Shown: one piece after another, positions 1-64,000 of the stretch
How the letters are laid out: each line of letters begins with the position of its first letter
How positions within the stretch are numbered: the stretch's first letter is position 1
Source of the DNA: Marsupella aquatica
Lineage: Eukaryota > Plantae > Marchantiophyta
Direction of reading: 5' to 3'
Length of the DNA: 64,000 bases
Assembly: GCA_973895155.1 (NCBI GenBank)
Contig: OZ316895.1
Location: 4,203,659 to 4,267,658 of the forward strand
The notes under the pieces: generated by a model
The model's input: only the letters and a program-made list of their open reading frames with translations
The model's database searches: none
What the model was told of the DNA's origin: nothing
Program-made: the position numbers and the translations under genes

Positions 1-1
1 T

Positions 2-796
2 AACATTGAGGGCAGCACCAGATGATGAAGGCTGTGATGTGATGTGCATCTTCTGCTGAAGATCATCACTAAGCAGAGAACTTACCACGTCATTGTATGA
101 AATGGTATCCCTATCACGATGCAACAACACTCGTGATAGGGACTGGTAAGATGGAGGCAATGAACTAAGCTGCAGAGCCTTCGTCTCATCATTCAAAGTC
201 TCCCCAAGGTTTTCCAAGTCAACGACCATGTCGTTGAAAGCATCCACATGGTCTTGCAACTTCGTACCAGATTCCTTCATCCTGAAACTCATCAGTTTGT
301 AGGAAGTGTAGAGCCGGTTCGACAACTCCTTGCGGTGATACTTGCTCTGCAATTCCGCAAACAAGGACATGCAATCCTTATGTGCACCTAACTGCTTGAT
401 GATGGGAGGCATGAGATAGAGTGTAACACACCACACTCCCTGCTCCTGCATGCGGTCCCATTGTTTCTCATCAACATCGTCTTCACGAGGGCTCAGCAGT
501 TGGCCCATCCCTGACGCATAAAGCACTCCCTTCACCTGCTTCTCCCATAGCAAGTAGTCAGAGCGCCCATCATACTTTGTCACTTCATACTTGGGTCCCC
601 CAAGCTTGAAAGTCCCCATCTTCTTCTTTACCGTGAGCTTCGGTAGTAGTACTGCTTCCTCCACCACACGCCGCACCGGTGATGGTATCGGTGTCACGTG
701 CTCTTCCTCCTGCTCCTCTCTCTGCCCCTGAAACCTCCGCGGTGATCCTTGTGCTTCAAGTTCCACGTCTTCGAAAAACTCCTCCGAATCACTCAT
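2..796 (-). CDS. gag: Ty1/copia retrotransposon Gag, N-terminal part; runs off the left edge of the window
   Basis: Open frame from ATG at 796 to the window edge, translated by hand (absent from the ORF track): MSDSEEFFEDVELE...MGTFKLGGPKYEVTKYDGRSDYLLWEKQVKGVL...ELQSKYHRKELSNRLYTSYKLMSFRMKESGTKLQDHVDAFNDMVVDLENLGETLNDETKALQLSSLPPSYQSL. This is the typical Tnt1/Tork-like copia Gag pattern. Confidence 0.9.
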   Translation of the reverse strand, partial: MSDSEEFFEDVELEAQGSPRRFQGQREEQEEEHVTPIPSPVRRVVEEAVLLPKLTVKKKMGTFKLGGPKYEVTKYDGRSDYLLWEKQVKGVLYASGMGQLLSPREDDVDEKQWDRMQEQGVWCVTLYLMPPIIKQLGAHKDCMSLFAELQSKYHRKELSNRLYTSYKLMSFRMKESGTKLQDHVDAFNDMVVDLENLGETLNDETKALQLSSLPPSYQSLSRVLLHRDRDTISYNDVVSSLLSDDLQQKMHITSQPSSSGAALNV

Positions 797-1936
797 ATGA
801 GAAAGTCACAAAAAATGTTGTTTTTCACAACTTCTCAAAAAACTCGAAACTCAACACCGCCGCGTAGCCCACAAAGCTAGGAGTCCAATACTGAAAACCA
901 AAATCAAAATCGAAATTTGACGGAAAAGTTATTCAAATTTCGGTCGAGGTGGGTAAAACCTTGGGAAACTCCCCCGTTTTGACCACCTCAGGGAATAACC
1001 GAAATACCAAGTACAACCCATTGTCGGAATTGCGATGTGATTGGTGCGCTGCATTGCCAACTTCAATGGCTACGACCTCGCCGAAAAATAACCAAAAAAG
1101 TTACCGTTCGGCGGATGAAATCTTTGTCGGACGGTCAAAAAATAGCTCTCTGGTTTTTTGGAATATTCTATGACCCTTGTACAGGCCCTGTGGGAATTTT
1201 GGAAGAACAATCGAGGGGCTGACATGTGTCCTCGAACCCCCAAAACCCCCTACCACCCTTCGTCGTCGAAATCTGGTCGCGCGCGCAGAAAATACACACG
1301 GCAGAATGTACCCCTTGACACCAAACGCAAGATATCTCACTCGGGTTTTGACGAAATCAAGATCCGATTTCAGATTTGGAAACTAGACTCCGAGGCGATG
1401 AAGATCGATATAAGAAGCACCCAAAACGAGGAAAGAACGAGGGAGAAAAAAATTGGTAAAGATGACAGATTTCTCTCAATTGCCATAGCCAATTTCGAAT
1501 CAGTTTTTCAAAGAGAAAAAAATGGTATCTTGTCAATAACGAATGTTGATCAATTGCACTTGGTGCCGTCACCAAGTCCAACAAGGTAATTGATTTTGCT
1601 TAGCCTTCCTCTTTGCATCAAAGAGCCAATCCCGGACTCAAAAACAATCGTCTTGCCTCAATCTCTCCGTTGAGTCAAAACACTTGACGCTTCTCCCTCC
1701 GAGTCGATTGCCAACTTTCTTCACAAAATCCAGAACGACGAAAACTTAGATCTCTCTGCACCACGAGCTCCGTTCAACGATTTCTTCACACCGTTAGAAA
1801 GCTCTTGCCCTGATCTATCCGTTGAGCCCATAAACTCCAAGTTCCATGCGATGGAACTCTGGAAAATCCACCAATACTCAACGCTGGAAAAACCGTCATG
1901 AAATCCCGTCACGAACACACGTCACCTCCCAAGCAT

Positions 1937-1948
1937 GCTCTGATACCA
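1937..1948 (-). promoter_or_regulatory. Primer-binding site complementary to initiator tRNA-Met
   Basis: Plus-strand gctctgatacca = TGGTATCAGAGC on minus, 2 nt from the LTR end. Confidence 0.9.
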
Positions 1949-1950
1949 AT

Positions 1951-2389
1951 TGTTGAGCATAGACGACGATCGCAATGGCAAGCCCATGAACCATCCAACG
2001 CACAATAGTCGACACAAGAGATACGTGGTTCACCTCCTTGAGGCTACGTCCACGGGAACACACAAGAGAGCTTTACTGAACTCTAAGCCCGTCGGCTATA
2101 CTGAGTCTCCACAGTGTAAGCTCTCCCTATCTCTCAAGTGGCTCCATAACAATGAACCTTGGTTCTACCTCTCCAAGCACACATGCCTCTTATGATATAG
2201 TGTGCAACTTAGTTGTACCTAACCACATAGTTGTACCTAATCACGTAGTTGTACCTAACCACATAGTTGTACCTAATCACGTAGTTGTACCTAATCACGT
2301 AGTTGTACCTAACCACGTAGTTGTACCAACCCACGTTGTTGTACCAACCACGTCATACCTAACCTAGACGTAAGAGTAAATACCCAACA
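1951..2389 (-). repeat. 5' LTR of the copia element (about 439 bp)
   Basis: Bounded by TGTTG...CAACA inverted termini and adjacent to the PBS. The distal boundary is inferred because the partner LTR lies outside the window. Confidence 0.75.
2212..2355. repeat. 18-bp tandem repeat x8 inside the LTR
   Basis: Units gttgtacctaa(c/t)cac(a/g)ta start at 2212, 2230, 2248, 2266, 2284, 2302, 2320 and 2338. Confidence 0.95.
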
Positions 2390-2577
2390 CTCAGATGATA
2401 CATGGTTTAGTGATTTGGTGTGAGGGAGCATAGTAAAACTGTGGTGTGGGTTGACTGCAGTGAAACCATCTACTCTCCTCAGATGATACATGGTTTAGTG
2501 ATTTGGTGTGAGGGAGCATAGTAAAACTGTGGTGTGGGTTGACTGCAGTGAAACCATGTACTCTCCTCAGATGATAC
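2390..2577. repeat. 88-bp tandem repeat (about 2.1 copies)
   Basis: tcagatgatac recurs at 2391, 2479 and 2567 with near-identical units. Confidence 0.9.
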
Positions 2578-5500
2578 CGGGGATGATACATATTACGTCG
2601 GAGAGTGAAAAGTGACAGAGAACAAGACAATCAGATTGAATTGGGAATTTGTAGCTCCCTCAATTTTTAATGAAAGTTGACAACACTAGACCCATTGGAA
2701 AGATCATTGTAAGCGGTTTTTTACAAAACTCCATTTCTGCTGCACCGCTGCTGCATATCAAGGGAGGAATTGAAAGTCAAAGTTTGCTGATAATAAACTT
2801 TTGGAAGTGGGAAGAGTGTACAGTGAATGATGAGGCAATCACTGAAAATCATACTATCTCCATTCTTAGGTGATGTGAGGCTTGTTGGAAAGTGATTTCC
2901 AAGCCACTTCTAAGGAACCCGCCAAGAAGCAATTTGGCTATATATGAAGGGAGATCATGAAGCTCAAAGTTTCTGTTCAAAAACTTTTGGAAGTGGGAAG
3001 AGTGTAGTAAGTGACAGTGAAGTGTGTCAGTCCAGAGGGATTGTATAAGTTCACAAGCACAGTCCGTCCAGGCTTCAGATTTGACCACATACACTTGACT
3101 TTACTTTTTATAAACTCTTTCATTTGCCCCTTTCTTTTCTTCTCCTGTCAAACTTACTCTCCATATGTTTCTTACCTACTCAAAATGAACTCATGAACCC
3201 ATATAGTCACCCATTGGCAAGAACCTGGGTTTTCCACGGAAGGCAAGTTCCCCACTTTTTTGGCCACTACCATAATAAAGTTGATCCTTACTATTATTTG
3301 GGACAAAGTTTGAACATGAGACCTGATAGACAGAGCCGGACTGTGGTTCCAGGGAGCTATAACACCATTCTGACTTGCCTCTAGTTGAGGTGGATAGTGT
3401 AATTAGTGTGACATTTCTTGGGTCACATTAGTCTTAAATGCTGAAAAGAATTGACATGCTTTAGTGGGAAGCTAATTATAATAGCACCAGTATTTTTGGT
3501 GTTTTCAATCACAATTATTATTCTTAATTGGAATAATAGGACCACAGTCTTCACAGCTTCACAGCTGCAGATGCCCTTGAGTTAGAATCAGGTCTACTGA
3601 TTTTTTGTTTTTTGCTGCCTCACTTGCAGCGTTTCTTTCTTTGCTCTTTTTAGTTCATTTCTAGTGACTCTCCAAGGTGTGTCTTGGAGTCTCTCATTTG
3701 ACTTTCTTTGACTTCTTTTTCAGCTACTTTGATGGCTGGCTCCCTTTTGTTGGCTGTTTTGGCCCCCACTCCCCTGGGTTTTCGCTGGTTTTACTAAAAT
3801 TGGTTTTACTAAAATAAAAAATCAACATTTAACCTCTTGCAATCTGTCCCCTACGTCTTGTTCTTGTTGGAGTTCTTGTTAAACATAGTTAGTACTGCTC
3901 TGGCTCTTGACTTGGTTCACCATCGATCATCTGAAGCTGAAGCTCCAAGTTCTCTTGCAGCTGCAACTGGAGGAGCTATTGGAGCAATCATGAACATGAA
4001 GTCCAACCCTATTCCCATAAAAGTTCTCTATATATTTGTGTATGATATTTTTTTCAATCAGGTGTAAGTTGATCCTCAGACAGCACATCATTCACAGAGA
4101 GGGACAAAACAAACCAGTTCAAATCATTGACTTTATAGTCCATAAAACATCTCATGTTTGTTGACTTAATTGTTCACCTCAGCTATATGTAGACTCACTG
4201 GCCGATTTGGAAACCAATGCTTTCCCGGATTGAGACATTCACGACAAGACATGAACGAAATAGAGGAAAAACAAGGGGCACCAGTAGCATTCTCAAACAA
4301 CACTCTCCTTCTATTATTCAGACCAAACCAAACACATTGGGTAAAGCAAGTTCAACCATCTCTCACTCTTCCAAAGGTCTGACCAGCCAAACAAAGAATA
4401 CAAAGAAAAGGCTAATAGTCTACAATATATATTATAGGAGGCGCACCAAAACTGACAAGGGTGCACCTTAGGTCTCTTGTTACTTAAAATTTTAGTTTGT
4501 TAAAATTTTTAGTGGGGGTGATAGTAAATAGTGTCACTTGCAGGAAAATGAAGGCTCACACAATAATTAGTATCTGTGATACTAATTACTTACACACTCT
4601 AATTAAAGAGTGTATTGGTGTTTAGAAAATGTAGTCTCATTCCCATCTTGGGTCACTTGGAACCTTGTAATTATTAAGGTTTGTTCCTCAACTTAATTCA
4701 TTTTGCTTCTGTCTTGAAAACAAAGCTCCCATAGATGACAAGGTTTGACAGCTGCCTGCCCAATGGACTGCATTGAAACATTGTTGTCTGCTAGGATGGC
4801 GCCTTTTCTTTGGGGTCATTGTAGAGTGCGAGGAAACAGTATAAATTTTTCTCGCACGAGCAAAAATTTTCCTCACATGACCCCTAATTTTTCTATATGC
4901 AATTGCCTCGCTAACAGGAACCTTGTTGATAACATCCATTTTGGGGACTCCTCTTTTTGCTAGCTATATCGCTAGCCATCTGGAGTCATAAAAAAACACA
5001 CAAAAAATAGAAAAGTAGCAAAAAGCAAAAGAAATTTAAAACCACAAGTGTCTCGCCAACAATACTCCCCTCGCTAACAAAATTCCTGTTTGCTCGCATT
5101 ATAGAATACCTCTTTTCTTTGCACATAATTATGCGCTCACCTATTCAAATGTCAAAAGAGTAATTGGTCTATTGATGGGATTAGTGAAGTCCCATGATGT
5201 GGTCCATCCAAGCCTGGCCTTCCCTCTAGCCTACTCCAAAAAGAAAGACAAGAAATCACAGTCTGGTCTCAATATTGATGCTTGGACAGACCACAACGTT
5301 TCATCTTGCAACTCAGATGGACCTGGTACCTTTTTGAGACCCAAAATGATGAACATTTACTATGAAATATGCTATTTGAGTTCAAAGCAACATTCCCAAA
5401 CAGGCAATGTGGTGATGAAAACTTGCCAAATTTCACTTCCATGAGAATCATTCGTCACCTTTGGCCAAAAGTATTACATAATTATTTCGGGCCTGCATAG

Positions 5501-5689
5501 CCAGTTTCGTTTCCCACCCAGGCACAGACTCCGTTAGTCACAATCTGTTTCCCACGCAGGCACAGAGTCAGTTAGTCACAATCTGATGGCTATCCTGAAG
5601 CGTTGAGAGATCTAACGGTCATAAATAAATACAGGTAGAAAGTGTACATAAAGGCCGTCATAATTGTTACTCTGATATGGTTACCGTTC

Positions 5690-5856
5690 TTACCCGTTCG
5701 ACCGGTCCATCGGTTTGTCCAAAAGTTCCCCTCTTTTGGGAACCTCCCTCATGCGATCGGTCCATCGGATCATCCAACGGTCCCTCTCTTTTGGGAACCT
5801 CCTCATGCGATCGGTCCGTCGGATCGTCCAACGGTCCCCCTCTTTTGGGAACCTCC
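5690..5856. repeat. About 60-bp tandem repeat x3 upstream of CAP-G2
   Basis: Recurrent cggtcc(a/g)tcggat...cc(c/t)ctcttttgggaacctcc units. Confidence 0.85.
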
Positions 5857-6765
5857 GGTTCTCTGTCCAATCTGTTGATTTTGAATCCGGTCGTTTGGCG
5901 CCAAAACCCTCAACCCTGCAAAACGACGGAGTTTGAGCAGAGAGAGGGAACATTCGATTCCAGACCAATTTCGTGCCCTCATGTTGTGTTGTTGGCGATG
6001 AGATTTCGAGAGATTGCCGATGGACAGAACCCTTCTTTTGAATCGTGTTGGAGGGATTGTATAGTATAGTTCTGTAGCTGTTACTAATGAAATGCTCCGG
6101 AAAGAGAAATGAGAAGAGGGCTGCAACTTTGAGTTGTTCGTCTTCGATCGTCGAAGAGAGCTACACGCGTTTTGTTGTGCAGCTTTGAGAACAGGGGACG
6201 AGATTTTACCGTAAAAGACGACGCGACAACTTTCGCTATGATTTGTGGCCTGATTTTGATTAGGATTTGAGAGATTTGCATCGATCGCCTTTGCTGTCCG
6301 GTATGATTGCCGGACGGACAGCGTCGTTTGAGTCTTACTTTGAGTGATTGAAGATGAATGCAATGCTCCGGGACGAGAAGCAGGGTGCAGCGTTGAGGTT
6401 CCTCTTCTTCGTTTGTGGAAGAGAGGCGTTAGATTATTCTCTCTGTCTGCATCGCAATGGGACAGGGTTTCACGTTCTACGTGCGATGGACCTTCCGCGA
6501 CTTTGAGGGAAGAGGGAGAGAAGAAGAAGAAGAACGCGTTCTCTTCGACGGACAACGGGAAGGGATTGCCCGTTCTTTGCTAGTAGGAAGTGTTAGGGAC
6601 AGGTTTCATTGCCATTCAAGGTTTTCATCATCGTTGTCATATCTCCTCCGTAAGATTGACCGACCGAGCAGCAGCAGCAGCAATAATTCTTGCGGAGGGG
6701 ACGGGCAATAGACGGCCATAATATGGCAAAGTAGAAGAAGAAATTGGTTAGATAACTACTCTAGG

Positions 6766-9700
6766 ATGAAGCCCTCGATGGAAGCCGCCTTCAGTAAGGC
6801 GTTGGAGAATTCGGCCCAGGAGTTTATCTCGTTGGTGTCTCAGCATCAGTCTCGAGGTGACAAGTTTATTGTCAAGTCTCTTGTGAGCAAATGTAGCCTC
6901 CAGTCAGCTCATCAAATTTGTGATGCTCTGGCCACTACTACAGATTTAGCTTTAGATTCTTACAAAAAACTCTCAGCGCAGCAACAGCAACAGCAGCAGG
7001 AGCAGGAGCAGACTAATGTGGAGGAGCAGCAGCACCAGGAGGAAATTGTGGAGCCACAACAGGTGCAGCATGTTGAGGAACAGGTGGAAAAGGTCGACCC
7101 TGAATCCAGTCCTTCACCACCGAGGCATAGGACAAGGAGCAGGCAAGCACAGGGAAAAAATAGAGCTCCTGATGCGTCTGGGATTGAGACCTCCCTTTCG
7201 GAGGAAATTGGAAAGACAGAGCTTGGAAACGTCCTTAAAACCCTACACTGTTGTGTCTTTCTGGGTCATGTGAGCGTCACAGATGGGATTGCTGGGACGC
7301 AGGCAAGCTGGCTCTTTCCCACTGTGCTCAGTTTGCATGACTCTCTGGTCCTACTCGAGGGTGATCCGAATTTGCAGGAGAGTATTGCTGGGTTGTGTGA
7401 ATTGTGGTGGCGTGAGAACCTAGAGCAGAAGGAGAGTCTTATTGTTCAATGCCTTCCTTTTCTGCTGTCCAAGGCATTGGCATGGGGGAAGAAGAAGGAC
7501 GTCCAACGGTTGTATGGCATGCGGAATGCCTTGGTTCTGTTCGACTTCTATGATGAGAGCATCAAAGATATGAAGCACCTGCTGATCAGGACTGTTGTTA
7601 CTCCGGCCTTTCTGCGAACCCAGAATGGAAGGAAATTCATTTCGTTTCTCTTTGGACTCGATCCGCAGCTGGTGAAGGAACTCGTAGTGATAGTTCGCTC
7701 CCAAATTCCGTATGGGCGAAAGTCCATTTTGGAAGCATATGGAGAAATATTATATCAGGCGTGGAAGGCAGCAGAGGGCCCTTGTCTTCACGAAATCGAG
7801 TTCACTTGCATCCAGGGGCTCTTTGAGACAGCCCTCTATGCTTCGAGTAAAGCGTTGGGAGCGTCCGTCAGGACGGTTTTAGAGGGTTTCGCGGCTCAGA
7901 AAGCCCAAGATGGTGTGGAATCTATGCTTTTCTGGCTTCTGGAACCTTTGCTGTTTCGTGCATTGCAGGTCGGTATCAATTCCTTTGTCTTCATTCGATT
8001 CATTTATTCATTCTCCATTCGTTGCAAATTGCTGCCAAAGAGCGACCTGACCTTAATGACCAAGCATTCGTTTCTCATCACCTTGTGTACCACAACCTTA
8101 AACATACTTAGGGAGTGCTGGCCCATATCGTGTTGGTGCGAGATCTCCTTACCCCTAAGAAGAGTAAATTTCTGATGCACACCGAATTGGAGTACACATT
8201 GAAACGAAGGAAGTAAAGGTCTAAACGCCCGAAAACGTTTTTCTATCAGAGGTTTGCTCTTCAAAACTAGTCGTTATTCATTCTCTTCACTCTGGTCCCT
8301 CACGACTCAACATCCTAGTTTCTGTTACGTCTGTTAGGCGCGAAGAAGAGCAACCCAGGTGACGGTTCATTCATTAAGAACCTCAGTCAAGAAACAACAT
8401 GATTTATGTCACTATTGTTATCGAAATATCAGTAGTCCACACCCTCCTCGTTGTGACAATGTACAATTTTCATGTATCCATTCTCTGTACACCACGTTTC
8501 GGGGACAGGTTGACAACTAGATCGATAATTACAAGTGGAAAGTTTTACTACTTTTTAAAATACATTCCTTTGCCTTCTAAAAGCTAGTAGATGAACGTAG
8601 TGTCAGGCTATGGTTATAATGGGCTTCAGGGGTAATCCAGGTTGCAAATTGAGATTGATGAAGTAATCTTCTGAAGGAATATCATTGCCTAGCAGATTCG
8701 TTCATCGAATGTCTTCTTTCACTTTCCGGAAGGATGAAAACAAACTCATAGAACAGGTGCTCTCGTGCCGGTGCAATACAGGCTGCCAATTCAAACGTCA
8801 GGCAGAATGCGTTACTCGTCTTGGTGGACGTGTTCCCTCTTGAAGATCCAGCTGCGAGCAAAGAGGAGAAGGAAGCGGTGCTCGAGAAGCAATTCGGGCT
8901 GTTAGAGAAGCTGTTGATGGATCCTTGCCCGGAAGTGCGGAGTGTGGCAGTCAAGGTCGTGTGCCGCATTCTTAGGCTTTTCTGGGAGATCATTCCATCG
9001 ACAGTGACTGTCCGACTCTTAACCAAAATAATCCATGACATGGCAAATGATTCTACAAGCAATTCGGTGAGACTCGCTGTCTTGCAAGGAATTATTTATC
9101 TTCTCGAGAACGCGCAGAGTCATGCTCTTCTCAAAGCATTACTTCCCAAACTCGGGCCCATGCTGAACGACACTAGCCTAGCTGTCAGAGTTGCGGCAGC
9201 TGACCTTCTTCTCGTCATCGAAGGCATACCTATTATCCAGTTTTACAAGGTTAGATTCTATCTTCGCGATGACATTCAATGAAAGTCCGTTGAAAGTTTA
9301 TTCCTTGGCGAACAGGAACCCAAGACTTTGTTCTTGACCAATTTGTTGTTACATTCCCTCCCAACCAAGTCCCCAGACGTGCACTGGTGACCAACATCTG
9401 GCATTCAAACGCAGTTCCTTCATTGAAAGACCCTGGGTTCTCAGAATTGGAATATTCTACCTCTAATTCTGTAATTTTGCTTAAGTTGTGGTTCGAATCG
9501 TTTCAGGCATGTGATCGATAAATTTCTTTGACATGCTGGTGCTAAGTTCTCATCTTCTGAGTCTGCTGCAGGTGGCACCTTTGGAAACACTTCTTTCCTC
9601 CCTTGCTAATGACAACTCGCTGGTAGCACAACGGCTCACCAGGCTGTTTCTTCACTCTTATTTCCCCCCGCAAGTCCCAGTCAAGGAGGCCTGCAAACGA

Positions 9701-11793
9701 TGCGTCGTACTTCTCAAAAGAGCTCCGCAGGCAGCGGCCAAGTTTTGTAAGTGGCTATTGGTCGAAGGTGCATCTCCGAAGTCCCTTCTCCAGCTAGTAC
9801 AAAACTTAATCCGTTTGGTACAAGATGACGAGCTCACCGAAGAAGTTCGGACTGGAACTCTTCTTGCTCTATCTGAATTATGTGAAAGCCTGCTGACTAT
9901 AGAGGAGTACAAGACTGTCATTGAGGAGATCCTGAGCGGAGATATGCTCGCTGCATTAATGGGTTATGCTCCCAATCCTTTGGCGAGGTCTTATGTGCTA
10001 CAAATTGCCTCGAAGCTACCTCCTAAGGATATATCCAAACTTGTGAGTTATTGTTGTGATCTTTCCATGCGGTGCCCTGCAACACCAGCTGATATAGAAG
10101 AGGTCGGTGCAGTGCACACTCTAGTACTAGCTTGGGGAGGGCTTGACGAGCTTCTAGCTGCTCTCACAGACTTTCTCTCTGATCCCATCAATGTGCCTCA
10201 CACCAAGTCTAAAGCTTGGAAGGATCGCGCTCCTCCTAGACAGGTCAAAGGGAGCAAGGACGTGGAATCAGCATGGTCTAGGCTCTTGACTTCGAAATCT
10301 TCGAAGCCATCCCAACCTGGAAAAGCAAATAGGACAAGGGACAATTTCATTGCAGCATCAGGAGCAGCGTGGCAGGTAGAGATGCTCTTGAATGGAGAGG
10401 AGATACGACCAGCAGTCCTTAGATATGGTCAATTGAAAGAGCTTCTACAAGCTTTGAGGACACTGGCACAAATTACCATTAACCGGGCTGGAGACGGGTC
10501 AACTGATTTGGCCAGCACATGTCATCCCGTGTCTTCGGTCTTGGCTTACATAAAGTTGTACTTCCACATAGTTCTGGAAGGCAGTGACGGAAGCGAGCAG
10601 GGAAAGAAGAGTATCGGACGGAGAGGGCATCAGAATCCCTCAGACTCTTCACTCGATAGATTAGGTCAAATATCGGTGAGTCTACAAATTCCTATCAGGA
10701 ATGAGATTCGCTTCAGTGAGCATGCACCTTAATGGCGATCTCTAATTTGTTTTCTGTGGAACCTTCGCATCATTGAGAATTTGGCACCCAGGAATGCTTA
10801 TTGTTGCAGTGGAATTATGTTACTCTTTGGAACTGGATCGACAGTTTTTGACTAATTCGTGCATTAGAGCTGATTTCGTCTTATATGGGTCTAGCTTTAG
10901 TTCCTAGGTTGCTCTGTTCTTACTGCTCTCTTAGAATCAGTGGCATCCATGGTCCCCGCATTCCTTATATTTCGACTCTCAATCTCACAGTGCTCCACGA
11001 AATTTGCTCACCAGATTCCACGAGGCCGATCACACTAACAGTATTGATCCTTGTTTTTCTGTTCAGGATGGCTTTGAGACAGCATGGGAAGAATTGGTAG
11101 GATGGCTCAGGGACATGTTGGTGAAGCAAACTGGCAGCCACAGTCCTTCAGCCTCACCTTCCCCGTCGCAACGGAAGTCAAAGCATGCTCGCCGTAAGCT
11201 CCGATCGAGAGAACCTCTTTCTCCTCTGTCACTGAACGTCCAGCCCGGTAAGCCTCTCGGGAACTCTGACAAGGTCTTTCATTACCTTGAGAGGTTGCTC
11301 TCTGCCGTTGAAAACTGACCATTAATTTGTAGGAAAAGCCAGAATGTTGATTCCCAAACGACGACGGAAGTTTTTGAATTGGCCAGGTGGATTAACTACA
11401 GAAAATTAAAGGATAAAGATTCGATATATTCTAATCTTATATATCAATTACGGTTTACGATGTTTTATTTCTCTATGAATGTATTGCGTTATTCATTGAG
11501 TCTTGCCTGCAGATTCGAACAAGAAGGCGAAGAACAATGAGGAGATGGCTGATTTGGAGGGAAAGAACAAAGAAGCGCTATCCACTCTCGTTTCAGAAAC
11601 AGCGCAGATCATTTCAGATTGTTTCACCCTGGGATTGATCAAGAATCCGTCTGTTCGACATGTAAGTGCCGATCTGGTCACTGATTCTATACAGTGGCTT
11701 AGTAAGAGGTCCCCAACGGCAAAAGGAACCAATAGTAGGCTGCCACACGGATTAAAAGAACATTGGACGGAATATGTAAAGGAGACATCATAG
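6766..11793 (+). CDS. CAP-G2: Condensin II non-SMC HEAT-repeat subunit CAP-G2 (NCAPG2/HEB1 homolog); 5 exons, about 1078 aa as modelled
   Basis: Exons 6766-7968, 8782-9249, 9572-10675, 11067-11247 and 11513-11793, all GT-AG and in frame. Motifs such as LCELWW, ALVLFDFYDESIKDMKHLL, GRKFISFLF, YGEILYQAWK, AANSNVRQNAL..DVFPLEDP and ILRLFWEIIP match plant CAP-G2. The 3' end is uncertain. Confidence 0.88.
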
Positions 11794-13404
11794 TTTACAA
11801 AGGAATTTGTGTAGTAATTTTATGCAAGGCAAAGCTGGATCTCGAGAATTGACCCCTTGATCCAGTGCATGGGGCATCTAGAATAGTCGTTACAGGCTTG
11901 GATTGGAAAAAATGTATCATACTAGCAACAGGGATTCAAATGCGACTAGAATATTTGTAATCAGGGGGGCAAGCACGCGACACTGCCTTTTAGTGAGCTC
12001 CCCTATATTAGACCCCAGCGATTCGAGTCGTAGCATATGGAGAGCACTTGCCTTCCCTTGGGTTGTTGCACATATCGGCAGTGCACCCAGAATTTGAGAT
12101 CATCACTAGACAATTTGGATGTGTTAGTTTAAGGCCGCATGACGGTTTAGTTGCCACGTGTGTCATGTGGCCTTCGTCGCTGGGGGAGAAAAAGTATGTT
12201 GAAGGCGAGATAGGTAGAAAAAACAACCCTGATGTACAGTTTTAGTGGAAACGCTTGGGCATACCATTGAAATCTCTTCTTGGGTGTTAGCTTGTTGACG
12301 CACAGAATGACACGTTAGTCAGTCCACATGTCGAATATGACCAGTGCACATTTGTATGTAAGGGTTGCTTGGATAACTCACATCGTGCAAATGTGCCCCC
12401 AACTTGTCTTCGATTGCAAATGGCAGCACTTGCAGGCAAGCAGACACTGTGGGTTCGAGGATCTTTAGTACTGAATTCCCAATACTGGGTAACGTCTCAG
12501 TTCTGAGTACTAATCTTTCTTCTGTGCTGAGAGGATTATGATGTCTTATGGATGTAAGCTGGGTTTTAGCACAGCAATTTGCACCTCCAAAGTCAGCTTG
12601 CACGATTCCCTCAAAACATGTCGCGTCCACCTTCATCTTGCTATGCAGGACAATGTTCTTTCATCTTTCCTATCTAGACCTTCCAGGATTCGTCGTAAGT
12701 GGGGTCCCATATCTTAGCATGAGATTGGAATATTGTCAAAGAATGTCATGCAGAGGCAGCACTACAAATGCCAGGGCAAATAATATGACAAGTTAGTGCT
12801 GGCTACGGTAAGTGCTACTGAAACGATTGTTTCTTATCACAGAAGAATTCGACAGGCTATTTTCCAATATTTTTCCAACATAGGCCGACATTTGACCACA
12901 CTAATAATACCTCAATCAAAATCATGTCATGAACATCTTCCAATTGGAGTGTAGAACTGGAGGGCTATTATCTATTCTATCTCTCAAAAACCATCTTGGT
13001 CATATGTTGCTTCTCTTGTACTGTTCTAATGCCATTCGAACCTCGCTTCTTCAAACCCAGAATGTTGACACAATGCAATCGATCGGTCCCATCCAAATCC
13101 GAATCCGAGACCTGACATGGGTTTGAACGAAGACTGGAAAAAGAATCCAATCACCTTGTCAACATGAACAAGAATCTTATTTTTGTATACTTGTAGCATT
13201 CAACTAACCTACTTGAGTGATCTAAAAATTACTGTACTAGTTGTTGTCTATCCATGTGCTGATAATTCCTCTAACAGAACTGTATTTACCGGGCCTCCCC
13301 ACCATATTTAGGTCACAAATTTAAGCAGTTCTCAGATCAGTCCACTGCTTATTTGGGATGAAGGGAAATTCCGTAAATGACTTGAGCGGCGTTGAAACTT
13401 GGCA

Positions 13405-13760
13405 AACTTCTATCTTGTACGTTTGGTAGGCCTGGGGGCATCAGACTAGCGTGCTAGAGGACCCACCCCACTGAGTAAACCACTTGATTGACATTGAATG
13501 GTGCAAAACTTATATCTTGTATGACTGTTAGGCCTGGGGACCAAACGACTAGAGCTAGACGACCTATTCACTAAAAGAATAAGCCTTAAGCGGCGTTGGA
13601 ATGTCCTAACTTGTATCTTGTATGTTAGGCCTGGGGACCAGACTAGCCTAGAGCTAGACAAGCCATATATCCACCAAGTACACAACTTGACTGGTCCTGA
13701 ACTGTGCCAACTCATATCTTGTGTGCTAGGCCTGGGGACCATGCTAGCGAGCTAGATGGC
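13405..13760. repeat. Diverged tandem repeat of about 101 bp, x4
   Basis: Core tatcttgt...taggcctgggg(a/g)c...ctag recurs near 13411, 13513, 13614 and 13715. Confidence 0.8.
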
Positions 13761-13827
13761 CATCCCCCGAGTATGCCGGTTCAACAACCCCAAGCAGCTC
13801 CATTCTATGCGGCATGCTCAAACGCTC

Positions 13828-14413
13828 TCACTGGGAGCATGCTAGATCACGAATTACGTCGAATGCTTTCGCAATGATCGCAGAATTCTTGCCACAACCG
13901 AAGTCAGACCGAGTTGGAATTGATCTGGACTCCTGGGATTGAGCGGCACCCCAAAGCTCACAATGCCTTGCCTTCGTCCCCTTTGCACGGAATAACAGCC
14001 TTGTGCAATTCTCCAGCTTGAAAGTACAGCTTCTTGTTGGGAGTGTTGATCAAACCCACAGAGAGTGTCCCCTGCACCACCTGGAGTCGCTTTGTGGATC
14101 CTTGCCGGAAGTGGAGAGGTGCATGAGTAATAACTCCAAGTCCCGTCAAAACTGGAAAGAATTTGCCAAAGCCCCTGCTGTTGAATGTAAGCGATGCCTT
14201 GGGAGCAAAAGAAGCTGTGGCTCCGTTGGCGAGGCCAGCGAAAGTGTAAAAACTGCCGTCATCAGCGATGAAGGAAAGGGTGGTCACTTCATGCACGAGG
14301 AAACCTGTCGTGAGCTCTGGACCACCGCCGCTGCACCAGACCTTCACAGTGACAAAGGCGAACGCTAGAAGACATATCAGCCCAAATATTAGGACGATGC
14401 TCTCGCGAGCCAT
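13828..14413 (-). pseudogene. Germin-like protein (cupin) pseudogene
   Basis: Signal-peptide-like N-terminus, then PELTTGF, FYTFAGL, FPVLTGLGV and VVQGTLSVGLINTPNKKLY. C-terminal fragments (PGVQI, FGCGKNSAIIAKAFDV) lie beyond a stop or in other frames. The germin box HxHPRAxE is missing. Confidence 0.7.
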
Positions 14414-15375
14414 CGTCTGTCTGTTACATAGCTCCAAGCCGCGGTATGATTACGTGACTCTTTCGTCTGATGAAACAGCACATGCTGCTGCGTCGTCGTC
14501 TCCCTCAGACTCTTTGTTTGTCCCCAGGCCCGCGAATGAGTCGAGACAACATCTCACTTCGGCAGATCGATCGAGCTTGACAACCTGATTATATCATTCG
14601 TTCTTCCGGACGAGAAGGAAGCTTTCTTACTGCATATCAATGTCCAGAACTAGGATTTAAAATGAATGTGGAATTAGCTAGCCTACAAGCTTTGCTCCTA
14701 ACGAAAACTGTAGACGACGCTAACGTTATATATTTATATTATACACTTTCACTGCTGGCGGCCGGCCCTGTGCTTCAGACGGCAGCAGAATTATTCCTCA
14801 GTTTATATTCCTTCATGCTGCCAATTTGGTACACCCACATCAAATAAAACAAAACCAGACTTTTGAGGATCTCAAACCTCAAAACTTGATGTACTATTAG
14901 TTTAAGGTTACTTAACTACTAGTTTAAGGTTACTTACGGATGTGGAGTACAAAATTTATGATTCATAAGTAACTTTCTGTTGTAAAGAACGATAGTCGAG
15001 ATGATGCTATGCCATGACCATAAGTCTGTCTAGAGGCTAGTGAAAAAAAACGAAAGTTTAAACTTTTATACAAACCTGTGAAAAAAGGTATGTGAATTTC
15101 TTTGTGGCCAAAAGCCATCACCCTAAGCATGAATCCTTGAGACGCCCTGTCTTCTCAGCAGATTTGGCATGCAGAGGAGACAGGTTGTTGTCCTGTCTAG
15201 AACTGATTAAACAGGAGAATTACATCCAATTACGTGAAAGATAACTTGACAGTTTTAAATCTGCAGAACAAGTTGTCACAGCTAGTAATAGTGTAGTATA
15301 TATCACACTTTCCATTATAACCCAAGCCCCAAACCCGGATACAGGATCCCAAAGGCAACCCAATTAAAATTAAAA

Positions 15376-15423
15376 AGGGGGGTTGGGGGGGGGGGGGGGG
15401 GGGGGGGGTGGGGGGTGGGGGGA
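15376..15423. repeat. G-rich homopolymeric tract
   Basis: About 48 nt of nearly pure G broken by a few T. Confidence 0.95.
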
Positions 15424-15697
15424 TTGAAATAGGCAAGAAAGCCCTGAGTTGCCAACAACCACAAAAAGATTGAACCCCCCAAAATAGTAGAGAACACTGA
15501 ACCTTACTAGGCAGAACACTGAAGAGCCTTATAGACCTCCGGAGTAAACTGCTTATAGGAGGGCCACCAAGAAAAAATATTCTTTCTGCAGGTGTCATGA
15601 CTAGCAACAGTGGTCTACATTTTGAGTTTTAGAATTCATCAAAGGGCAAATTGGCCGGCAGCTGGCTGCTTTTCCTATGTGAGTGTATTATAGTGTA

Positions 15698-18600
15698 TAG
15701 CCAGCCATGCATGCTATAAGGCGGCTTCATGTTCAACCTTCCCTAAATGTGTGTGGGACAAAACAAGCTCCAAGGTGCACGTGGTCTTTCACTATTCTTC
15801 ATCACATATTGCATGTAGTTTCCCAATGCATGTGTGGCTCCTGCAGAGTAGAACATTTGATAAGGTGTTTGGATCAGTGTATTTTTTAAGGTTTTTTATT
15901 TTTAGCCAGTGTGGCGAATGTTTGTTTCTCTAAGGGAGGAGATTCTAGAAATATTCTCTGTCTGATTTATTGAATTACATTGTGACCGTCAGATATCCCT
16001 AGATTTAAGGAGGGCCATTAGATTCTGGCTAATGGGGTCCATGATTTGGTGGAAGAGTGGCTAATGGTGTCAGAAAAATGTAACAAATATTAGCCAAAAG
16101 TGGCGAAAGTTTCTTGGGGAGGTGAAATTTGGCTCAAATTTGCACTTAAAAAAATACGCTGGTTTGGATCGACTGCTGAAACTTGTATCGACCTGTTTGA
16201 ACCATCTCTCTTTACCCTGATACACAATGGGGTACACAATTTCTCTTCGGAAGAATGCTCACCTTTTTGGGTGTCAAACAGGCTTGGTACATTACAATCC
16301 AAAGAGCCCGCCAGAGATAAAATGTTGCGGTCCATCTGAGCATCAATTGGAATTTCATCTAAACACTATAGACAGTATACAATCCAGTTTTTTTTCCCTC
16401 ATGGCCTTACAAAATGCACTTTTGGAGGGAATTCACCATGAGTGTTCCATTTAAATCTTAAATTTCTTTAGTCATGAGACCTAGTGAAAGGAAGAATGAA
16501 GGGGAAATCCTAGCTTGGTGCATAGATGCGCCTCCACCCACACCTAGACTCGTGCTCTGACATCCATAGAAAGATTTCAATCTCTTAGGTCACTTGAAGT
16601 TGAATGTTGAGCTGACATGTGGCTATCATGGGTACTAGGTGTGTCCAAAAAGACAATCTAAGTAGGCCCCACATTACGTTACGAACATTTGGACATATGC
16701 TTGCCCTATTCGCATAAAGGAAAATGCTAAAACGATAACCATGCACAATAGGATTTTGAGTTCAAAAGAGATTATTTATAAACGAGTGAGAAAATATTTA
16801 GAATCTATAAGGAAGAGGAGAACAAAATTTGTCATTTCTTCTATTCTTTCTCTATGAATTATTTTTTCCAAGTTACAGAAATCTAAAATTCTTTGTTGCA
16901 ACAGTGTCATTGACCAGCTAGCGACTATATGTGGGCAAGAACAAAATGGCCACAACAATGAAATGGCCACAATGACAAATTGATTGCAAGGATGAAATGA
17001 CAGCAACAATGAAATGGTTGCAATCATGACAATTGTGCCACGCATCGGCAATGGGCTTGCTTATCCTATAGAAATGGCCTTATGTACAAACAAAACGCTG
17101 GAAAGGAGACTTGAAGTTTGGAAAATACCTCATGGGGTTTCAAGTATTTTACTCAGCTCAAATGGCCGCTGTTGCTCATCAGACCAGATCCACCAGGCCG
17201 CACCATCTATATATAGGATACTAGTTCAATACCCATGCGTTGCACAGAAAATGTTGAGTTGAGGCACTGAAGGAGTTGTGGAGCTAGTCAAGGAAATGTC
17301 ATTGAGACGACCAAGTCACTGAGACATCTTATGTGTTGTGAACTGTTTTCCAGAAGTGGTTTGAGGCAAGGAATGTGTTGACAGAGGCAAGGAAGTGTTG
17401 TCCACTCCCCGGTCCACTCCAGGCTGTTTGGAATGTTGCAAACCTGGTTGCAAAAGTGTTATCAAAGCAAAACATAGTCAGCTTATATTGAAAACCCCAA
17501 AAGACATGGGAACAGCATGGACTCTGGCCTGTGAGTTTAGAAAGAAAAGAGCTTACCTAGGGCAAGGCAAGGGGCACTGCAAGCACATCCCCATGTGCTA
17601 GGAAAATCAAGTGTCAAGGCAGGGTGTGCAAGGAAAATGGAAGGCCAGGCCAGGCCTGGGCTGGGCTGGGCTGGGCTGGGCATGTTGTGAGCACCCACTC
17701 GGTGTGACCATCTCAGGTCAGCCCAGTTGAGATCTAGGCACATCCCAGCCCGGCCCAGAATGACACATCAAAAGCGATGAATGATAGGGTAAGCTATTTT
17801 ATGTGTCATTTTGTGGAAGTGAAACCCCAAGCATGGCGTTGACTTGGGCTCTTGGGGGAAAGGCGGCTTTTGGAGATCAACAACCCTTTATTGGGTTGTT
17901 CATCGTCTAGTGAGATCTGGGATCGGGCCTTTTGTTTTTTGGCGCTCTGATATATGTAGAACTAATTGCAATGAGAAGCTAAAGTTGAGATCTAGGCTTG
18001 TAGACTCGCTTGTAAAGTGAAGCCTCTCGATGGCCCCACCAAACTTTATGTGGATGGAAAGAAGATGGGATATAATGTAAAAAGATGATCATCTATGATC
18101 ATATATTGTCATCATTCCCATTAACATTCAAAGAATGGGCATTCATGCTCTTATATCTATATGCTACTTTTGACATTAATATGTCATTCCCATTAATTAA
18201 AATTCAAAGAAAGAATGACATTGATTCTCTTATATTTATATGCTACTTTTGACATTAACATTCAAAGAATGAGCAATCAGGTTTGTATATTTATATGCTA
18301 CTTTTGAAAAGCTTTGAAAAGAAAACATTGCATGGGATATAGTGTGCAACCTAGTTAACCTAACCCGACCTAACCTAGTTTTCGACTAAGGTCAGCCCTA
18401 ACTATGGTTACAGTTGTAACCCTAGATCTAAGAGAAAAGCCTAACATAGCCAGCCATGCATCCTCCGAGGGGGCCTCATCTTCAATCTTCACCAAATGTG
18501 TTGGGACAAAACAAGATCCAAGGTGCAGGTGGTGTTTCAATATTTTTCATCACATAATTATTGTATTTTGTTTTTGAAACTAACACTTCTCTGTTTACCC

Positions 18601-19066
18601 TGGTACACAAAGTTTTTGGAAGAATGCTCACCTTTTTCGGTGTCAAAAGTGTTGGGTCCATCGCCGGGGTCCATCACAATCCTATGATCAAACATTGTGG
18701 TCCATCTGAATATCAAAATGTTCATCCTATGGAAATCATGGCCTCACATGAACACAGAAACATTGGAAAAGGAGACTTGAACTTTGAGAAAAGCCTTTAA
18801 TTTTGTGCCTAACTATTTCTTCTCAACTGAAAGGGCCATAAATTGTCCCTCACCAGACCTGATCCACGAGGTTACTTGCCCCATTTATAGAAGACTAGAC
18901 AGTTCAATACCCACGCTTAGTACAGAAAAATGTTGAGGTGAGGCAAGGAAGAGTTAGTGTTGTGGAGGCAAGGAAGTGTCATTGAGACATAGAACTTTCT
19001 TAGACATCTTATGTGTCATGAAGTTGCAGAAGTGGGGTTGAGGCAACTGAAAGAATATGTTGACAG
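15698..19066 (+). repeat. Two diverged copies of an unclassified element of about 0.6 kb (15698-17395 interrupted; 18448-19066 contiguous)
   Basis: Shared colinear blocks: tagccagccatgcat...gggacaaaacaag.tccaaggtgca; ggaagaatgctcacctttt..ggtgtcaaa; ggagacttgaa; agttcaataccca; tgtcattgagac; agacatcttatgtgt. Confidence 0.7.
18105..18310. repeat. Short AT-rich imperfect tandem repeat (about 3 copies)
   Basis: Recurrent ttcaaagaa...tatat(c/t)tatatgctacttttga. Confidence 0.7.
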
Positions 19067-19069
19067 CTT

Positions 19070-19270
19070 GAGGGTTTTCATTTTCATAGAATAGACACAT
19101 CATGTGCGACAAAAAATTAAATAAAGTTGTTTTATTGGTACTAGAGGAAGACACAGAAATTTTTGTGGAAGAACATTAGTGTTTTCAAAGTCAATTCTTG
19201 AGTCTTGGAAGAACATTAGCGTCATTTTAATCAAGAATTCCAAGAATAACCCAATTAGGGGTGAAAATAT
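19070..19270 (-). mobile_element. MITE-like family A, diverged reverse-orientation copy
   Basis: The reverse complement contains cactaatgttcttcc, ccaataaaa and gtcgcacatgatgtg...gaaaaccc blocks shared with the 28.5-29.1 kb copies. Confidence 0.55.
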
Positions 19271-21888
19271 CAAAACTTTCTGATGTTTTAGGGAGTCTAA
19301 GGCTTAAATACGTAGCAGGTGATGGGCCATGTGAGCTAGAATGAAGGGGAGTTTTATTCATTTTAGTGAAGTTCTCAGAAGTAGGCAGGAAGTTAGAAGG
19401 TAACGACCATATGAAATTTTGTCACATGATTCATCTTCTGCCACATGTCAATTAATGAGTGGTAGTTTTTAAAGCCCCAAGTATGCAACTCTGTATAGTA
19501 GGCAGGGTCTACATATTTATTTATATGTCAGGACTAAAAGGTGGGCTACAGTATTGGAAAACACCTGGGTTTCCCACTTGTTCAAATTTTTCCACATGAA
19601 ATCATTTTCTGTTTTTTTCTACAGTTGCATTTTTGGATTCCTCAAGATGAGAGGTACAAAAGCTTAGCAATGTTATATATGTACAGTATAAGGAATTAAA
19701 AACTGCCTTAAAAATTAATTAATTTTTGCATACCCACGTTTAAAGGTTCATACTCCTATGAAAGCTGACGGTTTAACAGGGCCGTTTGTAATAGTTGCGT
19801 TTGCAAAGGGTACACAATGATTTTATATGGTGAAACCCCACTTGAAGTTGACCTAGGCTGGAGCTCGACATAGCAGTGTGAAATATAGTTGGATGTGATG
19901 AACGGATAAGATTTCAGAGGCTATTCAGTTTGCCACCAGGATTGACGTAGGATTTCCGTCTTGTTCCTGGCTGACTTTGTGTTGGACTTATGCGGGTCTC
20001 TTGGGCTTTTTAACTCACTGATTGCCTCGGTGCCCTTTATTGGGTATTCCGGCAACCCAAGTTTTGAGGACATTATTCGCATAATGCTAGTAACTAGGAA
20101 ATTAATGTGCATAAAAACTTGACTGATTTTTTGATAACAAACAAGAAAAAAGAAATCTCTGAATAGAAAATCCAAGCTAAAGGGTCTACAATTGACCAAA
20201 GACATCAAAGAAGTTAAAAACAAATCTTTTGATTTTGATACAAGTTATTATATTATTTTATTTGATAACATTATAATTATGTTTTACCTTTCTTATTTTT
20301 GTGATGCTTCACATAATGCCATACTCAAAAGAAGGGAGGAATATTGTATAAGAAATTAATGCACTCAAAATTCAAATTAATGCACTCAAAATCCAAAGAG
20401 AAAAATAACAAAACTCTTTACGCTACCGTAATGAGATCCAGGATTGGGTCTTCTGCCTTTCAGCAGTCCTATACATATTTATAACATACTTTTGAAAAGC
20501 CTACCTCGATAGTGATAGAACACCCCCACCAAGAAAAAGTACTTTTTAAGTTGAGCAACAATCAAGTAACCTCAATCTCCCTTTCGAGTTTCGGAGCAGT
20601 CTCTGTAACGTCCCGCACAGCCGCCTCCTTTTTTCATGAACGTTGATGTCCATGGGTTCGGATCGATCGATGGCCCGATCGATAGCGGTGCGCATTCGTG
20701 GTCGATCGACTGTTCCATGTATCAACACTCAGGGGACTTTTCGCTTTCCAGAAAGCACTTACGGTAGTCATTTGTCGATCTGTAGCAGCGCTGCCTACGG
20801 CTCGTTGCATTACGGCAGTGGATTATTTTATCCAATCCTAAGTCAGCCCGTCTACAGTTTTAAAAAGAAATCTGAGTCGAGCGTGACGTAGATGGAGCTG
20901 CATCACGCAGACGTCGAAAGTCCGACCCTAGTAGACAACTTACTATCAAGCTGAAGACACTGCTATCAGATCAGATGACATATAAAAAGGGAGCATACGA
21001 ACTTAGTCACTCAGGGCGAGAGAGATTTTTAAGACATTCGAAAGACCTCGAGAATGGCTCAAGTCCCAGTGGAGTTTGCATGCTCATTGCCTTGCATGCT
21101 CAAGCTGATTTGGAGGGAGTGTATGCCATGGGACAAGCTGTGTTAGAGAAGTTCTGAGCCAGGCACACCTCGGAAGGTCACTGCTGCCAATGCGCACTTG
21201 ACCAAACAAGTCTTGAGGACTAGCTTGAGAACCTATACAAGGTAGCATTCTTCTTCCAGTGCTAACTTTTGTGTGTCTTCACTAGAGAACGTCAGATATA
21301 AGTTAAACTTTATAATAGGTCTGATATCTCAAGCTACTAAAGTCTTCAGAAATGATTGATTGTAGGGCTAGTCAAGTCACAAATGGTACTGGAGTCGGGT
21401 CTGGAGTTTGCATCTCTTTCTCTTTCTCATATCCATCCGAAGGTTCAGGAACGATCAGTTTGAACGGCTCGACATGAGTCCTGTGGTGTGCGACACTTCA
21501 CTGTGAACGACGACAACAATAGGAATAAACAGACAAAACCTGGAGATCAGGGAGGAAAGAGCTAAAGAAATGATTACGGTCCCGGAAGGCATTCCATTGA
21601 AACGCGCCTTTCACCAGTACGTCTCTCCAATCGGAAAGAGGTTTCAGTAATGATTTCACCTTGAGCGGGCCAGGTGTCCAGGACCCTGTCTGTACATGAC
21701 GCCACGGAATGGATTTCCAGTTGACTACTATATACATGTGGACATTGAAAATTGAGAGGAAGCTTGCAATTGGTGGCCTGTGAGCAAACCCAGCAAAACC
21801 ATACAGAGATCGGTAAAGAAGTCAGTAGCTAGCTAGGGATGCTTCTGTAATTCTGTCACTCTTTCTCCGTAATTTCGACATTATATAT

Positions 21889-24800
21889 ATGGAGTCCATT
21901 TTTTCATTCAGAGTGTGGGTGTGCGGGCATCTCGGTGTGCACAACTTTCACTCAATTGCCTTCTTGCTATCGATGTTAATCTTCAACTCGCAGTGCTTGG
22001 AATTGCGTGCTGCCGATCTGCAACCACTTTATAGTCGACAGCCATATGACATGGAATACAGTAGTAATCATCTCCAAGGTGAGGCTCAAGTACTGGCGCT
22101 GAGGAACTACAGAGCTATAGCAGCTGAGAAACATCCGCATCTGCTTACTCCCGCAAGAGATCTCAAGGTGGCAAGCAGGTCGACAAGGAACGTCAGTAGC
22201 AAAGCAGTAACGGGAGCACTACGCGCGAACCTCAACGGCACAAGAGCACCAGATAGAGAAGTGCAGGCACTTGCAGCTTTCAAGGCAGCTATTTCAGGAG
22301 ATCCTCTGAATGCACTGAAGAGCTGGAACGTGAGGTCTGATTCAGATGTGTGTAGTAGCTGGGCTGGCGTCACATGCTCTCCCCAGCACCCCTACCATGC
22401 GGTCACTCTGATTTTGCCAGATCTTCTACTAGCAGGAAATCTGAATTCGGTGATGTTGGAGTTCAGTCAACTTCCGTTCCTGCGACGCTTGGATCTCTCC
22501 AGTAATTTCTTCACTGGCTCTATCAGGGGGAGGTCGCTGACCAACTTTTCCCATCTCTCGTATTTCAATATTTCGCAAAACTTCCTGACTGGAGAAATCC
22601 CATCCGAGATTGGAGAGCTCCTTACTCTCCAAGATCTCGATGTCAGTGCCAATAACCTTTCTGGACTGATTCCATCTCTTGCAAACTGCTCTTTTTTGAG
22701 AGTCCTCAATTTGGGAGGAAATTTCCTTGATGGAAACATACCTCCCTGGTTCGGGACCTTGCCCAATCTTGCATCTCTGGCATTGAACAGCAATTCTCTT
22801 TCTGGCAATATCCCCAGTGAGCTGGGTAATTGCTCCTCGCTTCGTAACCTCGATGTTTCGGCTAATTACCTTCTAGGGTCCGAGCTTCCTCAAGAGCTCT
22901 CCCAGCTGCAGCTACAAACACTGCAGGCTTATAAGTGCAGCTTTGGTGGCTCTCTTCCTATGTGGATAGGAAATCTGACATCTTTGCGAGGTTTGTCCTT
23001 GTCTTACAATCGTTTCGAAGGAGAAATACCGGAAACAATAGGACAACTGAAGCTCTTGACTGAGCTCTACCTCGGCGGTAACCTCTTGACAGTGTTACCG
23101 CTCTCCGTTTTCAATTGCACATTCCTATCTGAACTGGCACTCGAGAGTAACCTACTTACGTGCCACATCCCGCAGGAAGTAGGGTTACTAGCAAGCCTGG
23201 AAGTGCTGAGCTTGATTTACAATAACTTGACTGGTGTCATTCCTTCATTCCTTCATCCCTGGATAACTGTTCGGCCCTTGTTTTTCTTGAACTAGGGCAA
23301 AACGAGCTCATGGATCCGCAACCATTCCCATCGTGGATAGGATCTCACATAAATTTACAAGCGATCTCTCTTCCAAAAGCGAATCTGCATGGTGAATTTC
23401 CTCAGTTCCTAGGGAACCTCTCCAATCTTCAGATCCTTTTTCTCGACCTGAACAATCTCAATGGAACTATTCCAACTTCCTTGAAAAATTGTCGCTATCT
23501 GAGGGAGCTGGTTGTACAACAGAACAATCTCACGGGTAACATCCCGTCAGAATTGGGGCTACTGAGTTATATGGAAAGTTTCGACGTTAGTGGTAACCAC
23601 CTCACAGGTTCCTTTCCAGCATTCTTTGTCAACTGGACTCAACTGTCATTTTTTTCAGTGACAGTCAATGGCCTCAGCGGGATGCTGGAAGTCCCAACCA
23701 CAGTTGGAAATTTAGACCAATTGATGTACTTTGATGCTTCTGAGAATGATTTCGTAGGATCCATTCCGGAGACACTTGGTAATGCTTCAAATATAATTAC
23801 ATTGTATTTATATGGCAATCGCCTCAGTGGAGCGATTCCAAGCTCGTTGGCGAATATGACGTTAACGCAGTTGGCCCTTGACCATAACCGGCTACAGGGA
23901 AACGTTCCGGTGGACCTCTTCAGCTTTGGTCGTGGGTTCGGTTTCCTCGATCTGAGTGTCAATCTCCTCGAAGGCAGCATTCCTTTCAACATTGGCGAGC
24001 TTTCTGGATTGGGCTTTTTGAATTTGAGCCACAACAACTTCAATGGGACCATTCCTAGCTCTCTAGGAAATTGTTCCAACATGAATAAACTTGATCTTTC
24101 CAACAACCACTTTGAGGGGGTACTTCCGGCTTCGGCGATTGCGGCGATGTCCACCTCGCTCTTGTATTTGAGCCTTGCGCAAAATCTCTTTTCGGGGTTT
24201 TGGCCTAGCGAATTTAGGAAGGTGGTCAACATTCAAGTCATCAATGTATCAGCGAATTACCTCTCTGGATCTATCCCCCTAGGCCTCGGGGACTGCTTAT
24301 CTCTACAAAGCTTGGATATGTCCATGAATCGTTTTACAGGAGAAATTCCGCAAGACATTGGGTTGCTTATGAGTCTCGCGTTTTTCAATGCTTCGTTCAA
24401 TGAGTTTGAAGGACCTATACCTCAGATGGGACTCTTCAACACCAGCGGCATCAATGGAGATTCATTTTTGGGAAATCCTGCTCTATGCGGTCCTCCGGGT
24501 ATCATCGGACCAAACCATCACGAGTGTGCCGTGGCTCCGACGAACGTCAGCTGTCATGGAAGTTGTGAAGGTTTCAAATGCACAAACGTGTGGATACCCG
24601 TTACAGCGGCGGCAATCACTTCAATATCGCTGCTAATTGTTTTCATTGTGACTGGGATCAAGTTGCGCTGGAGTGCTTTCAGAGGTTCGAGAAACATGGA
24701 TGGCGACAAAGAGGTCATGATTAACTTTGCTACTCACGTTAGATTCACGGAAAGCGATGTGTTGCGAACAATCAATGATCCCAGCAAAGATAATATCATT

Positions 24801-26137
24801 GGAGGAGGGGCCTCAAGTATTGTTTACAAGGGTGTTCAGCCAGAGGGTGTAGAGTTTGCGGTGAAGAAGCTTCTCCCCGCAGTTGATGCAGCTGGCAATA
24901 CAGATTTGAGGGATAGCCGTGTCAGCAACCACCCCGGCAACCACCCAGAGAGAGACCAAGCCAAAGAAGCAGAAGCTATGGCAAACTTCCGACATAGAAA
25001 TATACTAAAGTGTTTGGCTTTCTACTCCAAGTTGGACCTAAGAGCACTGATTTTGGAATACTTGTGTGAAGGAAGTTTGCATGAACATCTTCACGGAGGG
25101 AGAGAATGTAAGCTTACATGGGAAACCAGACTCAAAATAGCCATGGGTCTGTCCCAAGGACTACGGTATCTACATCATGATTTACCGGAGCCCATCATTC
25201 ATAGAGACTTAAAGCCTAGGAATATCCTTCTGGATGCAGATTTCGAGCCCAAAATTGGTGACTTTGGTATCTTTAAGTTTGTCAATCAACTAAGAGATGG
25301 GCAGGCCATAGCGTCAACATTTTGTGGAACAATTGGTTACATGCCACCAGGTGAGAATGTGCACATTTAGATATAGTAGCGGTAAGTCCAACTGTCTAGT
25401 TATTACACGCTAATTTTCCAGTTTATTTTCTTCGTTTTGTTCTATGCTAGATCATTCAGCTTAGTCTATGGAATGGCAAATCATTGTCCAAATTTTTAGT
25501 GAAACTTAGATGCAACTTTCCAAGTTCACTTGGCAACTGGTTTTGAACAGCTGAAGTATTTGATGAACAGTCTTAGGCACACTCTTGAAGGTACATTCAT
25601 CGTCATATATTAGTTCATATACATTTGTTCAAATATTGAATGTCACATACATGGTAGCTGGCAGTTGTCCCCTTGATTTCGGTGATACTTTACTCATTGA
25701 TGATATTTTGAATGTCTTTCAGAATACTCCAGCAGTCCATTGGTCTCCACCAAAGGTGATGTTTACAGCTATGGGATGGTCCTTCTTGAGCTTCTTACAC
25801 GAACACAATCATCATCAATGACAGACGTAGGGGATTTCTCCTGAAAATTATTCAAAACGTAGAGAAATCCTTTGAGTTGCTGGATCCATATCTTTTGGAG
25901 GAGTGTCGTTCTGACAACAAGGCCATGGAACAAATTATGTTGCTGTTAAGGGTGAGCCTTTTCTGCACGAGATTGGTGCCACTAAGCCGTCCTTCCATGA
26001 TTGATGTGGTAGGAATGCTGACGTTCATCGTAAATTTTGGAGTAGAATCTGTTCGTAAGAGAACAGTAGACGAGCTTGCAAATGACAAGGATCCTAAGAT
26101 TTGGTCGTATGAGGACCCAGCACTCCCAGCAGCTTAG
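21889..26137 (+). pseudogene. LRR receptor-like kinase (LRR-XI/XII-like architecture) with two frameshifts
   Basis: N-terminal hydrophobic segment, LRRNT (ALKSWN...CSSWAGVTC), many LxxLxLxxNxLxGxIP repeats, NPALCG cap and TM helix. Kinase motifs GGGASSIVYKG, AVKK, HRDLKPRNILLD, DFG, GTIGYMPP|EY, KGDVYSYG and RPSM. Intron 25351-25722. Frameshifts at about 23240-23255 and about 25830. Confidence 0.85.
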
Positions 26138-26944
26138 GGAGCTTAGCTAGTTGGCATTTCGGCTCATCTGGCTGATAGACTATAATTATGACTTGGCTAA
26201 CCTAGATATACTCTTGTATAATAAATATGGGTTACATTTTTATATAGACTAAAAATCTAATTATACGACAAATAATATTTGAAAAAACTTATTCCTAAAC
26301 CTGTTGTAAGTTTTATTCAAAATTAGAATCCAAAAATGCTTACTAGTTTGGTTGTAGACCCCTTAATAGATTATTAAAAACAAGCCATATAATCTGGCTT
26401 TGATCAAGTTTCTTACAACAAAATATATTCAGTTTTTTTTAAGTTACATTTGGGGATACAAGAGTTTAGTAGACTAATTAAAATGAAAGTGTATCATTTT
26501 CTTCACACTTGTTGTAACACAAGTGTGGTGGTCACCTCAAAAACTCGCCGCTTGACGTCCATGAACAATGGCATTCGATGGATTCACCCACTTACGCGGA
26601 CGCCCGCGGCGAGTTGCAACCACTTCACACGAGTGATAAGTCTCCACCATTGATAAGTAAAATCCAATGGATATGAATTAATTGATGACGTGAAATTTTC
26701 TCTGAATTTATAAATTTGCAAGTCTCTAACTAGACCTGTAAAAAGGCACTTTCAAAATAAATCAAATGCCCTTTCCAAAAAGTTAATACTGTAGGTTAGT
26801 ATCTTTTGTTCAGTGTCTATCTTACAGTATCACACAATGCACATGCCACTGGTACTGGGCCAACCTTCAATTGAAAGGATTTCATAGTGTGGACAGAGAA
26901 CATGATTACAGTTCACCGTAGTCAGTGCTATGCAAGAATTAGGG

Positions 26945-27345
26945 TTAGTACAAAATTAGTGTTACTAACAGTAAATTTGGTAAAGGTGATTGTGAGTCAA
27001 AGTAACACTAATTTTCTTTGGGTTTTCAAAATAGTTTTTCTCCATTTTTGTTTTAATTGCTAGAAGAAATGGATAATCTTGAGTCCGAAGTAACACTGAT
27101 TCTTGTGAATTTTTCAAAATAAATTTGTTCCCTCTATTTTTCCACTCTTGGGACCACAATAACACTAATTCATGTGTGCAGAATAATGTTAACACAAAAT
27201 TAGTGCACTAACATTAATTTGAGAGTGCACCACAATAACACTAATTCATGTGCACAGAAATAGAGTTAACACTAATTTGCCAGTGGACCCTGAAAATCGG
27301 CACTCTCAAATTAGTGTTAGTCACACTAATTACCTTCAACAGTGT
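26945..27345. repeat. Cluster of TAACACTAAT motifs in both orientations; possible end of a CACTA-type element
   Basis: Many direct and inverted copies of taacactaat/attagtgtta ending near cagtg at about 27344. No matching opposite end was found. Confidence 0.45.
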
Positions 27346-28502
27346 AGCATGTTCATCCTTGACCTTACTTCAATATTTGTCCTCTAGCAAACTAGAAGGA
27401 CAATTGTTTTATCTTCATGACTGAATCTAGCTAAATGTATTTTTCTTAAAGGGAACAATAATGTTTTTTAAATTAGGTGTACTTAAAATAGGCCGGCTAT
27501 GTCCATAGGCAATAAATTTTCTTCCTGTCAAAGTAGTCATTAATACCAACAACTGACAATTATTACTGGTCTTTCTTTTTGAAATCAAGTGTTTTCCAGA
27601 GTGTCATGGAATAGTTGAAGGGAACCCCAAAGCTGCAAGCTTGAGTTATGAGCCTGCCCGAGTGAATGAGCAGCTTTTATTGAGGGGGGTATGGGTGGGA
27701 ACCCTACAGGTACAGGGTTCAATTCTGAGCTGTGAGAAATTTTTATTGAGGGGGATTTGTATGCTAGTTTAGTGTCAACTTCAAATCTGTGGTCAATTTC
27801 AAACTGGGAAGTCAATGAATGACTGGTGGATGCAAAAAAAGTCCAAAATAAATGTAAGTTACACAATCTAGAAAATTTTCATTGTGAGCAGGTCAGATGG
27901 CTTAGCTGTGAAGCATGTTGAACAATCATTCATATGCCAGAGGCATGTTCACAGGTCAAATGGATTCTCTAAAAAGGGAAATTAAATAACAACAATAACA
28001 AATGTCCTAGTGCAATCCAAACACCAATAAGAGGAGATTAAATAATGATAATATCAAAATGTCCAAGTGCAATCCAAACCCTGACCAGCACAACTACATT
28101 TTACTATGTCGTGTCTACCTTCAACATCATTCTCTCTAAACGACATTCTCCACCAAAACGTATCCTTCACCAACGTAAGCCTAAACGCGTGACATGTGAC
28201 ACACATCGTGTGAAACCACGAGGCTTTGGACCCTCATGTTACATTGAATAAGGCATTGCAAACTAAACGCCGCACCCAGTAGAACTAGTAATGGCATGAG
28301 GAAGGATGTACGTAAATGACATATTGTTGGCATGGACAAAGTAAAGTGCGATGTCTGGGGGGACGTGCATGGATATGTCATTGCAAACATTGTAAGATTC
28401 CATACCCTGCATGCACCAGGCAATGTAAATTCAATGTTGTGGCGTGGTAGACGTAGGGGACCAATGTGGGAATGACATAAATTGTGTGCAATCCCATTAA
28501 TT

Positions 28503-29072
28503 GGGGTCTCACTATATGGATCAGTTGCTCGGGGGCCTCAATCCAAGGGGTGTCTCATATCATGCTCGAAGTTTTGGGGGAATAAACACCCTAATTTAAG
28601 TTAAGTCAATAAAGTTTTTTTCAGGAATTTTTTTACCCCTAACTTAATGGAATAAAACCCTATGATTCTTATAATTCTCAAAATTGGATTAAAATAACAC
28701 TAATGTTCTTCAACAAAAATTTAAAAGTATTTCACTAAACCCAATAAAAAAACCCTATACTTATTTGCGCGTGATGGGTCGGAAGAAAAGAAGTGAGGAC
28801 CCCGGGATCAGTTGTGACATTTTCAGGTCTTGGACCCCCTAAAATGTAAGAATATATTTGAAATATTTTAACCCCTATAAAGTTGGAATATGCAAAAGAC
28901 TATTCCCAAATTTTGATTAAAAAGACACTAATGTTCTTATAAGACTCAAAAATGAATTTAAAAGACCTTATTGTTCTTCTACCAAATTCTTAAGTCTTCC
29001 CTTAGAACCAATAAAATGACTCAGATATCCTTCGTCGCATGTGATGTGCCATTTTTGTGAAAGTGAAACCCA
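28503..29072 (+). mobile_element. MITE-like family A, two adjacent units
   Basis: Starts ggggtctcactatatgga; internal gaccccctaaaatgtaagaa and gaaccaataaaatgac; units end agtgaggacccc (about 28803) and agtgaaaccc (about 29071). Confidence 0.65.
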
Positions 29073-30596
29073 CAAGGTGCAATCTGTCATGAGTCATTTT
29101 AGAGTCAGGTACAGTAAATTTAGAGCTAGATCCAACTCCCGGACCTACTTGGTTCACTCGTGAGATTTTTTGCGAGAGAATTTGGGTTAACGCTACTGGG
29201 ACCTCACTTCACGCCCATTCGTGATTCGAGACTTCCACTCCTCTTTAGTGCACAGACTTTGCAATGTGTTTCTTTTGCTTGGTGAAGAGGACAAGACTGA
29301 TCACAGGTTCTTTTGTTGTGGAGGTGTGATCGACAAGTTTTGTACCTCAAAGACGGTATACTTGCTAGCCAATACCTGGAAACAAGTCTCAAAGCACTTC
29401 AGTGACTACCCCGGATTGATCGAGCACTTTGTGGAGACAATGCATTTCATCTCTATTTGTTGGGTAGAGTACTCCATTCTGGGCAATAAGGAGTTGGATC
29501 CAGGAGATTTCTTGCTGCATTCAGACGATGATCAAATGTTGGATGAAACACCCAAGCATCATGATATATGGTGAGGCTCATCCACCAACCTTGCCTAAAT
29601 CATGCGAGTGTGACCAACTGAGCTTGATAAATTGTGTTGTATGATTACAAGGAAAAGTTGTGCAGCTGAGATTGAGGTTGAAAGACTAAAGGTTGGGGAA
29701 GCAGTGTCGGCAAGAAATGGAACGCGAGCCAAAGGCATGATTTGTACAAAAAGAGGAAGGTAGATGAGGAGTACTACCAGTTGGTTTGGTGAAGGGACTC
29801 CATAAGCAACACCACTGCAAAGGTCAGCGAGCCAAAGAGAGAGCACCATCATTTGCCTAGGATTGGAATCAGTTTAGACTGGAATCAGAATCATACCTCA
29901 TGTGCACCTTTGTATGTTCTAAGCGCATGAATAAAAAGTCCTTCCAGGCAATTTATCAAGAATTTATCTTTTTAATGTGCACACGTACTATGAGTAACGT
30001 TGAATGAAACATTTTATGTCACTTAAAGTATTGTTTAATAAAGATTTATTACTTTGAATACATTGTAACCCAAATATGTCCCTTAATGTGCAACAACATT
30101 GCGTAGTATATTATTTATGTCCTTTGTACAACGTATGGGATGATGTAAATATGAATTAATGTCTACCCTAGGTATACACAATGCAGTGTTGTATAACTTG
30201 ATTTAGGCCAACGTTAGTTAGTGCAAAGTGTCAATTGGTCGACGTGATAAGGGTTTACCTGCTAAAACATACCCATTCAAGGTTGGTTGAAGGCCAAGGT
30301 TTAATGGGTTTTAATGTGTTTCTAGCTATAAAGTGAGGAAAAAATAAACTTTGGACAACTCTCCCTCCAGTTTTCCAGATCCCAAATGCCCTTACAAATG
30401 TCAATATATATCTGGAAGGTGGTCACAGCCAATACATATAAATGGAGGGTGTTCACATGTGGTGATGTCAATCCCCATTGTTTGCAAGGGGCTGATGGCA
30501 TTAAGCCCTTCCTTTGTTGAGGGAAGATGAGAATGACAATGGACCATCATCTCATAGTGCATGTGCATGATTGGAACCATAATGCATTGATCCCTC

Positions 30597-30863
30597 GGAG
30601 GTCTAACTATATGGAGGTCTCCCCATCGTCTACGACCCCCTAAAATGTAAGAAAAATATTATTTTAAACCCCTATAAAGTTGGAATATTTCAAAAATGTG
30701 ATTAAAAGACCCTATTGTTCTTAGAAGTCTCAAAATTGGATTTAAAAGACCCGATTGTTCGTCTGCAAAAATTCTTAAGTATTCCCTTAGAACCAATAAA
30801 ATTACCCTATATATATCCTTCATCACACATGATCATGTTCCATTTTTATGGAAGTGACACCCC
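30597..30863 (+). mobile_element. MITE-like family A copy
   Basis: ggaggtctaactatatggagg ... ggaagtgacacccc, with internal blocks homologous to 33352-33597. Confidence 0.7.
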
Positions 30864-33351
30864 TAAGATTAATCCACCTAGCTAGGAAAAACTATGGTGT
30901 CCCCTGGGCCCTCACTCTTTGTATATTATACAATCATACCTGTGAGCCTCCCCTACAGAGGTACCCCTTCTTATTAATTTTTCTCCTATAGAGATTATCC
31001 TTGTTTTTTTTATAAAAACCAAAAATTTCCTCTTATTAAAGTATCTTCAGTGTATTACAAAAGGGAGTTTTGGGCAATAATAATTATCCTTCATATATTA
31101 CAATTTCACTCCACACACCCGGTCCATCCCCCATCGCACCCGGGATCGCCCCCAATCCTCCCTTCAAAAGTTTTTTGGCTTAGCATAGCTGCCAGTATTA
31201 ACATTTTAATCTATGAAGGAGATATGGATACTATTAGGATAATACACGTGTACCAATTATAATTTGACACATGTACCAATAATATGATGCCGCGTGTTGC
31301 TACCTATTGATTTACCCTTACGCAAAAGTAAGAAGGATGTCATTTCAAGGGATCTTGCAAAATTACAAAGTGATTTTGGTATATATGCGGAGGTTGCGGA
31401 ATTGTAAGCGAAATATAAAAATTACCGTCGAAGGGATAAAAATGACCCTTGAACGGTTCTCAAGTCCTCCCCATATTAGAAAGGAGTGGGGGCCCAGGGA
31501 TGGTGTCACTAAACTCAGTCCCTGTGGGTGCAACTCAGGTTGTGTCCACGCAATAAAAACCACACTCATCGATCCTCAACCATCATAGCATCAGTCAATC
31601 CTCTACCTTCCGTCCCATCCTTGGCGGTTGGTGTGTGGGACAATCCCTCATTCCCTGGGATGGAGTTGGATTCACAACCACCCTCTGTAACTCCCATCAA
31701 GAGCCAAGTGAGGATTGAAGATATTGGCCCTCATGCCTGGCCTCATGATTCAAGTAGCTCAGAGTTAAGGCCACACAAAAGGCAACATCATTCACGTTCT
31801 TTGAGTAGCAATAGTAGCATTGAGATGAGACAACAAAGGAAGGGAAAGGAGTGCACGGACAGAGATAGCAGCCCAGATAGCAGCAACAAACACAAGAAAA
31901 AAAGGGCTAATCTAGAGACTCAAGGGCCGACAGAGATAGGAGAGCTCAAAGGTCACCTTGACAGTCACAATCAATCCCTGGTCAGCGGAGAGCTTCTCCT
32001 CAACAAGCAATTGCTACTTGTACCAACAGAGAAAATTGCCGGTCATCAGCCTGACTACTTTTGATGCAAAGCTAGAGGTTCTTGATGAGAAGGCACCGAC
32101 AAATCAAGTGCAGGTCTGTTGTACAAAGCACTACTCTGGGTGGAAAAACCTGGTGCACAATACAAAGAAGTTTCAAGTCCTCCTCAATGACATATAGGCC
32201 GGATTCAAGCATGGCAGTCAAAGAGATTGATTTTTGACACATTAGACAGAAGATTATGAGTTTCCTAGCTAACAGAAGATTCAGGTGCAGAAGCAAGGTC
32301 CGAGCAACAAAATGCAAACAGACAGTGAGGGCAATACCACAATCCTGAAGGGATGACTGAGTCAGACTTCAATTTTATAGTGTCTGAACTTGAAGCACCC
32401 CAGACACCCCAATAGGAAAACAAGTGCACATAGGTGACAAAGCCACTGCAACTCAAAAGAAGAGAGGGTGCCTTCTAGTAACTGATTTTTGGGGGCAAGG
32501 CGGATGGCAAGGATTCCTTGCAACCTATGTAAGTCCTGGACCCTTCTTTTGTTTTCATATGGCCATTGGGGTGGAGACGTACCTGAGTTTAACATGATTT
32601 TTTCAATTTGCATCACTAAAAACCTGCATAATGTTGTTCCCCTTGATGTTAAATTATAGTTACTTAATTCCTCTTTTGTAACGTAAGTGTTGAGTAACAT
32701 CATTGTGTAGATGTTACATCTGACTATGCACGCAAATATAACAATGAAAGGGACGAACTTAAACCAGGTATGTCCTTTGGAACAAGGTTACATATATGTA
32801 CTAGTACACGTTGTTGTCACCTACCCGCAGAAACGCAAGTTTGGAGCCGATGCTGAGCCGAGTGAGGAGGATCGGCTGTACTCAAAACGGTATGGCCCGG
32901 CAGCGCTATGGGCCAAGTTGGTCTCGGGCCCAGAGGATCACTAAGTAAGAGCTATTCTGAATGCTAGGTTGTAGGTGACTTGTAGACTACTCTGTTTTTC
33001 TGGACATAAATTGATAGAAATGCTCTCACGCAGGGGGAGGGTTGGACTCCTTTGGAGAGCTTGGTGGCATGACCCAACCCTGAGGATCACTTGCCAGCCA
33101 GGGTACCGCACAAGGAGGGGTTCCCCAGAGGAGGCCCTAGTAGATTGTGGGCAGCAAGACATTGTTGGCACGCAGGCCAGGCGACACGCTGGTTCTTCTT
33201 GTGATCTATTTCCAGAGGCAGAGACTCATATATAGGGGGCATACTATTGGCCGAGGCCGGAGGGAGCAAGAGAGAGAGAGTTGAGGGAGGGAGAGAGAGG
33301 GAGAGAGGGAGAGATAGGTCCGATAGGTCTATGGAGGGAGAGGGAGAGCTC

Positions 33352-33597
33352 GGGGGTCTCACTATATGGAGGTCTCCCCATCACTTGCAACATTTTTAGG
33401 CCTTAGACCCCCTAAAATGTAAGAATTTTTTTCAACCCCTGTAAAGTTGGACCCTATTATTCTTATAAGTCTCAAAATTGGATTTAAAAGACCCTATTGT
33501 TCTTATCAGAAAATTCTTAAGTCTTCCCTTCGAACCAATAAAATGACCCTATACTTCATCGCACGTGATATGCCATTTTTGTGGAAGTGAAACCCCC
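33352..33597 (+). mobile_element. MITE-like family A copy with intact TIRs
   Basis: TIRs GGGGGTCTCACT ... AGTGAAACCCCC (11/12 match); 246 bp, AT-rich and non-coding. Confidence 0.75.
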
Positions 33598-34629
33598 AAG
33601 CTTGCTGGACTTCATCCGACATTTTCTACATATCCCATTACAATATTATCTAATATGACACACTTTTCTCAGATTACAATGTCTATACTATATGCATATT
33701 GAATGTGTATCCCTACACCCTTACCGCCCACCAAAATATAACTCACCCCAATGTAGCGCCAGAGGGCGTTTATAACCTACATTAACATTGTATGCTAGAG
33801 TCATTCTATCCACAATGCCCCATTCAAGTCCTGAGCGACGTTTCTGATATTCACGTTGATCCACACATTGGAGTTACCACTCCTTTTTAGATGTAATACA
33901 TACTAAGGTCTTCCTTTGAACCATTACGTACCTCGTCTCTCACAAGGTTAACCAGGTATGTCGTTGGATGCTATGTACATTACGACGGAGTTTGCAACAC
34001 TTTTAGCATAGACGACGCCGAAGATGACATAAACGTCAGGTTGCCATATAAATTCACCAAGCATTTTAATGACACGTACATAGGACATTGTTAAAGAAAT
34101 ATACCACATTATATGCAAGGTATTTTGCGCACTTTGAGATGCTGTTAAGGACATCTTGACTTATGATGTACTTTACGTTGCCACATTGACGTCGTGCAAT
34201 GCGTCTTTGCATTTACACGTTTAAACTTCGCGTTTAGCCTGTTGTAAGGCTATGTTAATTTAAAAAAAGGAGTTGTGCAGATACCGTATCTTGAGTGGCC
34301 AAGGAGCTGGCAAATTTTTGTTGTACACTATGGAGCGTGTATGCTGTACACTATGGAGCTGGTTACTCAAGTTACTCTAAAAAACAGACCATCTCCAACC
34401 CAACTGGCTTTGCTAGTGTAACTGGGTGTTGACCAAACCCACTAAAGAAAATCTAGAAAGTCAGGTCCAACCAACTAACTCTATTGCGATGTGGATTTCA
34501 AGAAGGCTGGGGGTTTTTGGGTTACTAGATCCGTATATAGGAGAGATTATACACTGGTTGAGCATTTACAGGGTTTGTTGTTGGGTTTTCAAGATCTCAA
34601 TCTATGGGTGTCAGATCTTGATAGCTGCT

Positions 34630-34900
34630 GTGTAGGGAAGATTACCCTGTCAAGGTTGGGGCTCCTTTTCAGTTGGCCCCTAAAGATACTTACACTGAAC
34701 TAAATATAAGATATTGTCATGTGTGGGGAAGATTAATTAGCCTCTTAAGGTTGGGGCTCCTATTCAGTTGGCCCCTAAAGATACTTACATTGAACTAAAT
34801 ATAAGACATTGTCATGTGTAGGGCCTGTTAAGGTTGGGGCTCCTTTACAGTAGGCCCCTAAAGATACTTACACGGAACTAAATATAGAACATTGTCATAC
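34630..34900. repeat. Tandem repeat of 82-95 bp, x3
   Basis: aaggttggggctcct...ggcccctaaagatacttaca..gaactaaatata at 34652, 34747 and 34829. Confidence 0.9.
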
Positions 34901-34927
34901 TGGGTATTTAATGTACCCACTTACTAA

Positions 34928-35355
34928 GAGCATCTCCTACTCAGTGTGGGTGGCTAACGGGAACGGGGTTTTTCACCAACGCCATTAAGCAATGTATGAA
35001 ACACACCCCCTAGGGGAGAACGAGAACGGGAACGAGATCGTATTTTTCGTTCACGGGGTTTTCTCTTGCAAGAACGGGATTGTGGAGGCTAAATCCTGCT
35101 TTGCTCCATCCACGGGGTTCTTGACTGGATACAGCAGATATGCATTACAGTAAGGTGGAGGAAAGTCTTTCTTCTGTGCGGGAAGGAGGCAGTCTAACAT
35201 GTGTCTTCAAGAAACCCCTGATCCTGTATATCCTTGTATCCATTGGGGTTGGACTTTCTCACCACTCAGCCCATACACCCAGTGTACTAAAATTAGAGTG
35301 TCAAAATAGGGGTATTTAATGTATACACTGAGTGAACCCAACTTAGGAGACGCTC
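34928..35355. mobile_element. Tourist-type (PIF/Harbinger) MITE, 428 bp
   Basis: TIRs GAGCATCTCCTA / TAGGAGACGCTC (11/12 match) with a TAA target-site duplication at 34925-34927 and 35356-35358. Confidence 0.85.
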
Positions 35356-36777
35356 TAAGCATCCGGTTGGGTTGGGGATGCTGGTTTCCTATAAAAGAGC
35401 AAACGAAGTCTAGAGTGAAGACTCTAGACAGTAAACCTTAAATACACACAAAAGTAAAAAAACTTTAAATAAGGATAGACAAAACTGAAATGGATGTGCA
35501 CAAAACAACAAGGTAAGTGAAATAGAAATTTGGCTTTTGTAAGTTTGTTGCTTCGTGGTCAGATTTGAGAATGTAGCCTTGTGTGAAGAAGATCCATGAA
35601 CTAATCTTAGTAGATCGTCCTTTGACTAGATCTCCCTTGATTTGAGGTTCATCATTATAATCTGGCGGAGAATGCTTTTCACAGACTGAGGTGGAATCTA
35701 GCCAATATTGGAGTCAGTCATTTTCTCGACCAGGGTCCCACCCCAGCTAGCCCATTACCACCTCTTACGGTTGTGGCTTTGTGCATTGCAGGTCTAGCCA
35801 AGGACGTAAAAGGTAACATAGGCTGATAATAATGGCGTGCATTAATAACGAACCCCATGATCTACTGCAGGCACGCCTCAAGCCCTGAGATGACGGTGAA
35901 GGACTGGAGCTGTACAGTAGATTGCGGAATCATCAGCATCAGAGGACCAACTTGTCGGGCATGTCTTGCTAGCTGCAATGCTTCTTCTTCGGTTGCGAAT
36001 TCTCAATATGTGAAGTAAGTCAGCCTACTGTGCTAGCATCGGACGCTATGGGACGTAGCGTTTGATTGTTCGATCCAGCTACACAATCGCGTTGACAATG
36101 TATCACGGATAGAATGGCTCCAGCAGCAGGCGAGTGGCGAGCTGAGCACATCTCTGACACTCTCTGTCTGTATTTGCTCATGTGGTACAGTCGCATGTTG
36201 AGTACTCGAGTCACCGGCCAGGGCAACTGGCAACACAAAATATCTACGCATTATCGAAACGTAGGCTCAGATCGACTAGTGATCGATAAGAGACCACTTG
36301 CTTACTCTTATGGACAGACCGAGTCAGCAATGTTCCAATCTCGCGTGAGTTCTGTCTTTGAGCTTACATTTCTTGACTCTGAATTTGAGTATCAATGCGA
36401 TCCTCTTCTGCCTTGGCCGGCAGCAGGTGATTTGGGTCAGGGCTCATTGGAATTTAGGACTGGGACCTTGAATCCGAGCAATGTCGACTGCCCAGTGCAT
36501 TTTCTAATAGAGTTCACATTCCTCTGCTGTTTGTTCAGTCGATTCTCCCTCTCGATCTGTGGTTTGTAGGCTAGGATTCATATAATTCAGGCAAGAGGGC
36601 CAAAGTATTTGAATGAGTAGTAGGCACCGAGACATAATTAGTATGTAGGGATGTCAATGAAACAGTTCTTCCAACTGCGCGCTGCAGCATCTGGTGGCTT
36701 TGTGCAGCTGTAAGGATGCTGCACACTTCGAACTAGCGGGAGTTCTTATAAACTTTTTGTGAGAAAACCTATTTACG

Positions 36778-39700
36778 ATGAAAGAGGTGAAGCATTCATC
36801 AGAAGGATCCTCGAGCTCGAATAGTGTGGAGAGCGTGGCGGGGACCCTGGTAACGAGAGCCTGGAACCCCAAGTTACCGAATGATTTCAATGCGGGTCTG
36901 TGTACTGTGGCTGTCGTATCGCTAATGATAGTCATGTCAATAAAGGATACGGTAAAGACCAGCTTTTTAGATGACATCAAACGTCTGATCGTCAGTCCTT
37001 GGGATCTACCAGAAGCGGACATGCCGCAGCATTGGAATTACAGCTCTCATGAGTTTCTACCTGTCATTTCCGACTGGGACGAACAGAGGTTGAGATCGAT
37101 AGAAGCAGATCCAAAGTTCAAGGCACTGAATGGGGCACGACCGCGAGTTCTAATGGTGACGGGCTCTTCTCAAGACGAGGGTGAGCTCTACGTATTGTCC
37201 CATCTTTTACTGAGAGCTGGAAAGAACAAACACGACTACACTCAAACACACAAAATACAACTCTACTACAACATGATCAACCCGGACCCGGAGTTTAGTG
37301 AGTGGTGGGTGAAGCTTCCGGTCGTTCGAATGCTCATGCTGCAACATCCAGAGGTAAAAGCATGTCTATCGAGACATTGTTCAAACTCTTAGTCCAGGGT
37401 TCCACGTACAAAGGAGACTTCATGTTGATTCGTTACTTCGCATTAATTTACTTTTCCGCAATGCGCTGTCGGGTTTAATTTGAATGCTCTTTACTGAAAT
37501 CGGGACTGCAATAAGGTCAAGACCTAGGAGTCGTAAGCATGATTATTCGAAACTTGAAACATGGTGATCGAGAGGCCTGTGCTACAAGTGAACCTTTTAC
37601 GTATGCCCCGTAATTAAGGACTATTGCGTGCCAACGTCAGAATTAATTTTGCTTTGAACTGCGCGTGTCTGAATTATTATTCACGTGAGCCTTCTATAAT
37701 TCCCAACCTTCACATTTGGTCCTAGCTACAGGTAGCTTTCATCGTCGACAGAGCAACTCTTGCCATCCACAGTCGTATCACAACCTTGCCGTTGTTACTA
37801 ATTTGAGATATCCTATGCTTGGGATACGACCGTGGACAGTCTGTCCACACTTCTGTTGGACATTACAATATCCTTTTAAGTAGGCAGCTTCCGAATTTTG
37901 GAGCCCTAAGTACCTGGCCTGGATTCGGACAAGCAGTCTCACTGTCGACCAACCGACGATTCAAGCGTTGGAATGGTTTGGATAAACTCTGTCCGGTGTA
38001 CGATGAGTTTTAACAACCCAGGATGGCTTCGATATGAAATCTCCCTCTCTTAGCTGTCCAGTTGTCAGACTGGACCTTCATTGTTTAGCCATGTCCTCGG
38101 TTTTGAACAGACTCGAGTCGGGTAACGTCATACATCGTCATTAATTCCGGTGATGAGCTACCTTTGGAAGATTTTGAAGAAGAATTGAATTCCCTTATAC
38201 AGACCACATTAGATAGGTAAATCTCATACATTCAGCCATGGTGCAAAGGGAATCTGTTGTGCGAATTGACTCACCCGACTCAAGGGGCTGTGAACAAAAG
38301 AACTTGGAGTGTTTGAATTGTCAATGTTATGTAATTAAGTCTCTGTATAGTACAGAGTTCACTAAAGCTTGCACGGGTTACAGCGAGCTTCCAATTGCGA
38401 ATATTCAGAGCCTCTTTTCAGTCAACCTCTCAGAAACTCCAGTCCTGAGATTTACTCTGATCTACATCAAAATTGTGATTTCTTCAGAATTCTTATCAGC
38501 GATGACTCTTTGGCGTGCTCAGGTGGAGTGGATATGGTGGATGGATGCAGATGCAGTTATCACAGATATGACATTTCAGCCTCCCTTCGCAAATGTAGAG
38601 CGCTACAATATGGTTTTATACGGAGAGGATCGCCCGGTTCACGATAAATTGGATTTTTCAAGCCTAAGCACTGGAATGTTCATGATTCGAAATTGTCAGT
38701 GGTCTCTAGATCTGCTGGGAGCGTGGGCGGATAGGGGAACAGACAGCAAGAGAAAAGAGGCTGGCGATGTGATAGTTCAGGGTGAGATGGAGGTTTATCA
38801 AACCATAGACGTCGTCCCAGGAGATGATCGGTCGAGCCTTGTTGCCCTCCTCGCCAAGGACAAAAGGAATCCCTCTGGCGATCAAAAGTGGGTTCCAAAG
38901 GTGAAGCTGGTCGAGGGCACGGAGTATGTCATGAATGGGAACTGGAAGGTCGTTGGACCTAAACTCGAAGAGCTGAGCCCGGGGCTGAGCCTAGACAGAG
39001 ATCACAAACTGCCCTTCGTGACCCATTTTAAAGGCTGCTTGCCCCATCCCTCCGAGGTCCCCCGGCTCTCAAGACAAGATTCGCGAGATTTCAATGATTG
39101 TGTGGAGCAACTTCAGCGCGCATTCGACTTTGCTGAGAACCAGGTAGGAGATTAAAGTCTACATCTCAGGAGTACAGCATGCACAGTTTTCTTTTGGGGG
39201 ATCGGAGTCGAAAGAGAAGATTTGTGATGAGTGCCAAAGATGACCAATCACACAACAACCGTTGTCGTACAGAAGGAATGGTGATCAAACTCTAAACTTT
39301 TTTTGGTAGGTGTTGAAAGAAACTAAGAAGTTTTCTCGTTTCAATTTTACTCGAACAGGAATTTATGCTTCTATAACGCTGTTCTGTGCAAAAGAGGTCT
39401 TATTTGTGTGAAATTGTGATCCACATTCACTGAGCGGGAGGAACCTCAATGTTCTCGACACATCGGCTCGACCCATTTAGACAGGTGGAAAACATGAAAG
39501 GTAGTGTGGGACTCGGTGGAGAATTAAAGTTGAGGACGACTCAAACCTTCGCCACTCAAATCTAGACATCAGCAGATTACAAAGCGACTCTTTGCCTGTC
39601 ATACTTAGATATAAAGGGGCTTTTGGAGTTTACCATGGGCAGGCGGATGTTTCGACCTTAGCTGCATATTGACGAATTAATCTCTTGCAGGTCTACAAAA

Positions 39701-41925
39701 AGCTGGGTCTAGAACGGACCACTCTTGGCAACTCTTCAGAACCATTCACCTGGAAAGTCGCTCCTGAAAAACACTCGCCAGAAACGGAGTTTAGTATCCT
39801 ACCTATCGTAACAGGTTGGGATGAGGCGCGCAAAGCTTACATGGAGAGTGAACCTGGGATTGCACAGGACTTGGCAATGCTTATTAGCGGATCCTCACCG
39901 ACACCGTGCACGGTGAACGAGGGATCTCACCTTCTCGTTAGGTAATAATCAGATTTTCAAATGTTTCAACGGCCTCTAACTGTCACCATTTCAAGGACCT
40001 TTCATAAGTTGCTCTTGTCCTAGCTTCCTTCTTGAGGGATCGCCCTAGACCATTAGTGCTGCTTTAGTATCATAACGTGATTTCGGGAAAAATAATGAAT
40101 GTCATTTTTCTTGTGACCATACGTCAGAGTAATGCTGACGAGCCACGCAGATCACTGTAAGAATTGCGGGATCCAGGTCCTTAAGGTGGACTCTAGCTGA
40201 CAAAATCGAGAATACTGCTAATTTGCTTGTTGCTAGCGCTATCTTCCAGAATTCCTCCTCGTAGTGATCTTTGTTGTTCAATTCTTTGTAAATTGATTCG
40301 ATTTGACCTTGTAGCTGGTCTTTTAATCACCTTTGAGTTTTTTGGCACATGATTTCAGGGGACTAAAGAACAAAATAGACTACGGTCGCGTGCATGGCAT
40401 TAGAATGTTCTACAACATGGCTGTTCTTCACAAGACGTTGAAAGGTAGTTTGAGTACCATAGGCATTTTTCGAGTGCACTGAACGTGCCAATTATTAGTC
40501 TTCTGCATTTGGGCCAAGTTCTTGGCGACTGTACATGTTCTCCAAAAATGGACAGGAAATCAATCCAGATGGAATAATTTATCAAAATAATTCTTATTCA
40601 TAGAATCAGGTTTTCTGGCTATGCTGTTAGATCGAATCAATTCGTGAATGGTTTAGGAGGGTTAAACAGATTAGATTGTTAATTAAGTGTAGATTTAACT
40701 AATCAACTTTAGACTGTTCACAGAGTCACAAACAGTTTATCCAAAAGCATTTCACGGAATGACGACCGTTCGTGTTTTATGAACATATCAGAAGATTGGT
40801 TTGCGAAGCTTCCAGTTCTTAAAGTGATGATGATAAACAGCCCAGATGTGGAGTGGATTTGGTGGACCGATAGCGATGCTGTGTTCACAAGTATGGATTT
40901 TAAAATCCCATTTGAAAGGTAAAATTCTGTTTTTGACTCTGCTATATCTCGACATTGACTCTAGGGCGTCATTTAAATTTGCCTTATCCAGCTCCAGGAT
41001 GGCGGACGTGTCAGCACAACAAAATAAACAAAAATGACGGACAAGGTCTTTATTTTCAGCACAATGTGTAGACCCATTCATGAACTGCGCATAATTATGT
41101 GCGGGCAATCGTGCAAGTGAGCTAAATTATATATTTGCTATGGTTCGCAGGTACAATGTCAGTGGCTACAACCTTGTGCTGTGGGGTGACGAGCATGAAG
41201 TGTTCGACCTAAAGAAATACAACGGGATCAGCACCGGAGACATGTTCATACGAAATTGTCAGTGGTCATTAGACCTCTTGGACAGATGGGCTGCGTCAGC
41301 AAATCTCACAGGAGACTTTTTGCGCTCTTTTCTTGACAGGCCATCAATGGAGCTCGCAGACGACCAGTCCAGCTTGGTCTATTTGCTCTTAACGGAGCGG
41401 GAGAGATGGGCATCTAAGGTGTACTTCGAGACTGATATTGTGCTGAGTGGGGAGTGGCACTACTGGAGCAGGCTCTTCAGCGATGAATACAGAATGCGCG
41501 CAGATGAGAGGCCACTCATAACCCATTTTGCGGGCTGCAGTCCTTGCGAGGAGAAAGTTGGTACTGACTTATGTCATGAGAGGTTGGACATAACGTACAA
41601 TTTTGCTGATAACCAAGTGCTGGGCAACTACGGGCTTCGCCATGAGCGCCTTAACTCGTCACGTATCATTGGCGATTTTCAGGGAGATGCGAAGCTGTGG
41701 ACCCATTTTGAGATAGAAGGAATGGTCACTAAATCTGCGGACGAACTCTCAGCAAGGAACAAGGTCTTGGATCCAACCAAAGAGGAGGTGAATGTTATTA
41801 CACAGAAGGAAGAGGAGGGAAAGATGGAGCCAACCAAGGAGCAAGAGGAGGTGGCCGAAAACAATGAGGAGCAGCGGGAGGAGGTGACCGGAACGAAAGA
41901 GGAGACGGTGGAGCCAATGACGTAG
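36778..41925 (+). CDS. GT34-family glycosyltransferase (XXT/GMGT-like) with two tandem GT34 domains and an acidic tail; paralog A, about 810 aa
   Basis: Exons 36778-37353, 38523-39143, 39691-39941, 40359-40444, 40792 (or 40795)-40918 and 41151-41925, all GT-AG and in frame. N-terminal TM helix. GT34 motif series (WDE.R, GSS, KNK.DY, W.KLP, WIWW.D.DA, IRNCQWSLDLL, DD[QR]S, THF.GC, FA.NQV) occurs twice. Confidence 0.88.
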
Positions 41926-43772
41926 CAAGATGAGATGACTACGACGACTAAAGAGAAAGCAACAGGTGACCTCAACCAACGGGGACGAGCAAGCACCGCA
42001 ACCAAAGAGAAGTAGAGAAGGAAGAGGACGAAGAGAAGAGGAGATTGAGGTCGAAGACAAAGAGGTCCCGACTGAGGAGCAGAGAGTGGAAGAACAAGGA
42101 AACTTGGTGGACTGGCGAGGAAAATGTTGGTATACCCAAAGAAACTGAACCTGGTAATGAAAGCCTAGCTTGAAGGGATGGAAGCATCCAACACGGCAGT
42201 ATAGGGTGGGAGAAATATGTGTATATATAGGAGAAGGTTGACTAATTCTAGAAGTATCAACTTGGCAAGGTACCTGAGAAATGAAGGTCCCTAAGGACGA
42301 GAAGGTGCAGCCAACGTAGTAACGGGCGTAGGAAAATATGATGAGCAGAAACCTGATAAACCCTAAGAGCTAGGAATTAATTAATCGCCAGGAGGAGCAA
42401 ACCACTCAAAGCCAGAAGAAGCAAGAGGCACGTAGTGACAGTTCAGTACGTACTCCAGCAAATGGGAAGTCAGCTGCAGCCATGCTAGAGAAATTCGAGG
42501 ACCCCTAATGGATGGTGAGGCATTGCATAGAGCAGGGTCGGGACAAGATGTTGCCAACCGATGGCTTGTAAGCAGGACTCAACTACGGGTCCCGCTACGG
42601 GCACGAGGGCAGAAGTCGGAGTACTGAAGGAGGGTAGGACGGAGTTTCATCAAACCTGCCAGAGAAAACTATCTAACAGAAACGCGGAGGAGACTGCGTT
42701 ACTAGCTAATTTACAGTCCACACTCAGGAACCAGGACAACGACACAGCTAAGGAGGCGCCCAAAGAGGTATAAAACATTTCCAGTTGGTCGCGAGAAGTT
42801 TGTGAAAAGCTTCCGAGTGTCCTCAACAGCCAGATTTGCCAGGATATTGTCCAGCATCAACCCGAGAGAGCGGCTCCCTTCAAACTGACATTCTTCCACT
42901 ACGATTCTGCTCCTATATGTGATATAAGTTCTACCTGCTCTGTGTATATTTGTTCTTTTCATAGGGAAATGTCGTGACGCTGAGAATGCAGTCTCAAGGA
43001 TTTTTACTGGAAGAGTTACTGATTGTACGAGAGGAAGATTCCTGGTTGATTGCTCTTGTTGGAATTCTTCGCAACGGTTATCTTTTTGGGGATCCTGGCA
43101 AATGATATCAAATAAGAGCAAAGCCTTATGCTCTTTGGTCAAAATCTGTATTTGCTCTTACAAGTTGCGTGAAAATGTGGGGGTAAATTTGTACGGTTGA
43201 GGACAGCGCTGAGGCTGGCATTAATTTCTATTTTGGATTTTGTGATCCATCAACCACCCTGTGAAAGCATTTGAGAATCCAAATTAAACCACCTCTGATT
43301 GGAAAAACAAAGCGCTATGGCCAGAATCTGTGGCCTTCAATCGTTTTTTGCTTTTCAGAGACCAAAACTGGCAACCCAGTTCTTGAATTAGAGAATGTGC
43401 AGAAAGTTTCAAACTGGCAACCCAGTTTTTCATTTACAGTCTCGTAAGAGAGACATTGAGTATATACTGATCGCGGATGAGGTCGGGAGAAGCGCGCAAC
43501 GTGACTCAATGTGAGACACAGAAAGTAACGCAAGAGACATAAAAATCCCAAAGGCTAAAAAATGAAAATTGATTACTCCTTACTATGTCGCTAAGTTAGC
43601 AAAGCCAGATGCAAGGGCGAACGACGACAATGGCCAAAACGGGAGACAACGGGAAGTTACAATAGTGCGTCTCAGTCCTTAACAAGATAAGGCCCACCCA
43701 GGCCTTAACAAGATAAGGCCCTTCAGTGACAACCAACCCAAAGCTCCCACAAGGAAACTGCATGGGCAGAGG

Positions 43773-43838
43773 ACATTACCATATTATTAACCACACTCTG
43801 TTAACATTACCATATTATTAACCACACTCTGTTAACAT
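43773..43838. repeat. 31-bp tandem duplication
   Basis: acattaccatattattaaccacactctgtta occurs twice. Confidence 0.9.
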
Positions 43839-45791
43839 TGGCACATACTGTTTGCCTGTGTTGGACTGTACTGCACAATGTGGTTCAGTGGCCGTGGCCA
43901 AAATTTGAACAAGCCTTGCTCTTTGGTAAGTGAGATCAAAGATGGAAGACAAGAATACTCAGACGAGAATACTCAGCAATGGTGTTCGCAAGTTAGTTTT
44001 GCAAGTGTGCCCACATTGAAACTCATCGCATTGGAAGGAAGCTGAAAGGAACTTTTGTGTACACCATTTTTGGAGTATGAACAAAAAGGAGGAACATTAA
44101 TTTGCACTGTCTAGATTGTGGAGTACATTGACAAATTGTACAGTTTAAATTGTGTACATTGTGGAGTTAGTACATTAATAAATGCACATTTGGTCCTACA
44201 AATCTGTACTATAGTTCAATCTACTCTTGATCTAGAATTGTAAGAAGATCCTTACAAAGTGGTCAACAATGCAGTTTGCCTAGTTGCTTAGCTGCCAGCT
44301 TCAATGCATGTTGTTGCTCTCCTTTCACTTTCTTCAAGGCCTTCTCTACATAGAAGGCTTCTAAGGCCATTGATGCTTTCTGTCCAATCAGTGCTTGGCC
44401 TCAGCCTGAGCTTGGGTTCTGGCTTCACGTTGCTCAGTAATGTCTTGGCCCTTCCACTTGTCACGACTTACAATAAAATAATTCTTTCTGACAATCAGCC
44501 CCAGGTACACAACTCTTGCATAATAGGCAGGGTCTACATATTTATATATATGGACTAAAAAGTTGGCTATAAGAAAAATTTAAATTTGAAAAACTTGGGT
44601 TTTTCCACTTTTAAATAGTTTGAAGTCATATTTAAAAGGTTTGGTTTTATTATTTTCCCACATAAAATTAAAAACTATTCCTAAAGTGTAAGTTGTAATT
44701 TTTATTAAAGTATTTTTAGAATGATGATTGTATTGATTTACTTCTCTCGTTATTAAATTCTTTATTAAATATGAACTATATATTTGTGTATAACTGAAAA
44801 AATGCATAAATAAAATAGATTTTATTATTTTATATTATTTATAGGAGAGATGATTAAATTAATGATGCAAGCATAACTCTTGTGAGGTCACCTTTAGGAC
44901 AGGTTGTTTGAGCCGTATGGGGGGAACTGGCACATACAGGTATGATGAGACCCAAGCAGTTGGGTGTGGCAACGAGTGGGCTCAATTATGCTAATCTAGC
45001 TATTGTACAATTTTAGACCATCTCCAGAGGTTGTCCAAACATTTGCAAATTTGACTTCCCCATTCAAGCCTTTTGCATTTGCATTTATTGAAGTAAAATT
45101 CAGCAGATTTTCGTCTAAGCGTGTGTGACCTGCAAGAAGGGACCCAGTTTGCTTTCGTGAATCACACAATCACGTGAGTGCCCGCAACCTCTTGAAAGTC
45201 ACTTTCAATCTAACTAATATTTTCGTCTTAGAAAGCTACGCTTGGAAGCCTATGACGTACACTCAGCCTCTCAGGTGGCGGCAAAGTAATAATTCGTGAA
45301 TTTCTGATCGAAAGGTACCTAGCCTCTCTGGAGCTCATGGTTTAGACTGTGATTCTCAGGTGGCGGCAACAGGTGAGGAAGGCAAAGCTTGGTCAGTCAA
45401 TGTCTTGTAAAGCAGCCACACTGATTGCTACGAAACTGATTGGACAGGCACGACGACCAGGTGTATCCTGACGAGCTCTTGTGGACGTCCTCCTGCCTCA
45501 TGTCCTTTATTTCGGATCCAAAATGAATGACTCGGCAACTTAATTGTGCACACAACATCACCTTTTCGACAGATCTGGTACACTGTCTGTGACTTCTGCT
45601 GCGAAATTGAGCACGAACTGATTCGCTTGGACGGTGGTGCTCGACACTAGTCCGTGTGTGTGTAAACATTCATATTCGTTCTGAAAACTTTAACCTGGTT
45701 AGTGGTGCTCATGTATCCCAGAAACTTTATTAAACTTGCTTTTCAGTGTGAGGGCAGAATTTTACCAGCCGGCCACTTTTTCCCATCTCTT

Positions 45792-46088
45792 CAGTTTGCA
45801 TCTACTTCAGTTTGCCTACAGGTATGTTCTTGGTTTTCTGTTCCTGGATTTTGTTGCTTCGGCTGGGCTCCTTTGGGCTTTTTGGCAGTTTGCATCTACT
45901 TCAGTTTGCCTACAGGTATGTTCTTGGTTTTTCGTTCCTGGATTTTGTTGCTTCGGCTGGGCTCCTTTGGGCTTTTTGGCAGTTTGCATCTACTTCAGTT
46001 TGCCTACAGGTATGTTCTCGGTTTTATGTTCTTGGTTTTTCGTTCCTGGATTTTGTTGCTTCGGCTGGGCTCCTTTGAGCTTTTTGGC
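45792..46088. repeat. 94-bp tandem repeat x3
   Basis: cagtttgcatctacttcagtttgcctacaggtatg at 45792, 45886 and 45980; the third copy has a short internal duplication. Confidence 0.92.
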
Positions 46089-48092
46089 TCTTTCCCCTTG
46101 ATTGGGTCTCTCCCTCTGGAGTCGGCTGGACTCCTTTGACCTTTTTACCTCTTTCCCCTTGTTTGGGTCTCTCTCCTCTGGGGTCATGTTTCCTGGTTGG
46201 GAGACTTCTGATTTTATAGCTTGTTATACTAGGTGACACCTTGCCAAAATATATGCTTGTGACCTATTTCAGCACGACAAAAGTTCTGGGTGAATTTTGC
46301 CCCCGATTTTGCCTCAGGTCGAAGAATTCAGATCACTCCGTCTGGAACTTAATGTCTTCCCGATTTCCCAAACCCCGAACCCCGAACCGGCCAACTTATA
46401 ATTCCTCACCTATAAGTAGGGACATCAATTTACTCCAATGGGCGAATTATTTTGCGAATTATTTATTGTTTCAGTCAACCTAGTTACTAGGGTATCCCAA
46501 AAAACAGGTTCATGTTCGTCAAAATTTGTCCTCTTAATGATTTACATAATGGAGTGTCTAATTATTGTACGTAAATATTCTGGTCATCAGGTGAATTTGT
46601 ATTTTTGTGTACCCAACCTATGAAGGTTCCTATAGCCACACCTTTTGGACGTATAGCTCACTAGGTAGCCACTGACCTTTCGTACGTTTAAGTACTATAG
46701 TATTTGCTGATGTCAAGGAATAAAAATTGAGGAATCAGACATTTGCCACATAATATAGTGTTTCCTTGACTGGAGGTCGACGACATTGAGACTCCTTTCG
46801 AAGACTCAGGTAGTCCGACCGTCTTTGCGTGATTGAATTTGGGGCCAACGCGATGTACACGGTATGTTGCATGATCTCCTCCTGTTAGGCCGCAGTGGTA
46901 TAGGGCTTTACAGTACAGAAGGCGTTTCTAATTTGCATTTTCGTTGAATTGCAGTCTGCTTCGTTCAGATTTTCCTGGGCTCATACTAGACCGCATTGGT
47001 ACGGGGCTGCGCTGTACAGCGAGCGTTTCTAGTATACACTCTCGTTCAATTGCAGTTTGCTTGGTTCACAGTCCAAACTTCAATGCACTGAATCCCTGGA
47101 AATGTGAAACGGGCCCTTGATTCTGACGTGGGAAATTTCCGTCGACCGTAGAGTCCCAGCCTGTTCCATGGTGGCAGTCGGTACCTGGATTGCACTGGGA
47201 TTGGGAATTGGTCTCGAAATCCGTACGAGGTGCTACTGAGATACTGGCGCACTCGCAGTAGAGACAGTACGTAGCTCCGATCCTAGGGCCGTGTGGGATA
47301 TGACAAACTTGATTGTAAATCCAGTGAAGCGATCGATCCTTTTGGGCTATGAATCGGACCTGTTTTGTTATTAAGTCAGAAATCCAGGTGAGTGATCAGG
47401 TTTTTAGCTGATACTCCCTTCAGCTGTGGCTAGGTGCTATGACGTCTTGAATTAAGTCCCCTTTGAAAGATGTGTTGGTCGGACCGAAGGTATTTGAGCT
47501 CTGGATTTTGTAACGGTTTCGCGATTAGGCGAAGCTCAAATACTCTGTACCTCATCAAATAGTCTGCCAAGTTGAGAAATCCTGTTGGGATTTTCGGATC
47601 CGAGTTAGCGTTTTTTCTAGCTCGATCAGTTCGCTGTGCTCACAAGTCTCGGAAATTTTCTAAAGTTATTAGAATTTTACAATAATTATGCTGAATTATT
47701 TTGATGATAACACGAATTGAAGGGTGACTGAAAGTTTTCTAACTTGTCATGCAGCCGCTGACGATGTCCACGATTCCATGCGAATTCGAGTGTCAGTGAC
47801 AGAATTCCTGGATCGATTGCTTTGGGCTTCTGCCTTTCAATTATTGCAGTTTCTCAGCTCATCCGTTGTCAAGGTCCGCATGAGTTACAACAGGATAAAA
47901 TGGCAGTAGTCATGGATCGACAGTAGTCATGGATCCTAGAAATTGTGATCATGATTCTCCGATCAGTCAAATATAGCTGACACATTTGAGCCGATCGAGC
48001 TCCAGCTCAAGGATTGCGCGCAATTTTGTGAATGATTATACTCTCGGCGTTTAAGACACTGAGCTGATCAATCGCAGGCGCTCAACGTCAAG

Positions 48093-51000
48093 ATGAAGTA
48101 TACGAAGATGAGGCAGCCAAACTTTAACGGAGGGATACGAATTCCTAGAAGTAAAGTCTGGAGCAACCTGCACTGCAATGTGGGGCTTGTTATTCTGGCT
48201 GGAGTGACGGCCTTAGTGATTATGTTCGAGCGGGAGAGTTCTGAAATCAGCGCTGGTCTGCTCGATGACTTGAAAAGCGTGATGGTCTCGTCTCGCTCGG
48301 TGAATGAGCCACATTGGAACTACAGCTCCTATAGTTTCTCGCCGAACGTTTCTGATTGGGACGAGCAAAGGGCAACATGGATGACGGAGCATCCCAGTCC
48401 GAGGGCAAGAGCGGGTGGAAAGCCCTACATTATGATGGTTACTGGCTCCTCCCCAAAAGCATGTGATCCCACAATTCTCTCGCACCTTTTTGTGAGGAGC
48501 AGTAAGAATAAAGTGGACTACAGTAGGTTGCACGACATTGAGCTCTACTACAATCTCGGTGAGCCGGACGAGCATTTCAGTGACTGGTGGGTGAAGCTGC
48601 CTGTCATTCGAATGCTCATGCTGCAACATCCACAGGTAAGCTGTCGACTGCCTTGTGCGAGCTCTCATGTAAATTGAAACGTACTTAGTTTAATTATGGG
48701 CCTCTTCGATCGATTATGGGCCTCTGACTTCGATTAATTATGGGCCCAAGGTTCAGATCTTGGGAATGTACATCTGTTTGAATGTGGAGCTGAATCGAGG
48801 GCTCAATTTTAGCTCCGCGTATTTCTGGACGAACACCTCTCGACACACATGATGGCTGTTTTTCCTGGAATTCAGCGGAAGTCGCCAAAATCGGTCCCTA
48901 GACAGCATCATGCACGTACGGGGTTCGGTTTGGAAGCGATCAAATTAAAAAAGTACTTTCACCGCTTGAAAAGTGCATAACTTTGTTTTCCTGGCATCTC
49001 TTCAATTTCGTCCAACACTAACCTTCGTCCAACTCTAACCATCAGTCAGAATTCGATCTCTGACTGAATTGAACGACATTTTAAGACTGTCATCTTTGCC
49101 AAGGGCTGCCGAATTGATATGCAGTGTCCTGTCGCCGATTGCTCAGGTAGATTGGATGTGGTGGCTCGACGCAGATGCGGTGATCACAGACTTGTCATTC
49201 GAGCCGCCCTACCCAGAGCTCGAGCACGACAACTTGGTGCTGTATGGAGAAGAGGGACAGGTATACGATAGAAGAGCCTGGAAGGGCCTCAGCACCGCCA
49301 ATTTCATGATCCGAAACTGCCAGTGGTCTCTCGACCTCCTTGATGATTGGGCGTCTATGGGTAAGACCAGCGTCAGAGAGGAGGCTGGAAAGTTCCAGAG
49401 CGAACTATTGAGCGATCGACCGCGGGACTTCGCAGGGGATGATCAGTCAAGCCTTGTCGCTCTGCTTGCTCAGGACAAGAGAAAGCCCGTAGGAAAGCAG
49501 CGGTGGGCACCCATGGTTAAGCTGGTGAAGGAGACCGAGTACAACATGGCCGCCAATTGGACAGTGGTTGGGCCAAAACTAGAAGAGCTGGGCCTGCCTG
49601 GACATGAACCTGTGCCTTTTGTAACTCACTTTGCAGGCTGCCTGCCTTCCTGCAATGTCAAGCCGCAGATGTCGAAACCATTTCTGGATGCATGTGTTGA
49701 GCAACTGGGGCGCGCTTGTGATTTCGCTGACAATCAGGTGAGCATTTCGTCGAAGTTGCCGCAGTACTAGAACTGCGCTGAACTAAGCAATTCCCTTCGA
49801 ATCCTGCCCCATGGTATCTCGGATTGCATTTCTTTGAATGGAGAGCAACCTTTTCTTTTCCATAATTGCAAAAAGGCCGACCCTTTTATTCTATTTGATA
49901 TGATTTTCAGGAGTTCAAAGCATATTGGGGCCTGTCTAGATAGCTTCGGGGGCAATTAACCGAGTGAGGGAACGGTTCATGTGTATCATTCTGCAAGTTG
50001 GAAGGTGGACCAACTAATTTATGGTCGAGTGATAATTTATCAGTTCACATGAGAGCCAGAGAGGAGGATTCACGAACACCAGAGATGGTGAACTGGTGGC
50101 TATCTCCTATGTTTAGCGGAAGCTGGGTGCGGGTGAGCTTTCTCTTCGCACAGGTGGCAGATAAATCACATAATTTAGGATGCGAATGAAACTAAGGTTG
50201 CATGTCTGACATACAGATATACAAGGAATTTGGGTTCGAACCGCGCAGACTTGGAGACCATGTAGAGCCGCTGGAAAAGAAACAACCCACTGGTGCCGTT
50301 ACGAAGGAATTCACAGCTGATGGGGAAGAGATCTACAGGATACCTCCCAGGTATTCGGATTGGGATGAGAGGCGCCTAGCGTGGATACAGCAACATCCTC
50401 CCACCAAGAGGGATGAGGTGATCCTTGTGAGTGGGTCTGCGCCGGATCCTTGCCCAGGGAAGCAAGGGAGTCATCTGCTTCTTAGGTATGCATTAATAAT
50501 TGACATCTCGATGCTACTCTTTTGTGTAAGTCAAGTTCTCTTAGCTAGCTGGTAGAAATGATAATGTACTATTGACACGCATGGGTTTTCCATCGACTTG
50601 TTTGGCAGCACAAGTCAAATGTGCAATTGTACGTGAGGCTGGTGATGACCATACATACAATCCCTTTTGCGCAGGGGATTGAAGAATCTAATCGACTATG
50701 GCCGCAAAAATGACGTGATAGTCTTCTACAACAATGCAGCGATAGACAAGAATTTGACAGGTTTGTATTCCATCCTGCTAGACTTTGCCAGCAATCTACT
50801 GGAGGTGGCGACATCACGCGTTGAGTTTATGTTTGAAGCAGTATTTCTATCCTCCAGCTAGCTATCGAGAAATGGATCTTGAACTGTATTTCTCCATATC
50901 ACTCGATACTCCTGCAGTATTTTTCTGTGAGTCTACCCCTCGATAAGATCCTTGTCCACATGTATCTGATTGGCAGTCAACAATTCAGAGTCGGTTCCTA

Positions 51001-52942
51001 CATCTGCTGCTGACTCTTTGTTCGATGTTTACACTTCTATGCTTTCAGGCTGGTGGACGAAACTTCCGCTCCTGAGAATGCTGATGCTATACAATCCAGG
51101 AACGGAGTGGATTTGGTGGCTGGATAGCGATGCTGTGTTCACAGACATCGATTACAGACTCGATTTTGCAAGGTGCCTTTGCGAATACCCTACCATTAAA
51201 TATCACCCTTTGTTGACTTTGCTTAGGCTCGGGTATTGATTAATTGTGTCATCACCTCGGGTTTCCGTTCGCCTGAACCTGCTTTGTCTACTATGAATAC
51301 TAGACATGCCCATAAACAAGTACCATCATCACTACGAATATGTCTAATGTCACATGAGAAACTATGTGTAATAATCTAAAAGGCGAAAGGAAGAAGTACG
51401 AGTATCAAAGGAAAAGACTAAAAAACGAAAATCTTCGGGGTTGTTTTTGCCGCTCTTGGATATATCGGGCGATATGTAGCAAAAGTTCTCTATCGCAAAC
51501 GCTATTGCGGGAGCTTTAATGTTTTTCTATCTCATATAAATGATGCAACTTGCTACAAAATTAATGCCAATGAAAACAAGTTTTATAGGTTAGAAATGTA
51601 CCACACTCGAATTGATCATGAGGGATGGGCATGCAGTTCATTGTACACAGGAGGTCCTAGGTTCAACTCCTAGTCTGTTCATGTTGTTGACCATCCCAAC
51701 ATGATATCATAGCCAAAGATCAGGAGTTACCCTTGTAGGGATTGTGGCTCAAGGGAGGGTGTTGGAAATGAACCACGCTCCAAACTCATGAGGGATGCAG
51801 GCATCAAGGGTCTGTTGTGTGGCTCAAGGGAGGGTTTTGGGAATGAACCACGTTGGAACTGATGAGGAATGCAGGCATCAAGAGCCTGTACCTCACTCGG
51901 AAGTCCTAGGTTCAATTCCTAGCCAGTCCTGTCCATGTTGTTGACAACATAATAAACGAAGCAGCTGAAATATGTCATTGATAGGTCTACCACAATCATC
52001 TGTGTCGGCGGATTTGAGGATGCTTCAATGTGTTGCTGTAAAATGCGTAGAACTAATCTGCACAAGTTACGAGTTTGGATATCTATTGGAATGTTCAGGT
52101 ACAATGCGAGCGGATTCAACTTGGTCATGTACGGTGAAGAGCATAAGGTGTATGATGAGCGCATGTATAATGGGATCAACACCGGTAATTTCCTCATTCG
52201 AAACTGTCAGTGGTCATTAGATCTCTTTGATAGATGGGCTTCCTTTGGTGCCACTAAAGAAATCAGGGAGAAAAATGGGGATCTCCTGTACAACACCCTT
52301 AGTAGACCACCTAGGTGGGATGCCGACGATCAGAGTGTGTTGGTGTACTTGCTGATCTCGGAACGAGAAAATTGGGGATCAAAGACGAACATGGAGATCA
52401 CGATCTCAATGAGTGGAGAGTGGCAGTTTTGTACTGCGAGATTCCACGACGAATATTTCGCGGGGATACAACCATTTGTGACCCACTTTGCAGGTTGCAA
52501 ACCTTGCCACGACCCAACGTACGACCTGCAGGTGGAGTGTATGAAAGGGATAGACATGACGTACAATTTTGCTGACAACCAAGTCCTCAAACAGTATGGT
52601 CTTCGCCATGTGCACCTGAAATCAGCAAAGCTTCTCCATAGGTCCTCTCTAGTCAACGAAACCCTGTCAGCAGCACAGGACGACAGAAAATACCTTAACC
52701 TGAAGGAGGCCGCTACAACTGAATCTGAGGATTCAGCTGAGCAGCAGAAGACTGGCATTTTGGAGGAGCTTGATCGATTCAGTGAGGAAAAGGTTGACCC
52801 ATCAGAGAAGGACCCGCTTAAACCTTCGAAAATAAAAAAGGTTGGCACCTCTAGAGAGGAGACGGATGAAATATCTGAGGAGAACCAGGTTGACGTATCC
52901 CATGAGGAGCAGGTTGACACGTCAAATGAGAAAGCTGCTTAG
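48093..52942 (+). CDS. GT34-family glycosyltransferase with two tandem GT34 domains and an acidic tail; paralog B, about 818 aa
   Basis: Exons 48093-48635, 49147-49737, 50217-50485, 50675-50760, 51049-51172 and 52099-52942. Intron positions and phases are identical to paralog A, and two full GT34 motif sets are present. Confidence 0.9.
51615..51950 (+). mobile_element. tRNA-derived SINE-like remnant in intron 5 of GT34 paralog B
   Basis: Two T-arm hairpins carrying a B box: CTAGG-TTCAACT-CCTAG (51657-51673) and CTAGG-TTCAATT-CCTAG (51906-51922). A-box-like TGGCTCAAGGG occurs twice within a duplicated unit of about 76 bp. Confidence 0.55.
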
Positions 52943-53645
52943 ACTAGGGAATAATTTACTGAATCCTAGGAGGTGAATCGCAAGAAGGCTGATCATGAGT
53001 AAAAAGACGCGGAGTTGAAGCTATCCAAGGCGAAGATGTCTGCAGCTGATCATGAAGAGGATGTGGAGGTTCCCGAAGAAAAGATGGCAACAACTGAGGA
53101 CGTAGTCGGGACAGTACAGGAGTAATATGAGGACTTCAGTCTAATGAAGTCGAACTGGGGAGTCCCGGAAGTTTGAAGGCATGAAGGCCTAAAAGCATTA
53201 GGCAACAATATAGCGAGGAAGAACAGATCTGTGCTGAATTATTGTAAACGTTCTGGAAGCTCCACTTTCACGGAATAGATAACAAATCTTTTGCAAACTT
53301 CACTCTAAACCTTCAACTTCTTATAGTGATGCGAAATTTCAGGTATATGCCAAAATTCCACCACCAATCTCTTCAAATACGGATGTCCGGAAATAGTCTC
53401 GAGAGAACTCACCCGTTTTATTTCGGACACCGTTGTTGTCCAACTCCCTGCATATGGGGTTAAGTATGGTTGGGAGTGTCAAAACACGTTATTAGGGCGT
53501 GTCAAATCGGGGCAAGTATGGTGGGGAGTGTCTAATAGGGTGTGTCAAATTATAGTCATACTACAAAGGAAGAGGCAAGACATACAATAAATTTATGGTC
53601 AGGACATAACTCCTTCCACTCTAGCTTAATACACTTCCCATAAGA

Positions 53646-53773
53646 ATTTTATGTTCGAAACAAAAGTAGCAATAAAACTTTTCTTATTGTTGAACTTTGA
53701 CACACCAGATTTTATGTTCGAAACAAAAGTAGCAATAAAACTTTTCTTATTGTTGAACTTTGACACACCAGAT
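53646..53773. repeat. 63-bp tandem duplication
   Basis: tttatgttcgaaacaaaagtagcaataaaacttttcttattgttgaactttgacacaccaga occurs twice. Confidence 0.92.
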
Positions 53774-54729
53774 GAGGAGTCTCAAAGCTTTGAAATTAAG
53801 GATGATGACATTCACCATAAAGGATCCGCTATAACTTTACACAAGGTGAAATAAAAGCTCATTGCTGTTTTTTTTTGTGTCACCAGCCTCTACTAATGAT
53901 TATGGCATATGGCAAGATAGAGATAGAGATAGAGCAAATCAAGGTTCACAGACTTACTTTATGGGAGCATAAGTTCACCCCCTTCACTCTTTTTTACTTA
54001 GTTTGAAGTTTCAAGGGAGTTCCCCAGCTGTAACCCCCTCACCATGCAGCCTCCAGGGGCAGCCTCGCCAGGGAGTTCCAGGTCTCAAAATTATCCCAGC
54101 AAGCACGAATCTCATTCAACATTGTATGTGAAAATGAATTTCTCAATACCGGGCTCAACACTCAGTTTGTTTTGCTAAACAATGGCCTGTTAATATGGGG
54201 GCCGCTGCTCTAACTCCCTAGGGCTCACCCACCGAAAGAAATTACATCCCATAACGCCTTCCAGGTCATAATTATATAAATTATGCATTCTACACATCTC
54301 CAACAGTTACTATAATTATCTTTGATTGCAGTTGAAAGCTACTCTCAAGGCTTACAACATAGAGTGGAGCGACTAGACTGTGGCTTTGGGGGCACAAACT
54401 GAACGTCGCACACGGTTGGAACATGAGGATTGGGGCCAAGTGACCCAAAAGCATTTGAATATGGATCAATGAATGTGGCTTGAATTGAATGTCTACTACC
54501 AACTCTGGACTCGTACATTTTTTGGCAATGCCTTTTTCGTTCTCTGCTCCTCATCTCTGGTTACGCTCAAGGAAGGGAACAATTAAAGGTTATTGTAGTT
54601 TTAAAATACTAACGGAGCTGAGTGAATAAGCAAATTAGTGTTCTCTACTTTTGTGTAGAGTAACCCATCCGGGATGTAACCCATCCGGGATGTGCATGGC
54701 TAGTGACAAGCGGGACGCTACCAGCCCTT

Positions 54730-54927
54730 CGTCAATTGGCAGCTGCGCCTCCAATATTTTGGACCAATCTCACCTCCGTTGCTCAGTATCATTCGATTCA
54801 ATCTAACTGGGCCGAGTGTATGTGTGCGCATAGTCCACATCGTCAACTGGCAGCTACGCCTCTAACATTTTGCACCAGTCTCACCTCCGTTATGTTGCTA
54901 CCTATCATTCGATTGAGTCGAATTTGA
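54730..54927. repeat. Diverged tandem duplication of about 111 bp
   Basis: cgtcaa(t/c)tggcagct.cgcctc...tctcacctccgtt...tatcattcgatt at 54730 and 54841. Confidence 0.8.
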
Positions 54928-55989
54928 TTGTATGTATACAAATACTGACTGAAGAACGACGTGCAATTTAAGTGACATGTGACCACGGGAGCAACCTATG
55001 TATCTATTTATGACGACTGTTCAAACTGGTGGACTCCATTACTGTCTTTCGAACTGAGTGGCATCGCAAAACTTTTTACTCTTATAATTCGGTCTCCGAG
55101 CGAACCTTACTGTCGCTTGCCCACCATGACTTCAGAACGTGCGTTATTGGCCGACCCACAGCCAAATTGGGTCCTTGTGAACATTGAATTTGTTGCGTTA
55201 TTGGTTCCTTCAAATTCCTGGAAAGAGATCCAGAATTTCGAAACCAAGGTGACGCGCCGCGCTCTAACTCTGAGTATATTCTCAGGAAACCTGGAAAGCG
55301 CCAAAGTTTGAAGCGGCGCTTATCTGAAAGGTGATGACGCTTTTGACATTCCGTAGCTACTTTCTTCCTCCTTGACACTGTAAGTCGTCTGAGTTTCCTT
55401 TCAAACTAAAGTGACATGGATCATCAGCCTTGCACAGCTCGATGTATAATTATATCATTAGCATTGTCCCTAATTTATTTCATCTCCATGTATGAAGGCC
55501 CGAAGAAAATTTGACGCCTCTGCAGGAGGTTCCGTTGCGCCATCGGAAGAGACTCCTTCACGGTCGACATATGCACTTGTAAGCAGGGCACGAAGCAAGC
55601 TAAGTCAAAGGAGCTGCGTGATGTATCAAAAGCAAAAGCGAAACAACATGTACGTGGTCAAAGGGCTTATCGATTTTATGAGTGAACGCATTCATAACTT
55701 ATACTTGTCAGAATATATGTCAAGTGGCAATATAGATTTCGAAAGATCTATTCTTCAAGCCCGACACGGACCAATAGAGATCTCCCTAATAGCTGTCTTT
55801 GTCTCAAGTTACTCTATCTAGTTAGGGCCCTCTTAGTAGCACATCGTGCCTCATAGTTTTCCACTAAGGATCTCTAATGTATATAGAGTAACTAGAAATG
55901 ATGTCATACACCTAGATCCCAGGATATTTGTCACCACCACCGGCCAATTGAATTTATTTAACAACCGGTGAAAATATTTAATTATAATT

Positions 55990-57960
55990 CATATCTTTAT
56001 CTTGTGTGATTACCAACCTAGACTTGTAGACCTTCGATATATCTCTTGTAAAGTGATCCTTCAACTTGTATATTCATTTGTTGTCCATCGCTTGTTATCC
56101 CTTTGACAGTTTGACAAGCTCTCAAGTTTTGTTATCGTTCAATGATTATTCTCCGTTTGCATTATTGTAGTCCAGTCTTGCTCCTCCTTAGAAGCGAAAT
56201 AAATTTAGTCATTTTTTAGGTAACCCCCATGCTTCTTGTTTTGAGTGGAAGTGCGCACTTGCCTCATGAAATGAAGAAGATTCTCCTCCTTCCAGAATCA
56301 ACGCATGCATGACTCTCATCATAGAAACAAAATCTTCCTCTTGCAACTGAGATAAATGAACCCACTATCCATACCTTGGTGGAGCACATACAAGGAGACC
56401 AAATGTTCTTTTAGTCGATGACTCTGGTTGATCTGCATTTGCTAGTACAATCTGAAGCTCAGCATCATCTTCTTGTTGCTCACCACCATAAAAATATTCC
56501 TCTGGTTCCTCTGGCATAGGAACCAACTTCATCATTGGAGCAACTTCTTCTCTCGGACAGTCATACATCTCATAACCAATCTCTCCCTCAACAAAATCTG
56601 GGATAGAAGATTTTCCTTTGTCAGTACGGGAAACTAAGTATTCTTCTCCTCCTTCAATTATAATTTGGATTCATTGAAGGAAATATCCATGCTGACAATG
56701 AACTACAAGCAAATAATAAGATTCCATAGCCTGTAGGTTTTCACATCACTTTGGTATCCAAGAAAAACACATTTCTTGGATTTAGGATCCAACTTGGTCC
56801 TATTTTGTTTTGGTGTGAGAACATATGCATCACTTCCAACAACTACCAAGCCATGATAGTATGTTTGCCGCTATAGAGCATCTTAAACGGCGTTTTGAAA
56901 TTGATTGCATTAGAAGGAGAAACATAATTTATCAAAGAAACTACATTATTGACAATGTCTACCCAAAATTCTTGTGTAAACCTGATTGGCTCAACGTACT
57001 CCTTGACCGCTCAAACAATAGTGTCTAATTGATCCTCTCAATGACACCAGTCTGTTGCGAGGTATAAACTGTGGTGATATGGTGAGTTATCCTATGTTCT
57101 AAACAGTACTCTTCAACTTTCACTGAAGTGTACTCCCCGTTGTTGTCTGACCTCAGACTTTTTATCCATGTACATCCAAACATTGGACTGTCTTTCCAAT
57201 CTGATTCTCCACGTACATGAGCCTTCCACTTCTTCAAAATTGACAAGACATCATGCAAATTTATGCGTCATGAAATAAATCCACACAAATCTTGAGTAAT
57301 TGTCTATTAAAGATACATAGTACAATTTTTGAGAGTGTGAGGGTCCCCACACGTCATTATGTATGTACTCAAGAATCGCTTTGGAACAATGAGTTCCAAC
57401 ACCAAAAGCACGACAATGTTGCTTTCCAAGAATACAATGCTCATTGAACTCTAATTTACAAGACTTCAAATCATAAATGAGTCTTCTGTAAGATAGCCAA
57501 ACTTTTCTCGCTCATGTGGTTAGCCGTGAATGCCATAATTGAGTCATCTCCTCGTGAGACTTGGTTACATTGGTCTCTCTACATATAGTATTACCTACAA
57601 TACATACAAATTATGTTGTTTGCTCCCCTTCAAAATCACAGTCTCTTTTGACATGACTTGAAGTTCACCATCAATAATGCTCCATTGATGACCATTTGTA
57701 TCCAACACACCAAGTGAAATCAAATTTTTACGTAGGATGTCAGGTACATACCTGACTCCGGACATTGTGCGCACAATGTCATCAAACATTTGAATCTTCA
57801 CAAATCCAATGCCCTCAATTTGACAAGAGTGATCATTTCCCATCAGAACTGAACCGATTGAAATAGAGTAAAAATTGAAAAGCTCACAAATGTAGCAAAT
57901 GTGAAAAGAGCAAGCTCAAGAGCAAGTACAATCAATTCAAGAATCCACACATCATCTCCT
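55990..57960 (-). mobile_element. Degenerate Ty1/copia pol remnant (protease, GAG-pre-integrase, integrase core)
   Basis: Broken frames read DDVWIL...SFHIC; MGNDHSCQIEGIGFVKIQMFDDIVRTMSGVRYVPD..KNLISLGVLD; EHCILGKQH..LEYIHNDVWGPS..YYVSLIDNYSRFVWIYF; and IKSLRSDNNGEYTS...TSQQTGVIERIN. Many stops and frameshifts. Confidence 0.9.
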
Positions 57961-60900
57961 CTCCCACACACCAGTACACGGGGAGAGGGGCCATCCAAGC
58001 ATAAACGTGTGTGTATAAACACACAAAATGCCCTAAACCCCTCTAAAAGAAAAATATTGACCCCATGATTGACCCCAAACAAAAATTTGCCAATGACACA
58101 CCTTAACCGTCGCCGTTTCAAATGAGAAAACAATGAGTTGTTAAATCACACCAGCATTGTCTCCAACTCCAGCATTGTAAAAAAAATTGGCATATCTTGA
58201 TCCCTTCACTTCAGACAAGTGCCCATCCTGCTCTCAAAACAGCCGCTTTTGCCATGATCTTTCTATTTAGCCTTAGCACTTTATGTTTGCTTCTTTGAGT
58301 CAAACGTCATGACAAGTAACCTGATTTAGGGAAAAACAAGCACGGACCATAGCTTGTCAAGAAACCAAAACTCAACTTCCACTTGTCATGACGTACTTGC
58401 TCCGCAAACGTCAATAAACCATGTACCAAAACGACCAGCTCGCTTCAATCTACAACTTGAGCTATAACATGTGATGTCTCACACACCGCACAACTCACAC
58501 TGTTGATAAAAGGACCTCCAGTCTCTCCCAAAAAAAATTTGAACAAAAAAAATTCAAAACAACACAAAGATCACAGTGAGTTCTATGCACCAATAAAAAA
58601 CCCTCTCACTAATCTATCCACTCAGCCCATAACATTTGAGTTTCATGCGACAAAACTCTGAGTGCAACATAGTGATGGACCTTGCCATCCAGTGCCCTCA
58701 CCAATCTCAGCACCCACGCCTAAGTGCCCCTGGTGCCTGAACGCCTCCACGGAATACCTCAAGCAAGCACTTTAGTGCCCCTTGCACCACCAGCGGCCCC
58801 TGTCATACCAAGCCGCACTTGCTCTCCAACACGGCCGCTACTCAACCGTCCTCACAGTCTGCACAAGCAACCAAGCGTCTTGGTAAGTAACCCTTTAGGA
58901 TCTAGATCTTTCCAAGTCTAGCATCCTAACTCAAGCTCAACAAATAGGGTAAGCGTTTTAAAGGAAACTTGTATAAAATGTATCTTAGAAACTCGAATTC
59001 GTTCCCGTAGGGAATAAAGGAAATCAACTTATGATAGTATTAAGGTCTTTGAGATCTTTAGAAGTCTCTTTCCTTACACAACTACTAAATATCACTCAAA
59101 ATATTTATGATCAGTCATTTTAATATGGAAACTCTCAGATTATCGCTCCTTCTCAATAGAAGTTTGATTTTTGTTCCATTCCTAAATTTCTTATACTCAA
59201 CAGAGATCGGCTTTACATTAGGGATTTCACTACAATTCTCTAAACTCTAGATTTCAAAGCTTTACTCATATTTTCTATACAAAACCAAATAAACGTTTTC
59301 TTAAAATATATTCATTCATTCCAAGGTTTACAAGAAATGCACAAGAAAATCATGAATAACAGTGGAATTTGGGTGGTCCATTTTCTCATTTCTATGATTC
59401 TTCCTCCTAAGCCCAACTTGGCATGAGGAAAAGACCCACACTAGTCACAAATCATTTCCAGAGAAAATGACAAGGCAATTTTGCCTGGGAGTTCAATTGT
59501 AATAATCCCTCACAGATCAAAAAGATCTGAAAATGTTGCTAAACTACCTCTTAACTAACTATTAATTGAAGATCTGAAGAGGTGAGTAGTTCTAACCACT
59601 TTCCTAAGCTAAGATTCCTAATGATGGCTAAATTAGTTTATCTAAGCTAAACTCTATCTAATGAGCTCAATTTAGGGAAAAGGGAGAGAAACTGTTTAAG
59701 AAATGCTTAATCAAAATTCAACTTAAAACGCCAGAGTGAACCTTCAGATGAAAAACAGTTTGTTGGTTAAACTGATCTTCTTATGATTATCCTTAACTCC
59801 TTCATCTTCTCTAAGTGACTTCATTCTGTCACTTAAAATGCTTCAAAAGATTTGAAAAATTTAAGTTTAATACTCCTTTATAATACTTCCACAAAAAAGG
59901 CTTTCCACAACAAACATTGGTAAGTGGTCAGCGATAGGTCCTCCCGATGCCATAAGCCGAAACCAGATCCAACGCCCACTGTTTGTCCAGAACAGCTTCT
60001 TCCTTGGGCGCAGTCCAGGTTCTCCCTCATACCTATCCATCACCAACTGACCACATGCTCATGGCCAAAATAACATAGCTTGTCCTAAAGCTTGTCCCAA
60101 CACGCCGGGACTAGAATGGCCCCGATCGACTCTAGCAACCGACTCCCGGTTCTCGCCCCACTGTTGGTCTAGGGGCCAAGCACCCTTGGAACTCAACCTC
60201 AATGCCTACTTGGCCTTGCCTCCCTAATGCAAGCTCCCTTGAGAGACTGAACGCGGCTTGGCTGCTATTTCGGCAGGATTTGGCAAGCGGGCAAGATAAC
60301 ACCTGCAAAACCTTGATACCCTACGGCTCCCTAGACCCAGCTGAGCTCAAGAGGATGTAGCCCTCGTTAAGAGCTTTCCAACGCACCCAACACTAGTACA
60401 TTTTGGGGCCTAGTCCGATTCTCACCTTCCGATGATGCCAAGGTTTCCGATTCTATTCTAATTGGATGTACGATCCAACCGTCCAAGCCAACGCGTATCG
60501 GACCTTGCCATTAAACTAGAATCGGACTATCACCATTCCAACCCAATCACAAACGAGCCGTCACTACGATGTAGGAAAAGTTGGATTGTTTGTCAAAGCC
60601 AGAAACAATTGGACCGCTTGGTCCGATTCTTCTCCAATGCTAGATGAATTGGAACCCCTTTCCAAAAAAAAACGTAAGCACGTTTTCGGATCAAATTAGA
60701 ATTGGAAGTTGCCATTCAATACAAATTGGAAGTTTTCGATGCGCATGGAATTGGATATTCCAAGGTTTTTAGGATTGGACAATTGTTTCCAAGTGGTAGG
60801 CAATGGGATTCATATTTGCAATACAAATACAATGAGATCTTGGTCCAATTGTTGGTGCAATGGACTTTGTGGTCCAACTCTTTGGGAATTGGAAGTGTGT

Positions 60901-61773
60901 CTACGATTCATTTAGAATTGGAACCTTTGGCAAGGCCAGGGTCATCCCTCATCTGCTCATGGAAACTATTGACCGGTCCTGAATCATGTGTAGCATAGCC
61001 TTTGTAGTCTGTGTTCCTAGGATGAGAAATCTTATGCCAATGGCCATTCCTATCTTTACAATGCACTACCCTATATTAATGGTTACCAAAAGTTTTCGTT
61101 AAATTGTAAGTCAAAGCCTTTTGACTCGATGAAAAAAATTCTTGCGGTCAACAAAAATAGTTGTCTTCATTGTCATCTAGGTCAAAATTCTATATATATT
61201 GTATCCCTAAATGAACTTAACCACGCCCCAATAGGAATTGTAGCAATTTGAGGAGGACATTGGTTTGTTTGGCGATCTAACATTGATAGGTAAATTGGTT
61301 CCCATATGGTCAACATAGATCACAGTATTCATTAAAACTGGAAATTTAAAAGTCCAGATTGTGATCCTCAAATTTACATTCTTGTCTCTAAAAAGTCCAT
61401 TAATTTTGCTCCAAATAAACAATTTTTCAAGACTAAATATACACTCTTTTTGGTTTAAAATTACACTTTTGCACTCCAAATTTGATTTTAATCAATTAAT
61501 CATAATACAGAAATTATTAATATTAATTGTATTTGAAATTAAATAGATAAGTGACAAACATGTATCATTTGGTCAAAAACTCATGATTAAATTCAAAGTG
61601 AGATTAATCATCTCATTTATCATAACATATATTCAAGGTTGGCTAGCCATAATGTCGATCCTACTCCAATGGTCAAGCTAGTGTAAAGTCCAAAGTAGTT
61701 CTATGACCTGTGAAATAGAAAAATGATTGCATGACTCCAATCTTGTGTCCTACAATGTACAGAAACATAATGA

Positions 61774-63951
61774 TTAATCATCTAAAATTTCAAATTCTAT
61801 GCCTCCATGAATATGTCTACATGACTGATTTGAACAAGTGAGTCGCTCTCCATTTGGGTCATATAGTCTGTCACGAGTGCAAGTGTCTTTGGGATAACGG
61901 TTTTTAAACTTAGAGGTGAGATCCCTAGTCTTTAGAACTTCCCAGACAAATCGGCGAGGATTTTCTCTGAAGGGACCTGCATAAGACTCGCCCAAACAGT
62001 TGTTGACCACATCTTTCATATCATCTTCGGTCAGGTTCTCAAATGTAGGGTAGGATTGTACCATATCCCTCACTTCCCAACATATCTCATCTCCAGTGAC
62101 ATCCAAGATGGTATACTCAATCTTGGAACGCCAAATCTTACTTCCCCACTTATGGGAAAGTAAATCATAGATTGCAGCATTACTTTCACGGTCATCATTT
62201 ATATTAACAAATGACCAAAGTGGATTGTTGACAGATATATATTGTCGGATGTCATAAGCCTTCCACAATTTTCTAAGGAATGGCCAAAGTATCTCTGGTA
62301 GAAAAGTGTCACTCTCGGCAATGTGTGAGAAGGGAGTTGGGAACAAACCACTATACTGTGGATTTGCAAAAACCTTCACTAGAGAGTCATCAATAAGTAG
62401 AGTGTTTGTATCATCATACTTGTCTCCAAAACAACTCCACACCACACGCAAATCCTTCAACATAATATTTGCTTTCCCATCTGCTACGTCCGGTCTTTTT
62501 ATGCAAGTATCAAAAGCATCTTCTTGTGTGAAAACAAATTTAAATTGCCTCCGCTCCTCTTCTTTGAAAATCAAATTCATCATTTCATTAGTTCTTGGCC
62601 TCCCCGCACAAGTCCACAATGCGACATCAAAACCTTTGAAAGCCACCTCCAAAAATTGGTGCAACCTTGGCCTTTCCACGTACATGAAATTGAATCCACC
62701 CCGTCTCCCCCAATGCACACCCTGCACAGTTGTTGTAGATCTTAACGGTCCCGAGCTTTTTGTTTTGACGCAATCCCAACAAATTTTGTTCAGGTCCAAA
62801 ATCAAGAGTTTTCTTCTTATATCAGAGTGCAATTTAGGAGTGAAATCTGCAAAGATCCAAATGAATCAAAATTATATCTAAAAGATATAAAAGAAGAACT
62901 TAGGGTCGAACCTGGATCGACCCGACCTAATGGGGAAAACAAACATATCATTTTTGAATGTCAAAGCATTTTGATATATCAATGTAGAAGTACCTTGCTC
63001 AAATGCTTTGTCTTGGACCAGGGTACCGCTTGCTGAAGGTAGACCAATAATATCCTTCGATGGAAGAGATGCTATGACAAAACTTTGGTCTGTCCATATA
63101 TGATTTCCAAACATAATATTTTAGATTATTGTGAAAAATAGAAGAACGAAACCATAATATTAACCTCCACTACTAAATGACCCATATTCATCTATCATTT
63201 TATCACCTAGATCACTTTGGATATCAGAATTGACGCCAACAGGAAGCTGCTCCACCAACATTGGCGGCGCAAACACTGGACTCAATCTCAATTTGTCTAT
63301 TATGTAATCAGGTTTGACCATTAACTTAGGCGCATCCTCCGACGTTTCTTTCAATCCAACTTTAGGTCCATTTCTCCAAATAAAATGAGTTGCATAACGG
63401 ACTGTCTTTATATATCCTGTTCTACCTATCTCAGATCCAGACTTTTGAGACAAGCGTAATATTATGGGGCTTCCGCTTGACATCCTTGTGAAGACCAATT
63501 TATTCCCTGACAAACAAAATTGAGGAGACTCGGAACAAGTTGAAGCACCTGCCTCTTCAGCTTCAACATTTGTTGTCTCTCCAAGTGGAAGGTTGTCTTC
63601 AATCGCTTCTGCAATACCAACTTGTAGGTCCGTGGTGGGTGTAGTGGCCCCAATATTCTGCCAACCTGCATCCAATGTGCACGATACCTGCGGTCTCTCG
63701 GGATGCAATTTTGATACTTCAGGGTTGAGAGGATTTGATGGAGGGTCGCTCTCAGGGCGACCCGACATCACTATGTCGAGTTGAGGTAGCCCTTCAACAC
63801 CGTAGGTAGTAATGCCAACCATTTCTGTTGCTCGAGCATCCCAATTTCCGCCAAAATCCTCCTCTACCATAGGACTTGAACCTCCATCATCATGCTGCAA
63901 CTCACCATCCTCAAGGTCAACTCGCTGAGGGCCCGGTTGGGGGTTGTCCAT
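61774..63951 (-). CDS. FCP1/NIF-like HAD phosphatase-domain protein with a low-complexity acidic N-terminus and a C-terminal CCCH-like finger (about 651-656 aa, spliced)
   Basis: Exons 63951-63165, 63089-62994, optional micro-exon 62926-62912, and 62846-61774; all introns are phase-1 GT-AG. Motifs KLLILDLN, ERPRLHQFL, FDVALWTCA, FVFTQED, LKDLRVVW, NTLLIDDS..K...NP. C-terminal C-x14-CSNQSCRHIH. Confidence 0.75.
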
Positions 63952-64000
63952 AGGCCCGCAAAGAACACTTAGATGAGCTCTCCTAGGACCATGTACTCCC

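Follow-up and report, generated by a model that had tools for sequence, protein, structure and literature searches.

In this study, we analysed a window of 64,000 nucleotides (the whole stretch of DNA examined) from the liverwort Marsupella aquatica and found two paralogous genes, A and B, each predicted to encode a protein in which a single transmembrane helix (TM) is followed by two complete GT34 domains (D1 and D2), whereas plant GT34 enzymes of the XXT or MAGT type have one catalytic domain per chain. In our preferred reading, to which we assign a probability of about 0.6, A and B belong to a liverwort GT34 subfamily whose members would act as one-chain pseudo-dimers, with D2 as the main catalytic site and D1 chiefly as a built-in partner. 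The gene models consist of the following features, given by position in the window:

36778..41925, + strand, gene A: six exons, predicted 811-aa TM-GT34-GT34-tail protein
36778..37353, + strand, A exon 1: cytosolic tail, TM, stem, start of D1
36886..36942, + strand, A transmembrane helix: about residues 37-55, the sole hydrophobic peak
38523..39143, + strand, A exon 2: D1 core; DxD and H377 equivalent kept; N268→S, Q319→R, K382→L, C384→H
39691..39941, + strand, A exon 3 (fusion exon): end of D1, linker (~39754-39786), start of D2
40359..40444, + strand, A exon 4: D2 dimer helix and strand
40792..40918, + strand, A exon 5: D2 DxD; D at the F203 position
41151..41925, + strand, A exon 6: remainder of D2 (to ~41682; DDQ and H377 kept; N268→S, K382→S), acidic tail
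48093..52942, + strand, gene B: six exons, predicted 818-aa TM-GT34-GT34-tail protein
48093..48635, + strand, B exon 1: cytosolic tail, TM (~48168-48224), stem, start of D1
49147..49737, + strand, B exon 2: D1 core; DxD, DDQ and H377 kept; N268→S, G270→A, G347→A, K382→L
50217..50485, + strand, B exon 3 (fusion exon): end of D1, linker (~50286-50330), start of D2
50675..50760, + strand, B exon 4: D2; placed by homology to A exon 4, without a Pfam GT34 match of its own
51049..51172, + strand, B exon 5: D2 DxD
52099..52942, + strand, B exon 6: remainder of D2 (to ~52654; N268, DDQ, H377 and K382 as in XXT1), acidic tail

The in-frame GT34-GT34 fusion described in the initial annotation, with junctions at 39143/39691 and 49737/50217, was borne out in both genes, each of which has two full domains, one TM and no stop other than the terminal one. 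All 10 introns are GT..AG, and their phases (0, 0, 2, 1, 2) are identical in A and B, as first described. The two profile matches anticipated per protein appeared as a GT34 coverage of 1.93 model lengths in A and 1.95 in B. Among the 12 exon pieces, PF05637 matched seven significantly, in both domains (38.6-68.2 bits against a cut-off of 23), one weakly (E 0.019) and four not at all, including both exons 3 and B exon 4. Hydropathy (KD19) gave one peak per protein (2.1 and 2.15), with maxima of 0.76 and 0.69 beyond residue 100, and the topology is presumably Golgi type II. D1 and D2 share 38-39% identity within a protein, as against 55% between the two D1s and 52% between the two D2s. No third GT34 paralog was found in the window by tblastn. 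Four DNA-like runs, drawn from two studies, have contigs covering this stretch, and the longest contigs over the A junction (runs X1 and X3) and most of B (X1) differ from it by 0 letters, X1 being a possible source of the window sequence itself; these runs contain no splice joints among the joints listed and have no bearing on expression.

The double layout recurs in 12 annotated liverwort proteins (from Calypogeia, Marchantia and Riccia), a liverwort-wide spread that the initial annotation had missed, and a single N-terminal hydropathy peak occurs in 14 of 14 double-GT34 proteins (doubles). The acidic tails noted earlier are real in A and B (80 and 97 aa, 28-29% D+E), but they do not belong to the family architecture: the two cannot be aligned with each other, and only 4 of the 14 doubles have a tail that is both long and acidic. 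In the tree, all 26 domains tested from double proteins formed one clade (support 99/98), with a D1 clade at 99/90, which agrees with the earlier proposal of a lineage-restricted enzyme and points to one ancient internal duplication as the likely origin of all doubles tested; this intragenic duplication would predate the split between Marchantia/Riccia and Calypogeia. The doubles fall outside the angiosperm XXT clade, including its XXT1/2 and XXT3/4/5 clades, and are not nested in the 13-row MAGT-side clade (100/100); they are sister to a group made up of MAGT and a bryophyte clade, with a support of only 81/89. Gene A is sister to Calypogeia fissa P0003 and gene B to C. fissa P0001. A search of 50% clusters (top 150) returned P0007 as the only double and missed the known Calypogeia doubles as well, so the lack of doubles from mosses, hornworts and vascular plants in it carries little weight. 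A three-domain Papaver model, P0098, was considered as a precedent and rejected, as it has three TMs and probably represents three joined genes.

The counterpart in Marchantia polymorpha is Mp3g22350 (MARPO_0024s0013, 830 aa; P0005), filed as an ordinary GMGT by Kang et al. (PMC12398305), and the passages of that article available to us leave its two-domain layout unremarked. When translated, the primers listed for Mp3g22350 in Table S3 match the two termini of P0005, and the 87 rows of the table equal the 87 clones that these passages report as cloned from cDNA, which together indicate that this coding sequence was cloned from cDNA end to end. Its expression was 6.5-24.6 TPM in 10 of 10 samples among those listed. 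Mp3g22350 shares the two-domain layout and the clade with A and B, but it is a single match in Marchantia, in contrast to the tandem expansion in M. aquatica, and it has a long stem, a short tail and intact D1 active-site residues. No description of the double-GT34 layout was found in the literature searched; the layout itself is already in public proteome annotations, with a cloned Marchantia counterpart.

These comparisons also bear on whether two tandem single-domain genes were wrongly joined, as in P0098. We infer the splicing of A and B from the genomic sequence, single-domain fragments of the same cluster are present in the C. fissa annotations, and in gene B an ATG lies in frame five codons upstream of exon 3. 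Yet D1 finishes and D2 begins within exon 3, the matching site of gene A carries a stop and lacks an ATG, and D2 has neither a TM nor a signal, whereas P0098 has three TMs. With the junction annotated identically in five species and the Marchantia sequence cloned, a gene-model artefact appears very improbable.

The Arabidopsis XXT1 homodimer (PDB 6BSU) and XXT2-XXT5 heterodimer (PDB 9P3J; PMC13376630) share with the doubles the GT34 GT-A fold, the DxD and His Mn site, DDQ, the type II TM-stem-domain layout and a dimer surface of helix 2 and strand 2. In the doubles, by contrast, two domains lie in one chain behind one TM, the interface is asymmetric with D168 lost on both sides, and H346, I351 and mostly K382 differ. 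In the pseudo-dimer that we favour, one membrane anchor would carry two GT34 domains that fold back to give the dimer formed from separate chains in XXT1 and XXT2-XXT5; pairing within the chain would run through helix 2 and strand 2, with about 10-26 spare linker residues.

Fold and complex predictions were made on the relatives P0001 (C. fissa) and P0005 (Marchantia) rather than on the A and B proteins. AlphaFold2 single chains reached pTM 0.83 (P0001) and 0.81 (P0005), with more than 100 low-confidence residues each, and the top Foldseek match of the P0001 model was 6bsu_A (E 7e-29, rmsd 2.0 A, 41% identity). D1:D2 pairing scored an ipSAE of 0.91, compared with 0.11 for the best of three controls, a pass that may reflect memorisation by the predictor of the solved XXT1 dimer; 51 of 78 solved and 2 of 108 mismatched pairs attained the mark (39/65 and 2/126 for eukaryotes). 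Runs shared at least 95% of contacts, with partner pLDDT of at least 87. The predicted interface is the XXT dimer surface, helix 2 and strand 2, and includes, on each side, 10 of the 16 XXT2-XXT5 interface positions checked. These models of relatives favour the covalent pseudo-dimer first proposed.

The interface residues themselves are changed asymmetrically between D1 and D2, as judged from the alignment. D168 is present in 60 of 61 single-domain proteins and in none of 26 double domains. Position 175 is small in 13/13 D1 and L or F in 13/13 D2, and H217 is retained in 13/13 D1 with its partner Y414 in 11/13 D2, the 13 doubles representing about three lineages rather than 13 independent draws. 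In A and B, neither side retains its residue of the reciprocal H217/Y414 pair. Some of the D1 deficit falls next to the linker, at positions 404-421. The span of the linker was 39-55 residues in 12 of the 13 doubles measured; in XXT2-XXT5, C-terminal residues 433-436 contact partner residues 120-126, so that a short linker fits. The domains might instead behave as beads on a string or pair between proteins, full-length molecules assembling into dimers or chains by D1:D1 and D2:D2 or by swapped contacts, with no D1:D2 contact within a single polypeptide. Retention of the core interface residues K176 and Y191 in both domains would suit such an arrangement, and D1:D2 was, besides controls, the sole pairing modelled. 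The complementarity at position 175 and the H217/Y414 pattern, however, fit D1:D2 and not like-with-like pairing, and the single-chain pTM values and narrow linker span also speak for contact within the chain; we therefore give pairing between chains little credence.

The two domains are also unequal in their active sites, which the initial annotation had not recognised. The Mn triad (D227, D229, H377) is intact in 13 of 18 D1, 18 of 18 D2 and 65 of 72 singles, N268 is found in 2/18, 17/18 and 66/72, and Q319 in 13/18, 18/18 and 69/72, respectively. H377 is missing from 5/5 Riccia D1, which thus lack the triad and are apparently dead, yet the fusion is retained, implying that D1 activity is dispensable there. 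D2 would be a Mn-dependent retaining enzyme for alpha-1,6 transfer onto a beta-1,4 glycan, and D1 activity would be reduced or shifted in A and B and absent in Riccia; catalytically dead XXT2, which stabilises XXT5, offers a precedent. The split is less sharp in the window, where all four domains keep the triad, both D1s retain DxD and H377, and D2 of gene A is itself altered (F203→D, N268→S, K382→S). In Marchantia, D1 has every key residue found in its D2.

Alternatively, both domains of the same pseudo-dimer may be active with different specificities, in the manner of XXT2-XXT5 joined into one chain or of a combined xylosyl and galactosyl transferase, the glycan being handed from site to site. 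XXT2 and XXT5 share labour likewise, the triad is present in 13/13 non-Riccia D1, and the two domains are consistently distinct at positions 268, 346-351 and 382 of the pocket. Moreover, D1 of the leafy liverworts is as conserved as D2 or more (74% and 81% identity to the C. fissa sisters of A and B, compared with 72% and 72% for D2), which argues against decay of D1. Set against this are the Riccia D1s, the K382→L change in both window D1s, the Q319→R change in A, and G351 of the XXT5-type N+2 pocket, found in 0/36 double domains, the alignment being loose there in D1. We consider this alternative rather unlikely, although the addition of two different sugars by the two domains, as first suggested, is possible.

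For the reaction, xyloglucan xylosylation is our leading candidate at somewhat below even odds; mannan galactosylation is distinctly less probable, and another or mixed activity slightly less so again. The roles of K382, N268 and H346 we presume from general background or conservation. K382 occurs in only 3/36 double domains, among them D2 of B, as in XXTs, and Mp3g22350 TPM tracks CSLC (rho 0.77, p 0.07) and opposes CSLA (rho -0.83, p 0.04) over six conditions from mixed studies, both in favour of xyloglucan. Pointing away from it are the loss of the XXT residue H346 from all 36 double domains (S in 18/18 D2), the GMGT-like Q382 in 7/18 D2, the GMGT filing of Mp3g22350 and the 81/89 join to the MAGT group. 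The mannan alpha-1,6-galactosyltransferases GMGT, MAGT and MUCI10 are likewise GT34 and share Q382 with the Marchantia domains, but doubles lack the MAGT-side insertion near residue 360 and have two domains, each of about 310-320 rather than 345-352 aa. F203 did not separate XXT from MAGT in the alignment. The phosphate-binding lysine called K393 by Julian 2026 probably corresponds to position 382/383.

The initial suggestion that both side chains are added to one glycan at a fixed spacing is set aside as unsupported, since the XXT1 protomers face opposite ways and, according to the part of the source available, probably act on separate chains (PMC9201394), and the predicted interface uses the same surface. 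The two sites would face apart, each serving separate glycan chains. LARGE1 and LH3, distant fold matches to the P0001 model, also carry two GT-type domains in one chain. EXT1/EXT2 are further two-GT-domain proteins, and an active domain is paired with an inactive one in EXT and LH3. LARGE1, LH3 and EXT join different GT families or folds, whereas in the doubles a GT34 domain has been duplicated and the two copies are predicted to restore the dimer of that family.

Glycosyltransferases of the plant wall function as dimers. XXT2-XXT5 is the first heterodimer structure (2026), and the need for pairing was left open (PMC13376630). The doubles would provide a natural one-chain dimer in which stoichiometry is fixed and each site can be inactivated separately, and the natural gradation of D1, intact in Marchantia, altered in the window and apparently dead in Riccia, would directly test scaffolding against catalysis, with the Marchantia gene already cloned in a transformable model. 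The double form is easy to miss because one GT34 phylogeny, in the part of the article available, dropped sequences longer than 600 aa (PMC11785759). The doubles may also aid the design of single-chain XXT2-XXT5 or MAGT enzymes. More speculatively, and in our view improbably, liverworts may have fused an obligate GT34 dimer early, after which the halves specialised in different donors or in consecutive steps; Marchantia and the leafy liverworts would then have a single bifunctional chain for hemicellulose side chains, and Riccia an enzyme coupled to a pseudoenzyme.

The two tandem genes with two GT34 domains, A and B, share the window with three further features:

2-805, minus strand: Copia-type gag fragment
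6712-11315, plus strand: condensin II non-SMC subunit, multi-exon, with PF12422 and HEAT repeats
36778-41925, plus strand: gene A, six exons, predicted spliced frame of 811 aa
48093-52942, plus strand: gene B, six exons, predicted spliced frame of 818 aa
61777-62865, minus strand: ORF with a NIF/FCP1-like phosphatase domain

In addition, an LRR receptor-like kinase (21829-25367, plus strand) is divided between two frames that overlap near 23226-23292, where a short piece is duplicated; it is either a frameshifted gene or an assembly error.

The in-frame GT34-GT34 fusion and shared intron phases described in the initial annotation were borne out by the sequence of both paralogs: all 10 predicted introns were bounded by GT..AG with phases 0,0,2,1,2, exon 3 carried the end of the first domain (D1), a linker and the start of the second (D2), the spliced frames contained no internal stop, and each protein had one TM. 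Reading through into intron 2 reached a stop after 3 codons (A) or 10 codons (B); directly before exon 3, B has an in-frame ATG and A has a stop and no ATG. The Pfam GT34 model PF05637 scored above cut-off on 8 of the 12 exon pieces (exons 1, 2, 5 and 6 of each gene), matched exon 4 of A weakly (E 0.019), and gave no match on exon 3 of either gene or exon 4 of B. Since its profile ranges formed two series along the exons (2-75 and 77-233 in exons 1-2; 29-53, 60-95 and 124-236 in exons 4-6), the model was traversed twice, in keeping with the two hits per protein that had been expected, and a custom GT34 profile built from 23 single-domain proteins was covered 1.93 (A) and 1.95 (B) model lengths. 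DNA likeness between A and B was limited to exons (68-79%, five like-for-like matches), indicating two ancient, still intact paralogs; D1 and D2 had no intron position in common. Sequence over the A junction was matched by DNA-like contigs from two studies. Over intron 5 and exon 6 of A (41050-41420, 41665-41800), deeper contigs with differing letters appeared in all four runs, which suggests that the genome contains additional copies or fragments at other sites. A high-copy repeat containing a 75-bp duplication lay at 51640-51930, within intron 5 of B, and the flanks carried 94-, 61- and 63-bp tandem repeats (45792-46185, 53646-53773).

When B exon 2 was searched against proteins of 346-2000 aa, the best 10 of 97 matches were liverwort proteins of 725-885 aa, all 10 with at least two PF05637 stretches, and two additional doubles were recovered by further searches. 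Altogether, 14 of 277 profiled proteins were doubles of this kind, namely A, B and 12 annotated proteins from Calypogeia fissa (5), Marchantia polymorpha (1), M. paleacea (1), Riccia fluitans (2) and R. sorocarpa (3). Other multi-domain proteins comprised P0098 of Papaver (three domains with three TMs), the garbled gene model P0151 and the PAN-containing P0225 and P0227. The searches, one of which scored the best 7991 candidates and another of which missed known doubles, yielded none from mosses, ferns or seed plants. In the assembled proteins P0225, P0227 and P0290, two GT34 domains were arranged differently: a TM is followed by PAN, a degenerate GT34-like domain, another PAN and an intact GT34. 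The first of these domains lacked DxD and His, reminiscent of the Riccia D1 pattern; this layout probably arose independently. Many fragments occurred among consecutive C. fissa accessions, where model P0029 joined an aconitase piece to a B-like D1 end, linker and D2 start, and P0002 represented a third paralog type absent from the window. The R. sorocarpa models P0008, P0009 and P0010 apparently skipped the first ~55 D2 residues or the last exon, probably through annotation errors.

For the M. polymorpha double, Mp3g22350 (P0005, 830 aa), Kang et al. (2025) cloned 87 CDS from cDNA with a Sanger check from the vector ends, and Table S3, with 87 data rows, includes this gene (PMC12398305). When translated, its listed primers matched the 8 N-terminal and the 8 C-terminal residues of P0005, which indicates that one cDNA carried both ends. 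The gene was classed as GMGT/MAGT, and its two domains go unremarked in the accessible part of that paper (PMC12398305). Expression was 6.5-24.6 TPM in 10 of 10 samples (columns counted by hand).

The domain tree comprised 81 domains, 27 of 108 rows having been removed as near-copies or by angiosperm thinning. All 26 double domains fell into a single branch (99/98) without any single-domain protein inside, in which the 13 D1 formed one branch (99/90) and D2 was paraphyletic at its base. A grouped with P0003 and B with P0001, both from C. fissa, in D1 and D2 alike, and identity of window domains to C. fissa was 72-81%, which points to a leafy liverwort as the source of the window. By sequence, this pattern fits a single intragenic duplication before the Marchantia/Riccia-Calypogeia split, followed by tandem gene duplication. 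The branch lay outside both the angiosperm XXT and MAGT clades, joining MAGT plus a bryophyte clade at weak support (81/89).

AlphaFold2 models of P0001 (pLDDT 83.0, pTM 0.83) and P0005 (82.7, 0.81) contained two XXT-like domains in confident relative placement, and the closest PDB structure was XXT1. Folded as two chains, D1 and D2 of P0001 gave an ipSAE of 0.91 against 0.11 for the best control (contact agreement at least 95%, partner pLDDT at least 87); of 78 solved pairs 51 attained the mark, and of 108 mismatched pairs 2 did. The top contacts (XXT1 positions 171-179 and 189-191, both sides) coincided with the helix 2/strand 2 core reported for XXT2-XXT5 in the available portion of PMC13376630, and 10 of its 16 listed interface positions were recovered per side (missing 119, 121, 123, 133, 217, 219). 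Because the XXT1 structure is already solved, the predicted interface may be recall by the predictor. Independent of the model, residues 433-436 of one XXT2-XXT5 chain contact 120-126 of the other (PMC13376630), so a short linker fits. Between the equivalents of 409 and 126, 12 of the 13 doubles had a span of 39-55 residues (A 43, B 49), the exception being P0008, in which the segment is absent. D168 was present in 60 of 61 single-domain proteins (72 non-double rows minus 11 divergent or Papaver) and in none of 26 double domains. Position 175 was small in 13/13 D1 and L/F in 13/13 D2, and the model juxtaposes the two; H217 of D1 was kept in 13/13 and Y414 of D2 in 11/13, the reciprocal pair being lost in A and in B. 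These changes would suit D1:D2 pairing.

Roles of D227/D229/H377, F203, the two Asp, residue 319 and I351 were drawn from literature; K382, N268 and H346 were taken as putative functional positions. Among 18 doubles, including 5 near-copies, the Mn triad (D227, D229, H377) was intact in 13 D1 and 18 D2 (singles 65/72), N268 was kept in 2 and 17 (66/72), and Q319 in 13 and 18 (69/72); H377 was missing from 5/5 Riccia D1. A set of 69 columns is conserved in 90% or more of the singles, and of these D2 retained more than D1 in 13/13 proteins (means 59.5 and 55.7; singles 66.5). We propose, with a probability of about 0.6, a Golgi enzyme forming its own dimer, in which D2 would catalyse and D1 would chiefly be the partner, much as dead XXT2 stabilises XXT5. 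DxD and H377 are nevertheless kept in D1 of A and of B, identity to sister genes is at least as high in D1 (74 and 81%) as in D2 (72 and 72%), D1 of Marchantia seems unimpaired, and D2 of A has changes of its own. These points speak against a dead D1 in A and B, so D1 is under constraint and may or may not be active. In a rival reading, which we consider less likely, each half would be active with a job of its own. The earlier idea of two side chains added at fixed spacing conflicts with XXT1 protomers that, in the part of a review available to us, face oppositely and probably act on separate chains (PMC9201394).

Regarding substrate, Mp3g22350 expression followed CSLC (rho 0.77) and was inversely related to that of CSLA (rho -0.83), with n=6 drawn from mixed studies. 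This pattern and K382 in D2 of B lean towards xyloglucan, whereas serine at 346, the Marchantia Q382 and the GMGT/MAGT label given to the gene in print lean away from it.

The acidic tail of the initial annotation was present in A and B but is not common to the family: long tails occurred only in A, B, P0001 and P0003 (4/14 doubles), and Riccia doubles place acidic sequence in the stem. In-frame Glu/Thr-rich tail-like sequence continues beyond the stops (41926-42015 in A, 52943-53125 in B), interrupted by stops at least past B; it represents eroding tails. The tail of A cannot be aligned with that of B, and together with the broken sequence beyond the stops this points to loose constraint on tail length.

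Databases already display two Pfam hits for these proteins, and the GT34 tree in the accessible part of PMC11785759 excluded sequences above 600 aa. No description of a two-domain GT34 was found by full-text searches of the open-access literature, including the available portions of PMC12398305, PMC8211770 and PMC11785759. The double GT34 is a real, liverwort-wide architecture inside a known family, and apparently an undescribed one.
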